A stretch of DNA of 64,000 nt, from IMG/VR virus record IMGVR_UViG_3300026116_000004, positions 5,499-69,498 of that record; one strand, written 5' to 3'. This stretch comes from a virus. Positions 1 through 64,000 of this stretch are shown in pieces; position 1 is the stretch's first letter; each line of letters starts with the position of its first letter. The notes under the pieces were generated by a model, which searched no databases, had not been told where the DNA came from, and was given only the letters and a program-made list of their open reading frames with translations. A program made the translations under genes and the position numbers.

Positions 1-447
1 AATGGCGATATAGTGAAACCCAGTTCTAAGAGCAAATTCCCAGAACCTCGCACGATCGTCATTCTTCAGATATGTGTTAATCTCATGAATAACTGAAGAC
101 AGGATCAGACAACACTTATGGTCATCATCCATTGCCTCAATGCATTGCTCTAAGATAAACTCCCAATCGGAAGAGAACACTGCATTAGGTAACTCCATGC
201 CCATAGCATCTTCGATCATATCCGCATTAGCATCAAACCCAAAGAACTTAGCATCAGGGTAGATTTCAGAGAGATAATAGATCATCGAGCCATCAGCACA
301 ACCAAAGTCAAAGAAGACTTTAGCGTCTTTAATCACTTTCGTGAAATAGAGTTTGTCCTTCATCCCCAAGTGCATCTTGTGATTGTAATTCTCCAAGTTC
401 ACTATCGGGACTTCCGTTATCGTTGGCGAAGTCTCTAAGCCAGCCAT
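1..447 (-). CDS. Class I SAM-dependent methyltransferase (runs off the window; not in ORF track)
   Basis: Manual translation from ATG 447 (start could be GTG 402 or ATG 375) gives ...KVFFDFGCADGSMI...FFGFD...LILSSVIHE..., i.e. motif I DxGxxxG, an acidic motif II and an SSVxHE motif; the frame is open to position 1. Confidence 0.8.
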   Translation of the reverse strand, partial: MAGLETSPTITEVPIVNLENYNHKMHLGMKDKLYFTKVIKDAKVFFDFGCADGSMIYYLSEIYPDAKFFGFDANADMIEDAMGMELPNAVFSSDWEFILEQCIEAMDDDHKCCLILSSVIHEINTYLKNDDRARFWEFALRTGFHYIAI

Positions 448-634
448 AGATGTCATCCTGGTTTTCGTAATCGAGTTTGAGTTCTTCGACACTCTCTTTG
501 CATTCTTTGCAGAGCGAGTAATGTTCATTCGTCGGGTCGGGATAGAAACCATCTTCACAGAAATCTCCTGCATTTGTTTCTATCTCTTTGTCATCCACTT
601 TATTGCAAATAACGCATCTAAACTTCTCGGACAT
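329..634 (-). CDS. Small putative zinc-binding protein
   Basis: CVIC...CKEC pairs; AAGGA RBS upstream; 3' end overlaps the methyltransferase. Confidence 0.55.
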   Translation of the reverse strand: MSEKFRCVICNKVDDKEIETNAGDFCEDGFYPDPTNEHYSLCKECKESVEELKLDYENQDDIYGWLRDFANDNGSPDSELGELQSQDALGDEGQTLFHESD

Positions 635-648
635 TCGCCCTGTTCCTT

Positions 649-780
649 ACTATAGAGTTCTTTTACTCATAGAGTACTAACTCTAAGAGTATAACTATTA
701 GGTTATTAAGTAATATTACTCATAGAGTTATAACCCCTATAGTAAGATAATCTTTACTACAGAGTTATAACTCATAGAGT
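649..780. repeat. Array of ACTC-N3-GAGT palindromes in an AT-rich intergenic region
   Basis: ACTCATAGAGT at 665, 718, 770; ACTCTAAGAGT at 680; variants ACTATAGAGT 649 and ACTACAGAGT 756. Confidence 0.85.
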
Positions 781-799
781 ATAAAACCTATAGATATTA

Positions 800-828
800 A
801 TTATATATGATTTATAACTATTTGTCAA
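800..828 (-). promoter_or_regulatory. Consensus sigma70 promoter
   Basis: TTGACA (828-823), 17-nt spacer, TATAAT (805-800). Confidence 0.9.
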
Positions 829-848
829 GTGTAAAATATGGTTGGTAA

Positions 849-1604
849 TCAGTGGATGTCATCGTTGGATAGAAGTGTGTCCCTATGACCCATTAAGTAC
901 TCGTATTTAGCCTCTTCAGATACTGGTTCAGCAGCCATTCTCAAGACTTTATCCATTGCTGCCTTCCTACGTCTGAAAGCAGTTCCAGGCTCTTGGTCAG
1001 CCCCTACAATTGAGCTAGGAGTGATGTAGTCGTAGAAGTCCATTCCACTGATCTTTCTCCTACTTGGGTACTGACAAGAAGGATAAGTACTCATGTCCTT
1101 GTCCTTCCAGTAGTCATCGATAGCGACGTAGATGAACGCCTCTGTCCATGGCATACCCTTGTAGTATAACCCATCTGAAGGGGATTGGTCTTCAACAGAA
1201 ATCTTGACTTTAATTCGTCTAGCCTTCTGACCAAGACAGAACTGACGATCCATCAAATGGATTATCTCAGCATTTACGTAGTAAAGTTCACCACGCATAC
1301 GCTGTCTGATCACCTCTGACGCACCAACAACGAATACTACCGGATGGAGAGCATAATGTCTCTTGAGGATATAATGGGGAGACATCGTGTGTGCCGCTCC
1401 ACAGTACTCAGCCCCATCCAATAATCTATGGTTTGACCCACCATCTTTCTCTGTAGTCAATGCAAGATAAGGGATACGAGTATACCACTTGAGTTCATGA
1501 AAGTCCGGTGTGATATCTCCCCTATCGTACAGAGGACCATAGATAGAACCTTGGTAATCAGGAAGGTTCTCACCCTTCGGTCTAGCACTAACAATAGAAG
1601 CCAT
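849..1604 (-). CDS. Divergent gamma-glutamylcyclotransferase (AIG2/GGACT)-like protein
   Basis: LTTEKDGGSNHRLLDGAEYCGAAHT...RGELYYVNAEIIHLMDRQ aligns by eye with the GGACT pattern YGTLKxGxxNHxLL...GEVY...LDxLE; likely start MASIV at 1604. Confidence 0.6.
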   Translation of the reverse strand: MASIVSARPKGENLPDYQGSIYGPLYDRGDITPDFHELKWYTRIPYLALTTEKDGGSNHRLLDGAEYCGAAHTMSPHYILKRHYALHPVVFVVGASEVIRQRMRGELYYVNAEIIHLMDRQFCLGQKARRIKVKISVEDQSPSDGLYYKGMPWTEAFIYVAIDDYWKDKDMSTYPSCQYPSRRKISGMDFYDYITPSSIVGADQEPGTAFRRRKAAMDKVLRMAAEPVSEEAKYEYLMGHRDTLLSNDDIH

Positions 1605-1605
1605 G

Positions 1606-2685
1606 TCATTCAACCTCTGCAAAGTTGTCAGGTAACTTATCAACAGTGATATTGCCGTTCTTGAAATCTGCAATAAGTTTGCTTGCCTTTGCGAGTTTCG
1701 CCATCATCTTTTCATTCTTTTCACCAATTCTCTTCATAGCGTCTGTAGCATAGAAGAGTAAGCAAGGAAGGTCTTGAGGTTCAGACCTACGAATGAAATC
1801 TTCCCACTCAATATGAGTGACATTCGCGAGTTCCTGCCAACCATTGTCGTTGTAGATATCCCAATCTTCCAACAGATGTAACATCGCCTCAGACAATTGG
1901 AACTTGTTCTTGAATGGCATGGAGATCAGCGGCGATAGCTCTTTCGTAGAAGCTCTCGCGGTGGGAACACGAACGACTGAATTATTCTTCGCACGCGCCT
2001 CTTCCTCTCTTTTCTTCCTTTCCGCATCCAACCTCTCCTTTTCAGGACCACGCTGAACGGTGTTCCAATAATCATCGTTAGACGACTTGAAAGGTTGTCC
2101 TTGATCGAACGTCTTAGTGGACCAAGCTGCAGGAGAGAAGAAGTAAGGTTCCTGATCCGACGAGATAAGAAGACCTCTATTGTTCGACCCCGGCCAGAAC
2201 TTCTCCAAGATGTCTCTGACATACGGGTCTTCAAGATCAGCGATACCCCTTGTGCCCACTAAACGAGTGAGCATAGGTGTTAGCTGAAGTTCAGCATACC
2301 TACGGCTGTCAGATGCCCCCTGTAACGCCTCTGGATCGGTCTGCTGGCCCCTCCAAGCCTGCATGGTACCATTGTGCATGAAATACAACGAACGCTTCTT
2401 GGTGGACAGCACAGGGAACGGCTGGGTATTCGCCTCGTTAATTTCTCCTTCAGTTCTATGACGAAGATGAACAAAACGTTCAACATCCTCGTTATCCTTC
2501 AAAATCTTATAGATTTCTTGAGGATCACAAATCTTATCGTCAGAGTCCGAACAGCCCTTACGAACCTCAAGCTTTCCATTGGCCTTGAGGATAATGCCGT
2601 AACTATGCCAATTGTTGAACACACACGTCTCCAACTTCTCGTAAGGCAGAGTATAACCCGGCTGTTGAATAAAGATATTGCACAT
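1606..2685 (-). CDS. Class II (Ntn) glutamine amidotransferase
   Basis: True start MCNIF (catalytic Cys2) coupled by TAATG at 2685; HLRHRT, NTQPF, MHNG and SDS motifs. Confidence 0.85.
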   Translation of the reverse strand: MCNIFIQQPGYTLPYEKLETCVFNNWHSYGIILKANGKLEVRKGCSDSDDKICDPQEIYKILKDNEDVERFVHLRHRTEGEINEANTQPFPVLSTKKRSLYFMHNGTMQAWRGQQTDPEALQGASDSRRYAELQLTPMLTRLVGTRGIADLEDPYVRDILEKFWPGSNNRGLLISSDQEPYFFSPAAWSTKTFDQGQPFKSSNDDYWNTVQRGPEKERLDAERKKREEEARAKNNSVVRVPTARASTKELSPLISMPFKNKFQLSEAMLHLLEDWDIYNDNGWQELANVTHIEWEDFIRRSEPQDLPCLLFYATDAMKRIGEKNEKMMAKLAKASKLIADFKNGNITVDKLPDNFAEVE

Positions 2686-3071
2686 TACTTCGTTTCTTCC
2701 TTGCGCTCTAAAGACTTTTCCCAATCATCGTACGTTTTATATTCAGCTTTCGTATCTTTTTCCGTCCTAATGAGAGCCTTTGACCAGAGTTCAACAATAT
2801 TGTCTGTTTTCGATGAACGAAAGTAATCAACCTGCTTCCAACCATTGGTCCGGAGGATAGACTTCTCCTTTTCGTTGGTAGAAATGACAGTGCATAAAGC
2901 AAAATCATAACCGAACTTGCGAGCTGTGGTCAGTCTCTGTTCGTGTGCTACTTTACCACACCCTTTACCCCTGTTGTCTTTTGGTGTCCACACGTTGTGA
3001 AACACAGCAATCTGGTCACAGCCAGGTAACGAAGTGATCTCTGACACCACTCCTCCAACATTGTATCTCAT
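2685..3071 (-). CDS. GNAT-family acyltransferase
   Basis: RGKGCG acetyl-CoA loop; CTV...N...IL..NGW motif B. Confidence 0.75.
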   Translation of the reverse strand: MRYNVGGVVSEITSLPGCDQIAVFHNVWTPKDNRGKGCGKVAHEQRLTTARKFGYDFALCTVISTNEKEKSILRTNGWKQVDYFRSSKTDNIVELWSKALIRTEKDTKAEYKTYDDWEKSLERKEETK

Positions 3072-3838
3072 TGTGCTAAAGCCCTAGCATAGTTCTGAAC
3101 GGTAGTACCCGTAAGACCAGGTGCAGTATTAACCTCCAACACAAATGCCTTAACTCCCTTGCGCTTATCGTTATAAACGATGTCAACGGCACCGAAGTCA
3201 AGACCAGAATGTCTAATGGCCTCAATGGCGGCAGCTCTGACTTCATCTGGAGGGCGAATGTTTTCCCTCTGATAGATGAAACCATTTGCAAGGTTTCTGA
3301 TCTTCCAGTTGATGTCGTCACCACTGTCAGCCTTCTGCTTGGAGAGCACTTTACGCTGTTGGTCAATGATCTCGTTACCCACTACGTGAATACGATATTC
3401 TTCCGTCTTCTTTACGTATTCAGTATAAAGTGGAGCACGAACAAACCCATCAGGATGATCACGGTCCATAATAACAATACCGTTACCTGAATGACCATTA
3501 AGAACGGTACGAGCAACCACCACTTTGCCTTCTGCGCACCACCGGATGGCTTCTGCTTGGTCAGTCGTCCAGGGAGGAAGAATTTCATTGTTGCGTTCCG
3601 ACACCTTTCTAAAGAAGTCCAACTTGTTGGAAGCAATTCGGACAACTTCAGGCTTATTAATGATATTGCACTTTGCAACTTCAGGAGAAACTTGAGAAGA
3701 ACCCCAATTGATCACCCTCTTACGTTGTGATCCAACGAAACGAGAGTTTTCATTCTTGATTTTCGTGATACCCATTGCATCCTTGAGTGCAATAGCACCC
3801 TCAGAATGGGCATTCCATGAATAGATATAAGTAGGCAT
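3068..3838 (-). CDS. ATP-grasp peptide ligase (RimK-like, phage type)
   Basis: NKL, GHSGNGI, EYRIHV, DFGAVD and LEVNTAPG motifs. Confidence 0.9.
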   Translation of the reverse strand: MPTYIYSWNAHSEGAIALKDAMGITKIKNENSRFVGSQRKRVINWGSSQVSPEVAKCNIINKPEVVRIASNKLDFFRKVSERNNEILPPWTTDQAEAIRWCAEGKVVVARTVLNGHSGNGIVIMDRDHPDGFVRAPLYTEYVKKTEEYRIHVVGNEIIDQQRKVLSKQKADSGDDINWKIRNLANGFIYQRENIRPPDEVRAAAIEAIRHSGLDFGAVDIVYNDKRKGVKAFVLEVNTAPGLTGTTVQNYARALAQ

Positions 3839-5013
3839 TAGTCATTGTTTCTCCAAGGATCATTTACAACTGGCTGGTTTACCACACCACCAAGAATGTC
3901 ACCGCGTGCTTGACGAACAGGTATAGGACGAGCAGCTGCTCTTAAAGCTAAGTCTCTGATACGCTGCTCTTCCGCTTCCCAAGGGCGAATTGCTGCATCA
4001 CCATCGTCGAACTCAGCCTGAGGAATTTCTACATCGCCACCTTGACGAAGCACGGCGAGTTGTTCAATACCGCGCAGCTCTTCGAAAGGACGATTGTATA
4101 ACTGTCGGGCAATTGTGTCCAAGTCGGAAGACTTTACCTTCTTTGGTTTTTGGACAGCATCCAACTTGTCCCAACCCTTTGAGTCAGGAACTGATAACGC
4201 AATGTTAGCCGCATACCAGAAGTTATTCTCGATAAGTTTCGCTTCATCGTCAAACTTTAAGTTCTTTCTATACTTGCCAAAGATGTCCGTGAGTAGCTCT
4301 ACACCCTTGTCTTTGTAATTGTTGATGATATCCCCTGGATACATCTTGTCCTGACGAGAGAACTTGACAATCTCATGGAGAATACCAACCCAATCTTCAA
4401 TTTCCTTGATATCAGTCGTTCCTCTGAACGATCTTACTTCAAGAGAACCAAAGTTAGACAACGAATGAAGGTTCAACGCAGCATACTTAGTCAACTCACG
4501 GTCAAAGAGCATGTGTTGATAGTTCGGTTGTGATTTACCTTTCACTGTCGAAAGGTTCTTCAACATGTTAACAATGTTCTTGTAAGTCTCTTCTGCGTCA
4601 CACATAGGAAGACAAAACATGTTACCATTGCGTCCCTCACCTGAATACTTGATGAGTAGATTTTCAACGAGAGCGTATGTCGTTAAGAAGTTACCAAACG
4701 AAGGGAAACTCTCATTGAGCATGTTCACATGGACATGAACACTCGTTGTAATCGAATTTTTCTTGAAGTTAGCGTGAACTAACTTAGACTTGAACTCCTC
4801 AAGTGCCTGAGGGATCACATCGAAGTCCAGTGGTTGACGGAGTACGTACTCACGACCAAACCCACGGAGAGAACCATCTGCGTGAATATCCCAAAAGGCG
4901 AACTCGGGGATACGATACTCTGCATCGCTCTCCGTTTCGATCTCAAGACCGAACAAACCCTTATGTTTAGTAAAGGTTCGCCCAGTCTTTTCTAAAGCAT
5001 CACAAATCGACAT
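3838..5013 (-). CDS. Putative amidoligase (COOH-NH2 ligase, glutamine-synthetase-like fold)
   Basis: GLEIE, HADGSL, E, SVHVHVN, KYAALN and SLEVR motifs. Confidence 0.85.
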   Translation of the reverse strand: MSICDALEKTGRTFTKHKGLFGLEIETESDAEYRIPEFAFWDIHADGSLRGFGREYVLRQPLDFDVIPQALEEFKSKLVHANFKKNSITTSVHVHVNMLNESFPSFGNFLTTYALVENLLIKYSGEGRNGNMFCLPMCDAEETYKNIVNMLKNLSTVKGKSQPNYQHMLFDRELTKYAALNLHSLSNFGSLEVRSFRGTTDIKEIEDWVGILHEIVKFSRQDKMYPGDIINNYKDKGVELLTDIFGKYRKNLKFDDEAKLIENNFWYAANIALSVPDSKGWDKLDAVQKPKKVKSSDLDTIARQLYNRPFEELRGIEQLAVLRQGGDVEIPQAEFDDGDAAIRPWEAEEQRIRDLALRAAARPIPVRQARGDILGGVVNQPVVNDPWRNND

Positions 5014-5014
5014 T

Positions 5015-5692
5015 TCACTGAATATCCCAGGCTAATTCATGGGAAAGATAACGAGACACAATCCAACCCATGGCGTTGTTAGGAACTCTTACGAGCATTT
5101 CGTCAGGTGCGATCCACCCAACCCAACTGTCCTTGAAATACACATTGATGTTACCCATTGCATTAATGGACAAAGCAATGTTTCTAGAGACAGCCTTTTG
5201 ACAAATGATGTCTGCCTCTTTGAGGTTTACTACAGAAGTCTTGGAGTAAATACCCCTTAACTCCTTGATGGCGGAGTCGAGTGAAGGGTAGATTCCTTCA
5301 ACCATGTCTGCAAACTCTTTGGTGAAGAAGATGTTATCGACGTACTTCGCCCTACCCCCTCCATTACCCGTTGCAGACGAAATCCTGAGCGACCTTCCTT
5401 CGACACCTTGCTTTGTTCTCCTTGCAGGAATACGAGAGACGTAGACGACTTCTTTGCTATCCTTCTGGTTCATATAACCCAGAGGAAGGCTTGAAATGTC
5501 AAACTCTTCATCAGTTGACTTAATACGGAATTTGGCCTCCGCATTGGAACCCGCTCTGCAATCGTACAGATCGAGTTGTCCTTGCCTGTCCCTTACTCGA
5601 ACGTAAACTGGCGCACCCTTGTAACGACAAATAGTGCCATCGAGTTTCTGAGTAAGATCAACATCAGGAATTGTGCAGCGCATTGGCTTCAA
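5015..5692 (-). CDS. Hypothetical protein within the ligase cluster
   Basis: 225-aa ORF tightly packed between the two ligases; contains LPLGYMN...SRIPAR. Confidence 0.7.
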   Translation of the reverse strand: MKPMRCTIPDVDLTQKLDGTICRYKGAPVYVRVRDRQGQLDLYDCRAGSNAEAKFRIKSTDEEFDISSLPLGYMNQKDSKEVVYVSRIPARRTKQGVEGRSLRISSATGNGGGRAKYVDNIFFTKEFADMVEGIYPSLDSAIKELRGIYSKTSVVNLKEADIICQKAVSRNIALSINAMGNINVYFKDSWVGWIAPDEMLVRVPNNAMGWIVSRYLSHELAWDIQ

Positions 5693-6377
5693 TATCCTCC
5701 ATTCTCGAAATGATTGAACGATACATCATTCTACGGTCGTCTTCCTTTTCCACCCAGCGGGAGGAAGGGCTTCTAAGCTCAACTCCGTAGGTCTTAGGGC
5801 GAAACGAACTTTCTCCTCCGTAGTACCTGATGCGCTCGAACTCTTCAGGTGTAACCGGCTTGAAGTACGTCGCATTACGGAAGGACTTAGCGATATGTCT
5901 GCAGTCTTCAAAATGTGAAGGGTCAAAGGGATCGGCTCCTTCAGTCCACCCAAGATGCACGTGTCCCGCTGTCGTTCTGAATGGACGATGTTCGAGGTCT
6001 CCCGGAGGTGCTTTCTGCATTCCGGTTTCAGCAGAGTAGTCAGGATCGCAGCCAAGGATTTTGCTTTCTACTGGTAAGATGCTGAAGTACAGCGGATCGA
6101 ACCTAGCGATAGGAATGAAACGGAGCTTAAGGTCTCGATCAACCTTGTGAACCATTTCAGTCATCTGGTTAAGAACAGTAACAATGTTGTTATTGAACTC
6201 TTCTTCAGAATTAGCCGGCTCAATATTAAACTCAAGGGCCATACCGTCCACTTGGACAGCGCCCTTATCAACCTTGTGGGGTTCTTTCTTCGTCCCAGGG
6301 AACAAACCGTGGGCACTAATGAACTGTGCTCCATCATGAAGAAAAACTTCTGGGTCACAGCCGATAGTAACTTTCAT
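5664..6377 (-). CDS. phiEco32-like COOH-NH2 ligase type 2
   Basis: IGCDPE, DGMALE, GCDPD, RTTAGHVH and FRPKTYGVELR motifs. Confidence 0.9.
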   Translation of the reverse strand: MKVTIGCDPEVFLHDGAQFISAHGLFPGTKKEPHKVDKGAVQVDGMALEFNIEPANSEEEFNNNIVTVLNQMTEMVHKVDRDLKLRFIPIARFDPLYFSILPVESKILGCDPDYSAETGMQKAPPGDLEHRPFRTTAGHVHLGWTEGADPFDPSHFEDCRHIAKSFRNATYFKPVTPEEFERIRYYGGESSFRPKTYGVELRSPSSRWVEKEDDRRMMYRSIISRMEDIEANALHNS

Positions 6378-6378
6378 G

Positions 6379-7431
6379 CTAGTTCAAAGCCTTTCTACTG
6401 GTTAAATCGATCTCTAATTGCTTTTCTTTTTGATACTGTAACTCGTAACACTCTGCACAAGTATACACGTTCACAGGTTCTTCGTGACCCTTGTATTGGT
6501 CGTAAAGGTCCATTTCTTTCCTACAATTCCTGCAAATCTCAGGAAGAATTTCTCTACCTTTTGGAGTATTCTGCGTCAAGCGCAGAGGGGTCTCATTACT
6601 GTTTGACGGATAAGTACCCAAACGAGATTTGTTCCCTATAGGAATAACCTTCGCTCCTGCCGCTGGACCCCATACTGTTCTAGCCTCTAAGTTTGCTTGA
6701 AACCCGTAGAGAGGTTGCTTGTCCCAGTCAGGTTCTCTATTAGTTTCAATATCGTCTGGACCAAAACGATACACATAGTCAGGTTCGAACGCAGTGATCT
6801 CCTTGAGCTTCACACCATGCCGGGAAGCAGCGAACTGGATCATACGAGCTTCGCTAGCCCAGTAAAACACCTTGCGTTCTTTGTTGATTGCGTAAAACAG
6901 TGGTCTAGAAATTTCTCTCGTAAACACAAACTCAAAGTGTTTCTTTTCAAACGCAACTATCGCGTATGCACTCTTAGAAGAGAGACCACGGAGTACATTT
7001 TCAATACCACGCTTGTCCATGTCTTCGAACATCATTTCTGAGTCCGTTTTCGTGGAGTCTTTGTATTGATCATCTTTTAGAGTACCATTGTGCATGCCAA
7101 TGATATTGGTCTTTTCGAAAGGATGTGCGTTCTCTGCGTTCACAGCACCCATCGTTGCTGCTCTCACGTGAAGCGCCATGAACGTATCGTGTGTATCGTT
7201 CAGGATTTTGTTGTCAGCTTCCTTTGATGAAGTCTGATTGAACCAAAGAAAATAACCAACTTCGTGTTCATTCTTGAGGATGCGATACCGGCGCTTCTTT
7301 CCACTATGGTAACCTTGGAGAACGCCAGTGCCGTCAATCCCCCTTAGGCCCAGAACATAAGCGAGATCGCGCATCATACTTATATCTGATACGTTGATCC
7401 CTGGACCCATCATTCCTGCATGACCACACAT
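6379..7431 (-). CDS. Class II (Ntn) glutamine amidotransferase with C-terminal Cys cluster
   Basis: MCG start; RGIDGTG, HVRAAT, NAHPF, HNGTL, TDSE; CxxC...CxxC tail. Confidence 0.9.
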   Translation of the reverse strand: MCGHAGMMGPGINVSDISMMRDLAYVLGLRGIDGTGVLQGYHSGKKRRYRILKNEHEVGYFLWFNQTSSKEADNKILNDTHDTFMALHVRAATMGAVNAENAHPFEKTNIIGMHNGTLKDDQYKDSTKTDSEMMFEDMDKRGIENVLRGLSSKSAYAIVAFEKKHFEFVFTREISRPLFYAINKERKVFYWASEARMIQFAASRHGVKLKEITAFEPDYVYRFGPDDIETNREPDWDKQPLYGFQANLEARTVWGPAAGAKVIPIGNKSRLGTYPSNSNETPLRLTQNTPKGREILPEICRNCRKEMDLYDQYKGHEEPVNVYTCAECYELQYQKEKQLEIDLTSRKALN

Positions 7432-7441
7432 TCTATGCCTT

Positions 7442-8080
7442 TCAGTTGAACATTAGGTAGTCGATTAAGTTGAAGAAATAAGCTTGATTGCCACTGTTTT
7501 TGTTTTCAGACAACCAGTACTCAGGGTGAGGTTGATAACACAAAGACATCGTTTCCTTGTACCATACAACCTCCGTGTCGTACTTTGGTCTCTTTCTGCT
7601 CGCCTTTTTGCTCTCAAACTGTGTTGCACAATGGGCGACTGCGATAACAGTTCCTTCTTTCGAAGGGATCATCATCTGATGGTGTGTACTTGTGACAAAA
7701 ACAGTCTTCTTTGACAAAAGAAGGTCAAGCATCTGGTGACCACCAGTTAACCCATGGTTGTTAACGTGTTGCCACATAGAACCACCAGACATCACGTTGA
7801 GAAACTGTCCACCTCGACAAATACCCACCTTTGGGAGGGATCGGTATTTCTCAAAGATTTCCATTTCTTTGATGTCACGTTTCCAATTGTTGTGGGTTTT
7901 CTCATGGGGTTCCTCCTGGTAGAGTTCAGGACTTACATCCTCTCCACCAGTAAAACAAATAAGGTCAGCTTTTGTATCCTTATCGTTCTCATCAACCAAC
8001 TCCCACCCACGATTGAGAAACATCTTCTGAGTGGCTTGGGTTGGTAGGATGATTTTTACTTTTCTCTTAGTAGTTGACAT
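7442..8080 (-). CDS. Class I glutamine amidotransferase / peptidase C26 (PuuD-like gamma-glutamyl hydrolase)
   Basis: TGGEDV, GICRGGQ, STHHQ and QPHPE (Cys-His-Glu triad). Confidence 0.9.
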   Translation of the reverse strand: MSTTKRKVKIILPTQATQKMFLNRGWELVDENDKDTKADLICFTGGEDVSPELYQEEPHEKTHNNWKRDIKEMEIFEKYRSLPKVGICRGGQFLNVMSGGSMWQHVNNHGLTGGHQMLDLLLSKKTVFVTSTHHQMMIPSKEGTVIAVAHCATQFESKKASRKRPKYDTEVVWYKETMSLCYQPHPEYWLSENKNSGNQAYFFNLIDYLMFN

Positions 8081-8922
8081 ATTTCTTCCGCGCCGTTCAT
8101 TAAATCTTCAAGGGTTAACTCGTAGTATTGAGACCAATTTGAGTGTTTGAGCCTGCCCATCTTGCCAATAGCTTCCGCAATCTTATCGTATTGAGGAGGC
8201 TCCCAATAGATTTTATCCTCAAGGCAAAACACAGACATAGAGAAACTTGCGTCCATACGCATTTTGCCTTCATTGAAACCTTCAACATCGAACTTCTGTT
8301 GAGAAACAATCCAATGGTTGAAGTTACCGACATTACCTTTTCGGATATTTCCTGCCACATCCATACTAAATCTGGATACAATAAAAAGGGCATCACCAGG
8401 AGTAAGACCCTTTTCCATCAGTACCTTCCATAGTCTCATATGGGCAGGGAACTCACTGCAAGCCCTCATCGCAATCATCAAACACTTTGTGATGCTCTTG
8501 TTGTACTTTTCGATGAAGTCACTCGTTATCAAGAAGCCTGTTTGTTCTCCCTTGGCATTCTTAAAGAATTCAAATCCTTCTTCTGGTAAAATACTCTTGA
8601 AGGGACTCAAATCCTTATCCATCAAAAAGTCACACCAAGGCTGTGCGAATTCCTTATTTGACTCTTTGATTGGGCAGCAAGAACCGATAGCCATTGGCTT
8701 TCTATAGTTATCAGTCCAATGAGTAAAAACTGGAGCACTACATGGAGCAGCAGTTGACGATCCAATCCTTCCAGTATAACTACCGACAGATATCTGCATA
8801 CTTGTAGGATACTCAAAAAAGTATGTAGTTCTATCCTGATCAGCTGGCATTAAAACAATTTGGGAATAAAAATTTCTAGCTCTTTGGTAAGCTAGTTCTA
8901 ATTCTTCAGTCGTTGGTCTCAT
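8056..8922 (-). CDS. Hypothetical protein
   Basis: 288-aa ORF overlapping both neighbours in the operon. Confidence 0.7.
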   Translation of the reverse strand: MRPTTEELELAYQRARNFYSQIVLMPADQDRTTYFFEYPTSMQISVGSYTGRIGSSTAAPCSAPVFTHWTDNYRKPMAIGSCCPIKESNKEFAQPWCDFLMDKDLSPFKSILPEEGFEFFKNAKGEQTGFLITSDFIEKYNKSITKCLMIAMRACSEFPAHMRLWKVLMEKGLTPGDALFIVSRFSMDVAGNIRKGNVGNFNHWIVSQQKFDVEGFNEGKMRMDASFSMSVFCLEDKIYWEPPQYDKIAEAIGKMGRLKHSNWSQYYELTLEDLMNGAEEICQLLREK

Positions 8923-9538
8923 CGTGAGTGTCTAAAGCTCTTTTAACAATACGATAATTAATTGCTTTTGCTATCTCAGCATCGTTATGCCAGTAAGGAT
9001 CGTGATTAGGAAGATCAAAATTGAACTCTTCTTTAACCCACTCACGAAGCTTGGTACGTCCCTTTCGACGACCGTCCCCAAGGGTAAGAAAGCTCCTTAC
9101 AGACTCAACTGTAACCCTCTTAAGGCCAGCTTCTTCGAGTACTTTAAGTCGCTTAAGTCTCTCCTCTTCCTTGGCCTTCGCAGCAGCCTTACGAGCTTCC
9201 ATTTGCTTACGGACTTGTTCTGCCCTCTTTTCTCTATAAGGAGCAAGACCAACGTTCAGATCATGGTCAGAAGCCGCATAACAACTAAGTGGTTCATCAC
9301 CATACTTTTCGTCATGTGTAGTAGGTGTTTTCTTGAAGCCAATAGCCTCAAGATATTCTGCTTCCTTATCTTGTTCATCGTTTAAAAGCACTACATTTAT
9401 ACGTGAATAACCGTGGTCAATAATTGCGTAAGCAAAGTCTTCAACGCTTTTGTAGCGAGGATAGCCGTGTGCATAGCCAACGTTATAAAAATTAGCAGAT
9501 GCACAACAACCAGCAATAGAACCTCTAGATAATGCCAT
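8906..9538 (-). CDS. Hypothetical protein, degenerate GNAT-like N-terminal domain
   Basis: AGCC...FYNV; VVLLNDEQ...YLEAIGFKK; AAGGA RBS. Confidence 0.6.
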   Translation of the reverse strand: MALSRGSIAGCCASANFYNVGYAHGYPRYKSVEDFAYAIIDHGYSRINVVLLNDEQDKEAEYLEAIGFKKTPTTHDEKYGDEPLSCYAASDHDLNVGLAPYREKRAEQVRKQMEARKAAAKAKEEERLKRLKVLEEAGLKRVTVESVRSFLTLGDGRRKGRTKLREWVKEEFNFDLPNHDPYWHNDAEIAKAINYRIVKRALDTHDETND

Positions 9539-9558
9539 TTTTCCTTTAAATCCTTTAG

Positions 9559-10158
9559 TTACCTTCTAGCGAAGGGATTAACAATTTCAGTACCAAATAT
9601 TTCATTAGCAATAGGTTGTAAAATAGGTCTAATGTCTCTGTGAAAATCTCCTATCCACGTAATACACTGATGGTCAGAACGACCTCTTTCTTCGGGAGTA
9701 CCAAACTTTGATGTTTCTGCCGCCTTCTTGAAACCAGAATTCTCAAACATTTCGACTGCGTGAGTTTCATTATGGTTTGTAACAGCAACAATTGAACCAA
9801 CAGCAACCCACTGTGCACTTACAGGTGACTTGAGACAATGCACTAAGAGTTGCTGATTAAGTCTCAGGTTCGAGGTAATGTACTGCGAGCTTTCTTTTTG
9901 TATTTGGGTACGTAGTTTATGTCTGTTTTCACCCCACATTTCTGTAGAAGACAGATGAGAATTAAGGCTATCCGTGATATGAGCCTGGTAGACTTCCTCG
10001 TCTGAATACTTGTTTTTCATTTTTAAACGAAGGGGCTCTCCAGGTACACTTTCTCTGATAACATTACCGTACTGATCGTAGGCATAAACTATGGGAGTAT
10101 TATACACTCCGAGCAACAATCTGCCACCACAGAACAGAGGAAAAAGACACATGCGCAT
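9559..10158 (-). CDS. Hypothetical protein, degenerate GNAT-like
   Basis: FPLFCGG; IVAVTNHNE...MFENSGFKK. Confidence 0.6.
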   Translation of the reverse strand: MRMCLFPLFCGGRLLLGVYNTPIVYAYDQYGNVIRESVPGEPLRLKMKNKYSDEEVYQAHITDSLNSHLSSTEMWGENRHKLRTQIQKESSQYITSNLRLNQQLLVHCLKSPVSAQWVAVGSIVAVTNHNETHAVEMFENSGFKKAAETSKFGTPEERGRSDHQCITWIGDFHRDIRPILQPIANEIFGTEIVNPFARR

Positions 10159-10160
10159 GA

Positions 10161-10376
10161 TTAACAGGCCCTTATTTTGTCTTCGTCGAACGAAGGGATT
10201 TCGAAAATAGTATATTCTTCTTGCTTCATTTCTGGCATCTTACGGTGCTTACACACAGCCGCATGATACGAATTGAATAAACAAGAAACAGCTCGTCGGC
10301 CACTGTAGATTTGTTTCAGAGCCTGAACTGCGTGCCAATCGCTACGAGCGATTATCCATTTTTCTGCCGTTGCCAT
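10161..10376 (-). CDS. Hypothetical protein
   Basis: ORF tiling in the operon. Confidence 0.6.
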   Translation of the reverse strand: MATAEKWIIARSDWHAVQALKQIYSGRRAVSCLFNSYHAAVCKHRKMPEMKQEEYTIFEIPSFDEDKIRAC

Positions 10377-10377
10377 G

Positions 10378-10719
10378 TTAGTCTTTCACAGTGTATTCAA
10401 TTTCAATCCAATCAATGATTTCGTAGCAATGTAGCATGTCAAAGTGCTCTTTGTTCACGTAAGACTTGCCACTTATGAAAGGCATTGTGTTTTTAGCAGT
10501 TTTATACTTTAAAATAGGTATCCATGCTTTGAGAACAATAGGTTCTTTGTATTCAATCCAATATGTCTTTGCGTCATCTAAACGCAATCTATCTGAGTGA
10601 AAGTGTCCATCAGAGCCTACCCACCAGATAAGAACTGTTTGTTGGTGAATTTTAGCTACTGTCCAATGACTAGCAGAGTTTAGTGATGTGTACTCTTTAC
10701 CTTCAAGGATTTCAGTCAT
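10378..10719 (-). CDS. Hypothetical protein
   Basis: ATGA overlap with the upstream gene. Confidence 0.65.
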   Translation of the reverse strand: MTEILEGKEYTSLNSASHWTVAKIHQQTVLIWWVGSDGHFHSDRLRLDDAKTYWIEYKEPIVLKAWIPILKYKTAKNTMPFISGKSYVNKEHFDMLHCYEIIDWIEIEYTVKD

Positions 10720-11114
10720 CTTACCACTCTACCCTGCCACAAATGGCATCCATTTTCATTTACACCACATTCGGACATTTCTGTGTAGGGGAAGTGTTTA
10801 CCTCCCACATACATAGAAACTTCTAGTGGTTCTTCTTGGTTTCCAAGGACATAGGCTTTTACCACCTTTCGATGGTACATATAGCCTTCCCCTTCGAGAC
10901 GATCCAAACGAGCGAGAGTAGCATCATTGTCGCCAATGTCCCACACCTCTCCTATCGCTTTACTGTTTTCGTCTTCCTTGGCTACAGGAAAGCCATACTG
11001 GTAGAGTTTAAACCCCTCGACAACAGCGTCACCTATCTTTCTATGAGCACCTTCTGATAGGATGTAGTTATTGCCGTACCCACTTTTCAGTGTTCCATAA
11101 ACAAAAACTTTCAC
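10716..11114 (-). CDS. Gamma-glutamylcyclotransferase (AIG2/GGACT family)
   Basis: VFVYGTLK, GEVW, LDRLEG, YHR. Confidence 0.92.
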   Translation of the reverse strand: MKVFVYGTLKSGYGNNYILSEGAHRKIGDAVVEGFKLYQYGFPVAKEDENSKAIGEVWDIGDNDATLARLDRLEGEGYMYHRKVVKAYVLGNQEEPLEVSMYVGGKHFPYTEMSECGVNENGCHLWQGRVVR

Positions 11115-11344
11115 AGTTCCCTTCTTTTCCAGTTCACAGTTTGGACATTTAGAGGTTCAAAAATCTCTCCCGTTAAGGTGTAAATTGGCCCATAAGCACC
11201 TCTACCACGGGCTTCCGAATGGTGTCCATCTTGAGCCTCCGAGAGTGTATTAAACACACTAAAAATAGAGACATCGTCTCCTATGTATACCATTCTACCG
11301 TACTTCATGAGAATAACTCCAACCATTTGACATACAACCAGCAT
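11111..11344 (-). CDS. Hypothetical protein
   Basis: GTGA overlap with the GGCT gene; start uncertain. Confidence 0.5.
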   Translation of the reverse strand: MLVVCQMVGVILMKYGRMVYIGDDVSIFSVFNTLSEAQDGHHSEARGRGAYGPIYTLTGEIFEPLNVQTVNWKRREL

Positions 11345-11436
11345 CCAACACCTACAATGGTGCCAATGCCGAGTACACAGATGACACTAGTTGCAAATAT
11401 GCCACTCATGGTATCCTCTTTGATTTGAAGTGAATT

Positions 11437-11521
11437 TGGTGCCCACGGTCGGACTCGAACCGACACGCCTTACGACAAGGGATTTTAAGTCCCTCGCGCC
11501 TACCAATTACGCCACGTGGGC
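11437..11521 (-). tRNA. tRNA-Leu (anticodon UAA)
   Basis: GCCCACG acceptor stem, AGGGA-CTTAAAA-TCCCT anticodon arm, long variable arm, GGTTCGAGTCC T arm, encoded CCA. Confidence 0.97.
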
Positions 11522-11528
11522 CGGTTTC

Positions 11529-12008
11529 TTAATGGTCCGACAACAGACCTGGTTTGTCTATCTCTATTCGTATCCCAAGCCTTTCCCTTTCGGTTTCAAG
11601 GCGAGACATGAATTCTTTCGCGTCAATCAAATAGAGACGCGTTCTTGTTCCATTCTTTGCGTTAGAGGTATCACCAGCGTTCAAAAAGCCGAAAGTTTCA
11701 AGGAACCCATTGAGTTTATCAACGCCAACCAATGAAGTGGCCATGATTAAACCAAAGTGATCAATCCTAAATCTCTTTAAGACTTGGTATTCACCTGAAC
11801 TCTGTTGGTTTATCTCAAGGTGTTCAGTGCTAGATTCTGGGTCATGATGCCAGTTAACAGCCTTTACTAATTCACTAACGAAACTAGTGTAGTCTTGGTT
11901 CTGTGCTAAACTCAAATGAGAAAAATTACCCATGATGAGAGTGGAGCACATGTACGTATTATGAGCAATACGAAACTGTATACCAAAATTATTGTGATTG
12001 GAGGGCAT
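11529..12008 (-). CDS. Hypothetical protein, degenerate GNAT-like
   Basis: Likely start MPSNH (TAATG coupling to a 27-aa hydrophobic ORF at 12008-12091); LIMATS...FLETFGF...KNGTRTRLY. Confidence 0.6.
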   Translation of the reverse strand: MPSNHNNFGIQFRIAHNTYMCSTLIMGNFSHLSLAQNQDYTSFVSELVKAVNWHHDPESSTEHLEINQQSSGEYQVLKRFRIDHFGLIMATSLVGVDKLNGFLETFGFLNAGDTSNAKNGTRTRLYLIDAKEFMSRLETERERLGIRIEIDKPGLLSDH

Positions 12009-12149
12009 TAGTGTAGTCCCCATGTCGTGTAGACAATAAAAGAAAAGGAGGCTATGAAGATTAGCCAAGCGATAATTCCTTGAACGTTCATCACAGCCTC
12101 CTTAGGTTACGCAAGCCTTGGGAGGTATAGGCTCACGTGCAGTCGTCTC

Positions 12150-12683
12150 TTAAAGTTCTACGTTGAGGTTACCCTTCTTCAGGTAATATTCCTTGCCACC
12201 CTGGAGCCATTCCTCCAAGCGTTGCTGATAGTCTGCCTGGTCAACAAACCCACCTGCAACACGAGGAACGTCTCTGTTAGCATTGATGATATCTTCGATA
12301 CGATCCCAATCGGGTTCAGTATAGGAACCACGCTCAATGGTCTCGTATGGTCTTCCACGTTCAAAGCCGAGCGCAATCAAATGGTGACGCGCTTCCACTC
12401 GTACTTCGTTCTTTCGTCTGTGCTGAAGGCCCCAGAACGTGTCCATCGACTCTTTGATGAACTTTTCAGTATTCCCAGCTTCACGAACCTTTATCACCTT
12501 CACAGATGGCTCAGGAGGCTTAGGAGGCTCCACGCCCTTGGCGTGCTTCTTGCTATACCAGCATCTTAATGTCCTTGCGTTTGCAAGGTGGTGTCGTTCG
12601 GCCAAGCGGACCAACGTGCTCTCATGCGCAAGAGCAGCGATCCTTACGGTAAGAAGTGTCTTTTTCATGTTACTGTTTCCCAT
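12150..12683 (-). CDS. Hypothetical phage protein
   Basis: 177-aa ORF; EARHHLIALGFERGRPYETIE segment. Confidence 0.7.
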   Translation of the reverse strand: MGNSNMKKTLLTVRIAALAHESTLVRLAERHHLANARTLRCWYSKKHAKGVEPPKPPEPSVKVIKVREAGNTEKFIKESMDTFWGLQHRRKNEVRVEARHHLIALGFERGRPYETIERGSYTEPDWDRIEDIINANRDVPRVAGGFVDQADYQQRLEEWLQGGKEYYLKKGNLNVEL

Positions 12684-13110
12684 GGTTTTGGATCAATTCA
12701 GACGCATCACCCTTGAAGTCAATGTCAGGGAGAATTGTCTGAGGTTTGAAGACCACGCGATAGTGATATGTGCTCACATCTGCAGTCTCCATCTGTTCAG
12801 CAAAGTAAGTCACGTTGTCAGACAGACCAAGAAAGTTCTTTTTGTATGCGTTTGGTCCCGTCTTGCATGTGACAGTTACTTCACGAGCAGCGTCGTGGTT
12901 CCCAAGAGAACACAATCCCTCCATAGAGAGCATGTATTCACCTGTGATACCATTGTAGAATACGATGCGACGTTCAATCTCGAAGTTGTCAGCCGCAGTG
13001 GACAGGTTCTTTGATGCAATATCCGCATCGTTACAACCCACAAGAAGAGCACCAATGGTAAACACCATGGCGCAAAAGAGCTTCTTCTTTTTTTCTTTAG
13101 AAGACATCAT
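12670..13110 (-). CDS. Phage lipoprotein
   Basis: Basic N-terminus, hydrophobic stretch, lipobox LVGC; ASKNLS..ADNFE..RRIVFYNGIT segment. Confidence 0.8.
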   Translation of the reverse strand: MMSSKEKKKKLFCAMVFTIGALLVGCNDADIASKNLSTAADNFEIERRIVFYNGITGEYMLSMEGLCSLGNHDAAREVTVTCKTGPNAYKKNFLGLSDNVTYFAEQMETADVSTYHYRVVFKPQTILPDIDFKGDASELIQNHGKQ

Positions 13111-13298
13111 TCCCTCGCGATAGCAACGTAGATTGCAGCAAAGAAAACAACAATCCAACTAACAGGCCAAAAGAAAGCCCACGTGAGGCACCATAAGGGC
13201 CTTGCTTGGCCACGAGTTCTACTATCGTCCAACGCAAAAATAGCAAACGACACACAGAACATGACTATGTAGTGCCAAATACCAATTGCGGTTTCCAT
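13107..13298 (-). CDS. Small membrane protein
   Basis: Two hydrophobic segments; GGAGG RBS. Confidence 0.65.
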   Translation of the reverse strand: METAIGIWHYIVMFCVSFAIFALDDSRTRGQARPLWCLTWAFFWPVSWIVVFFAAIYVAIARE

Positions 13299-13496
13299 TT
13301 AACCCTCCTACGGTTTGAATTCTATCCAGCAGTAATCACCAATTTTGGAAGAGGTGACTTGCAAACGGGTAGACATACCTGCTGGTGCATATGTCGCATT
13401 CAATGTGCTCCTGGTAGGTCAGCTACGCCTACATTTTCCCAGTCGGGTAACTTGTTTCCTTAAAGCCTTTTAGAAGACAGGAGCGTTCGAATAGGC

Positions 13497-13567
13497 ATTC
13501 TCTGCTAGCCGGTAGCGCACACATTGAAGGGAAGGGGCAACTACTCTTCTTCCCACTAGCAGAGAAT
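13497..13567 (-). ncRNA. Candidate structured RNA directly 3' of tRNA-Arg
   Basis: Perfect 12-bp closing stem 13497-13508/13556-13567 enclosing two interlocked stems. Confidence 0.5.
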
Positions 13568-13568
13568 T

Positions 13569-13645
13569 TGGTGACCACAGCACGCTTCGAACGTGCAACC
13601 TACGGCTTAGAAGGCCGTTGCTCTTTCCAGTTGAGCTATGTGGCC
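13569..13645 (-). tRNA. tRNA-Arg (anticodon UCU)
   Basis: GGCCACA/TGTGGTC acceptor stem, ACGGC-CTTCTAA-GCCGT anticodon arm, GTTCGAA T loop, encoded CCA. Confidence 0.97.
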
Positions 13646-13726
13646 TTTACCATTTACACCAAAGTGGTACCGTAGCTACCACGATTAGAATTACAACACA
13701 TAATCCTATTAAAACAACGCCAATGA

Positions 13727-14092
13727 TCACCATTTTGTGTCCTCGACAGCTTTGCGTAAAGTTTCTTTGAGTAACACAAAGGTATCTTTGGCTTCCTGGC
13801 TTTGAACAATGACTTCCGCGCTTTCAGAAGCTGCGATCAAGTACATCGTTTTTGGGCTTGGACACACAACAGCTAACAACAAGAAGAAAAACCAGATACA
13901 CCAAAAGCGCCATCTAGCAACAATTTTTGCTGCTACTTCATGCGTGTCTCTTTCATAGCTATTAGCGGTCGCGAAGAAACAAAGTGTGGTAAGAGCTAAA
14001 GCAATTCCACCAAGTATTGATACAGCAGCACACAAAATACCCAAGTTGTTGAGTACATCTGCACCATATAAAAACCATGAGAGTTTATTCAT
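13727..14092 (-). CDS. Membrane protein
   Basis: Two TM segments then PSPKTMYLIAASE. Confidence 0.75.
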   Translation of the reverse strand: MNKLSWFLYGADVLNNLGILCAAVSILGGIALALTTLCFFATANSYERDTHEVAAKIVARWRFWCIWFFFLLLAVVCPSPKTMYLIAASESAEVIVQSQEAKDTFVLLKETLRKAVEDTKW

Positions 14093-14310
14093 TGTTCTGA
14101 GCCTTCTACGACCTCTGATTGAAGTCGTTTAACTTGCAGCGCACTGTATTTGTGCACACGTAGCCTACGTGGTGTACCAAGTGCTACTGAGGTGAAGTGG
14201 ATGAGCGAATTGGCATCAAATTGCTCGTTGAGTAGCTTAAAGTTAGCATCATCAACTAGCACAGTTTGCTTATCGCCATTTGCTGTGAACAGCGTTACGA
14301 AATGCATCAT
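14089..14310 (-). CDS. Hypothetical protein
   Basis: ATGA overlaps at both ends. Confidence 0.6.
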   Translation of the reverse strand: MMHFVTLFTANGDKQTVLVDDANFKLLNEQFDANSLIHFTSVALGTPRRLRVHKYSALQVKRLQSEVVEGSEQ

Positions 14311-14540
14311 GTGGGGTAAATTTCTGCTTTCTTCTTCAACTGCTTTACATCAAAGGTATGCCCAGGGCACGCACTCATAGCGCGTTCAATGGCATTTTTG
14401 CGAGTAGTATTCTTGTATGTCATGACGACATAGGGGTTACCATCGACAATAAGCTCGAAGTCCCCCCTGTGAAAGAGACGGTTCTTGGGTTCTTTGCGTT
14501 TGCGAGACACAAAGGCGCTATCAGAAATTCTCACTTTCAT
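14307..14540 (-). CDS. Hypothetical protein
   Basis: GAGGA RBS; operon tiling. Confidence 0.6.
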   Translation of the reverse strand: MKVRISDSAFVSRKRKEPKNRLFHRGDFELIVDGNPYVVMTYKNTTRKNAIERAMSACPGHTFDVKQLKKKAEIYPT

Positions 14541-14681
14541 GGAAATCCAAGTCCTCGTTACCTAAGATGATTGTTTATAGTTCCTTAGTGGGCTAACTTA
14601 CGCTGGCAAACCCATCCAGCTTTTTAAAATTTCAGTTAGCCAAGAAGTCCCTTATTTTAGTCAAACTGAAAGCGTGAACCT

Positions 14682-14906
14682 TCACGCAAGGAACGTGTAG
14701 TTGTTTCTTATATTCCGATTGAAGTAACCACCCTTCGACTCGGATTGGAGTAGTTCATCGTACACAGCACGCGGAACACCCGCGTACCTTAGAACGGCAG
14801 GATGGCCATGTGAACCCGTCGTGTGAACTGTGAGCACCTGGCCATTATCGTCATAGTCAGCCCTGTCAATTGCAAAGCTGTCTCTAATTTTTGATTTAGT
14901 TCTCAT
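14682..14906 (-). CDS. KTSC domain protein
   Basis: YD...L.V...YAGVPRAVYDELLQSESKGGYFNRNIRNNY. Confidence 0.88.
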   Translation of the reverse strand: MRTKSKIRDSFAIDRADYDDNGQVLTVHTTGSHGHPAVLRYAGVPRAVYDELLQSESKGGYFNRNIRNNYTFLA

Positions 14907-15205
14907 TTAAGCTGGCACACTCCCTAGGACAATAGCGACCAAGAGAATAAAGATCGCCAGTAAGGGATTGAACACGAAAACAATGCACGCGATCAGGATG
15001 AGTAGAAAGACAAATCCACACATGGCTATCTCTTTTTCTGAGACATGCGCTTGAGGTTAGCCACCTTTGACGCCTCGCGACGAGCAGATTTATCCTTATC
15101 CACCTTGTTGTAGTGGGGACGCCTCAGGGGCGAAAGATGTTTGTATTGATTGACGGCTTGCTTGCGTCTACGGCGGGCAGTTCTTGCAACACACATGTCC
15201 AGTCC

Positions 15206-15484
15206 TCAATGGTCAAAACGATAGATGGTGGGTGTAAAGTCTACGTGCTCAACTACGTTGGCAAAAGCCATGTAGCGATCATCACATATTTTCGCCTGGT
15301 TTAGTGCAGCTCGGGAACCCTTGAAGTCCCCCTGCTCGGCTTTCTCTTTTGCTATCTGGCGATAGTAGAAAGCTGCGACCTCCCACTCTTCTTCGTTCTC
15401 AGCGACTTCTGCGAGAGTACCCAAGAGTGAGATATCATCCACATCACCCGCAGTTACGGGCGGTCGTCCCTGTACTGTTTTCAT
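15206..15484 (-). CDS. Hypothetical protein
   Basis: AGGGG RBS; 92 aa. Confidence 0.6.
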   Translation of the reverse strand: MKTVQGRPPVTAGDVDDISLLGTLAEVAENEEEWEVAAFYYRQIAKEKAEQGDFKGSRAALNQAKICDDRYMAFANVVEHVDFTPTIYRFDH

Positions 15485-15504
15485 AGTCAGCCCCTTGTTT
15501 GTTT

Positions 15505-15687
15505 TTACTTGTCTTGCCAGTTATGGTCTGGCACGCATGTGTAACCCACGGCAACGCGGTTATCTTGTATTGTGCTGTTCAACTGAGCTTGAGTACCTGC
15601 ATACTGACAGGTGTCGAAGTCTTTGAACCAACCAAGATCAGTCATGGATACACCATTAGTGATCCACAAGAATAAAACCAATTTGAA
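15505..15687 (-). CDS. Small secreted/membrane protein
   Basis: Hydrophobic N-terminus; F....C......CVP pattern. Confidence 0.6.
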   Translation of the reverse strand, partial: FKLVLFLWITNGVSMTDLGWFKDFDTCQYAGTQAQLNSTIQDNRVAVGYTCVPDHNWQDK

Positions 15688-15826
15688 CATCACCAAGCCT
15701 CGTTTCAACCCCTGTTATGTAGTTCTTTTTTGCGTTAGAGTGATTTCAAGAGGTTACAACATTATTGTAACATTGCCACTCGCATAGCAAACTCCCTCTG
15801 TTAGAGTTCACATCCTACATTTAGAC

Positions 15827-15982
15827 ACAAAAATAGCCCCTAGTGAACACCCTGGGCGACGGAGGGACTGGAAACGTGCCAAGGTATCACTAGGGGCGTA
15901 TTCGTGGTAAACTAGGAGGGGGATAGACAGTGCGCGAGTTAGGGAACACGCACATGATTACCTAGTCAATCGACCACGAACC
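15827..15982 (-). ncRNA. Candidate sRNA: two long hairpins with C-rich (anti-SD) loops and a U-tail
   Basis: Stems 15901-15908/15973-15980, 15911-15916/15961-15966, 15930-15934/15949-15953 and 15836-15846/15887-15897. Confidence 0.6.
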
Positions 15983-16576
15983 TGTTTATTCCGAATTTCG
16001 TTGAGCCTTTTAAAGACATGCTCAGGTCTGTTTTAGAGAATTTCTTGCTGGCCCTACCGGCTAACTGCTACAGGTCAACTGTTTGTGCGGACGGGCAAAG
16101 GCTTCTCTGTTTACCTAGGTTCTATTCGGACACGCTCCGGGTGAGTTGTTGCCCTACCCAAGGGCTCAATTTATCTCTATCAGGTTTTTTCAAGTGGACA
16201 GTTTAACCACATTTCCAGGTGGTATCTCTATCTGTGCCGATGCTTTTTTGGTCTTAATTTTATGTTCTAGCGCCTAGACCTAGCGCTCAACTACACAGCA
16301 TTCTAGTTGTATAATCCACGGCGATCGTTCTCCTACAAAATACCCATGTCCATGACCACTTCTATAAACAAACATGGGCGAACCAAATATTTACCAAATA
16401 GGTGTTGCCTAGTGAAACATGCGGCAGGAGAATGGAAGGTCAACCCGCCACTTGCCCAAATCACACTTAGCATTGTGTTCCTTTTTTCATTCCATTGGAA
16501 TTACTTGGTTCACTCTGCCACCTTCCTTGGCCGTATTAGGTACCATTCTGAAATGTGACTAGTTAACACTAGACAA

Positions 16577-16612
16577 CAAAAAACCCCACCGGACGAACCT
16601 AGTGGGGTTTTC
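16577..16612 (-). terminator. Intrinsic terminator (possibly bidirectional)
   Basis: AAAACCCCAC/GTGGGGTTTT inverted repeat flanked by A/T runs. Confidence 0.8.
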
Positions 16613-16646
16613 AACTGCCTAGAGGCACGTCTCTTGGACGAATTGG

Positions 16647-17225
16647 CTAGTCTTTGTTAGACTTAAATGGAAGAAATACTGTACCCTTTTTTTCATTCGG
16701 GTTTTTAACAGTTATTTTTTCTTTAGGTGGTGCTCCCGTTTGAGTAAAAGGCATGTACTTCTTTACCGTTCCATCTTTTGCAAACGACCTATACTTAAAG
16801 TCGTCTGGTTCAGGATGAAAACCATCATTACCAGTTGCGATTGTAACGGGTTTAGGTTTGATCTTTGCTCGTTTATCTTCAACGTTCTTGATGTGCATTG
16901 CCATTTCTTCCTTCAAAGTTTGTTTACGCTTTACAACTGCATCGTCCAAACCTTGGAGTTTATTCATCCGTTTTTGCATGATGAAATAAAGCTTATTTTT
17001 GTTCAATATAGAACGCTCTATTTCCGCACGCTGTACAGGTTCCCTAATCCCACGATGGATCAAGTGTTTTATTTGTGCTTCCACTTGTTTCATCTTTCGG
17101 GCAAGCTTGTGAATTTGTTCCTTTATAGGGACTTCCTTCACGTTTAATTCCAGGTGCCCTCTCATTTGGCCACTAAATGACCTTTGATGGGTAACGTCTT
17201 TCCAGTCTCTTGAAATCTTTGTCAT
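16647..17225 (-). CDS. Hypothetical basic coiled-coil protein
   Basis: Likely start MTKIS after GGA; lies between two terminators. Confidence 0.7.
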   Translation of the reverse strand: MTKISRDWKDVTHQRSFSGQMRGHLELNVKEVPIKEQIHKLARKMKQVEAQIKHLIHRGIREPVQRAEIERSILNKNKLYFIMQKRMNKLQGLDDAVVKRKQTLKEEMAMHIKNVEDKRAKIKPKPVTIATGNDGFHPEPDDFKYRSFAKDGTVKKYMPFTQTGAPPKEKITVKNPNEKKGTVFLPFKSNKD

Positions 17226-17265
17226 TGGTTTTTCCAGTCCCAAGTTTTCAAAGGTATTTAAACGC

Positions 17266-17311
17266 AAAAAACCCCACGCCAAGACAATGAAGCCTTGAAA
17301 CGTGGGGTTTC
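17266..17311 (-). terminator. Intrinsic terminator
   Basis: AAACCCCACG/CGTGGGGTTT stem with a U-run on the minus strand, just after the stop of 17329..18135. Confidence 0.8.
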
Positions 17312-17328
17312 TTTAGTTCACGTTGCCG

Positions 17329-18135
17329 TTAAGCCGAAACGCGATTTTCGCTTTCCGTTGCAGGCTTATTGCCGCCGGTCTGACCGACAGCCGTATCGGT
17401 TTCTTCCGAGATTTCTTCCTTCGGAATAGACTTGCCAGCGGCTTCACTTGCCGTTGCCAAATCATCGATTTCCTTCCGGCTCTTTGCGTCAAGCGGGCTG
17501 GAATTGACCATACGCAGAAGTTCGACGCGACCCATGCCGGAATGAGGCAAGTCTTTCGCAATGCGCTTGAAGGCCGAGATAAGGCCAGAAAGTGCCTTTG
17601 CCGGCGTGAGAACGTTGTCGGTTGCCGCCTGTTGAGGCGTAACCCAAGCAATCTCACGAAACTCGCCTTCGGTCTTGGAACGAGCATTCTTAAGCCCGTC
17701 CTTGATCGCTTGCGCAATTTCCGGCTTGTCCGACTTGTTAATGGTGAAAAACTCGCCGGTGTTCTTGCCGTCCTTCATAGGCTTGGCCGTGAACTTGAAG
17801 AAAGGAACCGGGCGGACTTTCCACTTGGTTTCATCTTCGGGATCACGCTGGCCGCCGATGCCATACGCATCCATCACGTTGTTGACGTAATAGGCGCGAA
17901 AGGCCAAACTGTCCTTCGGATGCATTTCCGAAAACAGCATGTTCATGTAAACGCAGCGTCCGTGCTGTATGGCGAACCAAACAGCCGCAGCGGCGCCATC
18001 GGCGATTGTATTGAAGCTTTCGTGTGACGCTTTGACGGCAAGGCCGACAAGACGCTTCACGCGTTGCTCTTCGGTTTCCTGCTTACCCTTGTCGACATTG
18101 GCCGCACGGGTTGTAGCAATTGAGACCTTAGCCAT
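17329..18135 (-). CDS. Hypothetical early protein, probably highly expressed
   Basis: GGAAGGA RBS; GC3-rich codons; own terminator. Confidence 0.85.
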   Translation of the reverse strand: MAKVSIATTRAANVDKGKQETEEQRVKRLVGLAVKASHESFNTIADGAAAAVWFAIQHGRCVYMNMLFSEMHPKDSLAFRAYYVNNVMDAYGIGGQRDPEDETKWKVRPVPFFKFTAKPMKDGKNTGEFFTINKSDKPEIAQAIKDGLKNARSKTEGEFREIAWVTPQQAATDNVLTPAKALSGLISAFKRIAKDLPHSGMGRVELLRMVNSSPLDAKSRKEIDDLATASEAAGKSIPKEEISEETDTAVGQTGGNKPATESENRVSA

Positions 18136-18230
18136 AACTGTTATTCCTTCCATTTTGGTTTAGCTTTGTCATGAAACGAAAAAGACGCAAAGAGACAAAG
18201 CATAAGCCTTGCGCCCATCGCGTTCCATAA

Positions 18231-18252
18231 CTTATTCGATTGTCAAACAACA
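18231..18252 (-). promoter_or_regulatory. rrn-type boxA antitermination element (copy 2)
   Basis: TGTTGTTTGACAATCGAATAAG; no -10 element at 17 nt from the embedded TTGACA. Confidence 0.6.
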
Positions 18253-18254
18253 CA

Positions 18255-18570
18255 CATTGGACCGTGTTGCGCATTAAGCAATCGATGCAAACCTTGCTCT
18301 AGGATTTTGGACATACCTAGAGTGTACTCCAAAAACGGTTTCCCGTTTGGAGAATAGGTTTGACGCCACTAGCGCCGGACCCTACCCCGCAAATGCGGTA
18401 CCTTGTCACCTCGAAAGGCGGTTGCGGGAAACCCTATGGCTTGGCACCTACAGGCACGAAGCGCGGCGGATCGGCCGCAGACAAGGCAAAAAGCCCATTC
18501 CGGACATATGCTCACAGATTGTTCCGCCTGGAAAGTCACTTAGTGTTTCACTATGTAACAATCCGTGATC
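18255..18570 (-). ncRNA. Large multi-stem structured RNA / 5' leader
   Basis: About 10 nested stems; G-U pairs and UUCG/GAAA tetraloops on the minus strand. Confidence 0.65.
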
Positions 18571-18594
18571 CTTGTGTGTCTCATATATTGAGTA

Positions 18595-18609
18595 GAACAA
18601 ATAGAGAAC
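18595..18609 (-). promoter_or_regulatory. Alphaproteobacterial LexA (SOS) box
   Basis: GAAC-AAATAGA-GAAC on plus = GTTC-N7-GTTC on minus. Confidence 0.7.
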
Positions 18610-18813
18610 GTATTCCAGGGGAGATTGGAGCTAGGCAATGGGGTTAGATAGGGTCTATTCAGCCCGTAGAGCGCGCTACAGTCGTTTCTCCCATTGATAG
18701 GGTATCACACACTCACTTTTGAGAACGCAACTGTAGGACCCCTACAAAGGCGATTTAAGAGCTATCACTAAACGTCAATGGATAGGAATATTTTCCTAAA
18801 AAGAATAACGCAA

Positions 18814-18849
18814 ATAGCTCCAAGAGCTTTTTAGGTCCCTTGGAGCTAT
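18814..18849 (-). terminator. Hairpin, probable terminator
   Basis: ATAGCTCCAAG/CTTGGAGCTAT 11-bp inverted repeat just after the stop of 18859..19074. Confidence 0.55.
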
Positions 18850-18858
18850 CTTTAAGTG

Positions 18859-19074
18859 TTATCTGTTATAAGCCTTGATTATTCGCTGTATAACCGTGTC
18901 ATCGTCACTAGGACTAGTACACATTATTGACTGTGATTTAGGATTATCACGCTTATCAGCGATTTGAGCCGCTCTAACCGTGTCTTTATCCCATGACCCA
19001 CAATCAAAACACCAAATCCTACCAGTTCGCACAAGCAAGAAATGGTATTGATTGAAAGCTAGATTGTTTCTCAT
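18859..19074 (-). CDS. Hypothetical early protein
   Basis: ATGA overlap. Confidence 0.6.
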   Translation of the reverse strand: MRNNLAFNQYHFLLVRTGRIWCFDCGSWDKDTVRAAQIADKRDNPKSQSIMCTSPSDDDTVIQRIIKAYNR

Positions 19075-19301
19075 TTGCCTGCTTGCTTTCTCGTTTGTTG
19101 ATACAACGCGTCGTTTGCTAGTCTACAAAAGTAACTTTGGTTAAGTTGGAAGTATTCAAAGTTAATGATGTTCCAAACTGCCCTTTCTTCTAGAATGCCA
19201 CCATAACGCGAGGCATTACGGAAGATTTCCGTAGCAACATCACTAGTTTGATTTCCAGCTAACCATGAATTACGAATGTATTTCACCATATCGTTACGCA
19301 T
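19071..19301 (-). CDS. Hypothetical early protein
   Basis: GGAAGGA RBS before MRNDM. Confidence 0.65.
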   Translation of the reverse strand: MRNDMVKYIRNSWLAGNQTSDVATEIFRNASRYGGILEERAVWNIINFEYFQLNQSYFCRLANDALYQQTRKQAGK

Positions 19302-19436
19302 AGTCTTTCCTTCCATTTTGACGTTTCACAAGAAAACACTCTGTTTTTGAGAGTGAATGCCTGTCATTCACAAGAGTTTAACAAAGCCGCCTGCTATTCT
19401 GGTTTCTAGATTAAATCATTAGTCGCTTATCAGCAA

Positions 19437-19676
19437 CTAAATCGGTTGTGTTAGTTCAATGACAAATAGACTGTCATCCATTACATACTCAATGCACCTA
19501 GTTTGATTGTCAGTTAAAGCATTGATAAGGTTTTCTACATTGGCAAATACTGGCATTTGCTTATGTGGATTGTCATGCTGTGACATATAGAAAAGTGATT
19601 GCTCTATATCACCTTCCTTTTTAGGTAGCTTACGTATCTTGATACTCTTGAAGATAGCTTTATTGACGAAAACCAT
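19437..19676 (-). CDS. Hypothetical early protein
   Basis: TAATG coupling. Confidence 0.6.
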   Translation of the reverse strand: MVFVNKAIFKSIKIRKLPKKEGDIEQSLFYMSQHDNPHKQMPVFANVENLINALTDNQTRCIEYVMDDSLFVIELTQPI

Positions 19677-19912
19677 TATCTTACAAATGCCTCCTTTACA
19701 GTCTCAAACCATGCTCTAGCACGTTCTGGACTATCAAAGTTTAGATCATGCAAGATTACTTCCTTGGTTTTCAACTTGATTATGTATCTAACCATGTTGA
19801 TTGCATGTCCTTTTACATAACCTTTAGTTTCTTCAGGCAGTGTTATTAGTTCAATCTGCAAATTCACATTAGGAATATTGCAGACATCACCATATTTGTT
19901 CTTACGTGGCAT
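19676..19912 (-). CDS. Hypothetical early protein
   Basis: GAGGG RBS. Confidence 0.65.
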   Translation of the reverse strand: MPRKNKYGDVCNIPNVNLQIELITLPEETKGYVKGHAINMVRYIIKLKTKEVILHDLNFDSPERARAWFETVKEAFVR

Positions 19913-20405
19913 TAGTTTTCCCTCTTGCGTTGTAGCAAGCGACTTAACTAAACTCTTGTGTGTTCCTACTAGCTAATAAAACCGCTCGCATGAGCGTTGG
20001 ATTTCAGATTAAACTGATTATCAGCCAGTAGATTAGGGCTGATATGATTATCCCTAAGATAATCCCTTGGATGTTATTCAGTTGCATTAGATTTCACCTC
20101 TCAAAGCCGCTAATGCAGCTTCCTTTGCCGCCTTAGACGCTATTTCTTTCACGATTGCTTTGATTGCCGTTTGGATTTGCTTATCCATTGTTCAATCCTC
20201 CTTTGGAGCAAAGAACATGAATGCAAGAAACACAACTGCTACCATTGGAACTGGAAAGCAGAAGATTAGCAGTTCAAGGTATTGGTACATTGCTAGTCCC
20301 TCTTGTTTGAATGCCTCTAGAGCGATCTAGAGAGCCCATACAAGCGGTTTAACTAGCCAGTAGGAAATCCCAAGAGTTAATAAAACCGCTTGAATGAGCG
20401 ATTGA

Positions 20406-20576
20406 TTATTTATTGTCGTAACGAGTTGCTGCGATACGTTCTAGCTCTAGTGTCTCTTGATAAGACAAACGTTCTAAAGCGTCTAAGGCTTGCTTGTGTT
20501 CCTTAAGGTCTGCCCATCCTTTCTTGTACAAACGGCGAGCGATTTCTTCGATAGAAAGCTTGATTGGCTTAGACAT
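20406..20576 (-). CDS. Small hypothetical protein (56 aa, below track cutoff)
   Basis: MSKPIKLSIEEIARRLYKK...; manual translation. Confidence 0.5.
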   Translation of the reverse strand: MSKPIKLSIEEIARRLYKKGWADLKEHKQALDALERLSYQETLELERIAATRYDNK

Positions 20577-20597
20577 GGTTAGCTACTTTTGTGTTGA

Positions 20598-20780
20598 TTA
20601 GAAGTTATAAGGCTTGAAACCGCTATCTTTGCAGATTTGGTTTGCCTCTTTCTTTCCAGATACAGCAATCTTTTGAGCGTTGTTGAATTCATCACCATTG
20701 CAAGGCTTAGGGCAGATAGTAAGCACATAGCCTTGTTTGGTCTTATTCAGATACGCGACTGCGATATGAGTTGATTGCAT
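20598..20780 (-). CDS. Hypothetical protein, first gene of the leftward early operon
   Basis: AGGAG RBS. Confidence 0.65.
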   Translation of the reverse strand: MQSTHIAVAYLNKTKQGYVLTICPKPCNGDEFNNAQKIAVSGKKEANQICKDSGFKPYNF

Positions 20781-20894
20781 TTGGATAGCTCCTGATTAGG
20801 TCACAGAAGCTCACACAAGCGGTTTGACTAACCCTTGGGATAGATCATGCCAAACACAACGAAAGACGCTCTAGGGCGCTTCGCTGTGAGTGGT

Positions 20895-20915
20895 CTTATT
20901 CAGTTGTCAAAGAGC
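20895..20915 (-). promoter_or_regulatory. rrn-type boxA antitermination element (copy 1)
   Basis: GCTCTTTGACAACTGAATAAG; compare E. coli boxA TGCTCTTTAACA. Confidence 0.75.
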
Positions 20916-20947
20916 GGGCTGATGTCCCTGGAAAGCACAGGTGAGCC

Positions 20948-20974
20948 ATAGTAGAACAAAAGTAGACCATACAA
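20948..20974 (-). promoter_or_regulatory. Early promoter with overlapping LexA-like box
   Basis: TTGTAT-GGTC-TACTTTT-GTTC-TACTAT: GGTC-N7-GTTC immediately before a -10-like TACTAT. Confidence 0.55.
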
Positions 20975-21060
20975 ATGTGGCAACAATAAGGCATGTCAAG
21001 CCGCTCGTTTCACTCGCTCGTCACGCTCTTCGAGCGCTCCAGCCCCTAAATCGTACAACC

Positions 21061-21088
21061 AGTATGATAACATGATTAAACCAGTCAA
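21061..21088 (-). promoter_or_regulatory. Possible leftward sigma70 promoter
   Basis: TTGACT-16 nt-CATACT. Confidence 0.45.
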
Positions 21089-21199
21089 GATAAGAAATAA
21101 CCATAAGAGTACAAGCCGTGAGACGGCGCGCATAACCTACTAAATAACCAATATATACACGTAAGAACTGATTAATTTCGTACAAAATGCATTATTCTC

Positions 21200-21228
21200 T
21201 TGACAAACAATTACAATTGTAGTATAAT
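21200..21228 (+). promoter_or_regulatory. Consensus sigma70 promoter
   Basis: TTGACA (21200-21205), 17-nt spacer, TATAAT (21223-21228). Confidence 0.9.
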
Positions 21229-21861
21229 TAATGTATAGACTAAAGAAAACTATGAGCTATTCGAAGATCATGTTTCATACTATGGATTTGTTCTTCAGAT
21301 ATTGTTCTTATCAAGTGTACACATCGATAAGTACAAACTAGTAAGAACAATCAAGACTAAAGAGAACTAAACAACCTTAAGCTAGAACCTTATGGGAATA
21401 CTAAAGAGTAACTTATGTAGTTATAACTCTAGGAGTAATACAGTAATAACATGTAGCATTGTCTAGTGGATGAACTGACCATAAGTAGACAAACTAAAGT
21501 AGTCCCTAAGTGTAGGCGCTTAGAGCTCCCATTCTCCTCTAGTTTATTCTAGCTCATTTCTCTTCAAGAGAACACCTGGCCGCGCTCCTAATAACTCCTG
21601 GAGTATATCAAGTAGACTATATTTATACGTGTAGTTTATACTCTAATAGAGTAAGTAACGATAGAATTATATATTGGTTGTGATAAGTATAACGCCCAGT
21701 TATATTCACCTGTGGAGAAAGTATATTACCCCTGGTGAGCCACAGGTGCCAGGCCGGGGGGTACCCATATCGTATACGCCATTGGCATAATTTGGGTAAA
21801 AACGAGGTGTAAACTTTCACCTTAAGAAACAATATAGTTTTGAATAGAGGTTTAACAAATC

Positions 21862-22272
21862 ATGAAGAAAGAGCGTACTTTAACTGTTAATCAACAGGCG
21901 TTTCTTGATGCTCTTTTTGGGGAAGCTAAGGGCGACCCTACTCTTGCTAAGAAGCTCGCTGGTTATGCAGACAGTGTTAAGGTCTCAGAAATCACAAGAT
22001 CGTTGAAGCAAGAACTCGCAGAGTTAGCGCACGATAAGCTCTCCATTATGGCCACTAAGGCGGCTATCTCTCTAGTAGAATTACTGGATGACCCTAATCA
22101 GGCTGGCGCAGTCACCAAGATTAAAGTCATTCAAGATATCTTAAACCGTACTGGCGTACAATCTAAAAGCGACAGTATTGAGGTTAAGGTACCCCATGGT
22201 GGGTTGTTCATCATGCCAGCAAAGGAGATTAAAGATGCTGAAGCCACGAAGGACACTACTGAAGAGGAATAG
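21862..22272 (+). CDS. Terminase small subunit
   Basis: LT..QQAFLDALF...AKKLAGY HTH, DILNRTG; directly upstream of TerL. Confidence 0.8.
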   Translation: MKKERTLTVNQQAFLDALFGEAKGDPTLAKKLAGYADSVKVSEITRSLKQELAELAHDKLSIMATKAAISLVELLDDPNQAGAVTKIKVIQDILNRTGVQSKSDSIEVKVPHGGLFIMPAKEIKDAEATKDTTEEE

Positions 22273-22275
22273 TTT

Positions 22276-24216
22276 ATGGTTGATGAGACAACGAGGCTAG
22301 ACGATGAGTTACTGCAGAAGTATCCTGAACGTCCTAGACTCACGCGCATCCCGTACGGATATTGTAAGAAAGTAGGTGATCCTGATCTCCTCGTCCCTGA
22401 TCCGGTTGTGATCCCACTCCTAGAGTCAGCCTTAGATCAGTTAGACGCAGGTATCTCACTCCGGGTAGTTGTGGAGTGGTTGAATGCAGCTACCCCAGAC
22501 GGTGTAGAAATATCTCACCAAGGACTATCAAAGATCAGGCGTTACTATAGACCTGACTTTGTACGCAAACAAGTTAAACCAAAGACAGTACGTAAACTCA
22601 CTCACGCAGAGTTGCTTGAGAAGAGACGTAAACACAAGATCGCTCAAGAGAAGAAGCGATTAACTAATACTAAGAAACGCATTGCTAAGCACCAAGAAGA
22701 AATCGATATCATTCGTGGTAACGATAAAGATGTTAAGTCTGATACTTCGTTATTACTAGAGATCGACTATGGTGCAGAAGAGTTTAAAGAGATTGACCAA
22801 GAAGTTGAGGTTGTATTTAAACCTAACCCTGGTCCACAGACTGCTTTCTTCCAAGCTTCTGAAAGAGAAGTACTCTACGGAGGCGCGGCAGGTGGTGGTA
22901 AGTCTTATGCTCTTATTGCTGACCCTATGCGTTATTTTGATAACAAGCATTTTAGGGGGTTGATCCTTCGTCGTACGAATGATGAACTGCGTGAGCTTAT
23001 TTGGAAGTCACAAGAACTCTATAAGCAAATCTGGCCCAAGGCTGAATGGCGCGAGAAAGATAAAGAGTGGCGCTTTCCCTCTGGGGCTAGACTATGGATG
23101 ACTTATCTCGAAAGAGAAGAAGATGTTCTTCGTTACCAAGGTCAGGCTTTTACTTATATTGGTTTCGATGAACTAACACAGTATCCTACCCCTCACGCTT
23201 GGGATTACATGCGTTCTCGTCTCCGTGATGCTTCAGGTACTTTACCTTTATACATGAGAGCCACTTCTAACCCCGGTGGCCCAGGTCATGGTTGGGTAAA
23301 GAAGATGTTTATTGATCCCGCGCCTTATGGTAAAGCATTCGATGCTCGTAACCTAGAGACTAATGAAGTCTTATTGGTTCCAGAAGATGATGAAGACTTT
23401 CCTAGGGAGCGTTGGGGCAAGCCTCTATTCCAAAGGAGATTTATTCCTGCCAAGCTTTCAGACAACCCACATCTTGCCAAAGGTGGAGAATACAAATCTA
23501 ATCTTCTCTCTCTTAGGGAAGACTTACAAAGACAGTTGCTAGATGGCGACTGGGATGTGGCCGATGGGGCTGCTTTCTCAGAGTTTAGAGCCAAAATCCA
23601 CGTCGTGGAACCCTTTGAGATACCTACCAACTGGAAGAGATTCAGAAGCTGTGACTTTGGTTACAGCACAAGACAAGCCTCCGCAGTCCATTGGTTTGCT
23701 ATCCACCCCACCACTAATCAGCTAATCGTTTATAGAGAACTCTACGTTAACCAGAAGACTGGTAAAGAGTTAGCTAAAATGGTTCTCGACTTAGAGAAAC
23801 ACGAGACGATTATGTATGGCGTACTCGATAGCTCAGTTTGGTCCGTAAGAGGACAGACCGGCCCGAGTATTGCAGAAGAAATGATTAGGGCTGGTTGTAG
23901 ATGGCGTCCATCTGATCGTTCTCAAGGGTCGCGTATTGCTTCTAAGAATAGACTCCATGAACTCCTTCGCGTAGACCCATTTAATGGTTTACCGGGTATC
24001 GTATTTTTCAACACGTGTCGTCAGATCATCGCCGACCTCCCAATCATACCATCCGATAAGGACTCCGATGACATTGACCCCAAATACGCTACTGACCACG
24101 CTTATGACTCCATTCGTTATGGCATTCAGTCCAGACCTAAGGGTGGATATGATGGTCTTTCAATTAAACATGATAGCTCATCGTGGCGTCCAGCTCATTC
24201 GGCCTTTGGTTACTAA
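22276..24216 (+). CDS. Terminase large subunit with a ~175-aa N-terminal DNA-binding-like extension
   Basis: GGAAGGGKS Walker A, GFDE Walker B, ATSNPGG, DFG and DHAYDSIRY nuclease motifs. Confidence 0.95.
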   Translation: MVDETTRLDDELLQKYPERPRLTRIPYGYCKKVGDPDLLVPDPVVIPLLESALDQLDAGISLRVVVEWLNAATPDGVEISHQGLSKIRRYYRPDFVRKQVKPKTVRKLTHAELLEKRRKHKIAQEKKRLTNTKKRIAKHQEEIDIIRGNDKDVKSDTSLLLEIDYGAEEFKEIDQEVEVVFKPNPGPQTAFFQASEREVLYGGAAGGGKSYALIADPMRYFDNKHFRGLILRRTNDELRELIWKSQELYKQIWPKAEWREKDKEWRFPSGARLWMTYLEREEDVLRYQGQAFTYIGFDELTQYPTPHAWDYMRSRLRDASGTLPLYMRATSNPGGPGHGWVKKMFIDPAPYGKAFDARNLETNEVLLVPEDDEDFPRERWGKPLFQRRFIPAKLSDNPHLAKGGEYKSNLLSLREDLQRQLLDGDWDVADGAAFSEFRAKIHVVEPFEIPTNWKRFRSCDFGYSTRQASAVHWFAIHPTTNQLIVYRELYVNQKTGKELAKMVLDLEKHETIMYGVLDSSVWSVRGQTGPSIAEEMIRAGCRWRPSDRSQGSRIASKNRLHELLRVDPFNGLPGIVFFNTCRQIIADLPIIPSDKDSDDIDPKYATDHAYDSIRYGIQSRPKGGYDGLSIKHDSSSWRPAHSAFGY

Positions 24217-24227
24217 GGAAACTGTTA

Positions 24228-26405
24228 ATGGAAACAACTAAGACTACGACATCTAGTAAGTTCTGGTCACCTGAAAAGGGTGATGGGTTTATGTCGGTTG
24301 GCACATCTACTGAGATCACTGCAACCTCCGATGAAATTCTAGCCCTCAAGGATAGTAAAGCCGAAGACGATGCCCTTAAGTATCAAAGCTTAATATCGTT
24401 TGTAAAGGAACGCTACTCTAGATCGAAATCCAAAAGACTAACTGATGAACAGCGTTGGTTGTCAGCCTACAGAAACTTCAGAGGTATCTACGGACCAGAA
24501 GTTGCATTCACGGATACTGAGAAGTCTCAGGCATTCATTAAGATTACCAAGACTAAGGTACTCGCTGCATTTGCTCAGGTCGTAGATATTCTCTACTCTG
24601 GCTCTAAGTTTCCTATCGGTGTTGAGTCTTCTAAAGACCCCGAGGGTATTGCCAAAGATGTTCATCTTGATCCCAAAGAGCCTGATCCCAACGCACCTCC
24701 TGGTGGAGGACAAGGCGGCCCAAGTCCTGCTACGGGTAGCACGATAGCCCGGCCTGAGTTAAAGGCACAACTTGGTTTATTTCAGAAGAAGCTTGAACCA
24801 GTACAGGACAAATTAAAAGATGGTCCTGGTTTAACACCTACTTCGTTTACATGGTCCCCTGCGATTGAAGCTGCAAGGAAGATGGACCAGAAAATGCAAG
24901 ACCAACTTGCAGAAGCTAACGCAGATAAAAGCTTACGTAGTACTGCGTTTGAAATGTGCTTGTTTGGTACTGGTATCTTTAAGGGTCCACTTGCTAAAGA
25001 CAAAGAATACCCCAAGTGGTCAGACGACGGTACTTATACTCCGTTGATTAAGATGATCCCAGATATGGAATTCGTTTCCATTTGGGACTCATACCCTGAC
25101 CCAGATGCTACGAGCATGGCTGATTGCGAATACTTCATTCAGCGTCACAGAATGACTCGTACTCAACTTAGAGAACTAAAGAAACGTCCGTACTTCAGAG
25201 CTGAAGCAATTGAACAGGCCATCACAGATGGCTTCAATTATCAGGAAGAGTACTGGGAGAATACTATCAAGGATTATGTGTTACGCCAAGGTACAGAACG
25301 ATTTGAAGTTCTCGAATATTGGGGTAACGTTGATAAGTCCTTCGAGGAGATCACAGACCTTGACATCCCTAAGGACTACAAGGATCGTGACCAAGTACAA
25401 GTCAATATTTGGGTTTGTAATGGTAACGTTCTTCGAGTTGTGTTTAATCCTTTTACTCCCGCTCGCATTCCTTATCATAGTTGCCCTTACGAGCTAAACC
25501 CTTATTCGTTCTTCGGCGTTGGTGTCGCAGAGAATATGGAAGATACTCAGTTGCTCATGAATGGCTTTATGCGTATGGCTGTTGACAACGGTGTGCTCTC
25601 TGGAAATGTTATTCTTGAGATTAATGAAGACAACTTAGTACCCGGTCAAGATTACAAAATCTACCCAGGTAAGGTCTTCAGAACTCAGGGTCAGTTAGGT
25701 CAGTCGATCCATTCGGTTGATATTAAGTCTGTTTCTCAAGAACTCTCTATGCTTTTTGATAAAGCTCGACAGCTTGCAGATGAAGCTACTGGTATTCCTA
25801 GTTACTCTCACGGGCAAGGTGGTATTCAAGGTATTGGTCGTACCGCTTCAGGTATGCAGATGCTTATGGGTGCTGCAGCTCAGAATATTAAAGCAGTAGT
25901 CCGTAATATCGATGACTACCTATTAGTTCCCCTCGCAAGAGACCTTTTTGCCTTTAATATGCAATTCGAGTTCGATAAAGAATTTATCGGGGACCTTCAC
26001 GTTGTTGCTCTCGGTACTACTTCTCTCATGAGAAATGAAGTTCGTTCCCAGAAAGTTCTTCAGTTTCTTCAACTTACTAATAATCCTATCGATAATCCGT
26101 GGGTTAAGCGTGACTATCTCCTGCGTGAACTTGCAGAGTCTCTTGATCTTGAAGCAGACAAGTCAGTTAATGATCCTCGTGAAGCTGGTCTTCAGGCTGA
26201 GATCATGAAGCAGATGATGATTGCTCAGGGCATTGACCCTAATAAACAGCAAGGTTCACAGGCTAAAGCTCCTGGAAATGCCACCGGTCAAGGTGGTTCC
26301 CCTGTCCCCGGTGAACAAGGGTTCTCTGGGGGTGGTGGCGGTGCCAACTCTCCACCGCCTACGTCGAACCCCTCCCAGCCACCCGCTCAAGGTGGCGCTC
26401 AATAA
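24228..26405 (+). CDS. Portal protein
   Basis: Follows TerL; KITKTKV, FGTG, G.GVAE, RTASGM segments; AAGGA RBS before METTK. Confidence 0.9.
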   Translation: METTKTTTSSKFWSPEKGDGFMSVGTSTEITATSDEILALKDSKAEDDALKYQSLISFVKERYSRSKSKRLTDEQRWLSAYRNFRGIYGPEVAFTDTEKSQAFIKITKTKVLAAFAQVVDILYSGSKFPIGVESSKDPEGIAKDVHLDPKEPDPNAPPGGGQGGPSPATGSTIARPELKAQLGLFQKKLEPVQDKLKDGPGLTPTSFTWSPAIEAARKMDQKMQDQLAEANADKSLRSTAFEMCLFGTGIFKGPLAKDKEYPKWSDDGTYTPLIKMIPDMEFVSIWDSYPDPDATSMADCEYFIQRHRMTRTQLRELKKRPYFRAEAIEQAITDGFNYQEEYWENTIKDYVLRQGTERFEVLEYWGNVDKSFEEITDLDIPKDYKDRDQVQVNIWVCNGNVLRVVFNPFTPARIPYHSCPYELNPYSFFGVGVAENMEDTQLLMNGFMRMAVDNGVLSGNVILEINEDNLVPGQDYKIYPGKVFRTQGQLGQSIHSVDIKSVSQELSMLFDKARQLADEATGIPSYSHGQGGIQGIGRTASGMQMLMGAAAQNIKAVVRNIDDYLLVPLARDLFAFNMQFEFDKEFIGDLHVVALGTTSLMRNEVRSQKVLQFLQLTNNPIDNPWVKRDYLLRELAESLDLEADKSVNDPREAGLQAEIMKQMMIAQGIDPNKQQGSQAKAPGNATGQGGSPVPGEQGFSGGGGGANSPPPTSNPSQPPAQGGAQ

Positions 26406-26414
26406 GGAGGACTA

Positions 26415-26666
26415 ATGTTTAGAAAACGTAAACGTCGTTGTAGGAGAATTATCATTATGGTTCTTGACACTTCTGCCCTCGCTGCTGAGGTTGATCGTTT
26501 CGTTGCTGCTGTCGATAAGCTTGCAGAGGCATTGAATAATGCTGGTGCAGACGATGCAGCTAACCAGGCTGCCATTGATGCCCTTGCGGTTAAAATGAAG
26601 GCTGGTAACGATAAGGTTGACGAGCTGACTACTCCGCCTGCTCCTGTTGAAGAGCCGGTTGTTTAA
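26415..26666 (+). CDS. Hypothetical protein (two possible starts)
   Basis: AAGGAGG RBS before 26415; AGGAG before 26457. Confidence 0.7.
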   Translation: MFRKRKRRCRRIIIMVLDTSALAAEVDRFVAAVDKLAEALNNAGADDAANQAAIDALAVKMKAGNDKVDELTTPPAPVEEPVV

Positions 26667-26717
26667 TTAACTAAGGTCCTAGGGGTGTAAAAGCCCCTAG
26701 TGACTTAGAGGAACCAA

Positions 26718-26942
26718 ATGGATAAAAGACTCTCCGAAAAGATTATAAAGCATTTTGACTTCGGTACTATGGAAGTCTTGAAAGAGTATGTTGCTGATCG
26801 ATTAGTGTCTGTCCACAATTTGATGGACGTTACGAGTGATGCTGACGAATGGCGTAAACTCCAAGGTGAAGCGAGAGCTTTAAAGACTTTAGAAAAAATT
26901 AGAGATCACGCTGTAGCTGTAAAGGATCAAAAGAATGGCTGA
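26718..26942 (+). CDS. Small protein typical of the post-portal position
   Basis: W..LQG....L..L motif; GAGG RBS. Confidence 0.7.
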   Translation: MDKRLSEKIIKHFDFGTMEVLKEYVADRLVSVHNLMDVTSDADEWRKLQGEARALKTLEKIRDHAVAVKDQKNG

Positions 26943-29829
26943 TAGTCAATACGCTGATGACGAATACTATCAGCCCTCTCCTCAAGATATGCCAAAAGGT
27001 CCACTTGCTATTCCTCATGTCACTAGAGACGCAGAGGGAAACGCAAAGACTATTTACCTTGATCTAAATACTGGCCAAGAAGTTAAAAACCTTAAAGACT
27101 ACACCATCTATGATGGTAATCAATACTGGACTCCTAAGAAGTCTGACGATACTAACAAGGACGACAAGATTGACCCCGGTGAAGTAGCTAAGGCTCTTCC
27201 TAATATGAAAGCTAATTCGGGTAGCGGTAAGTCCGTTGTAGCCGGTGGTGGTCCTAAGGGTACAGCTAGTAACAACTTTGGTTATCAACATAAACCCGGC
27301 TTCCTTGGTCCTGCAGCCACTATCGCTGGATTAGTTAATCCTGGTGTTGGTGCTGTCGGAAGTATGCTTTCAAAGGCGTACAACGTAAATAACATGGATG
27401 CTGTCAATAATGCACGAAAAGGTTTAGGTCTTTCTGCATTGTCTGGCAAGTCGATGGTCAAAGGGGCCTTTAAAGACAATAAGGGTCAGATTGCCAATGT
27501 GAATATTGGTGATAACAAATACTCTGTCGGTTTTGAGGCTATGTCTCCCGACAAGAAAACTAATTTAACTTACAATGAAGCAAAGACTCGTGCTGCTATT
27601 CTTGGTAGGAAGGTTACTGAAACACCTAAGGATGAAGTAACTGCTCCCCCAGAGGAAGCAAAGCAACAGTCTCTTATGTCTAAGATCACTGGTCTCGACA
27701 AGGGATTTGCTAGAAGAGCGCTTGGTATTGAAAAGAAGACACCGGAAGCAAAAGTAGAAGCTGCTGTTAATCCAAAGGAGTCTCCTGCATCTAAAGTTAC
27801 TGGTCTTCAGAAAGGTTGGCTTTCGAAAGCTTTAACTGATCTGACTACTACAAATAAAGTAACTCCTGAAGTTGCTTCTAAAATGCCTGAGACTATATCC
27901 AAAACAGTTGCTCCTTCTAAAGAAGCATCTATTGGACTCCCTGATAAAGCAGTTGGTCCTTCTCAGGCTAATCCTTTAGGTGTAGGTGCTGGTTCAGTAG
28001 GTTTTGCTGGCGCTATGGCGAGTAATCCTGCGAAAGCAGCTGTGAATACTGCGAGATCAGTTCCGGCAGGGGCTATCGTTGATGGTTCTAAACCAGATCA
28101 TCTTGGACGTGTTGGTCTTATGTCTGTTGATTTTGATAAGATGGGTCTTCAGTCTGCCCAAGCAGCCCAAATGAAGTCTTATCAACAGAAGGCAATTGAT
28201 GCTGGTATTGCTGATAAACTCTCAGTTGACGTGACTCACGCAGTTCGTACTCCTGAACAACAGGCCGCTATCCAAGCCGCTGGTTTTTCTAAAACCAAAC
28301 TTGGTTATCACAATATTGGTTTAGCTGTTGACGTTTCTCCTACTGCAATCAATGCAAAAGATCAGATTACTGACCAAGAGACTCTCGATAAGTCTAGAGC
28401 AATTGCTCAAGAATTGGGAATGAATACCTTAGATAAGTCTTGGGACCCTGCTCACATTGAGTCCAGAATTTCTGGGATGACTGCTAAGCAAATCAGTCAA
28501 CAACCTATTGATCCTCAAACTGGACTTCCTAGTTTAAGTCCTGAACAAGACCTTAGTGTTAGACAGAGTTCTGTTCCCACTCCTACTGCTCGTCCCGCAC
28601 CTACTGCTCCTGAACAGGATAGAAACTATGCTGGACAAGCTTACCAAGGTGTAACCCCTAGTTCTAGTCTTGGAGAAGATGCTAAAACCAATACTGGTTC
28701 TGTTGCTAATGCTCCTAACGCTGGTAATTTTACTTCGCAGGATGAACGTTCTAGTTTAAATGATAGATTAGGGATGACTGCCGCCCCAGCGCAAGAGACT
28801 AATGCTTTTGGTAAGATGAAACAAGACATGAGTAGTCTAGCTACTCCTAATGCGGTATCTCCTACTGCTAGTGTTAATCTTGGAAATTCTCCCGCAGCTT
28901 TGGCTGCTATGGGTTTCACTAATAGAACTCCAGAAGAAAGAGCTGCAATCTCAAGAACGATTGCTGGTGAACTCGGTCAAAAGTCTCTTAGAGCTTTGTC
29001 CAGTGATGATCCTGCTGCAAGAGCTAACGCTTTAGCAGAAGTTGGTAGTATCGCTGCTACAATTGAAAACAGGGCTGCAACTACTAAGTTCGCTGGTGTT
29101 GCTAAAACTATCGCTCCTTCTCAGTATAACGCTAATTTTGCCAGTAATGCTAAGGTTACTAACCAGAACTACGCTAATAACCCTGCAGTTTCTAAGGCTG
29201 TAGGACAGTTCTACAATGGTGGTATCCCTGGTACACAGTATGGTGCTACTAATTACCATGCTACCGCAATGGCTAATCCTCCGAGTTGGTCTGGACAGAT
29301 GGCTGATGCCACTCAGTTAGGTCAACATACTTTCGGAACACTTCCTGGGTACTCTCCTGACGCTGCTACCCAAGCTGCTCAAAAGGCGTTTGGTACTATG
29401 GCAGGGACTCAGTTCTCACCGGGTAAGAAAACAGATGACACCGTGTCTAATCCTGGTTTCTCTGGTATGAATACTCCTGGTGGAATGAAGAGCTCTCTTG
29501 GGTCTTCATCTGCTACTACAGGCTTAGGTGTCCACGATCCAAGTAAATCTAACACTCCCGGTTATGGTGGTGCAGGGCTTGGCTACAGTGGGGCAAGTTC
29601 AGGCGCAGCTGCTGGTTCACTAGGTAACCCTGGTGGTTCTAGTGGCGCTGGTGGTGCTTCTGGCTCACAAGGTTCTAGTTCGTCTAGTTCTTCTGGCTCT
29701 AGTAGCAGTGGTTCTAGCAGTTCTGGTTCGAATGGTGGCGGCTCTAGCAGTAACTCTCGGTCAGGCTCTTCGAGTCCTGCAGGTGGTTACGCATCAGGCG
29801 CCTCTAAAGGCTCTACAGGAGGTCTGTAA
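26935..29829 (+). CDS. Large putative virion protein with M15-type peptidase and SleB-like (Hydrolase_2) domains
   Basis: RTPEQQ...YHNIGLAVD...WDPAHIE; RTIAGE...IENR...SQY...GATNYHA...PSW...GQHTF; Gly/Ser-rich tail. Confidence 0.8.
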   Translation: MADSQYADDEYYQPSPQDMPKGPLAIPHVTRDAEGNAKTIYLDLNTGQEVKNLKDYTIYDGNQYWTPKKSDDTNKDDKIDPGEVAKALPNMKANSGSGKSVVAGGGPKGTASNNFGYQHKPGFLGPAATIAGLVNPGVGAVGSMLSKAYNVNNMDAVNNARKGLGLSALSGKSMVKGAFKDNKGQIANVNIGDNKYSVGFEAMSPDKKTNLTYNEAKTRAAILGRKVTETPKDEVTAPPEEAKQQSLMSKITGLDKGFARRALGIEKKTPEAKVEAAVNPKESPASKVTGLQKGWLSKALTDLTTTNKVTPEVASKMPETISKTVAPSKEASIGLPDKAVGPSQANPLGVGAGSVGFAGAMASNPAKAAVNTARSVPAGAIVDGSKPDHLGRVGLMSVDFDKMGLQSAQAAQMKSYQQKAIDAGIADKLSVDVTHAVRTPEQQAAIQAAGFSKTKLGYHNIGLAVDVSPTAINAKDQITDQETLDKSRAIAQELGMNTLDKSWDPAHIESRISGMTAKQISQQPIDPQTGLPSLSPEQDLSVRQSSVPTPTARPAPTAPEQDRNYAGQAYQGVTPSSSLGEDAKTNTGSVANAPNAGNFTSQDERSSLNDRLGMTAAPAQETNAFGKMKQDMSSLATPNAVSPTASVNLGNSPAALAAMGFTNRTPEERAAISRTIAGELGQKSLRALSSDDPAARANALAEVGSIAATIENRAATTKFAGVAKTIAPSQYNANFASNAKVTNQNYANNPAVSKAVGQFYNGGIPGTQYGATNYHATAMANPPSWSGQMADATQLGQHTFGTLPGYSPDAATQAAQKAFGTMAGTQFSPGKKTDDTVSNPGFSGMNTPGGMKSSLGSSSATTGLGVHDPSKSNTPGYGGAGLGYSGASSGAAAGSLGNPGGSSGAGGASGSQGSSSSSSSGSSSSGSSSSGSNGGGSSSNSRSGSSSPAGGYASGASKGSTGGL

Positions 29830-30131
29830 TGAAGTGGAAAGGTGGTAGGCAGTCTACCAATATTGAAGACAAGACACTGGAAGACTTTACTCCTAAAGAA
29901 GGAGAAGTCGTTATGGGTGGGATGTTTGGTAATGGGCCTGGTTCTAACCAACCATTTTCTAGCAAAAACCCTAAAGCAAAACAGTGGAATGACCAAGTTC
30001 GCGTATCTAAAGACATTGCTAGACGTGGTGATGATGTTCCCACTCCCACACCTCGTCCTAGTGGTCCTACTGATAATGGAACGCACGACAATCTAGTCAC
30101 TCCAGGTAAATGGAAGACTAAAACTAACTAA
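29829..30131 (+). CDS. Hypothetical protein
   Basis: TAATG coupling; MKWKGGRQSTNIED N-terminus; VTPGKW near C-terminus. Confidence 0.7.
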   Translation: MKWKGGRQSTNIEDKTLEDFTPKEGEVVMGGMFGNGPGSNQPFSSKNPKAKQWNDQVRVSKDIARRGDDVPTPTPRPSGPTDNGTHDNLVTPGKWKTKTN

Positions 30132-30178
30132 TTTTATGGGCTACCCTGTATATACGGCCCCCAGCAAAGGAAATTTTT

Positions 30179-31030
30179 ATGACAAAATACCGTAATGATG
30201 AACGTGATCGTCTTTTAGACGAAGAGTTAGCCGCAGAAGAGGCTGCTTATCGTAAGCAGTTCGGCCCCAAGACTGAAGAAGTCACGGAGGTTGATCCTCC
30301 TGCGGTAACTCAGGACGAGGAAGTCTGGAAAAAGCGTCATTCTGACCTTAGGAGTTATACTCAGAAGCAGATTAATGACCTAAACTCGAAGATCAACGAA
30401 CTTACTAAGCAGTTAGGTGAGAAAGAAAAGTCTCACGCTATGCCTGCTAATAGAGAAGAAGTTGAACAGTGGGTTAAAGACTATCCCGACCTAGCACGTG
30501 TCCTCGGTAATCTCATTGATGAGAGAGCAGAAAGACAAGTTTCGTCCGTTTCTGACGAAGTTAAGACAGTTAAAATGGAATTGGAAGCCGAAAGAGAAGC
30601 AATTGCTTACGAAAGAGCGATGGCTGCCATCATTAAGGCACATCCTGACTTCTTAACGCTCGTTAATCAGGACGATTTCAAGGAATGGGTTGAAGAACAG
30701 CCCGTTAAGAGAGGTCCACGTATCGGTCAAGCCCTTTACGATGCTCTCTATGAGAATAAAACCGATGCTGAAGCCGCTATTCAGGCAATCAACATCTTTA
30801 AAGCCGATAAATCGGCAAGCAAACCGAGTAAAGCACCCCGTGAGGCTGCTCTTTCGGTTTCTAGAACATCTTCGGCCTCTCCGTCACCTACTGGTGGTGG
30901 TAAGCGTGTCTTCACTGAGAGTGAAATCGACGCTATGGATCGTTTTACTTTCGATAAGTACTACGAAGAGATCGAAGACGCAAGACGTGAAGGAAGAATT
31001 ACTTACGATCAGAGCGGAGCCGCTCGCTAA
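30179..31030 (+). CDS. Capsid scaffolding protein
   Basis: Coiled coil, WKKRHSDLR, HPDF, C-terminal FTESEI..M...EGRI; upstream of MCP. Confidence 0.85.
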   Translation: MTKYRNDERDRLLDEELAAEEAAYRKQFGPKTEEVTEVDPPAVTQDEEVWKKRHSDLRSYTQKQINDLNSKINELTKQLGEKEKSHAMPANREEVEQWVKDYPDLARVLGNLIDERAERQVSSVSDEVKTVKMELEAEREAIAYERAMAAIIKAHPDFLTLVNQDDFKEWVEEQPVKRGPRIGQALYDALYENKTDAEAAIQAINIFKADKSASKPSKAPREAALSVSRTSSASPSPTGGGKRVFTESEIDAMDRFTFDKYYEEIEDARREGRITYDQSGAAR

Positions 31031-31219
31031 GATCAATTGCGGGCCACCTTCGGTGATCTAGTATTCTAAATTCATAAGAACTACTAAACATTAAAGACTA
31101 CCTATTGAGTTGACCCCTGAACGACTGATCATTTAGTAAGGACACTCAACAATACATAGCCTCTCCAGATGTGACGTTGGTTTAACTTATATTATCAACA
31201 TTACAAAAGGACATATATA

Positions 31220-32278
31220 ATGGCTTTTCAGTCTGCCTCAGGTTATAGTAACCTGCCCAATGGCGTATTTTCGCCGACTATCTACTCCAAGATGGTTCAG
31301 AAGCAGTTCCGTCGTACCGCCGTTTCGGAAGCGATTACGAACTCTGACTATTTTGGTGAAATCAAGAACTTTGGTGACTCTGTTAAGATCATCAAGGAGC
31401 CTGAAATCACTATCTCCGCGTATGCTCGCGGTACGCAGCTCACGCCGCAGGACCTGAACGACAGTGACTTCTATCTGATCGTTGATCGTGCCAATTCATT
31501 TATCTTTAGAATTGACGACATCGAGAAGCAGCAGTCGCATGTTAACTGGATGGACCTCGCGTCGAACCGTGCTGCTTATGACATGTCGATGGTCTATGAC
31601 CGTGATATGCTTGGCTACATGAGTGGCTACGAGTACAATGAACAGACTGGTGTCTGGGCTGCTCGTACGACTGCAGTTGGTTCTAAGTCGGAAGCTTCGG
31701 CTGACGCTGATGAACTGCTTGGTATCCACAAGCTGGCTCGTAATGCTTTCGTCTCGGGTGGTGCGTCTACGGACTCCATCGTGGTTGGTGTTTCGGGTAC
31801 CTATGACGCGACTCCGCTTCAGGTCCTGAACCGCTTTAACCGTCTCCTTGACGTTCAGAACGTGCCGAAGGATGGCCGCTTTGTTGTGGTTGACCCGATC
31901 TTCGTTGAGAAGCTCATGGATGAAAACTCCAAGCTGGTTAACAACGACTACAACGCCAACCAGAATGCTGGTGGTCAGCTCACCAATGGTAAGCTTGTCG
32001 CTCAGAAAATTCGTGGGTTCGAAGTCTACGAGTCCAACAACCTGCCGTCTCTCGGTACGGGTGCTGGTACCATTGATGCTAATGGTGACGCTTCGAACTT
32101 CGGTGTGATTGTTGCTGGTCACCAGAGCGCTGTTGCTTCGGCTCAGCAGCTCGAAAAGACCGAGCACTATCGTGATCCGTATTCGTTCGGCGATATTGTT
32201 CGCGGTATGCACCTCTATGGCCGTAAAATTCTCAAGCCGGCGGGCCTTGTCCGTGCGATTTGGAATGTGAACGCCTAA
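31220..32278 (+). CDS. Major capsid protein
   Basis: FSPTIYS, GDSVKI, VP..GR..VV.P, D.VRG...YG; strong codon bias. Confidence 0.93.
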   Translation: MAFQSASGYSNLPNGVFSPTIYSKMVQKQFRRTAVSEAITNSDYFGEIKNFGDSVKIIKEPEITISAYARGTQLTPQDLNDSDFYLIVDRANSFIFRIDDIEKQQSHVNWMDLASNRAAYDMSMVYDRDMLGYMSGYEYNEQTGVWAARTTAVGSKSEASADADELLGIHKLARNAFVSGGASTDSIVVGVSGTYDATPLQVLNRFNRLLDVQNVPKDGRFVVVDPIFVEKLMDENSKLVNNDYNANQNAGGQLTNGKLVAQKIRGFEVYESNNLPSLGTGAGTIDANGDASNFGVIVAGHQSAVASAQQLEKTEHYRDPYSFGDIVRGMHLYGRKILKPAGLVRAIWNVNA

Positions 32279-32296
32279 TTTAAGGAGAATTAATTA

Positions 32297-32791
32297 ATGG
32301 CTACTGTATCTCTCGCCGAAGCCGCCACTCGGACCCAGCGTCCGTCTGGTGGTGCTAATATTAAGCGTCCGTATCTGGTTGAGTTTACTCTCGACCTTGC
32401 TGCGGCTGCTACTGCTAAGGGTTCGGCTCTTGCCGCTGCTGACGTTATCCAGTGCATTCGTGTACCGGCTGAGTCGGTTGTGCTCTTCGCTGGTCTTGAA
32501 GTTGTTACTGCCCAGGCTGGTGGCTCTGCTGACCAGTCGATTGGTCTTGGTGACTCCGGCTCGACCTCGCGTTGGGTTGCTGCCTTTGACCTTGATGCTG
32601 CTGCTGCCGGTGCTCATGCACCAATCGCTGTCGCGACTGCAAATCCGACTGTGTTTGGTACTGCGAGCACTGTCGATCTGATCATCACTGCTGCTACTAC
32701 GGTTGGTACCTCTGGTGTCCTCCGTATCTATGCTTGTATGGTTGACGTTTCGAACAAGGCTAATCCGGGTCTCGCCCAACTTAAGTCGTAA
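32297..32791 (+). CDS. Capsid decoration/cement protein
   Basis: Directly after MCP, same codon bias, Ala-rich beta protein, followed by a terminator. Confidence 0.7.
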   Translation: MATVSLAEAATRTQRPSGGANIKRPYLVEFTLDLAAAATAKGSALAAADVIQCIRVPAESVVLFAGLEVVTAQAGGSADQSIGLGDSGSTSRWVAAFDLDAAAAGAHAPIAVATANPTVFGTASTVDLIITAATTVGTSGVLRIYACMVDVSNKANPGLAQLKS

Positions 32792-32803
32792 TTATTAAAC
32801 TTT

Positions 32804-32836
32804 CTCCCCCTAGTTAACTCTGGGGGGAGTTCTTTT
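32804..32836 (+). terminator. Intrinsic terminator after the capsid genes
   Basis: CTCCCCCTAG/CTGGGGGGAG stem followed by TTCTTTT. Confidence 0.85.
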
Positions 32837-32853
32837 AAGAAAGATGCCAATTC

Positions 32854-33150
32854 ATGAGTGAAATCACTTTAAGGACTTGTAATGCAGTCTCCGTCACTTC
32901 TGTGGCGTCTTCTGCTTCTTCCGTATCTTTGATTACGGCTAATGTCGCCCGCAAGGGTCTCTCTATTCAGAATACCTCTACGGCTATTCTTTATGTATTA
33001 CTTGGTGGTGGTACTGCTACCGCTACTACTTCTCATTCTGTTCAAATCCCATCGAATGGTTACTATGAAGTTCCTTATGGCTTCACCGGTGCCGTATCTG
33101 GTATTTGGGCTTCTGCAAATGGTTCAGCAAATCTCACGGAGTTCCTGTAA
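32854..33150 (+). CDS. Virion structural protein
   Basis: Small beta-rich ORF in the morphogenesis operon. Confidence 0.65.
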   Translation: MSEITLRTCNAVSVTSVASSASSVSLITANVARKGLSIQNTSTAILYVLLGGGTATATTSHSVQIPSNGYYEVPYGFTGAVSGIWASANGSANLTEFL

Positions 33151-34370
33151 TGTGGACTAATCCCTATACTAGAACAAGAAACTCTTTAAGTGTGGGGGTT
33201 GGAAAATCGTTTATTGCTAACGTAGGATTTACTCAAGACATCGATTGGACAACTGGCACCGTATTGAAGGGTGGTCCTCAATCTTTTAGTGGTTCCCCTG
33301 GTGCTGGTAATGATTTCCGTCAAGGCGGTAATGGAGTAGCTACTTTCGGGCCAAATCAAGCTGGCTTACTCGTTGCTATGTCGTCGTCGGCTTTTCGGCG
33401 TACTGATCGCGGAGAAATGCAGTACCCATCGATCAACACCGCCATTCTTTGGAACCGCGATTTCACCAACGCAGCGTGGACTAAGCAAGCGGGTGTCACG
33501 GCTGCAAAGAACCAAACTGGTGCTGATGGTGGTGCTAACGCGTGCTCGTCATTAACTTGGACTGTTGATAACGCCGAATGCAGTCAGCCGTGGACATCGA
33601 CTGTTAATGATAGATTGTTTCAGTGTGACATCCGTCGCATATCTGGCACTGATCCACTTGAAATGTCCATTGACGGCACGACTTGGCAAACAGCCGTTGT
33701 TCAGGGCAACTCGTTCGATGTGATGCGCCCCTCTGTCATATTCCAGGCGGCTGTTACAAATCCAATATTCAAATTTAGAAGCAAGGCAGGAAACGCATTT
33801 GCTTTCGATTTTGCAATCGGAATTAATCCCCCAACGAATTGGCCTTCTTTGGCTCCCATCCATACACGGCCTGCCACGACTTCCGCGACGGTCCAGACTT
33901 TCCTTGAACGTGCCTATGCATCCTTCCCCGATAGTTCACCACTTGCGACTATAGCTCGCGGTCCTTTTGCATTCTATTGGCAAGGTCGCTCAAGTCGTCA
34001 AGGTGGCTTCCCTATAACTTCAGCATCAAATCTTTTTGTTACTGTTGTACAGGGCACAGGCGCTGTAAAATTTCAGAATGGTGCTTCTGGTGTAGCACAA
34101 ACAGCAGACGGTGTATGGCGTTTTGATAATGCATTGACTCAAGTTAACAAAATTGCTGGTTGGTGTAATGCAACCAATCTACGTATGGCTTGTAATGGTG
34201 TTCTAGCTGGTGCTGCTACAGGTACTCTTGGTCTTGACGCTGCTCTAGACCACTGGGATTTAGGAACGAATGGTTCAGGTGCAAACTCGATCTTTGGTAT
34301 CAATGAGCGCATAGCTATGGGACCGGGTTTTTCTATAAGTGATGCTGATCTTATTACTATGACAACTTAA
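33150..34370 (+). CDS. Putative head/tail fibre or spike protein
   Basis: TAATG start MWTNP; N...W.RDFTNAAW motif; lectin-like C-terminus. Confidence 0.6.
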   Translation: MWTNPYTRTRNSLSVGVGKSFIANVGFTQDIDWTTGTVLKGGPQSFSGSPGAGNDFRQGGNGVATFGPNQAGLLVAMSSSAFRRTDRGEMQYPSINTAILWNRDFTNAAWTKQAGVTAAKNQTGADGGANACSSLTWTVDNAECSQPWTSTVNDRLFQCDIRRISGTDPLEMSIDGTTWQTAVVQGNSFDVMRPSVIFQAAVTNPIFKFRSKAGNAFAFDFAIGINPPTNWPSLAPIHTRPATTSATVQTFLERAYASFPDSSPLATIARGPFAFYWQGRSSRQGGFPITSASNLFVTVVQGTGAVKFQNGASGVAQTADGVWRFDNALTQVNKIAGWCNATNLRMACNGVLAGAATGTLGLDAALDHWDLGTNGSGANSIFGINERIAMGPGFSISDADLITMTT

Positions 34371-34406
34371 TGGATTATGAATTCATTAAATTCCTAAGGA
34401 GATTAA

Positions 34407-34838
34407 ATGTCTGCTACAAACACAACCGAAGACAATGTACTTAAGTTGATCTTCAATGCCACCGCATGGGGTAATATTGCAGATAATACTGCTACTTCTC
34501 CTGCAACTAATCTTTATATCTCACTTCATACTGCTGACCCAGGTGAAACTGGTTCTCAGACTACTTCCGAAAGTGCTTACACATCTTATGCTCGTGTGGC
34601 TGTAGCAAGAACCTCGGGTGGTTGGACTGTTTCTAACCCCACGGTTTCTAATGCTGCTGCTATTAGTTTTCCTGCTTGTACCGGTGGTTCTAGTACCATT
34701 ACCCATTTTGGTATTGGTTTAAGTTCGGCTGGTGCTGGTACTCTCTTATTTTCTGGAGCTTTGAGTGCTTCTCTTGCAGTTTCTAATGGTATTACACCTC
34801 AGTTTGCAATTGGGCAATTAACTACTACGTGTGACTAA
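34407..34838 (+). CDS. Virion structural protein (fibre-associated)
   Basis: LYISLHTADPGE...YARVAV...ITHFGI. Confidence 0.7.
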   Translation: MSATNTTEDNVLKLIFNATAWGNIADNTATSPATNLYISLHTADPGETGSQTTSESAYTSYARVAVARTSGGWTVSNPTVSNAAAISFPACTGGSSTITHFGIGLSSAGAGTLLFSGALSASLAVSNGITPQFAIGQLTTTCD

Positions 34839-36322
34839 TGGCTGATACAATCCTCTTTGTAACTTCTGGTACTTCATGGTCTAAACCTGTTGACTGGACT
34901 AATGTCAATACGATTTATTGTATTGGTGCTGGTGCTTCTGGAGGGTATAGATCAAGCGGTGGTATTGCCACTGGAGGCGGTGGAGGTGCATGTTCTTTCT
35001 CAAGTAATATTACCCCCTCTTCTTCTACCGTTACCGTGCAAGTAGGAACTGGTGGTGCTAGCCAAACGGTTACTGCTACTAACGGTAATGCTGGAACAGA
35101 CACATGGTTTGACGGGGCTAGTTTAGCTGCTTCACAAGTGGGCGCTAAAGGTGGTTCTGGAGGACAAACAGGAGCTATCGCTACCGTAAATGGTGGTGCT
35201 GGAGGTGTTGGAACTAGTGGAATTGGTACTACCAGAAACTCTGGTGGAGCCGGCGGCACTGGATCAAACGGTGGTAGTTCTACTGGTGGTGGTGGTGCAG
35301 CTGGTCCTAATGGTGCTGGAAATGCCGGTGTTGGCACTACCGGTACTAACCAGAATACTGATGGAGGTTCAGGTGATGCCGGTTCTGGTGGTGCTGGAGG
35401 TGTTGGAGGTGGTAGTGGTTCTGCTGGTGGTAATGGAGCAGAATTCACACAATGGAATGGAGTTACAGCCGGTTCTGGAGGTGGAGGCGGTGGCAGAGGA
35501 AGTAGTACTGCGTGGGCTGGAGGCAATTACGGTGGTGGTGGTGGTGGGTGTGTAAATGGAACATCTAGTGGTGCGGGTGCTAATGGACTTATCGTAATAA
35601 AGTATACTCCGATTTCACTTATAGGTTCTACTACACTTACATTTACTCATTCAGGCTCTATTAAAGGTACAGGTGGACTTATTGGTTCTGGTACTATAAC
35701 GTTCTCTTTGAGTTCAACTCTCAAGGGTACTGGTGCTGCTACTGCATCTAGTACTATTACGTTTACTCCTTCTGGAACTCTTAGAGGCACAGGAAATATC
35801 TCAGGCTCTGAGACACTAACTTTCTCTCCTATCGCCACAATAAAAGGTATAGGTGGTCTATCTGGTAATAATGATTTTGTATTTATATCAAGTGCTGTAA
35901 TCTCGTCGATTGCTTCTATTTCTGGTAACACAAATCTTTTATTCACTAACGCTGCTACTGGTGAAATAATAACTGTCGGCCCTATGTCTGGTGCTTTGAA
36001 CTTATTATTCTCCAACAATGGTCTCTTGACTGGTACAGGAAATATAGATGGTTCTGTATTAATCTCTTTTGACGCTGAAGGCTGCGGACACGTATTCGTT
36101 ATCCCGTATATTTTCAGCGAAGGCGATAGTTCAGAGGCTCTTTATGAACAGGAGAATTTAAACGATGGATCACTCTTTCCTGTAACAAGTGGAAATAATC
36201 CAGACAATCCTTTTGAGGCAGAGTCAAGCTCTGGCTCTACTTTATACATCGTGACTACAGGAACTAACCCTGATGATATTTATGATACATCAAAAGATAA
36301 TACTTGCTGTGGAGATTGCTAA
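34838..36322 (+). CDS. Glycine-rich fibre protein
   Basis: GGGGG-rich domain followed by ~19-aa repeats (G...TF...G.LKGTG). Confidence 0.7.
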   Translation: MADTILFVTSGTSWSKPVDWTNVNTIYCIGAGASGGYRSSGGIATGGGGGACSFSSNITPSSSTVTVQVGTGGASQTVTATNGNAGTDTWFDGASLAASQVGAKGGSGGQTGAIATVNGGAGGVGTSGIGTTRNSGGAGGTGSNGGSSTGGGGAAGPNGAGNAGVGTTGTNQNTDGGSGDAGSGGAGGVGGGSGSAGGNGAEFTQWNGVTAGSGGGGGGRGSSTAWAGGNYGGGGGGCVNGTSSGAGANGLIVIKYTPISLIGSTTLTFTHSGSIKGTGGLIGSGTITFSLSSTLKGTGAATASSTITFTPSGTLRGTGNISGSETLTFSPIATIKGIGGLSGNNDFVFISSAVISSIASISGNTNLLFTNAATGEIITVGPMSGALNLLFSNNGLLTGTGNIDGSVLISFDAEGCGHVFVIPYIFSEGDSSEALYEQENLNDGSLFPVTSGNNPDNPFEAESSSGSTLYIVTTGTNPDDIYDTSKDNTCCGDC

Positions 36323-37065
36323 TGCCTAGTACTTATATGGACTTGACTAATCGTCTCCTTCGTAGAGTTAACGATGTAGAGATTACAGAGTCTGACTTTA
36401 TTTCAGCTAGAGGTATTCAAGCAATGGCTAAAGACGCTGTTCTTGATACTATCAGGGAAATCAATAATTCTAGAATTGACTGGCCCTTTAATGCAGTAGA
36501 ACACACTCAAGTGTTAGAGATTGGCACAGAAGAATACTCTTGGCCTACACAGTTTACTGCAGCTGATTGGGACTCCTTTCAAATTCAGAAGGATGATGTT
36601 CTAAACGTTAAACACCAACAGCTAAAGCCAATTACTCGTGAAGAGTGGTATGCTAATTACAGAGATTTAGATTACGATACTGGAACTATTGGCAAAGCCG
36701 TTCCTTGTTACTGTTTTCCTTCTCATGGTAACGGTTGGGGTGTTACTCCTTCTCCTAATCATGCTTACACAATTAAATTTAGATACTATAAAAACCCTAC
36801 TGACTTAGTTAACTTTGATGATGAGACAACTATCCCTGATAAGTTTGATTACGTAATCACTGCTGGTGCTCTTTACCATATGAACTTATTCAAAGAGAAT
36901 GCTCAAGGTGTCGCTATCATGAAACAGAAGTTTGACTCTGGCATCAAAGATATGGTCAACCTCTTTCTTCCTAACCCTGCTTATGCTTGGGATGGAAGAG
37001 TTAATTTTGGTGGTGGTCAAGTAATGCGCAGTGGTTATTACTTTTATAAAGGAAGTGGTGTATAA
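36322..37065 (+). CDS. Tail adaptor / tubular protein A-like
   Basis: TY..L.N..LRR...WPF...P.P...Y.I.F.YY; synteny. Confidence 0.75.
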   Translation: MPSTYMDLTNRLLRRVNDVEITESDFISARGIQAMAKDAVLDTIREINNSRIDWPFNAVEHTQVLEIGTEEYSWPTQFTAADWDSFQIQKDDVLNVKHQQLKPITREEWYANYRDLDYDTGTIGKAVPCYCFPSHGNGWGVTPSPNHAYTIKFRYYKNPTDLVNFDDETTIPDKFDYVITAGALYHMNLFKENAQGVAIMKQKFDSGIKDMVNLFLPNPAYAWDGRVNFGGGQVMRSGYYFYKGSGV

Positions 37066-38633
37066 TGGCTGGTGGCATGGAAGGACTTCAATCCTATAAA
37101 CTAATTTGTGAAGGTGGATTGAATTCAAATCTCAACTACCTTGAACTTTCAGAAAGAACTCCTGGAGCTGCCACTACTCTCGTTAATTTTGAGCCCTCTT
37201 TGTTTGGTGGTTATAGAAGAATTAATGGTTTTGAACCTCTAGAAGCAACAGCCCCTGAAGTTGATCCTACCGGAGCTGAAGGAAGAATACTCGGTATTTC
37301 TATCTTTATTGAAGACATTATTGCTTCAAGAAAACAGCAATCTGGAAATACTTACAAATTCTATCAGTGGCAATCTGGTGGTGCTTGGACCGCATACGTA
37401 ACTGGTTTAACTCTTAGTACTATTAATATCGATAAGGTCAGATCAGACACATGGAACTTTGATGGTACGGATAAGATTGGTTTTGTGGATGGAGTCAATG
37501 GTGTTATCGTGTTTGACGGTACTAATTGGACCCAGCCTACAGGTGATCAGTCTATTAGCACTCCTAAGTATATTACGGTCTTTAAAAATACCGTATTCGT
37601 TTCTGGTGATAGCACTCATCCTGAACTTGTTGTGTATTCTGCTCCTAACGATGAAAGCGATTGGACAGCAGCTTCTGGCGCTGGTCAGATTAATGCAGGC
37701 TTTATTGTTAAACAGATAATTCCATTCCGTGATGAACTTTATGTCTTTGGTGAAACGAAGATTAAGAAGATCGTAATCGATAATACTGATTTTGTGCTCC
37801 AAGACGTTACTAAAAACATTGGCTTAGTCGCATCAGATGGTGTTGAAGAAATAAATGGTGATCTTCTCTTCTTGTCTCAAGACGGTTTTAGAACTATCGC
37901 AGGTACTAATCGAATTGGAGACGTTGAATTAGGTATTCAGTCTAAGAATATACAGCAGGATGTCATCGATTTGATTAAGAGTGCTGATTTACCATCGGTG
38001 AACACAGTTATTGTTCGAAGAAAGTCTCAATTTCGTTGTTTCTTTTCTGATGAAGGTCTCGATACCGAGAAAAATAACGGTATTGTTGGTGGTTTGAAGG
38101 GTGAAGACAACGGAATTTCATGGGAATGGGGTCGACTAAAAGGTATTAGGACCTCTGTTGCTACTTCTGGTTATATTGGAACAGAAGAATTCGTACTCCA
38201 TGGGGATTTTAATGGTAAAGTGTATCGACAAGAAGAAGGAACTTCCTTTGATGGAGGTGAAATTACTGCCATTTACACTACACCTTACTTTGATTTTGGT
38301 GAGTCAAACGTTAGAAAAACCATTCACAAAGTTGATGTATTTATTCGTGCCGAAGGTGATTTAACTCTAAATGTTGCTATGCAGTTTGATTGGAATTCGA
38401 GAGAAGTTTTCAATCCTACAACATACGTTTTTGAAGGTAATGTTTCTGGAACAACCTATGGAACAGGTGTTTACGGTACTTCAACTTACGCAACTCAGGT
38501 TCTCCCTGTGAGAATTAAGAATGTTGAAGGCTCCGGCTTCTCTAACAGGTTAACTTTCTCAACATCTGACATGAATGATAGTTATTCAATTCAAGGCATC
38601 GTTTATGAGTATGCCGTAAACGGAAGGAAATAA
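37065..38633 (+). CDS. Tail nozzle / stabilisation protein (tubular B-like)
   Basis: GGL...NFEP...GGYRRI; beta-propeller-like; synteny. Confidence 0.75.
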
Positions 38634-38634
38634 T

Positions 38635-40317
38635 ATGGGTACTGGTTATACTCGGCAATCAGACGCTGAAATTGATGATGGATTAACTATTGAGGCTGTC
38701 GATCTCGATAATGAATTCGATGCTATTCAGGCTGCTTTTAACGGCACTTCTGGTCACTCTCATGATGGAACTTCTGGTGAAGGTCCTAAGATTTCTCTTA
38801 CGACTTCTGTTACAGGTGTTCTTCCAGTAGCTAATGGTGGTAATGCTGGTATTAACAATATCACAGCTACAACTGATCCTACGATTAATGATGATAGTAA
38901 TGATGGTTATGCAGTAGGCTCTCTTTGGGTTAATACAACTACAGATTTAGTTTTTATTGTGACTGACGTCACTGTTGGTGCTGCTGTTTGGAAAAGGTAC
39001 CAGCCGTATGATGCTGATCTCACTGCTTTAGCTGGTGTAACAAGCGCTGCTGATAAGGTTCCTTACTTCACTGGTTCTGAGACTGCAGACGTAACTACTC
39101 TTAGTTCTTATGGCAGAACTCTTATCGATGACGCAGACGCAGCTACTGCAAGAGCAACTCTCGGTGTTGTCATCGGTACTAATGTACAAGCGTATGATGC
39201 AGAGTTAAATGCGATTGCAGGTGTAACTAGCGCAGCAGACAAAGTTCCTTACTTTACTGGAAGTGGAACAGCCGATGTTACTACGTTATCATCGTATGGT
39301 AGAACTCTAATAGATGACGTTGATGCGTCGGGTGCTTTGGGAACTCTTGGGTTCACAACTTATACTAAAACTCTTATTGACGATATAGATGCATCTACAG
39401 CGTTAGGAACTCTTGGTTTTAGTTCCTTTGCTAAGACTGTTATTGATGATGCCGATGCTGCCACAATGAGAGCAACGATTGGTGTTGATGCTGCAGGTGC
39501 TAATCAGCCGTTAGATGCTACTCTTACTGCTTTAGCAGGACTTAACTCGACTGCTGGGCTTGTTGTTGAAACTGCTGCAGATGCTTTTACTAAGAGAACA
39601 CTCACAGGCACTGCTGCTGAAATTACTGTAACTAATGGTGATGGTGCTTCTGGCAATCCAACGATTAGCATTCCCACTTCTGTGACTTTTACGGGTAAAA
39701 CTATTACTGGTGGTACTTACGCATCAGGTGCCTTTAATGGTACTCTTGGCGCTACTACTCCCAGTTCTGTTGCTGCTACGACTGGTACATTTTCTAGTAC
39801 TTTGAGTGTGACAGGAACTTCTACATTAGGCACTACGAACACCGGTGCTTTAACAAGTTCTAGCAATATTACTGCAAATCAGAACTTTCAGAGTTCTACA
39901 GGTGCAGCTGTACTTGGTTGCACTGGTGCTGGTGGTGTTTACCTTCGTCCTAATGGTGTCGGAAGTACTACCGGACAAATGGTGGTGGATAGTGCGGGTA
40001 ATGTTACTATCTCTGGCACTACAACCTCTACTGGTGATATTACGTATTCTTCTGACGAAAGAGTTAAGAAAGATATTTTCCCTCTGAACTCTCAATGGGA
40101 TATTGTTAAAAATATTACTCCTGTCAGATTTACCAGAAAAGAAACTGAGAAAAAGAGTATTGGTTTTATTGCTCAGAACGTTAGAATGTTTGCGCCTGAG
40201 TTAGTATTAGAAGACGGTGAGGGTATGTTGTCTGTTGCTTATGGTAACATGGTGGCTATTCTTTGGGAGACTGTTCAAGAATTACAGAAGAGAATTGAAG
40301 AATTAGAGGCTAAATAA
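38635..40317 (+). CDS. Tail fibre with internal repeats and C-terminal intramolecular chaperone (peptidase S74-like)
   Basis: GYTRQ...H.HDG N-terminus; [21 protein letters not shown] repeated twice; SDERVK...GFIAQ...VQEL. Confidence 0.9.
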
Positions 40318-41126
40318 TGACACTTCCTGCTTCTCCCCCTATTAAAGCAAGTGATATAAACGTTGAATTAGGACGTTCTGGTAGTGCAGCGTTTGATATA
40401 AACGGTTCTGAAGAAAGAGCGTTAGCGGGAATTCCATCTGGAGCTATTAAATTTTCAGACTTTCTAGGAAAATCCTCCTTTAGTGTAACCTATCAAGGAA
40501 TTTTCTCCACAAGTATGATTGGCTTAACAAATATAACGGTCTCAGGTGCAACTTTTGGTACGGCAAGTTCTAGCAGACGCATGTTTGCGGCCATTCATGC
40601 AATTGGTGGCGCTGGTGCTGCAAGAACTTTAAGCAGTGCGAGTATTGGAGGTGTTGGGGCTACAATCCATGCAAACATCAGTGACCATTTCGGCGCTGGA
40701 ACCGCCACTTGGAATTTAGCTATTATCAGCGCATTGGTTCCTTCTGGTAGTTCAGGTAATATTGTTTTAAACTACCCAGCAAGCTGGACTAGTGGAACTG
40801 TATATGTTGCCATGACTAATGCAATTGGTTTAGTAGGAAATACGGCTAACGACACTGCTTCCAATTTTCCTCCAAGTGGAGGTGCTTCTGCAAGTACGAC
40901 GATTTCTGTACCGGCCAATGGTGTCCTTATCGCCTGTGGACTGCAGGAGTTAGCCACAGATATCACGATGAGTGCGCCTACGCCCGTTACCTATGACACT
41001 ACAGACTATTGTGGGGCTATTTTGTCCGGACAGTCTTCAAATGGGTCAAGATCACTAGCTCTCACTTCTTCTGGGGGTTCAACACCTTCTTGCGCAATCG
41101 CAGGCGTAACATGGGTTGGACAATAA
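40317..41126 (+). CDS. Tail-fibre-associated protein
   Basis: TLP.S.PI..SDIN.ELG...I.FSDF.GKS N-terminus; follows the fibre gene. Confidence 0.7.
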   Translation: MTLPASPPIKASDINVELGRSGSAAFDINGSEERALAGIPSGAIKFSDFLGKSSFSVTYQGIFSTSMIGLTNITVSGATFGTASSSRRMFAAIHAIGGAGAARTLSSASIGGVGATIHANISDHFGAGTATWNLAIISALVPSGSSGNIVLNYPASWTSGTVYVAMTNAIGLVGNTANDTASNFPPSGGASASTTISVPANGVLIACGLQELATDITMSAPTPVTYDTTDYCGAILSGQSSNGSRSLALTSSGGSTPSCAIAGVTWVGQ

Positions 41127-41143
41127 TTTATAAGGAATATTAA

Positions 41144-41749
41144 ATGAGAACGTTAAATAACGCGACTCTCGACCTCATTAAGTCTTTTGAAGGTTGTAGA
41201 CTGAAAGCTTATAAAGACTCAGTTGGTGTCTGGACTATCGGATATGGTCATACTTCTGCCGCTGGTGGACTACAGGTTAGTTCTGGTTTGACTATTACTC
41301 AGGCTCAGGCAGATACTCTTTTAGAAAAAGACCTTATTAAATATCAGTCTTATGTAGAAGCAGCTATCAAAGTGCCTGTTAATGACAATCAGTATGGGGC
41401 TATGGTTTCATTATGTTACAACATTGGTCCTGGTAATTTCGCTAAGAGCACTGTAGTCAAAAAAACTAACGCTAGTGACTGGAAGGGTGCAGCAGCCGCA
41501 TTTTCCATGTGGAATAAAGCAGGTGGTAAGGTTCTTGCTGGTTTAACTAGACGTAGGGCGGATGAAGCCAAACTGTATTTAAAGCCCTCTGAGAAGGTTT
41601 CTACTCTTGAGGTATCTGTACCGCAGAAATCTACTGAAACCCCTGTAGCGCCTCCTGTGGCCGATACAGAGCCTACTGAGAAGACTTCGTGGCTTTCTGC
41701 ATTGATTAATCTCGCAATGGTACTCTTTAATGGAAAGGCAGGACGCTAA
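41144..41749 (+). CDS. Endolysin, GH24 lysozyme
   Basis: FEG.RL.AY.D..G.WTIGYGHT (E-D-T triad), YNIG, GL.RRR..E. Confidence 0.95.
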   Translation: MRTLNNATLDLIKSFEGCRLKAYKDSVGVWTIGYGHTSAAGGLQVSSGLTITQAQADTLLEKDLIKYQSYVEAAIKVPVNDNQYGAMVSLCYNIGPGNFAKSTVVKKTNASDWKGAAAAFSMWNKAGGKVLAGLTRRRADEAKLYLKPSEKVSTLEVSVPQKSTETPVAPPVADTEPTEKTSWLSALINLAMVLFNGKAGR

Positions 41750-41973
41750 TGCCAAAAGGACAAGCCCCTTATAATAAAGACTCTAATACTCATGATCCCG
41801 ATGACAATCATTCTTTCGATGCCCCAATGACTGCTAACGATGGCACGAGACTTATGACGCGAAAGACTTCTATGGGATCACAAAGGGTTCGCGAAAGTTC
41901 TAAGCCACCAAAAGACCAAGTTACCCCCGGTAAATGGAACTCTAAAGATTGTATTGATGGTAAAATGCCATGA
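41749..41973 (+). CDS. Hypothetical protein
   Basis: TAATG coupling; VTPGKW motif. Confidence 0.6.
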   Translation: MPKGQAPYNKDSNTHDPDDNHSFDAPMTANDGTRLMTRKTSMGSQRVRESSKPPKDQVTPGKWNSKDCIDGKMP

Positions 41974-42149
41974 GAGATTGGATAGCAGAAAGATATAAGG
42001 CATTCGTGCCTCTGATTATGGTTGGTATCTATTTAATCAATCAGCACTATGGTTGGGAACTTCCGTTGACTAACGATGATGTCGTAGCACTCCTTGGTGT
42101 TATAATCTCTATTGGAGTTCACGCAGTTCCTAACAAACGGAGAGACTAA
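41970..42149 (+). CDS. Putative holin (2 TM, 59 aa; below track cutoff)
   Basis: MRDWIAERYKAFVPLIMVGIYLI...VVALLGVITLIGVHAVPNKRRD; ATGA overlap. Confidence 0.6.
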   Translation: MRDWIAERYKAFVPLIMVGIYLINQHYGWELPLTNDDVVALLGVIISIGVHAVPNKRRD

Positions 42150-42530
42150 ATGTGGAGTGCAATAGCTAGTTTACTCGGTGGGTTCTTCTCTGGACCTCTA
42201 AAACAAATTTCTAATGATCTTAAAGAAGCCTACCAGTCCAAGCTAGCTGCTGCTAACGACGCAGAAAGGATTGCCGCTGATGAACGAATTAATACTCTTG
42301 AAGCTAGGAAGTCAATCATCCTGGCTGCTCAATCAGACCCTTTGGAAAGATTGGTCCGTATTGGTTTTGCTTTACCTTTCGTCATTTATAATGCAAAACT
42401 CCTAATCTGGGATAAAGTCTTAGGTTTTGGTATCACGGATGGACTTTCACCTGAACTCACACAGTTAATGTGGATTGTAGTTGGTGGCTATTTCTTAGAT
42501 ACAACTGTGAAAAGGATATTTAAAAGATGA
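42150..42530 (+). CDS. Holin-like membrane protein
   Basis: N-terminal amphipathic segment, two TMs, GGYF..T..R tail. Confidence 0.65.
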   Translation: MWSAIASLLGGFFSGPLKQISNDLKEAYQSKLAAANDAERIAADERINTLEARKSIILAAQSDPLERLVRIGFALPFVIYNAKLLIWDKVLGFGITDGLSPELTQLMWIVVGGYFLDTTVKRIFKR

Positions 42531-42733
42531 CAGAGGAACCTGATTTCAAGGATGACGAACTCATCAACATTAAACTTCCCCGTTCACAATATGAACTATT
42601 AAAAACAATGATCAAAAGAGAAGAAGCGAATTTGTGGCTTACTAATGCATTAAAGAATAGCTGGATTTGGATTGTTGGTGGTGGAGTCTTGACTATTTGG
42701 CTTCTATTTGATAAATTTAATGGAGTTAAATAA
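42527..42733 (+). CDS. Small membrane protein
   Basis: C-terminal TM segment. Confidence 0.6.
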   Translation: MTEEPDFKDDELINIKLPRSQYELLKTMIKREEANLWLTNALKNSWIWIVGGGVLTIWLLFDKFNGVK

Positions 42734-44391
42734 TGTCTCAAGGTGATACTCCTAACTCTCATGATGTGACTGGTGGAACTAATGGAAGTCTAGTTAATCC
42801 CCCTGTGACACCCACTCCGACCCCAACACCAACGCCTACACCTACTCCAACCACTCCTACTGCTGCTACCGCAGATAACGCTACTAGTATTGTAGCAGGT
42901 CAGCCAGTAGCTGGTTCAGGACAGATCAATGTTACAGACTATGCTTCTCAAGTTGCACTTGATCCTAGTCTTGCGTTAGCAAAGGATGATCCTAATACCT
43001 CTCAGAATGAGAGCGAATACTTACAGGATCACGTTCAAAATATTGATCCTAACGCGGCTGGTACTAATGTTACTGCCCCAACTCAAGGAGCTACACAGGA
43101 AGGTCAGACCACTCAGGCTCAAACTGCCCAACAGGCTCAGGTTGATCCTAGAGACGCTACAACTTATGACGCTGCTACTTCCCAACAGAATGTTGAAGAA
43201 AATGGACAGGCAACTGCACAGCAGGGTCAAGTAGATCAAAGTCATTTAGTTGATGCCCCTCAGGAAGATGTTCAGGCCATGGCTAATGGTCAGGGTCCTG
43301 TAGGTCAAGCACTTAACGATTATGCTAAGCAGAACCTTTCTAACATCATTGACACTAGTACTCCTAGTGGTAAAGCTCTCGCAGAAGCTCTTGGTGATGG
43401 CAACTATGTTGACTCCAAGGCTACTCTTAAGGGTCAGTTAGATACTCTACAATCTGAATTCGTAGATGCTAATGGTAATCCTAAGATACCCGGATGGGCT
43501 GCTGGTACTGCTAGAAACGTTTCTAAGATTGCTGCTTTCAAAGGTATGTCTGGTACTGCTGCTACTGCAGCGATGGCTCAGGCTATCATGGAGGCTTCTA
43601 TCCCTGTTGCTCAACAGGACGCTTCATTCTTTCAAACTCTTACTCTTAAGAACTTAGATAACAAACAACAGGCTACTATAAACAAAGCCAATGTGTTAGC
43701 TAATTTCGAAATGACTAACTTAGACAACAGAATGACTGCTGCTGTTGAGAACTCTAAAGCATTCCTTCAGATGGATATGCAGAACCTCGACAACAAACAG
43801 CAAGCAGAAATGCTTAATACTCAGTCTAGAGTTCAGTCTATTCTTGAGGATAGTAAGCAGGAAAATGCTTCTAGACTTTTCGCTGCACAATCTCAGCAGG
43901 ATATGGATAAGTTCTACGATAGTCTAAATGCTTCGATTGGTCAGTTTAACACTTCTCAGTTGAATACTATGTCTCAGTTTAATACTGGACAGTCAAACGA
44001 TATGTCTAAATTTAACGCTGATTTAGAAAATAACAGAGATCAGTTTTATAAGACCATGCAGTACAACGTAGACACTGCTAATGCTAAATGGCGTCAAACG
44101 GTTACTCTTCAGGATAATGCAAACCAGTTCGAAGCTGCTGCTACTGATGTTAAAACTATGACTACTATTTCTCAGGAACAGTTAAATCAGATTTGGGATC
44201 GTTCAGACGCCCTTCTTGATTACGCTTGGAAGTCTGCAGAGAATGAAGCAGATCGTAAGGCTCAGATGACTATGGCTAAGTTTCAAGCTAACGCTGCTAA
44301 TAAGGCAGCTAATTCAGCTGGAATTGGTGCCATTGCTGGTAGTATCGCAGGTAAAGCTGCAGGCTCATTACTCGATTGGGCATTTGGTTAA
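42733..44391 (+). CDS. Internal virion (ejection) protein
   Basis: (PT)n linker, Q/N/A-rich with QFN repeats, G/A-rich C-terminus. Confidence 0.75.
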   Translation: MSQGDTPNSHDVTGGTNGSLVNPPVTPTPTPTPTPTPTPTTPTAATADNATSIVAGQPVAGSGQINVTDYASQVALDPSLALAKDDPNTSQNESEYLQDHVQNIDPNAAGTNVTAPTQGATQEGQTTQAQTAQQAQVDPRDATTYDAATSQQNVEENGQATAQQGQVDQSHLVDAPQEDVQAMANGQGPVGQALNDYAKQNLSNIIDTSTPSGKALAEALGDGNYVDSKATLKGQLDTLQSEFVDANGNPKIPGWAAGTARNVSKIAAFKGMSGTAATAAMAQAIMEASIPVAQQDASFFQTLTLKNLDNKQQATINKANVLANFEMTNLDNRMTAAVENSKAFLQMDMQNLDNKQQAEMLNTQSRVQSILEDSKQENASRLFAAQSQQDMDKFYDSLNASIGQFNTSQLNTMSQFNTGQSNDMSKFNADLENNRDQFYKTMQYNVDTANAKWRQTVTLQDNANQFEAAATDVKTMTTISQEQLNQIWDRSDALLDYAWKSAENEADRKAQMTMAKFQANAANKAANSAGIGAIAGSIAGKAAGSLLDWAFG

Positions 44392-44402
44392 AAGGAATTA
44401 AG

Positions 44403-45161
44403 ATGGGTGTTACATTCGAAGATATGGTTACCAAGTCTATGCGTCTCTATTGGAAGAAGACCAAAGACTATGGCGGTATGACTTCTACAAAGGACACGAA
44501 GTATAATAAATCTTATTTCGATAATGTCGAGAAAGAAATGCTTCCTGCCGATCAGAAATACACTAAACCAAAATTACCAGATGCTAAAAACATGAGTGGT
44601 ATTCCTGGGATGATGCCTACTCCAAATGGTCCTATTCCCGGAGAAAATTATACTTCTGATACCAAGAACTATCCTTGGCATCGTCCCCCAGAGGTTACTA
44701 ACCTCGACGACGCTATTCAACTTTCAGCTAAACAGTTGATGGATGAAGAGAAGTCAACGGGTCTTTTAACTATGATGCAGATGGGTACTCCCATTTCGTT
44801 ACTTACCGATATCTTTGTTACAAGTGGTATTGGTGCAGGTAAGTGGACTCCGGATTATGCTATTCTATTAGCTGGCCCTGTTAGTCATATCATGATGTTG
44901 ATGGCTAAAGCAGAAGGTATTGAACCTGATCTTGGTATTGATTTACCAAATAATCCTCATACTATTTCTTACATGAAAGCTATTACAGAAGATCAACAGA
45001 ACGTTGCTAACGTTTATAAGTCTCTCGATGAGCCTGAAACGATTGCCTCTATGCAGAATGCAGTTAAAGGTTTTATGGGTATGGGTCAACAGACGTCTGC
45101 CCCTAGTGAAGAATTAAATGAAACTACACCAGATAATGAAGTGACTGAAGGAGAACAATAA
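44403..45161 (+). CDS. Virion-associated protein
   Basis: PIPGENYT...YPWHRPP and G.WTPD motifs; AAGGA RBS. Confidence 0.7.
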   Translation: MGVTFEDMVTKSMRLYWKKTKDYGGMTSTKDTKYNKSYFDNVEKEMLPADQKYTKPKLPDAKNMSGIPGMMPTPNGPIPGENYTSDTKNYPWHRPPEVTNLDDAIQLSAKQLMDEEKSTGLLTMMQMGTPISLLTDIFVTSGIGAGKWTPDYAILLAGPVSHIMMLMAKAEGIEPDLGIDLPNNPHTISYMKAITEDQQNVANVYKSLDEPETIASMQNAVKGFMGMGQQTSAPSEELNETTPDNEVTEGEQ

Positions 45162-47041
45162 TGGCAGGTGGATTTGCTGCAGGCTTTGGGTCTGCCTTTG
45201 CCCAGTCCTTTAATCAACAGACACAGAACGATGCTCAGCATAACGAAGATGCTTTTCGTCTACAGTACCAAGACTATATCTCCCAGAGAGATTATCGTCA
45301 GAAGATGGACTTAGAGAATAAAAAGAACCTTCGTGTTGCTCGTAGTATTGTTGCGGCTACTGGTGCCCCTCCTGAGACTGTTTCGTATGCTTACGATCAG
45401 TTAACTGGTGGTGCAGACCCCATGAGTGTTCAGAAGTACTTAACTGAAAATCAGGCCGTTGTCACAAAGAATACAAATACTACTCAGCCCGGTGCTGGTG
45501 CTACTGCGTCTGATGCACAACCTGCTGATCCTAGAGACAGTTTAACTCAGTCTGCTCAGTCTTCTGTTGACTCTCAGATGAAGTCTTCTGGTTTAAAAGC
45601 TCCTGCTTCTGGTGGTATCTTTGGAGATATCAAACAGGGTATCCACAATGTGTTCCATAGTGGTGCACCTACTGCGGGCAGACAGTCTAACGCTAGAACT
45701 CAAGAGATTGCTGATGCTTCTGGTACTACTGCTCAGAACGTTCAGGATACTCTCGGTGGTAATAATATGCCGGGTGATCCTGTCGATGGTATGCCAAATG
45801 CTTCTGTTAAGTTTGTTCCCAAGGGTGCAACCTTTGAAGCTCTTAGAGACAAGGCCAACAACTTGGGTGATGCTCAGGCATTGGCTGTGTGGACTGAGAA
45901 CAATGGTACACCTGAACAAAAGAATTACGCTAATACTCTCTTAGAGAAGTATAAATTACTTAAGGCTAATGAGATTAGAGATAATGGTTATGCCCTTGAT
46001 CCTTCAAAGGCTCCTCAGAGAGGTATGGTGAGAAATCCTGATGGTTCTTATCAAAACCAGTTTGTCACTCCTGATTACTCTCAAGGATATGATAATCCCG
46101 TTTGGAAAGACGCTAAGGGCAACGTGGTTGATGCCAAGAGTGTTGCTCCCATTGGTCCTGCACAAGAAAAAGATATGCAGGGTGTTGCCAATGAAGGTTC
46201 TGATGACCTGAAGACTTACGATCAAGCTAAGAATGACCAGAAGAACTTCATCCGTACTGCTAGCGATTACATTAAGTTGTTGAAAGACACTAATGGTAAA
46301 TACGACGGCAAGGTCATGGATTTGACTGGCGATGTTTCTCAGGTTGCTGATAGAGTTCGTAGGGCTGTTGTTAACATTGCTGACTTAGTGTCACCTCGTG
46401 GTGAAGTGCCAGATGCTAATGTTGCTATTGCCTCTCTCGATAAGACAGAGAAAGCTCTTCGTGACGAATTAATGTCTGGAAAGCTCGTTGATAGAGTTTC
46501 TATTAACGCTGCTAAGGCAACTCTCGTTGATATCCAGGGTACTAAACTCGCGTATCAGATGGCGGCTCAGGCCAATGGTTCTACCAAAGGTATCTCTAAT
46601 AAAGACTTTGAGAACTACAAGAACGTAGTGGCTGGTGGTGGTAACCCTCAGACTGCTGCTAAGGCTCTACAGATGTCCATCCAGCAGGGTAATCAGTCTA
46701 TCGCTGATATGGAGAAGAATGTTAAAACTGGTAGAGGCGCGGCTGCTTACTACAAGCAGAAGTATCCGGGTGCTCCCACTGGTTTTGATATGGGTAAAGA
46801 CTTTAATACTGAGTCTGCTGAAGACCCAACTCTCGCTGAAGCTTTAAAGAATATCAATGCGGATGCTGGTGTGGAAGACAATCCTGGTCAACAGGTAGAT
46901 ACTACTCCAAATGTGCCTGATTGGGCACAGAAAGCTACTAAACCTATTCTAGATTTCAAAGGTGAACCTGTCCTTCCTGGTGCTTGGAAGTATATGTCCC
47001 CTGAACTTCAAGAGTATCTCAAGAAAAAGAATGGACTCTAA
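45161..47041 (+). CDS. Internal virion (ejection) protein
   Basis: MAGGFAAGF N-terminus; synteny. Confidence 0.7.
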   Translation: MAGGFAAGFGSAFAQSFNQQTQNDAQHNEDAFRLQYQDYISQRDYRQKMDLENKKNLRVARSIVAATGAPPETVSYAYDQLTGGADPMSVQKYLTENQAVVTKNTNTTQPGAGATASDAQPADPRDSLTQSAQSSVDSQMKSSGLKAPASGGIFGDIKQGIHNVFHSGAPTAGRQSNARTQEIADASGTTAQNVQDTLGGNNMPGDPVDGMPNASVKFVPKGATFEALRDKANNLGDAQALAVWTENNGTPEQKNYANTLLEKYKLLKANEIRDNGYALDPSKAPQRGMVRNPDGSYQNQFVTPDYSQGYDNPVWKDAKGNVVDAKSVAPIGPAQEKDMQGVANEGSDDLKTYDQAKNDQKNFIRTASDYIKLLKDTNGKYDGKVMDLTGDVSQVADRVRRAVVNIADLVSPRGEVPDANVAIASLDKTEKALRDELMSGKLVDRVSINAAKATLVDIQGTKLAYQMAAQANGSTKGISNKDFENYKNVVAGGGNPQTAAKALQMSIQQGNQSIADMEKNVKTGRGAAAYYKQKYPGAPTGFDMGKDFNTESAEDPTLAEALKNINADAGVEDNPGQQVDTTPNVPDWAQKATKPILDFKGEPVLPGAWKYMSPELQEYLKKKNGL

Positions 47042-49993
47042 ATGGCTACAGAACAAGAACTCCAATTAGAGTATGAATACGCTCAGGCCAAAGCAAAAGC
47101 AGAGGCTGAACAAAATTCTGCCATGGAACAGGAGATTAATGCTAGAGGACCAATGAATGCCTCTGGTTCTCCTGATGATCGTCAGGTAATTAGCGATGAA
47201 GAAAACGCTAATAACTACCAAAGCGGTATAGAAAATATTCCTCATAACACATACCTCGAAGCTAGAGGCTTAGCAAAAGGTGTAGCTCACACAGGAGTTG
47301 GCCTTGCTAGAACTGCGCAAGCAGTCGGTAGTACCATTGGTTTTGGTTTGGGTAATGTTTACGACTACGCTGCCAATCACTCTGGAGGTTATCTTACTCC
47401 TAGAAGTGAAGAAACTATTGCTGCTGGACACCGCAATGCGGATGAAAGTCAGAAAGAAATGGCATCTTGGGATGAAGCTATTGGTGGGGCCAAAGGTACT
47501 CCTGAAAAAATCATGATGCCAATAGGCCAGATCGGTGCTAATATTGCTTTTGCTGGCGGTGCTGGTGCTGCAGTTAAGAATGCTATTGTTCCAGCTGTTG
47601 GAAAGGTGGCAGGTTATCTTGGTGGAGCACTAGCAGGTGGAGCAGTTGCTGCCTCTAGTATGCCCGATCAAGAAGGTCTTATCGTTCGTTCTGATGGTCC
47701 TGTTGGCTTCAAAATCAACCCCGATGACGACGCTGCTACCCAACAGACCAAGAAGTTTATGAACCAATCGTTGGATAACATGGCTCTTGGTATTGTTGGT
47801 GACGGTGCTTTTGCCCTTGGTAAAAAGGGCGTTGAAGTTGTTAACAACATTAGGAAAAGCATCTTTACCAATTGGAATAATCTTCCTGCCATGAAGCAAC
47901 AGGCTGCTGAAGATGTCTTAAGTGTCTATGGTCAGTTAGGTGAACATCCTACTGCTGAACAACAGAGACAAGCTGCCCAAGAAGTCGTTGATCTTATCGA
48001 TCAACATGGTGAGAAAGCCTATGACTTTGGTGAAGGTGTTGGGACTAAGACAGTCAAACAAGACACCATTAGCACTATTAACTCTGGTTTGGATGAAACC
48101 AATCCTGAACAGTTGTCTGTTAAAACCAAGATGGAAGCTTTACGTTCGTCTGCAAAGAGAGGTAACGCTCCTAAGACTGCGGTACAATTACAGGAACCAG
48201 AACGAGTTCTAAATGAAGGACTCCAAGAGGCCCAAGCTGCAAGAGGTGGTAAAGCTGCAATTGATCAAACAAGACAGGCTCTCCAAGAGAGAGCTCAAGT
48301 AGCCGCTGCTAGCGAAGATGTTCCTGCTCAAATGGCTAAAAATAATTTAGTTAAGCAATCTTCTGACTACACTGATGTCCTCAGGAACGATCCAACTTTT
48401 TCCCCTATTATTAAACAGGCGGAAGATAGTGGTATTAAACTAGACATTAACAAACTTGAGAATAGTAAGAAGAGTGAGATTGTTCAGGCAGTAAAAGATA
48501 TCCGTAGTGCAGACGCTTCGGTTAGAAATGCTGCTTACGATAAGATATCTGAAACTGGTGTACCTTATGGGCCTAAACTCTGGGGGGATGCAGTAGAAAA
48601 AGCGAAGGATTATATCCCTAGTAACATTGAAAGTCTCATTGAGAAATCAGATGGTACTTTTGGTTATTTGAATAACGAAATTCGCCCTAGACTCTCTGAA
48701 ACTATCAGTGCTGCGCGTAAAGCAGGCGATTATGAAACTGCCTCTGCTTTACAAGAGCTGAGAGATAATATCACTAAGAGTCAGATTGATTATATCAAGA
48801 AGAAGGCTGGTGGTTCTGCCACCGCTCGTTTGGTCGATGAAGCTACTGCAGAGAACATTAGATACTCTGAGAAATACAATCAAGGTATCGGTAGAGAACT
48901 CAAACAGAACGAGAAAACCTTTAGTCCTAAAACTATGCCTATTGACTTTGAAGAAAAGGGTAGGCAAATCGTAGATAATGCTATTGGTAACCCCAATAGA
49001 GATAAATCTATTGGACAACTGAAGGAAATTCTTGGTCCTGAAAAGGAAGGTTTGGTTGCTGATACTGCTTTAGTAAAAGCTACTAAAGACATTCAGGCAG
49101 GTAAAGGTGCTGACTTCGATAAGATTACTGATGATCTTCAGAAGATGGGTCATAACTTCGGTCCTGAGCAGCAAGCTAGACTTGAAGGTTTTCTAAATGA
49201 TGTCAAGAACAAAAAGATGTCTCTTGACGATTTAGAGAAAGAAATCCCTGAACTTGAAAAAGCTTCAACTATTGCTAAAGATAAGATTTTCAATGACGAT
49301 TTTCCCACTCTCTTTGAAAATGTTTCTGGCAAACAAGTTCCTAAAGGTAGAGGTTATGAAGTCTTTGAAGACGCAATGAATGCAAAACAACCTCGTGTTA
49401 TTGAGAAACTCGTTGAACAAGCATCTAAAAATCCTAGAGACCTCGAAGGTTTAAAGACTGCTTGGCTTAAGTCTGCAGAAGGAAAGATTAGTTCTAATCC
49501 TAAATCAATTGGAGAACTCTCTGAGAACTTCGTTGAGAATGGTAAGAAAATCTTTGGTGATGACTCACCAGAAGTTAAAGCTGTTACTGGTCTAAGAAAC
49601 GAAGTTGAAAAACTTCAACAGTCTCTAAATAGACCTGGAATGGAAGGACTTTCTGCTACAGAGAACCAATCGAAGTTCAGAAGCGCTATTGCATTCTTAT
49701 CTACGTTTGCTTTCGGTGTTCTTAATCCTACAGCTGCTAGAGTGAATAAAATCACTAGTAACCTAGCGGAGTCTTATAACTCTACAACTAAAGCTCATGA
49801 AGCTATCGATACTATCCTTTCGGATAATAAAGAAATGAGAGACGCTATGGTTAACTTGATTAACAAATCGAGAAACCAATTGTCTCCTGCTCAGTGGAAA
49901 CAGTTGTATGCTGCGGGTGCTCGCATTGGTCTTTACAATTTGAGATCAAGTAAGCCCTTGAACATTCAAACCGATACAGCTATTAGCAAATAA
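47042..49993 (+). CDS. Large internal virion (ejection) protein
   Basis: 983 aa, helical; last gene of the late operon. Confidence 0.7.
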   Translation: MATEQELQLEYEYAQAKAKAEAEQNSAMEQEINARGPMNASGSPDDRQVISDEENANNYQSGIENIPHNTYLEARGLAKGVAHTGVGLARTAQAVGSTIGFGLGNVYDYAANHSGGYLTPRSEETIAAGHRNADESQKEMASWDEAIGGAKGTPEKIMMPIGQIGANIAFAGGAGAAVKNAIVPAVGKVAGYLGGALAGGAVAASSMPDQEGLIVRSDGPVGFKINPDDDAATQQTKKFMNQSLDNMALGIVGDGAFALGKKGVEVVNNIRKSIFTNWNNLPAMKQQAAEDVLSVYGQLGEHPTAEQQRQAAQEVVDLIDQHGEKAYDFGEGVGTKTVKQDTISTINSGLDETNPEQLSVKTKMEALRSSAKRGNAPKTAVQLQEPERVLNEGLQEAQAARGGKAAIDQTRQALQERAQVAAASEDVPAQMAKNNLVKQSSDYTDVLRNDPTFSPIIKQAEDSGIKLDINKLENSKKSEIVQAVKDIRSADASVRNAAYDKISETGVPYGPKLWGDAVEKAKDYIPSNIESLIEKSDGTFGYLNNEIRPRLSETISAARKAGDYETASALQELRDNITKSQIDYIKKKAGGSATARLVDEATAENIRYSEKYNQGIGRELKQNEKTFSPKTMPIDFEEKGRQIVDNAIGNPNRDKSIGQLKEILGPEKEGLVADTALVKATKDIQAGKGADFDKITDDLQKMGHNFGPEQQARLEGFLNDVKNKKMSLDDLEKEIPELEKASTIAKDKIFNDDFPTLFENVSGKQVPKGRGYEVFEDAMNAKQPRVIEKLVEQASKNPRDLEGLKTAWLKSAEGKISSNPKSIGELSENFVENGKKIFGDDSPEVKAVTGLRNEVEKLQQSLNRPGMEGLSATENQSKFRSAIAFLSTFAFGVLNPTAARVNKITSNLAESYNSTTKAHEAIDTILSDNKEMRDAMVNLINKSRNQLSPAQWKQLYAAGARIGLYNLRSSKPLNIQTDTAISK

Positions 49994-50037
49994 AAAAACC
50001 CCCGGCGTCCACTTAAGGATACCGGGGGTTTTCTTTT
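49992..50037. terminator. Bidirectional intrinsic terminator at the convergence of late and replication operons
   Basis: A7-CCCCCGG...CCGGGGG-TTTTCTTTT. Confidence 0.9.
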
Positions 50038-50206
50038 ACTCTATGTGTACTACAGCTTCATCAATAAGTTTCATAATCTCTTTGAGAGCTTCTGACTTAC
50101 CAAGTATTTCATCATCGTAGTCACCATGGGTTGAAGGGTGATATGAGATATAAATTTCATTTAAAAGAACGTCATAAATACGCTCTTCTAGTTCTTCTCT
50201 AGTCAC
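50036..50206 (-). CDS. Small hypothetical protein (56 aa, below track cutoff)
   Basis: GTG start overlapping the upstream stop; MTREELEERIYD... Confidence 0.55.
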   Translation of the reverse strand: MTREELEERIYDVLLNEIYISYHPSTHGDYDDEILGKSEALKEIMKLIDEAVVHIE

Positions 50207-50502
50207 TCAACAACTCTTAGTTCTTGAGAATACTTAAAGTACTTTTCGAACTTCTCTTGTTTTGCTATTACGGCAGCTTCAGTAACAGGAAATTCAGGTA
50301 AAGGTAAGATTTTCTCTTCATGAGCTAAATTGATTAAAGCAAACATATCAGTAATTTCGTTAACGATACGTTCTCTATTAGTAAATTCAGACTTATGGTA
50401 TTTCTCGTTTAAACCAAAGATGAGTGTTTTATTGATATCTTGGATTACTTCAGCGGCTTCTTCAGCAATTTTAATGAGAATATACTGTTCGCGACTAAGC
50501 AT
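50203..50502 (-). CDS. MazG-like all-alpha NTP pyrophosphohydrolase
   Basis: AEEAAEV...EITD pattern. Confidence 0.65.
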   Translation of the reverse strand: MLSREQYILIKIAEEAAEVIQDINKTLIFGLNEKYHKSEFTNRERIVNEITDMFALINLAHEEKILPLPEFPVTEAAVIAKQEKFEKYFKYSQELRVVE

Positions 50503-50848
50503 AGTAGTCCTCACTAGCACGCCAGTTGTCTAAGATTTCCTGAGTTGCAGTCGAGTTATTACCAATGACTTCAGGGCGATCATCAATCCAGACATCCGGG
50601 TTCCAACCATGATCCACGGGGGACTTCTTGTCAACAAACCAATTGCAAAAGAAACGTTTAGCGATACCATCAGTATAAATAACAGGGATATCTGAACGGA
50701 CCTGGTTCTCTGAGAGTTTATCATCTACAGGAGAACGATACGTAACAATACGTACCTCGTGACCTTTCTTCTTAGCTAGGTCAACAACGTCATTCCAGAA
50801 ATCTCTATCTAAGTTATAACACTTGTCGTAATCAAGACCGATCTTCAA
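50495..50848 (-). CDS. HAD-superfamily phosphatase
   Basis: IGLDYD motif I, VTYR, K, WIDD motif IV. Confidence 0.75.
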   Translation of the reverse strand: MKIGLDYDKCYNLDRDFWNDVVDLAKKKGHEVRIVTYRSPVDDKLSENQVRSDIPVIYTDGIAKRFFCNWFVDKKSPVDHGWNPDVWIDDRPEVIGNNSTATQEILDNWRASEDYYA

Positions 50849-51275
50849 GTTTATTCCCTTCTGTCCAAGCCTCTACAGCGTTAGGATACTTCTCAATAAT
50901 AGCTGTGGCCTTTTCGTTTAGTTCTTTAATCCAACCATCATTCATTTTCGGGGGTCTATCATCGTTGAACTTACCAGCGATCATAGCATCACGGAGAACC
51001 ATAAGGGTTGCAATAGCTTTGACCACATGGGAGAGACCGCTATCAGGATCGATGTCTTCTCCTTCCCACCAGGCCATCATATGTCTAAATAAAGCATCAT
51101 AATAAACACTCGCAGAAATACCTGCAACTCTATAATTATGTCTGCCATACTTACGAGCCCCTTCGAGCATAGCTAATCCTACTTCCATCATTGCGGGAGA
51201 GGACACAGTGCTCATAGGGGCTTTTTTCGTTCCTACACTATCCTTAGGGTTAGTATCTTTCTTACTTGCTTCCAA
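50832..51275 (-). CDS. dATP/dGTP diphosphohydrolase (DUF5664-type)
   Basis: NPKD..G..K, GARKYG..N, YYDAL.RH..AW..GED.DPDSGL.H. Confidence 0.85.
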   Translation of the reverse strand: MEASKKDTNPKDSVGTKKAPMSTVSSPAMMEVGLAMLEGARKYGRHNYRVAGISASVYYDALFRHMMAWWEGEDIDPDSGLSHVVKAIATLMVLRDAMIAGKFNDDRPPKMNDGWIKELNEKATAIIEKYPNAVEAWTEGNKLEDRS

Positions 51276-51555
51276 GCTTCTTCAAATCCTTCTCTAGTTC
51301 TTCTGCGTAGGCTTCTAACTTTGCGAGAGTATCCATTGCATTTTGGATTGCTCTCTGATTGGACTCTACTGTTTTCTTCCAGGAGTTAATCTGATTGTTA
51401 ACCCTATCGAGGTTATTCTTGATCAACTTACGGGAAGGGGTGGTATCAACGTAGTTATTACCCAACTGCTGTGGAGGAGTATAAATAGGAACCTCTACAC
51501 GAGGCATTACTGTAGTACTCGGTACTAAATCAAAATAGTCTAAATGATTTGCCAT
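51262..51555 (-). CDS. Hypothetical coiled-coil protein
   Basis: Operon tiling. Confidence 0.6.
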   Translation of the reverse strand: MANHLDYFDLVPSTTVMPRVEVPIYTPPQQLGNNYVDTTPSRKLIKNNLDRVNNQINSWKKTVESNQRAIQNAMDTLAKLEAYAEELEKDLKKLGSK

Positions 51556-51737
51556 TAATCTAAATCTAACTCCAATTGTCTCTCTTGAACCATTACGGCT
51601 GTTCTATATTTACCATCAATCTTTACGATCTCACCTTTGATAAAATCATGTTCCATTTCTAGTTCGTAGAACGTGTCTTCCAACCAAAGGCTTGCATCCT
51701 CCAGATTGTCGAATTCTTCTAGACGAAACTCTCTCAT
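51555..51737 (-). CDS. Hypothetical protein
   Basis: AAGGA RBS before MREFR. Confidence 0.55.
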   Translation of the reverse strand: MREFRLEEFDNLEDASLWLEDTFYELEMEHDFIKGEIVKIDGKYRTAVMVQERQLELDLD

Positions 51738-51832
51738 TTTGTTTATCCTTCCAGTGAACAAAGCCAATCGGTTGTTGGAGTTCTGTTTCATAAACTGTCA
51801 TAGTTCTATCTGTAGGCCAGAAAAACTCATCA

Positions 51833-52408
51833 TCATCCCCATTGGGCTGCCATTGCTTCTGCGAACCCTTTAAAGGTTGTACTCCTGATGTTACTTCTCT
51901 CTGCTGAGGGAGGGAGGTTATACCACGTTGGGAGACTCTTGCCGGACTTCGTGACATGTCTTTCTCCTTTATCTACGATATTGGTCGGTTCTAACAACGG
52001 GAGTCCTTTCAACCAGAGTCCTGTTTTCTTAGAGAACGGATCGCCGAACATCCACGGATGTACATACTGGTCAGCTTTGCGAAACATCTTACCGAGACGT
52101 CCCACAGGGTTCTCAATAGCAACGCGATCAGCATACTCGAAGAAACTAGAAGCAAAGGTAATAGCAGGAAGGTATAAGTCTGGGCGGTTTGCATACCATC
52201 TATTTCCTGATACAGCTAGGTAAGTACACGATGGATGAGCAATGATAATATCCCAGCCACGTCCAATAACATCAGCGACATCACCAACATAGTGATTATC
52301 GCTCCCGTCAGTTGCAGGAAGAAGGTCGCACGAAAGTACTTCATGACCCCTTGCACGAAAAGCTTCCCGTACTGTTCCACTAAATTCACACGCAACAAGT
52401 ACTTTCAT
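51833..52408 (-). CDS. Putative DNA cytosine methyltransferase (short phage type)
   Basis: VLVACEFSG, SCD, AHPSCT (PC-like), IENP, KKT.LW, RS.TF.G.A.AMA.QW. Confidence 0.75.
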   Translation of the reverse strand: MKVLVACEFSGTVREAFRARGHEVLSCDLLPATDGSDNHYVGDVADVIGRGWDIIIAHPSCTYLAVSGNRWYANRPDLYLPAITFASSFFEYADRVAIENPVGRLGKMFRKADQYVHPWMFGDPFSKKTGLWLKGLPLLEPTNIVDKGERHVTKSGKSLPTWYNLPPSAERSNIRSTTFKGFAEAMAAQWG

Positions 52409-52484
52409 GAACCTCTAAACATACAAAAGATAACAACACCAATACACAGAAAGAAAACACTTACTGCAAAACAACTATAAAACA

Positions 52485-52865
52485 TTATCTAACTCCACGT
52501 GCTAATTCGTCAGCTCGCTCATTGTATTCATGACCGGCATGACCTTTAACCCATGTGAATTTAACTGACTTCTGTCTCTTAGACCAAATATCGTATAAAT
52601 CCCACAGATCATTATTAATGTTTCTTTTCCAGCCAGTAGCACATCCAATTACATATTGACTATCAGTGATAATTTCTACGTCAGTGGATATACCACGTCG
52701 ATCAAGATAAAGGAGTGCCTCTAACACCGCTGTTAGTTCCATACGATTATTAGTAGTATCTTCAGTCTTACCAAAGATGCTAATCTCTTCGTTGTCACTA
52801 ACTGTGATAATGGCACTCCATCCACCTTGCCGACGGCTACATGAACCATCGGTGTATACTCTCAC
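52485..52865 (-). CDS. rnhA: Ribonuclease HI
   Basis: [27 protein letters not shown]. Confidence 0.95.
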
Positions 52866-53011
52866 TTATGCTTCTTCTTTTTGTTCTTCTTACTTTTACC
52901 TGCTTCACTCATAGCAATAGCGATAGCCTGATCCTGTGGTTTACCATTGCTACGTTCAATTGCAATATTTGCAGAAATAGCCTTCTGCGAGCTACCTTTC
53001 TTCAGGGGCAA
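52862..53011 (-). CDS. Small basic phage protein (49 aa, below track cutoff)
   Basis: TTG start; [15 protein letters not shown]....[18 protein letters not shown]. Confidence 0.65.
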
Positions 53012-53174
53012 TACGCGGGTCTCCTTTTCTTCCATTCGTAGATGGCGTATTCATAACCATCGAAATACGTTAATGTTTTATAATCGCACTTAGTACATTT
53101 CAGTTGGTCAATGAATGGTCCGTTATCGACATACTCTGCGTGACCACCACATTCACACTTTAAGTCTTTTAATT

Positions 53175-53651
53175 TCATTCAGCGTCTACCACTTCATAAT
53201 CATGAAGTTTAAACCATTCTCCTGAATGTAAACTGTCTTTGAACTTCTCATGAAATTCTTTCTCTCTATAACCACCGTCTTCAATAAATCGAACTATACT
53301 TATGTGGTAAGGGTTAGCAGCCTTTAATTGTGAGACTCTTCGATTTAAATCGTCTGTTCTTCCTATTTTAACAAATTCATTGCAACGAATGAAATAAAGA
53401 TGTCTACCAGTCTCATGTATCATTTTAATTCTCTTCGAAGAAAGTTCTTTCGCTAGACACCCACAAGATTTAACTGAGTTAGACACTAAATGAGAAGACT
53501 TTACTTGAGTCTCATTTCCACAAGAGCAGGTACACCTCCATAAGATGTACCCACCCTTACGAGTCTTACCAACTGGCTCTACTGCTGTTAATCTTCCGAA
53601 GACTTTACCACTATGGTCTTTAGCTTTATGTGGTAATATCAACGAATTCAC
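53175..53651 (-). CDS. Putative homing endonuclease (Cys-rich N-domain + T5orf172/GIY-YIG-like domain)
   Basis: FGRLT...WRC.C.CG...SCGC; LYFI...VKIG...R...L...NP...E...H...GEWF. Confidence 0.75.
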   Translation of the reverse strand: MNSLILPHKAKDHSGKVFGRLTAVEPVGKTRKGGYILWRCTCSCGNETQVKSSHLVSNSVKSCGCLAKELSSKRIKMIHETGRHLYFIRCNEFVKIGRTDDLNRRVSQLKAANPYHISIVRFIEDGGYREKEFHEKFKDSLHSGEWFKLHDYEVVDAE

Positions 53652-55581
53652 ATGAGTCAGCTGTACAACTTAGAATCTGCATACCAGAAGTATTATCTTC
53701 TTGTTCATAATACGAGAGGTCTTCCCACCTTATCTCTTTAGGCATCTTCCCTTTCAATGCTTCATACTCTTCTTTAGTGCATTCCTGATAAGGAGCTTGT
53801 CTATAAGTGTGATTTGAATAAGGGAGAAAACTAACCCCACTGATAATATCGAAGTTCTTATAAACCCATCCACCAACTTCTGGCCATTCGTTTTCCTTGA
53901 CCGATACAGTAATGGAGGGTTTGTGTTCACACCAATTCTCCTGAATTCTCTTCCAGTACTCAAGTTGTTCTAAAGCTGACCAATCATCACGTTTGATTGA
54001 ACCTTCTGGTGATTTCATAGGAAACGAAAACACAGTGGTTGTGTTTGGTTTCATCACATCGGGTTCATGGGGGATGCCACTCTCAATCAGAAAAGTCGTG
54101 AGAGGGTCTTTGTTATCGGCTCGTACTGTACGTATATAATAAGCAGAATGTCTGCCGTGCAAACCACTGGCGCTATCCACGAGCTGCGATACAGTGCCAG
54201 AAGGCTTAACACAAGTACTAGCGGTACTGGTAGGAATGCCAATAAGAGAAGCGTATTCACTGTTGGTTGCATTTACTACATCCTTTAAAATACTCTCGCT
54301 AATTTCCCCTTTAACAAACGCAACGTTGTCAAGTTGACCCGTTAAGCTTACACCTAAGAGTCGTTCTTCTTCAGTGTTATCTGTCCAGATTTTTCTAAGG
54401 TAGGGAAAATAAGTGAGGGTACTTTGGAGCGTACCAAGGATTGCTGCAAGACGTGCTTTAGCTCGTAGAGTCTCTTCTGTATCATAGGATCGGATAACAA
54501 TCTCTGTAAGATTACAGAACTGGTATGGTCTAAGGATAATTTCACTACAGGGGTTTGTCCCAAAGTCAATATCCGATTTACGTCTTCCGTTTCGAGCTGC
54601 TTGTCGTTGACTAGCGACACGATTAAAGATACCTCGCTCGCCTGATTTACTTTCATATAATGATAACCATTCTTGAAGGAATGCTCCAACCTCTGGTTTC
54701 TCTGTGTACGTTACAGAGTTATTTGCTAACGCTCGTTGTCCTTCTGTTTCCCACCAACTACCACTCTTAGCTTTTCTCATACGATCATCGCTGAGATTAC
54801 TAAGAGAGATCATTGCACTACGGCGAACTCCTCCGACAACGACGATCTCTCCAATCTTACAGAGGATATCGTGGCACTCAAGGGAGTTAAGCTTTCGACC
54901 AGATGCATTTCGAAACTTAGAAATGACGAACTTAAACAAGTCCTCCAAAGGACCGGGACCACTAGCGCGACCTCCGAAAGTCTTGAGACGAGCGCCTGCG
55001 GGCCGAATTCTACTGATGTCCCATTTGGGAATTTCACCAGCATACAATAGTGAGACCACTTGCCGTAAGGCTTTGGCCCAACCTTCTTTAGAGTCTCTGA
55101 CAACAACTGTCGTCTCGCTCTCAAATAGTTTGCTTGGAACCTCTGGTAGCTTCTGGACGTATTGTCGTTCAACGCTAAATCCTACTCCTGTACCACACAA
55201 TAGAATAAACATTGCTTCATCAAATGACTTAACATCATCGATAGGTAAGTATGCACAATTGTAACCAGCAGTGTTGTCTCTCTCTAGTGCAGGACCTGCA
55301 GTCATCAGTGCCCTCATAGAGGGCATTACTTCTAGGTTATATATCGCATCATATAATTCACCATACAGATCGTCTCCGACAACAAATCCGTGCTTGTCGA
55401 GAACGTGTGACTGAATGAAGTCAAGGTAACGCGAGACCGTTTCGTCCCAGTTTTCACGCCGTTTTTCATCTGGTTTAAACCTTGAGTACCTGCTCTTGTA
55501 AATGAATTCTTCGTAGAATGTCGGGAAAGGCGAAGCCTTTGGCTTACTTGGAAAGGGTGAGGGTTTATTGGTCTTTGTCAT
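53626..55581 (-). CDS. nrdJ: Class II (adenosylcobalamin-dependent) ribonucleotide reductase
   Basis: PSMR, YNC, GTGVG, GGVRRSA, TNPCSE, FCNL, CVKPSGT; C-terminal C....C; no beta-subunit gene nearby. Confidence 0.92.
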   Translation of the reverse strand: MTKTNKPSPFPSKPKASPFPTFYEEFIYKSRYSRFKPDEKRRENWDETVSRYLDFIQSHVLDKHGFVVGDDLYGELYDAIYNLEVMPSMRALMTAGPALERDNTAGYNCAYLPIDDVKSFDEAMFILLCGTGVGFSVERQYVQKLPEVPSKLFESETTVVVRDSKEGWAKALRQVVSLLYAGEIPKWDISRIRPAGARLKTFGGRASGPGPLEDLFKFVISKFRNASGRKLNSLECHDILCKIGEIVVVGGVRRSAMISLSNLSDDRMRKAKSGSWWETEGQRALANNSVTYTEKPEVGAFLQEWLSLYESKSGERGIFNRVASQRQAARNGRRKSDIDFGTNPCSEIILRPYQFCNLTEIVIRSYDTEETLRAKARLAAILGTLQSTLTYFPYLRKIWTDNTEEERLLGVSLTGQLDNVAFVKGEISESILKDVVNATNSEYASLIGIPTSTASTCVKPSGTVSQLVDSASGLHGRHSAYYIRTVRADNKDPLTTFLIESGIPHEPDVMKPNTTTVFSFPMKSPEGSIKRDDWSALEQLEYWKRIQENWCEHKPSITVSVKENEWPEVGGWVYKNFDIISGVSFLPYSNHTYRQAPYQECTKEEYEALKGKMPKEIRWEDLSYYEQEDNTSGMQILSCTADSCEFVDITT

Positions 55582-55775
55582 TATTCTCCTTCATCTTCGT
55601 CTTCCATTGGATGATCATCTTGAATATCAATTAAGTCTTGTAGAGCAGCACAGAAAGCATTCCATGCAAGGTTCATATCAGGATCGTCATCGATAGGTCT
55701 TTGACCCATGTAGTGAAACATATCCTCAAAGGAACCCTCCCAGTCCATCTTCTTGAAGAACTCGTTTTTTGTCAT
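55581..55775 (-). CDS. Hypothetical protein
   Basis: Coupled at both ends. Confidence 0.6.
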   Translation of the reverse strand: MTKNEFFKKMDWEGSFEDMFHYMGQRPIDDDPDMNLAWNAFCAALQDLIDIQDDHPMEDEDEGE

Positions 55776-56071
55776 TCCTTGTTTCTCTCTTCAAGCTTAC
55801 TATAGTTGAAGTCAATCATTTCCTGGAATGTGATACCAAAGGTATTGAGTACACCTGCTACACCCCAGAAGGTATCACCAATTTCATCAATGATCTTTTC
55901 GCGATCAATCTCTTTACCTTTACGGTTTGCCTTCGTGAGCAATTCAAGGACTTCGCCCGCTTCGCTAACCATTTCCAAAATGGACTGTGCCTTCGCGTCT
56001 TTGTCATTAAACTTCTTCTTTACGTAAGCCGCATAGGTCGGTTGCCAATTCATATATTCATCAAGAGTCAA
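55772..56071 (-). CDS. MazG-like nucleotide pyrophosphohydrolase
   Basis: SEAGEV...EIGD...N..KL..R. Confidence 0.85.
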   Translation of the reverse strand: MTLDEYMNWQPTYAAYVKKKFNDKDAKAQSILEMVSEAGEVLELLTKANRKGKEIDREKIIDEIGDTFWGVAGVLNTFGITFQEMIDFNYSKLEERNKE

Positions 56072-56222
56072 TCTGGTTCTCCTGCAACATTAACTTTAAA
56101 AATGTAGTACGGACCGTCGTAACCTAATTCCTTAACATAAAAATTCTCGTGAAACTCTTCAGCTTCCTTCTTTTTAAAGAAATAGTACTTTTCACCATCT
56201 TCAGTTTCAAGTCTGAATATTG

Positions 56223-56453
56223 TCAATTGACATCCTTCTTATCTTTAACTTCAGGGGGTTCAATCTCCCACATTGTCTTAACTAGTTCAGTAGCTACAAG
56301 TTCAGCAGACTGTTCTGGATCAGGAAGAAGATCAATAGTCACCTGATAGATTTCATTCACAGTTTCAATAATGAAATGAGCTTCAAGTTTTGGCATGTGA
56401 ACCTCAAGGAGTTTATACTCCTGGGGTAAGTACTTACTAATCAAGTCTTTCAA
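56223..56453 (-). CDS. Hypothetical protein
   Basis: Operon tiling. Confidence 0.5.
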   Translation of the reverse strand: MKDLISKYLPQEYKLLEVHMPKLEAHFIIETVNEIYQVTIDLLPDPEQSAELVATELVKTMWEIEPPEVKDKKDVN

Positions 56454-56692
56454 ACTAATTCACTCTTTTTGAGAATTGCAATAGCAACTTTGCACTGTTC
56501 TATAGTTATGTCGTAGTCAAGAATAAACCCTTTTAATTCAACGATAGCGTCTTCATTTGACTTAATACTTCTAGTGTTATTCTCTTTCTGACTTTCGCAA
56601 AGTTTAATTTGTCTTTCTAGAGACTTAATTACTCTGTCAACGCCTTCCATGAGTAGTCTAACTCCTTGATATTTCCGATTGTATCCTGCCAC
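56450..56692 (-). CDS. Hypothetical coiled-coil protein
   Basis: Operon tiling; start uncertain. Confidence 0.5.
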   Translation of the reverse strand: MAGYNRKYQGVRLLMEGVDRVIKSLERQIKLCESQKENNTRSIKSNEDAIVELKGFILDYDITIEQCKVAIAILKKSELV

Positions 56693-57330
56693 ATCTTAGC
56701 AAGGTCTTGTATTTCCTTCTGAGCATGAGGATCAATACGTAGTTTATAAGCTCTAGCCCAAGCAGCTAGAGAACCCGTCGTATAATACTCGGTGTACATC
56801 GATTGAGGGAGAACCATACGAGCTTGTTCAGGGGCGACTTCGTTTTCAATCATTGTATTGTAAAGCCACTCAGCGTGGTCTAGAAATTGAAGATACAACT
56901 CCTTGACATCTTTAGTTGCAAATTCAGATCTAATCCATCCATCCTCGTATCTTTCTTTATCAATTTCCCATTGAAGTTTTAAGATGAATTCATCAGATGA
57001 TCCTTGTTTAACTGATCCTTCTGGTCGTTTACGCCAAGTGTCAGGAGTGAAGAATTCAGGGGCATCATCAACATAACGTCTGGAGACTTCATTGTAGGAA
57101 AAACCCACCATGTGTTTAAATCTCTGTCTTGCAACAAAAATGGGCACTTTTTCTCTAAGAGTGATTTGTACATGGGTGAAGGGTGTGAAATGATTGTTTC
57201 TCGCTAGAAAATTTATTAGACCTTGGTTCTGATCTTTAGTGTAATTACTGGCTTCCTTATGAAAGGAAACTCTTGCTGCGTCTGCAACACGGTCGTCAGA
57301 ACCCATGAAATCAATTAAGGTTACCTGCAA
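56629..57330 (-). CDS. thyX: Flavin-dependent thymidylate synthase
   Basis: AARVS, H.TPF, ARQRFKH...NEVSRRY, EQARMVLP, AQKEI. Confidence 0.95.
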   Translation of the reverse strand: MQVTLIDFMGSDDRVADAARVSFHKEASNYTKDQNQGLINFLARNNHFTPFTHVQITLREKVPIFVARQRFKHMVGFSYNEVSRRYVDDAPEFFTPDTWRKRPEGSVKQGSSDEFILKLQWEIDKERYEDGWIRSEFATKDVKELYLQFLDHAEWLYNTMIENEVAPEQARMVLPQSMYTEYYTTGSLAAWARAYKLRIDPHAQKEIQDLAKMWQDTIGNIKELDYSWKALTE

Positions 57331-57656
57331 ATTATAGGCTCCAAATAAGAAAAAAGTTCTTGAGCCTTCTTTAGTCTACGCTCTCCTAAATGAGGCATAA
57401 CTCTTATTAAAGTATCAAAAACTTCTTGTTGTCTTTGTATTGTTAAAATCCATGTAGGTTTTCTAGTTGGGCGGGGTGCCCTATAAGACACCCTTCCTAC
57501 ACCCAATTCTTTATGAAGTTTATTGATAATATCTTCATCAGTCATTTCACATTGGATAGAACACTGAAATGTTTTACCCTTTCGTCGTTTGAAAATACTA
57601 AAACAACCTTCACCTTCTAGAATACCAGAGGACCACTTAAAGTCCTCTTCCATCAT
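57321..57656 (-). CDS. Single-motif LAGLIDADG homing endonuclease
   Basis: WSSGILEGEGCF; MTD; G.V; PHL..R. Confidence 0.8.
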   Translation of the reverse strand: MMEEDFKWSSGILEGEGCFSIFKRRKGKTFQCSIQCEMTDEDIINKLHKELGVGRVSYRAPRPTRKPTWILTIQRQQEVFDTLIRVMPHLGERRLKKAQELFSYLEPIICR

Positions 57657-58454
57657 TTACTGATAAACCTTCTTGGTTTCTGCTGCGGGAGCAGTACTCT
57701 TTTCGGCAGTCTTATCATCCTTCTTCTTAAAGACATCAGACAAAGCAGTCTCAAGGTAGTCGTTAATCTCTGTTACAGGAGTGTAGTAGTTGATGTAGCT
57801 AGCACGAGGATAGCCACCAGTAAGAACACCAATCAACTTATACTTACCATTGTCAAAGGTGAACATACCAGAACCACTTGAACCAGGGGCAGTATCCGGA
57901 GTTGCTCTATAGAACATACGGGACTGAGAGATATCGTTAAAGGCGTCCTGCTGTTCAAGATACCCAAGCTTACCTTCAGTTTCCGTCTGGCCTAAACCAA
58001 GGGGGAAACCCTCGACGATGACAGCCTGACCATACTGAAGATTGATGTCACGAGAAGCTACTTCTGCGACGTTCTCGAAAAGGTCCTTCTCGTCACGAAG
58101 TTTAACAAGGGCTAGATCAGACTTGTAGGACTGACCAAAGACATCACCATCACTGATCGACTTGCCATTCTTCTTAATACCATCATACTGGTCCTTAGCG
58201 ATAGGAACCATAGACTTATCGTCGTCCTTAACACAGTGCTTGGCAGTCAGTACGTATGTAGCCACCTTTCCAGTCTTGTCATCCCGCTTAGACGAAATGA
58301 TTGTTCCTGAGCAGTAAGCATCGAGACGAACAACAGGGGCACGAACCTGATCAACAAGGGGATCAGCCTTTGCATTGCAAGAGCCAATTGCAATTAATCC
58401 AATCAACCCCAGAGCAACTCCAAGGGCGAAAGATACATTAGGTCTAGTAAACAT
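57657..58454 (-). CDS. Trypsin-like serine protease with N-terminal signal/TM segment
   Basis: LTAKHC, DLALV and GSSGSG triad motifs. Confidence 0.9.
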   Translation of the reverse strand: MFTRPNVSFALGVALGLIGLIAIGSCNAKADPLVDQVRAPVVRLDAYCSGTIISSKRDDKTGKVATYVLTAKHCVKDDDKSMVPIAKDQYDGIKKNGKSISDGDVFGQSYKSDLALVKLRDEKDLFENVAEVASRDINLQYGQAVIVEGFPLGLGQTETEGKLGYLEQQDAFNDISQSRMFYRATPDTAPGSSGSGMFTFDNGKYKLIGVLTGGYPRASYINYYTPVTEINDYLETALSDVFKKKDDKTAEKSTAPAAETKKVYQ

Positions 58455-58464
58455 GAGTCTCCTT

Positions 58465-58719
58465 TTAGTTTTCAAGGTATTTAAAAATATCTACGTTGGT
58501 AGTGAGAGTTTCATTACTGTCATCGACCTTCAGATCAATCACCTCCATGAAATAGTGTTCATCAATAATACCCATTTCGATGGCCTTCTTAGTGAACATT
58601 TCACCAAGGATATGAAACGTAATTTCTATAGTTGCCGGCTTATAGATATCGTACATAGCCGGACGATGAGTGGGTGTAATTTTTGTCTCCGCCTCGGGGC
58701 GCACCTCTTTGGTGGTCAA
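58465..58719 (-). CDS. Hypothetical protein
   Basis: Operon tiling. Confidence 0.5.
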   Translation of the reverse strand: MTTKEVRPEAETKITPTHRPAMYDIYKPATIEITFHILGEMFTKKAIEMGIIDEHYFMEVIDLKVDDSNETLTTNVDIFKYLEN

Positions 58720-58911
58720 TTACACATCACTCGTTAGGATTTCCCTGAGGTTCTCAGGGTTAAATGCTCCTGCACTAAACAGGAGAATGAATGCATCTAC
58801 GGGATCAACATCTAGTTCCTCTAGGAGGTCTTCAAACGAATAGTCTTCCAAGTAGCCCTGAACGAACTTCTCTAAATCCCTTTCTAATTCTTTGTTCATA
58901 TTATGTTCCAT
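58720..58911 (-). CDS. Small acidic hypothetical protein
   Basis: YSFEDLLEELDV; start uncertain. Confidence 0.55.
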   Translation of the reverse strand: MEHNMNKELERDLEKFVQGYLEDYSFEDLLEELDVDPVDAFILLFSAGAFNPENLREILTSDV

Positions 58912-58915
58912 TCTA

Positions 58916-59134
58916 TTATTCGTCACTGAAGAGGTTGAAGTCTCCTTCTTCTTCATCGGTTGACGGTAGTTGTCTAAGATCAATACGCTCACGGACATAC
59001 TTTCCTTTTTTAGCGTTAGTGATTTTCATTGCGAACGCGCCATGGTTCTCGTTCAATGCCTGTGCCACAGGATTACGAGACTTCTTTTTCTTGTACTTCA
59101 TAGCGCGTTTAGTCCTAGTCTCAAAGTCGCTCAT
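58916..59134 (-). CDS. Small basic hypothetical protein
   Basis: RNPVA..L...K.Y.R. Confidence 0.6.
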   Translation of the reverse strand: MSDFETRTKRAMKYKKKKSRNPVAQALNENHGAFAMKITNAKKGKYVRERIDLRQLPSTDEEEGDFNLFSDE

Positions 59135-59640
59135 TTTACTCTAAGGTCTTCAATATTCACAGGAGTATAATCAATCTGCTCAACACAGACACACTTATAT
59201 GGACCCTTTGGTGAAGCTTTCTCATGAATATGCCCATGAACATTAATAGCGCCTTCGCCAGCTCTTACAATTGAGCTTTCATGCACGGGAACGTGAGTAA
59301 GCATTAAACCAAATTCTTTAAAACATCTAAAGAGGTAAATCTTTTGGAATACTTCACCAAGTTTAATTGGACCCATGGGTCTCTTAAGGTCATCATGATT
59401 TCCTAAGATCAAACGTTTCTTGCCGTTTAACCTAGAAAAAATCTTAGCCATACGATCACCATCACTCATGTAAACATCACCAAGATGATAAATCTTATCC
59501 CCTGGTTTAACCACAGAGTTCCACTTTTCAATCATGTGTTCATTCATATGGTCAACGTCTTTGAATGGACGGTTTGAGTAACCAATGATATTCTCATGGT
59601 TGAAGTGAGTGTCGCTAATAACCCAAATGTTCCTCGTCAT
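59131..59640 (-). CDS. Calcineurin-like metallophosphoesterase
   Basis: SDTH, HLGD, GNHD, HGHIH. Confidence 0.92.
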   Translation of the reverse strand: MTRNIWVISDTHFNHENIIGYSNRPFKDVDHMNEHMIEKWNSVVKPGDKIYHLGDVYMSDGDRMAKIFSRLNGKKRLILGNHDDLKRPMGPIKLGEVFQKIYLFRCFKEFGLMLTHVPVHESSIVRAGEGAINVHGHIHEKASPKGPYKCVCVEQIDYTPVNIEDLRVK

Positions 59641-59778
59641 TTCTTAGCCCACTCCTGAGCAACAACGGCAATCCAGTATTCAAGTTCTTCTTTTATATCT
59701 CTCTTGGGATTATCTTTATGATCCATAACCCATCTAAAGAGTCTATGGGAAGCTTCCTCTTCGATCTTATAAAATTGA

Positions 59779-60543
59779 TTACTTTCCATATTCTTTCTTT
59801 AACCATTCCATACTAATCCATTGCAAATCGTAGTTACCGTCTTCAACGTCTCTCTTAACGACAAGACCCCTAGACCACAGATCATTTATGGCGCCAGCCC
59901 AATCTGTTTGGTAGTCTACGAAGCAACCAGCTACTAGTCCGTGGATGCGTTTACGTGCGTCCACAGCGCGTACGCTGTAATCAAAAGTGTGAGAGTGGCC
60001 GGCAGTGCAGGACTTGAAATTTTTAGTAATGAGAGAGTACCCAGGGTGCTCACCAGAGACATTCCTACCGCTGACGCCAGCAATAAAGTAATGCGCGTAT
60101 GTGACCCCATCGACCTCAAGTGTGCCAGGAGTTTGTCCTTGATATCGGACAATATCGTTGTAATCTTTGTCAAGTTGAAAATCCTTAAATCCAATTGTGC
60201 CTTCAAGTTCTGAAGATTGTTCGAGAACTCTACTCATTCTCTCTTCGTGGTTACCCTCGAAGAACACAGAGTAAGGCCGTTTCTTTTTCGCTTTACGGAA
60301 AGGTGCCCATAATCTTTCAGAGAACTCTAACCCAGCATCTAAGTCTTTACGATAGGCTCTGCCGTGAAATGAGGCTTTACCTTTGTCGTATCCACTAAAT
60401 GCGGGAAGGTCCCATTGATCACCTAAGTTGATAAATACGTCTGGTTTCAAATCCACCATGAACTTACCAACCCAGTCAGCACGGTCGTTGTCATGGTCGC
60501 CGTGAGCGTGAGGGTCAGGCAGTACTAGGTGAACTCTACTCAA
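59779..60543 (-). CDS. Metallophosphoesterase
   Basis: PDPH, LGD..D, GNHE, GHSH. Confidence 0.9.
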   Translation of the reverse strand: MSRVHLVLPDPHAHGDHDNDRADWVGKFMVDLKPDVFINLGDQWDLPAFSGYDKGKASFHGRAYRKDLDAGLEFSERLWAPFRKAKKKRPYSVFFEGNHEERMSRVLEQSSELEGTIGFKDFQLDKDYNDIVRYQGQTPGTLEVDGVTYAHYFIAGVSGRNVSGEHPGYSLITKNFKSCTAGHSHTFDYSVRAVDARKRIHGLVAGCFVDYQTDWAGAINDLWSRGLVVKRDVEDGNYDLQWISMEWLKKEYGK

Positions 60544-60848
60544 TCATCCAAACCCTTCTCAACTCTAATAACTCTAGACCAAGTACCCGTCTTAAAGACT
60601 GCATGAATTGTCTGAACAGGGTATACACGGTGCCTGTGACCTCCGATAGGAACAGGATAATCATAAGGTTCACCAAATTCATCTTGGTCTTGCTCACTTT
60701 CATCTACAGGAAACTGAAAGGGACGTTCGTAAACAAAGAACGCTAGGGGTGCTTCTACCTGTCCACCATAACCTACGTTATTCATAATACCATGAGCCAA
60801 GACTTCTTCCTTGACACCATCGTTAAGAGTAACAATATACTTATTCAT
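60540..60848 (-). CDS. Hypothetical protein
   Basis: ATGA overlaps. Confidence 0.6.
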   Translation of the reverse strand: MNKYIVTLNDGVKEEVLAHGIMNNVGYGGQVEAPLAFFVYERPFQFPVDESEQDQDEFGEPYDYPVPIGGHRHRVYPVQTIHAVFKTGTWSRVIRVEKGLDD

Positions 60849-61288
60849 TCTTCAAACCATTCGCTAGGGACTGAGTTACCAATGGCGAATACAAAACCGT
60901 ATTTCTTGGCCCAATCCGATTGTTTCATAAATGTGCCATCACGTCTTGTGGCACCAACTTTACCGTCTCTATAAAACATAATCCTAAGATCAAGGTCAGG
61001 ATGCTGCTGTTTAACTGCAATCATCTTCTGCTTCACCTTGTGATCAAAGGCACGACCATTGCCCTTGCACTCGATGTAAATCTTAGAACCATCCTTCTTA
61101 GTTATAACAAAGTCACAAAGATAATCACCTTCAATATAATATTCAATCTTCTCCTGCTCATAGTCTAATTGAGCATACTTAGGAAGCTTTGATTTAATGT
61201 CAAGATAAATATCGTGTTCGTACTGTGATCTAACAGTCTTCTTACCAATTTTAGGTAGCTTAGGCTGAGTTTTCTTTCTCCTGCTCAA
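60845..61288 (-). CDS. T7 gp3-like endonuclease I (junction resolvase)
   Basis: RS.YE, Y..DF, IECKG, HPDLDLR, WA.K.GF. Confidence 0.88.
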   Translation of the reverse strand: MSRRKKTQPKLPKIGKKTVRSQYEHDIYLDIKSKLPKYAQLDYEQEKIEYYIEGDYLCDFVITKKDGSKIYIECKGNGRAFDHKVKQKMIAVKQQHPDLDLRIMFYRDGKVGATRRDGTFMKQSDWAKKYGFVFAIGNSVPSEWFEE

Positions 61289-61398
61289 TAAGTTTTATTC
61301 TCCTATGTATGTCGATGGCCTCGAACTGTAATTCAGTTACGTAGGTAGGCCACCAAGAGTATTTATAAATTTCATCGTCAATAACACGAAGTCGTCTC

Positions 61399-62259
61399 TT
61401 AAGTAATTTCGTTGACACGAGGCTCAAGTTCCACTTTCGTTAGAGTAATAGGTCCAGTACTGTAAAGGAACGTTCTGGCTTCTGGCCAGCAAGATTTTTT
61501 AAAGGGACAATACGAACAGTTTACACCAAGTTTCATATTACCCGATTGCCCGAAGGGTTCATCTTGGAAACCCCTGGGTGGTATATTGTCTTTGTCTGCG
61601 ATAACTTCTTTTTTGGCTGCATAGACTTCAGCCCAGTTTGTTTCATCCTTTTGATGAATGTCGAGGGTAAGATGCCCAAGTGTCTTATCAAGAACAAGGA
61701 ATGCAGCTCTCGATTTGTCTGTGATTTGATCGTCGGTCTGGCCAGCAGATAAATACGATTGCAACTGAGGGACGTATCCAAACGAGTCGTTCTCTTTAAG
61801 CGTTCCCTCTTTAAACTTCTTAAAGCTGTAGGTCGATGCCGACTTAACATCAACCAACGTTCCGTCAATGACTGCATCACGATGGCCTTTAACATTTTCG
61901 ATCTCTTGTTCGTCTTGACGCCCAGTAACTTCATGTCCTGCTAGCTCCGCTAGGAATAAGATTAACTCTTCGATAATATCACCGAAGAGAAACTTCATAT
62001 AAGTTTCTGCTCTAAGAGGCTCACCTAGTTCTGGTTGATTTACCTCGTACCATAATTGTCTTTCACAGGGTTTACCTATGTTAGACATCCTTAACTCTGG
62101 TCTTCGCTCGGTCCGAATAAGACGGTCAGAAATAGTGCGAGCAAGAGAATTAGCGAAATTACTAATAATACCAGAGTTATCTTCATTATCTTCTAGTCCT
62201 TTAACAAGGACACCTTCAATATCACTTACGAGTGTCGCTATGTTCTTGGTAATATGCAC
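61399..62259 (-). CDS. PD-(D/E)XK exonuclease (Cas4-like)
   Basis: LRMSNIG.PC.RQLW, GH.D...D...DVKS, Y..Q, CSYC....C. Confidence 0.85.
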   Translation of the reverse strand: MHITKNIATLVSDIEGVLVKGLEDNEDNSGIISNFANSLARTISDRLIRTERRPELRMSNIGKPCERQLWYEVNQPELGEPLRAETYMKFLFGDIIEELILFLAELAGHEVTGRQDEQEIENVKGHRDAVIDGTLVDVKSASTYSFKKFKEGTLKENDSFGYVPQLQSYLSAGQTDDQITDKSRAAFLVLDKTLGHLTLDIHQKDETNWAEVYAAKKEVIADKDNIPPRGFQDEPFGQSGNMKLGVNCSYCPFKKSCWPEARTFLYSTGPITLTKVELEPRVNEIT

Positions 62260-62428
62260 TCCATTCGTTTTTCTTGTATGTCTGTACTTCTTTAATCTTA
62301 AAAGGTGCTGTGGATGTGTTGTAAAACACTAAGTCACCCTTATTAGTAACATATGCGTAGTCCGAATTAAGGAAGACTGTTCTGCTGATACCTTCAACAG
62401 GATCATTTAACTTCACACGCCACAGCAT
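62222..62428 (-). CDS. Hypothetical protein
   Basis: AGGAG RBS. Confidence 0.55.
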   Translation of the reverse strand: MLWRVKLNDPVEGISRTVFLNSDYAYVTNKGDLVFYNTSTAPFKIKEVQTYKKNEWSAYYQEHSDTRK

Positions 62429-62525
62429 CTACTTCTCCTAAGTTATAAAGGGCGGCTTTATACCGTTAACTGTAAAACCACTAACCCACGCTGCACTATA
62501 CAGAAGGGTCAACGCGCTAGTTATA

Positions 62526-63086
62526 CTACCAGGGCGCGGTAGGTTCTTCTCCGTTAGCCACTTGGTCTTCAATTTTCTTTGCTACCTCCGAGGGAGTTTC
62601 TGGCTTCTTGTACTCAATAAGGTCAAGAATACGAAGCGTTTCAAGTCTACAACCAACACCCATTGCAGTGGGGAAGTAAGAGACATTGATTTTCACAATA
62701 GAACCATTACCAATGAGGATAGGCTCACCAACACGCTTAATATTTTTGTTCTTATCTTCGTAACTTCTAACTTCGTTACCAGCATCATCAACGTACTTAA
62801 CGATTGCATTACCATCCTTATCGTAGATGAAAGGAGCAGTAAAATATACAAGCTTACCCTTCATTAACTTTACAGTAGGACGATGCATCGGGAAGTACTT
62901 ACCAAAGTCCCTTTCCTTAGGAACCTTCTGGATACCAGTCTTCTTGAACTTATCCCATTCATCCTGATCTTCAGGAACGAGGTCTACACCCCAACGAACG
63001 GAACCACGGAATTCATCCGGTTGATAAACTCTTGCAAAATATGCTTTACCAATAAAATCAACGTACTGCGTCTTAGTCTCTGCCAT
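62526..63086 (-). CDS. Single-stranded DNA-binding protein (T7 gp2.5-like)
   Basis: G...FA....PD, IGNGS, acidic tail ending in an aromatic residue (APW); next to the polymerase. Confidence 0.75.
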   Translation of the reverse strand: MAETKTQYVDFIGKAYFARVYQPDEFRGSVRWGVDLVPEDQDEWDKFKKTGIQKVPKERDFGKYFPMHRPTVKLMKGKLVYFTAPFIYDKDGNAIVKYVDDAGNEVRSYEDKNKNIKRVGEPILIGNGSIVKINVSYFPTAMGVGCRLETLRILDLIEYKKPETPSEVAKKIEDQVANGEEPTAPW

Positions 63087-63110
63087 TAAAAATCTTTCCT
63101 TAATGTTATG

Positions 63111-64000
63111 TTAGTGGGTTGTACACCAATTGTAACCAGTACGGAATGTACCAGCTTGTGGGCATTTAACACCTAGGTCTTTACCAGCTTGCACAATTGC
63201 GTCTGCTTGGATTTGACCTACGTATTCAGGCAAACCTTCTTTGTCAATAACTTCAGTCTGCCATTCATCATGAATAAAATTCACTTGTCTGAAATTGATC
63301 TTCTCTTCTTTGAGTTTCTTTCTCCATAACCAATTTGCGTACTTCATAATGCAGACTTCTCCATTTTGGAGATAACCTGCAAGCATCAGATGATTGCTAT
63401 CGCATTTAACGATACGACCATCAAATCCAATGAATTGCCCCATCTTAACATCTTCGGGGATAACTTCTTCTTTAACCCTTTTAAGTCCGGGATAACCATT
63501 GAGGAAACTCTCTCTGGCTACTACAGCTTCACCTACGGAACATTCAAGAACTGCTGCAGTTTTGGTAGCAGATGCTCCAAGCACCCATGAATAGATAAAG
63601 GTTTTTGCTGCATTGCGATCCTTACACACAATCCCAAGTTTGTTTTTGTTGAGAGTGTGAACATCCGTACCATCTTTCGATGAGCCCGATACAAGAGCCT
63701 TGGTGAAAGACTCATCTTCCATGTAATGCGCAAGTACCCTGAGCTGGATACCTTCTGCGTCGCAGCCAACCAGTTTATATCCTGGACGCGCCATCCATAG
63801 AGATCGATAGTCAGCACCCCATCCACCGTCCTCGCCAAATAGAGGATGTCCCTCTTTATCAGTTTGGATGCGGATGATGTTTCCTGTGTTAGGGGCTTTG
63901 TGTGAACTACGATGTGTCCATGTACCGATTGCGTTGATTTGTCCATGGATAGACTTAGTCCTTTCGTTATAAGCGAATATCCACTCGTCTAATGTGGTTA
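63111..64000 (-). CDS. DNA polymerase family A (C-terminal part; frame open to the window edge)
   Basis: HG...GT.T.R.SH..PN; DAEGIQLR (motif A); KTFIY (motif B); HDE (motif C). Confidence 0.95.
   Translation of the reverse strand, partial: TTLDEWIFAYNERTKSIHGQINAIGTWTHRSSHKAPNTGNIIRIQTDKEGHPLFGEDGGWGADYRSLWMARPGYKLVGCDAEGIQLRVLAHYMEDESFTKALVSGSSKDGTDVHTLNKNKLGIVCKDRNAAKTFIYSWVLGASATKTAAVLECSVGEAVVARESFLNGYPGLKRVKEEVIPEDVKMGQFIGFDGRIVKCDSNHLMLAGYLQNGEVCIMKYANWLWRKKLKEEKINFRQVNFIHDEWQTEVIDKEGLPEYVGQIQADAIVQAGKDLGVKCPQAGTFRTGYNWCTTH

Follow-up and report, generated by a model that had tools for sequence, protein, structure and literature searches.

Two predicted alphaproteobacterial LexA operators upstream of leftward early gene blocks in a phiM6-type podophage

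The DNA analysed here, referred to as the window, is a stretch of 64,000 nt (positions 5,499-69,498 of IMGVR_UViG_3300026116_000004) from the 69.5-kb genome of a phiM6/HMO-2011-type podophage. Gene order and G+C content agree with those of phiM6 in a genome comparison. DNA of this phage is present in nine rhizosphere and soil metagenome runs, none of which is an RNA run. The known hosts of cultured relatives (Rhizobium, Sinorhizobium, Roseobacter, SAR116 and Pelagibacter) are all Alphaproteobacteria, and together with the occurrence in rhizosphere and soil they suggest that this phage also infects a member of that class. An apparent anomaly in the DNA polymerase gene at the ends of the record was set aside, since the gene is whole when the 99-nt end repeat is counted only once.

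Two leftward gene blocks of the window, referred to as units A and B, are each headed by a LexA-type box. The features of the region are as follows.

16577..16608, minus strand: strong hairpin and T-run closing unit B, read from the sequence by eye
16647..18153, minus strand: unit B, downstream of site 1, encoding a 274-aa protein (17329-18153) and a 211-aa protein (16647-17282)
18280..18590, minus strand: structured G+C-rich stretch after site 1, a leader or small RNA judging by its predicted fold
18527..18535, minus strand: CTTTCCAGG, 59 nt downstream of site 1, in a predicted hairpin loop
18595..18609, minus strand: site 1, LexA-type box GTTCTCTATTTGTTC, an exact GTTC-N7-GTTC, then TACT
18816..18828, minus strand: terminator-like hairpin closing unit A
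18859..20780, minus strand: unit A, which follows site 2 and consists of some ten short ORFs of 27-81 aa with repeated hairpin elements between them
20904..20916, minus strand: boxA-like word CGCTCTTTGACAA, found once in the genome, within the first leftward unit's leader
20927..20935, minus strand: CTTTCCAGG, 18 nt downstream of site 2
20943..20957, minus strand: third repeat GTTCTACTATGGCTC, overlapping site 2 and lying 11 nt downstream of it
20954..20968, minus strand: site 2, LexA-type box GGTCTACTTTTGTTC with one core mismatch (GGTC-N7-GTTC), then TACT
20994..21000, minus strand: -35-like CTTGACA, 26 nt upstream of site 2, a putative promoter element
21061..21088, minus strand: weaker sigma-70-like TTGACT-16-CATACT further upstream of site 2, matching 9 of 12 consensus positions

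Both motifs lie exactly where an earlier note on this DNA had placed them. The sequence at 18591-18609 is AGTAGAACAAATAGAGAAC, of which 18595-18609 form an exact GAAC-N7-GAAC core, and positions 20950-20968 read AGTAGAACAAAAGTAGACC, the second half-site of which is GACC, one mismatch from the core. Both are noncoding and lie upstream of leftward gene blocks, and the minus strand of each is the sense strand of the local and downstream genes. Read on that strand they are GTTC-N7-GTTC direct repeats, exact at site 1 and with a single mismatch at site 2. The two sites have in common an exact 11-mer that occurs nowhere else in the window, and its 9-nt core is found only at these sites in the whole genome. 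Site 2 and the overlapping third repeat make up a triple direct repeat, GGTC/GTTC/GCTC. Triple repeats occur in real lexA promoters too, in which one-mismatch boxes are common next to exact ones, and 13 of the 15 positions of site 2 are those of genuine boxes from lexA promoters (GTTCTACTTTGGTTC).

The genes behind the boxes are largely without recognisable relatives, and neither the 274-aa nor the 211-aa protein of unit B could be given a function. The ORFs of unit A contained no Pfam domain above threshold, and the only PHROG match was a weak one to a family of unknown function. Downstream of site 1 the G+C content is 0.50, against a phage average of about 0.43. The predicted fold of 18280..18590 has a z-score of -2.97, and none of 100 shuffles was equally stable. 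No Rfam family was detected in the noncoding stretches, this one included, and ORFs across it matched no PHROG family. For the 274-aa protein 37 matches were obtained, one of them 97% identical and the others distant, and none was annotated. There was no match in viral_contigs, phage records or metagenome_contigs and no Pfam or PHROG family, and weak matches were only to uncharacterised phage proteins. Its structure model is confident and has no fold match in the PDB, and no similarity was detectable to the proteins at the equivalent position in phiM6 and RHph_N3_19.

The GTTC-N7-GTTC direct repeat is described as the alphaproteobacterial SOS-box motif in PMC3323433 and PMC12700426. We scored the genome with a matrix (PSSM) made from 44 genuine GTTC-N7-GTTC boxes that precede lexA or recA in Alphaproteobacteria; in a class-wide genome sample, exact boxes were present in 27 of 30 lexA and 14 of 30 recA upstream regions. 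The extended consensus of these operators, tGTTCTA.TTT.GTTCt, includes the word TTTGTTCTA shared by both phage sites. Site 1 scored 18.7 bits and site 2 scored 18.2 bits, ranking first and second among about 139,000 positions of the 69.5-kb genome, and the third repeat was sixth with 14.1 bits. Leave-one-out scores of the true sites had a lower quartile of 15.7 and a median of 20.0, and both phage sites are within the true-operator range. They held ranks 1 and 2 in four of five matrix variants and ranks 2 and 5 with a 15-nt matrix; with a recA-only matrix they scored 18.0 and 17.5, the next best position reaching 14.9.

The resemblance to the alphaproteobacterial box on which the earlier note had relied extends to spacer and flank positions that it had not used. 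Outside the GTTC cores, site 1 scored 2.76 (P 0.022) and site 2 scored 9.58 (P 0.0001). Like the SOS boxes of alphaproteobacterial lexA and recA genes, the phage sites combine the core with an 11-bp repeat period, a T-rich spacer, a leading T at both GTTC half-sites and TA following the first. They differ in being carried by a phage with no repair gene behind them, and the second core position of site 2 is G. No LexA box of the gamma/beta type was found, and none of the Gram-positive type in noncoding DNA. Identification of both sites as candidate alphaproteobacterial LexA operators is thus well supported by their sequence. T-rich spacers are favoured by the matrix, which suits the A+T-rich noncoding DNA of the phage; the noncoding-composition null allows for this bias.

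Sites of at least 18.2 bits are expected about 0.065 times per genome under a zero-order model and about 0.075 times under a Markov model. At least one such site appeared in 15 of 200 Markov simulations, and two appeared in none. For the noncoding part of the genome, 8.3 kb long, the expectation falls to 0.008, against two sites observed. As the sites share an 11-mer, they would count as one event if they arose by duplication, and P would then be roughly 0.01-0.07 instead of below 0.001. The raw count of cores was rejected as evidence. Exact GAAC-N7-GAAC occurs seven times in the window against 2.25 expected, a number reached by one of 100 shuffles; this is weak evidence, since the genome is rich in GTTC pairs whatever their spacing and only one of the exact matches is noncoding.

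The surroundings of the boxes depart from the picture drawn in the earlier note, which had put them in both early promoters of the phage. The strongest predicted promoters of the genome are three perfect sigma-70 consensus sites, and none of them carries a box. The CTTGACA heptamer upstream of site 2 is the -35 element of two of these three promoters, but on reading the sequence no good -10 element follows it, and 9/12 matches such as the one further upstream are no commoner than in shuffles. A sigma-70 consensus scan detected no strong promoter on either box. TACT does follow each of them, as had been noted, but there is no convincing -10 element at either. A boxA-containing leader had been described behind each box, yet a boxA-like word is present after site 2 only. 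We presumed this word, CGCTCTTTGACAA, to be akin to the E. coli rrn boxA; a search of three alphaproteobacterial rrn leaders for a common word from which to derive boxA found none.

Nor does the proposed duplicated cassette of box, CTTTCCAGG and boxA hold together. An alignment of the two regions shows similarity at the box and the 9-mer only, with boxA present once. Since the 9-mer lies 59 nt from one box and 18 nt from the other, there is no fixed cassette. CTTTCCAGG occurs twice, and at least two copies were seen in 15 of 100 shuffles.

Conservation in related phages, which the earlier note had named as a check, was not observed: no such sites were found in phiM6, in the 20.7 kb scanned of RHph_N3_19 or at the TerL loci of 80 marine relatives. 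The top score was 13.9 bits in phiM6, where the one look-alike with a single mismatch has the opposite orientation, and 6.5 bits in the RHph_N3_19 sequence. At the 80 TerL loci, 13 of the 14 exact boxes lay inside ORFs. A site of the score seen here occurred once in 726 kb of relatives and not at all in phiM6. Megablast and blastn searches of the site region against phage records gave no match, and neither did exact flank and site strings in metagenome_contigs or viral_contigs. Natural variants differ from one another in mosaic fashion in the early region; contigs of runs X2-X5 give partial information on them, many of their differences being unlisted. In the divergent variant X4 the alignment ends right beside site 2, and 616 nt containing the site give way to a different stretch of 149 nt, whereas a 31-nt block at 20972-21002, which includes CTTGACA, is unchanged. 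The replacement suggests that site 2 may be dispensable in X4.

We favour the interpretation, with a probability of about 0.55, that the two sites are host LexA operators gating two leftward early units. Each transcription unit would have LexA dimers sitting on its GTTC-N7-GTTC direct repeat, either where transcription begins or a little further downstream. The units held in this way would be the small early ORFs of unit A (20780-18859) and, for unit B, the structured leader with the 274-aa and 211-aa genes (18590-16647). In undamaged cells LexA would keep both units down, and RecA-stimulated self-cleavage of LexA, after DNA damage or triggered by infection itself, would release them. The remaining genome would be expressed from the consensus promoters that carry no box. 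No LexA encoded by the phage was found in the genome. The position of the boxes before two early gene blocks means that part of the early programme may sense host DNA damage.

Alternatively, the repeats could be sites for a DNA-binding protein of the phage, either an early transcription regulator or an origin/iteron binder, and resemble LexA boxes only superficially. The word TTGTTCT recurs in the genome, six of its 23 copies being noncoding and five of these six lying within 18500-21350; three copies at 21288-21350 have spacings that do not fit LexA. The absence of the boxes from relatives infecting Rhizobium and Sinorhizobium also speaks for this reading. Other repeated operator-like words exist in this genome, such as the ACTC-N3-GAGT arrays. 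A phage protein would leave unexplained, however, why the spacer and flanks conform to the LexA consensus of bacteria and why just these two sites come out on top with matrices built only from bacterial lexA and recA boxes, and nearby ORFs showed no recognisable DNA-binding domain. We consider this explanation unlikely.

It is also conceivable, though we think it very unlikely, that LexA binds the sites without gating early genes. They could be decoys that titrate LexA as the phage genome replicates and so switch on the host SOS regulon, or low-effect leftovers of captured host promoter DNA. The lack of a clear promoter at the boxes and the mosaic early region are in keeping with this, and the G+C-richer DNA downstream of site 1, which is without relatives, is what acquisition would produce. 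Two sites per genome would nevertheless make a small sponge, and both sites have the same orientation and stand at the head of terminator-bounded units, an arrangement that fits operators better than relics. That noncoding DNA rich in A+T has by chance yielded two T-rich direct repeats resembling LexA boxes is similarly improbable, for although an exact 11-mer shared by noncoding stretches of ~700 and ~1000 nt is not rare (roughly 0.2-0.3 expected), GTTC pairs abound and the hypothesis was framed after the sites had been noticed, such a coincidence would have to overcome the noncoding expectation given above, the independent scores of non-core positions and the single comparable site in the relatives.

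Site 2 resembles the second, downstream operator of bacterial lexA promoters (GTTTtgcttttGTTCtatat) in sequence and orientation; unlike those promoters, the phage has no first operator overlapping a -10 element. Temperate phages, CTXphi and GIL01 are known examples of mobile elements that use LexA, and the arrangement described here is probably another form of such use. SOS-triggered promoters under host LexA are summarised in PMC9437464 (see also PMC3121763) for coliphage 186 (tum), the Gifsy/Fels antirepressors and CTXphi (rstA). These are temperate or integrating elements with repressors of their own; no such partner was found here, and the genes behind the boxes have no assigned function. 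Our literature search on LexA boxes in virulent or lytic phages, in a collection lacking many subscription-journal papers, returned no case of alphaproteobacterial-type LexA operators heading early units of a phage without lysogeny genes.

The nearest parallel is the Bacillus thuringiensis tectivirus GIL01, which is reported to rely on host LexA and phage gp7 and not on a CI-type repressor (PMC4551915, PMC6182141, PMC11511902). The earlier note had seen no integrase or repressor in this phage, and the scan for lysogeny genes bears this out: no integrase, repressor, partition or CI-like family was found among the 80 ORFs, of which many small ones matched no assigned family. Like GIL01, the phage lacks a recognisable integrase and CI-like repressor and has host LexA-type boxes, predicted here from sequence, at early units. 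GIL01 differs in that it has been proven to be temperate, living as a linear-plasmid prophage in a Gram-positive host; its boxes are of the GAAC-N4-GTTC type and its co-factors are defined. The strongest promoters of the present phage are box-free.

A more far-reaching version of the LexA reading holds that the host repressor is the only brake of this integrase- and repressor-free podophage. The first leftward early genes would then be shut in healthy rhizosphere alphaproteobacteria, the infection idling in a carrier or pseudolysogenic state until SOS releases the lytic programme. We regard this as decidedly unlikely, the carrier state being a speculation drawn from the boxes. Such a life style would make this tailed phage the equivalent of GIL01 in a Gram-negative host, or give LexA the role that CtrA has in 'lytic deferment'. 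Virulent phages are reported to co-opt master regulators of the host (PMC9437464), through binding sites for CtrA in phages of Alphaproteobacteria and for Spo0A in phi29. The idea of a lytic-type phage reading host physiology through host-factor sites in its promoters would be the same, although the signal here would be DNA damage and not the cell cycle or sporulation; no CtrA-type TTAA-N7-TTAA occurs in the window.

If the two sites work as LexA operators, the early programme of an abundant soil and rhizosphere phage type would be tied to DNA damage in the host. The boxes would also mark uncharacterised early genes as SOS-linked, and would hint, from sequence alone, at the class of host that an uncultured phage infects.

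The strings AGTAGAACAAATAGAGAAC and AGTAGAACAAAAGTAGACC were found at 18591-18609 and 20950-20968, exactly where the earlier note had placed them. In the sense (minus-strand) reading, the direction of all real genes around both sites, they are GTTCTCTATTTGTTCTACT and GGTCTACTTTTGTTCTACT. They have in common an exact 11-mer that is absent from the rest of the window. Exact GAAC-N7-GAAC motifs occurred seven times in the window against 2.25 expected, only one of them in noncoding DNA, and GTTC pairs were frequent at all spacings from 3 to 12 in the phage genome. The bare GTTC core is therefore weak evidence for a LexA box.

To compare the sites with real operators, we used a class-wide sample of 81 alphaproteobacterial genomes centred on that of a Parvibaculum sp. 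lexA was located above the family cut-off in 61 of the 81 and recA in 77, and upstream DNA was taken from the 30 best loci of each; genome G033, flagged as unpublished, enters only these two tallies and supplied none of the sites used. Exact GTTC-N7-GTTC motifs preceded lexA at 27 of 30 loci (30 sites) and recA at 14 of 30 (14 sites), with the extended consensus tGTTCTA(G/C)TTT(G/T)GTTCt. Comparison with this consensus shows that the word TTTGTTCTA, common to the phage sites, corresponds to the right half that real operators conserve, and site 2 is identical at 13 of 15 positions to the real boxes GTTCTACTTTGGTTC. The lexA promoters are laid out as CTTGAC, 9 nt, GAACcaaactaGAAC, about 10 nt and GTTTtgcttttGTTCtatat. 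A 21-column log-odds matrix was built from the 44 lexA and recA sites, the Alphaproteobacteria being the presumed host class of the phage. Sites 1 and 2 scored 18.7 and 18.2 bits, the two highest values when both strands of the entire genome were scored; the third (17.8) lies inside a tail gene. Leave-one-out scoring of the true sites put their lower quartile at 15.7 and their median at 20.0. The sites also ranked first and second with lexA-only, recA-only, 27-column and high-pseudocount matrices, and second and fifth with a 15-column matrix. The two sites thus have the sequence characters of the SOS-box family and are candidate alphaproteobacterial LexA operators.

The features around the sites, read leftward from the divergent region at about 21000, and the three perfect consensus promoters of the genome are as follows.

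21000-20994, minus strand: CTTGACA element; two of the three perfect promoters have this heptamer as their -35
20968-20954, minus strand: site 2, 26 nt downstream of CTTGACA
extending to 20943, minus strand: overlapping third repeat at site 2
downstream of site 2: CTTTCCAGG and then a boxA-like word (both minus strand), followed by a repeated hairpin element
20780-18859, minus strand: about ten small ORFs (unit A)
18828-18816, minus strand: terminator-like hairpin closing unit A
18609-18595, minus strand: site 1
downstream of site 1: G+C-rich stretch of about 300 nt, a possible structured leader
17329-18153, minus strand: 274-aa gene, followed by a 211-aa gene (with the possible leader, unit B)
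about 16608-16577, minus strand: strong hairpin and T-run after the 211-aa gene
21200-21228, plus strand: perfect TTGACA-N17-TATAAT promoter directed toward the packaging and structural genes, a placement also seen in phiM6 (position 322)
800-828, minus strand: perfect TTGACA-N17-TATAAT promoter
genome 1147-1175 (outside the window), minus strand: perfect TTGACA-N17-TATAAT promoter preceding the DNA polymerase gene

This layout does not bear out the description of the boxes as lying in both early promoters, since none of the three perfect promoters has a LexA-like site. The boxes had also been said to abut a -10-like element; no convincing -10 adjoins either, and a consensus scan put no strong promoter on them. 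The proposed duplicated cassette reduces to the box and a 9-mer, which lies 59 nt from site 1 and 18 nt from site 2, and whose two copies are in themselves not rare (two or more arose in 15 of 100 shuffles). Instead of a boxA in each leader, there is one boxA-like word in the genome, after site 2, which we take to resemble the E. coli rrn boxA; an alphaproteobacterial boxA for comparison could not be defined from three rrn leaders of that class, in which no common word was found.

We favour, with a probability of about 0.55, the reading that both sites are working LexA operators. Host LexA would keep units A and B low, and its cleavage would release the two leftward units. The benefit to the phage might be a set of accessory functions for use in SOS-induced hosts or, should infection itself trigger SOS, a means of timing; it might also be a brake on the lytic programme. 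The carrier state envisaged in the earlier note, the boldest of the readings, is quite unlikely. In the search for lysogeny genes that it called for, comparison of 80 ORFs with PHROGs gave no integrase, excisionase, CI-type repressor or partition family, and no phage-encoded LexA was found. The single 'RDF' match is to a phosphoesterase-type family and has no integrase partner.

No gene downstream of either box has an assigned function. The 274-aa protein has one 97%-identical cluster in a large collection, and an exhaustive search gave 37 matches (17 at E 1e-10 or better), distant apart from the near-identical one. Matches to uncharacterised T7-like phage proteins, some from Caulobacter, Sphingomonas and Rhizobium phages, are weak only. 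The protein belongs to an unannotated family with no Pfam assignment in any of 33 members. Its fold was predicted with confidence (mean pLDDT 84.3), and nothing in the PDB matched it at E 0.001 or better. The positional analogues in phiM6 and RHph_N3_19 are 41% identical to each other and have no detectable relationship to it.

The GTTC-N7-GTTC-type motif is the textbook alphaproteobacterial SOS box (PMC3323433, PMC12700426), and the phage sites resemble it in sequence. Use of LexA is established for temperate phages (PMC9437464) and repressor-less GIL01 (PMC4551915, PMC6182141, PMC11511902), and use of CtrA or Spo0A for virulent phages (PMC9437464). A literature search in a library that lacks many subscription papers found no case of LexA boxes in a virulent or lytic phage. 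What appears new is therefore the presence of candidate LexA operators in a phage in which no lysogeny genes were found.

Alternatively, the repeats could be sites for a regulator of the phage's own or an iteron, which we consider unlikely. In its favour are the extra TTGTTCT words at 21288-21350; against it stands the match to bacterial operators outside the core. Of these three further TTGTTCTT words, two are direct repeats with a 14-nt period and the third is inverted; all are in the leader that follows the rightward perfect promoter, at a spacing unfit for LexA. It is very unlikely that LexA binds without gating, the sites being a decoy or relic; such binding would agree with the lack of a strong promoter at the boxes. 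Chance resemblance is likewise improbable. Sites of at least 18.2 bits are expected 0.065 (zero-order) or 0.075 (first-order Markov) times per genome, and 0.008 times in 8.3 kb of noncoding DNA, a slightly oversized set that included part of the polymerase gene; 15 of 200 simulations had at least one such site and none had two. The 80 relatives contain one in 726 kb, and phiM6 none. Columns outside the two GTTC cores, which are independent evidence because they played no part in the choice of sites, scored 2.76 for site 1 (P 0.022) and 9.58 for site 2 (P 0.0001). Counting both sites as a single duplication event would lower the support to P of roughly 0.01-0.07; their unlike flanks argue against a recent duplication.

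Conservation differed between related phages and natural variants. The 2.5-kb noncoding region of phiM6 contains no exact box and one look-alike with one mismatch (ATTCCCTATTTGTTCT) in opposite orientation, and the best score anywhere in phiM6 was 13.9. RHph_N3_19 reached at most 6.5 in the 20.7 of 68.7 kb examined, regulatory region included, and of the 14 exact boxes in the 80 marine loci, 13 fell within ORFs of at least 93 aa. The LexA-type feature is thus not common to the relatives. Among variants from other metagenome runs, X5, nearly the same strain, spans site 2 unaltered. In the X2 piece over site 1, for which 30 of 31 differences are listed, 29 fall in 17839-18142 (274-aa gene) and only 18446 is listed across 18143-19326; site 1 has therefore very probably not changed in X2. 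X4 is more divergent, and its match ends at 20972: in place of the 616 nt with site 2 and the first two ORFs it has 149 other letters, and the CTTGACA block at 20972-21002 is identical. The natural variants, from soil and rhizosphere runs, are mosaic at 17800-21400: the 5' part of the 274-aa gene differs by about 10% beside almost unchanged noncoding DNA, and at 20390-20598 and 20355-20972 whole small ORFs have been deleted or replaced.

The full record is 69,498 bp with a 99-nt exact repeat at its ends, and the window covers 64 kb of it. When this repeat was collapsed, the DNA polymerase gene was continuous over the joined ends (window 63111-64000 and genome 1-1100). The 'direct terminal repeat' therefore reflects overlap in a circular assembly and is not a true terminal repeat; the genome is circularly permuted, as predicted for phiM6 by PhageTerm (PMC6256558). 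Large terminases 51-59% identical to that of this phage occur in roseophages CRP-738 and CRP-3, Sinorhizobium phage phiM6, Rhizobium phages RHph_N3_19, N3_13 and I3_11, and SAR116 phage HMO-2011. Gene order is as in phiM6, with structural genes rightward and replication genes and the amidoligase/glutamine-amidotransferase/GGCT cluster leftward; G+C is about 43% against 42.9% (PMC6256558). That cluster (ATP-grasp/amidoligase, glutamine amidotransferase, gamma-glutamyl cyclotransferase) occupies 3068-11114 on the minus strand. Two tRNA genes, Leu-TAA (11437-11521) and Arg-TCT (13569-13645), are present; for phiM6 no tRNA genes are reported (PMC6256558). Near-identical DNA occurs in rhizosphere and soil metagenome runs, all nine listed being DNA and one possibly the source, and 22-72% of sampled words were present in three further runs.

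Long noncoding stretches with G+C-rich islands lie at 18280-18600 and 15709-16646 (both minus strand). They matched no Rfam family, and each could be a noncoding RNA of the phage or a structured leader; the G+C-rich stretch of about 300 nt downstream of site 1 folds more stably than 100 of 100 shuffles (z -2.97). Between the small early ORFs (19964-20003, 20334-20407, 20809-20841 and also 19369-19396), a repeat of about 33 nt with AAACCGCTTG is found in either orientation. It folds into a long hairpin at 20334-20399 and may serve in processing or termination; the 13-mer CGCTTGTGTGAGC is also found in the phiM6 noncoding region. The palindrome ACTC-N3-GAGT has eight copies in the genome, six in leaders just downstream of two of the perfect promoters (665-780 and 21426-21604), an arrangement that suggests a set of operators for a phage regulator; phiM6 and RHph_N3_19 carry a different repeated palindrome, TACTTGAAGTA, at the equivalent place.
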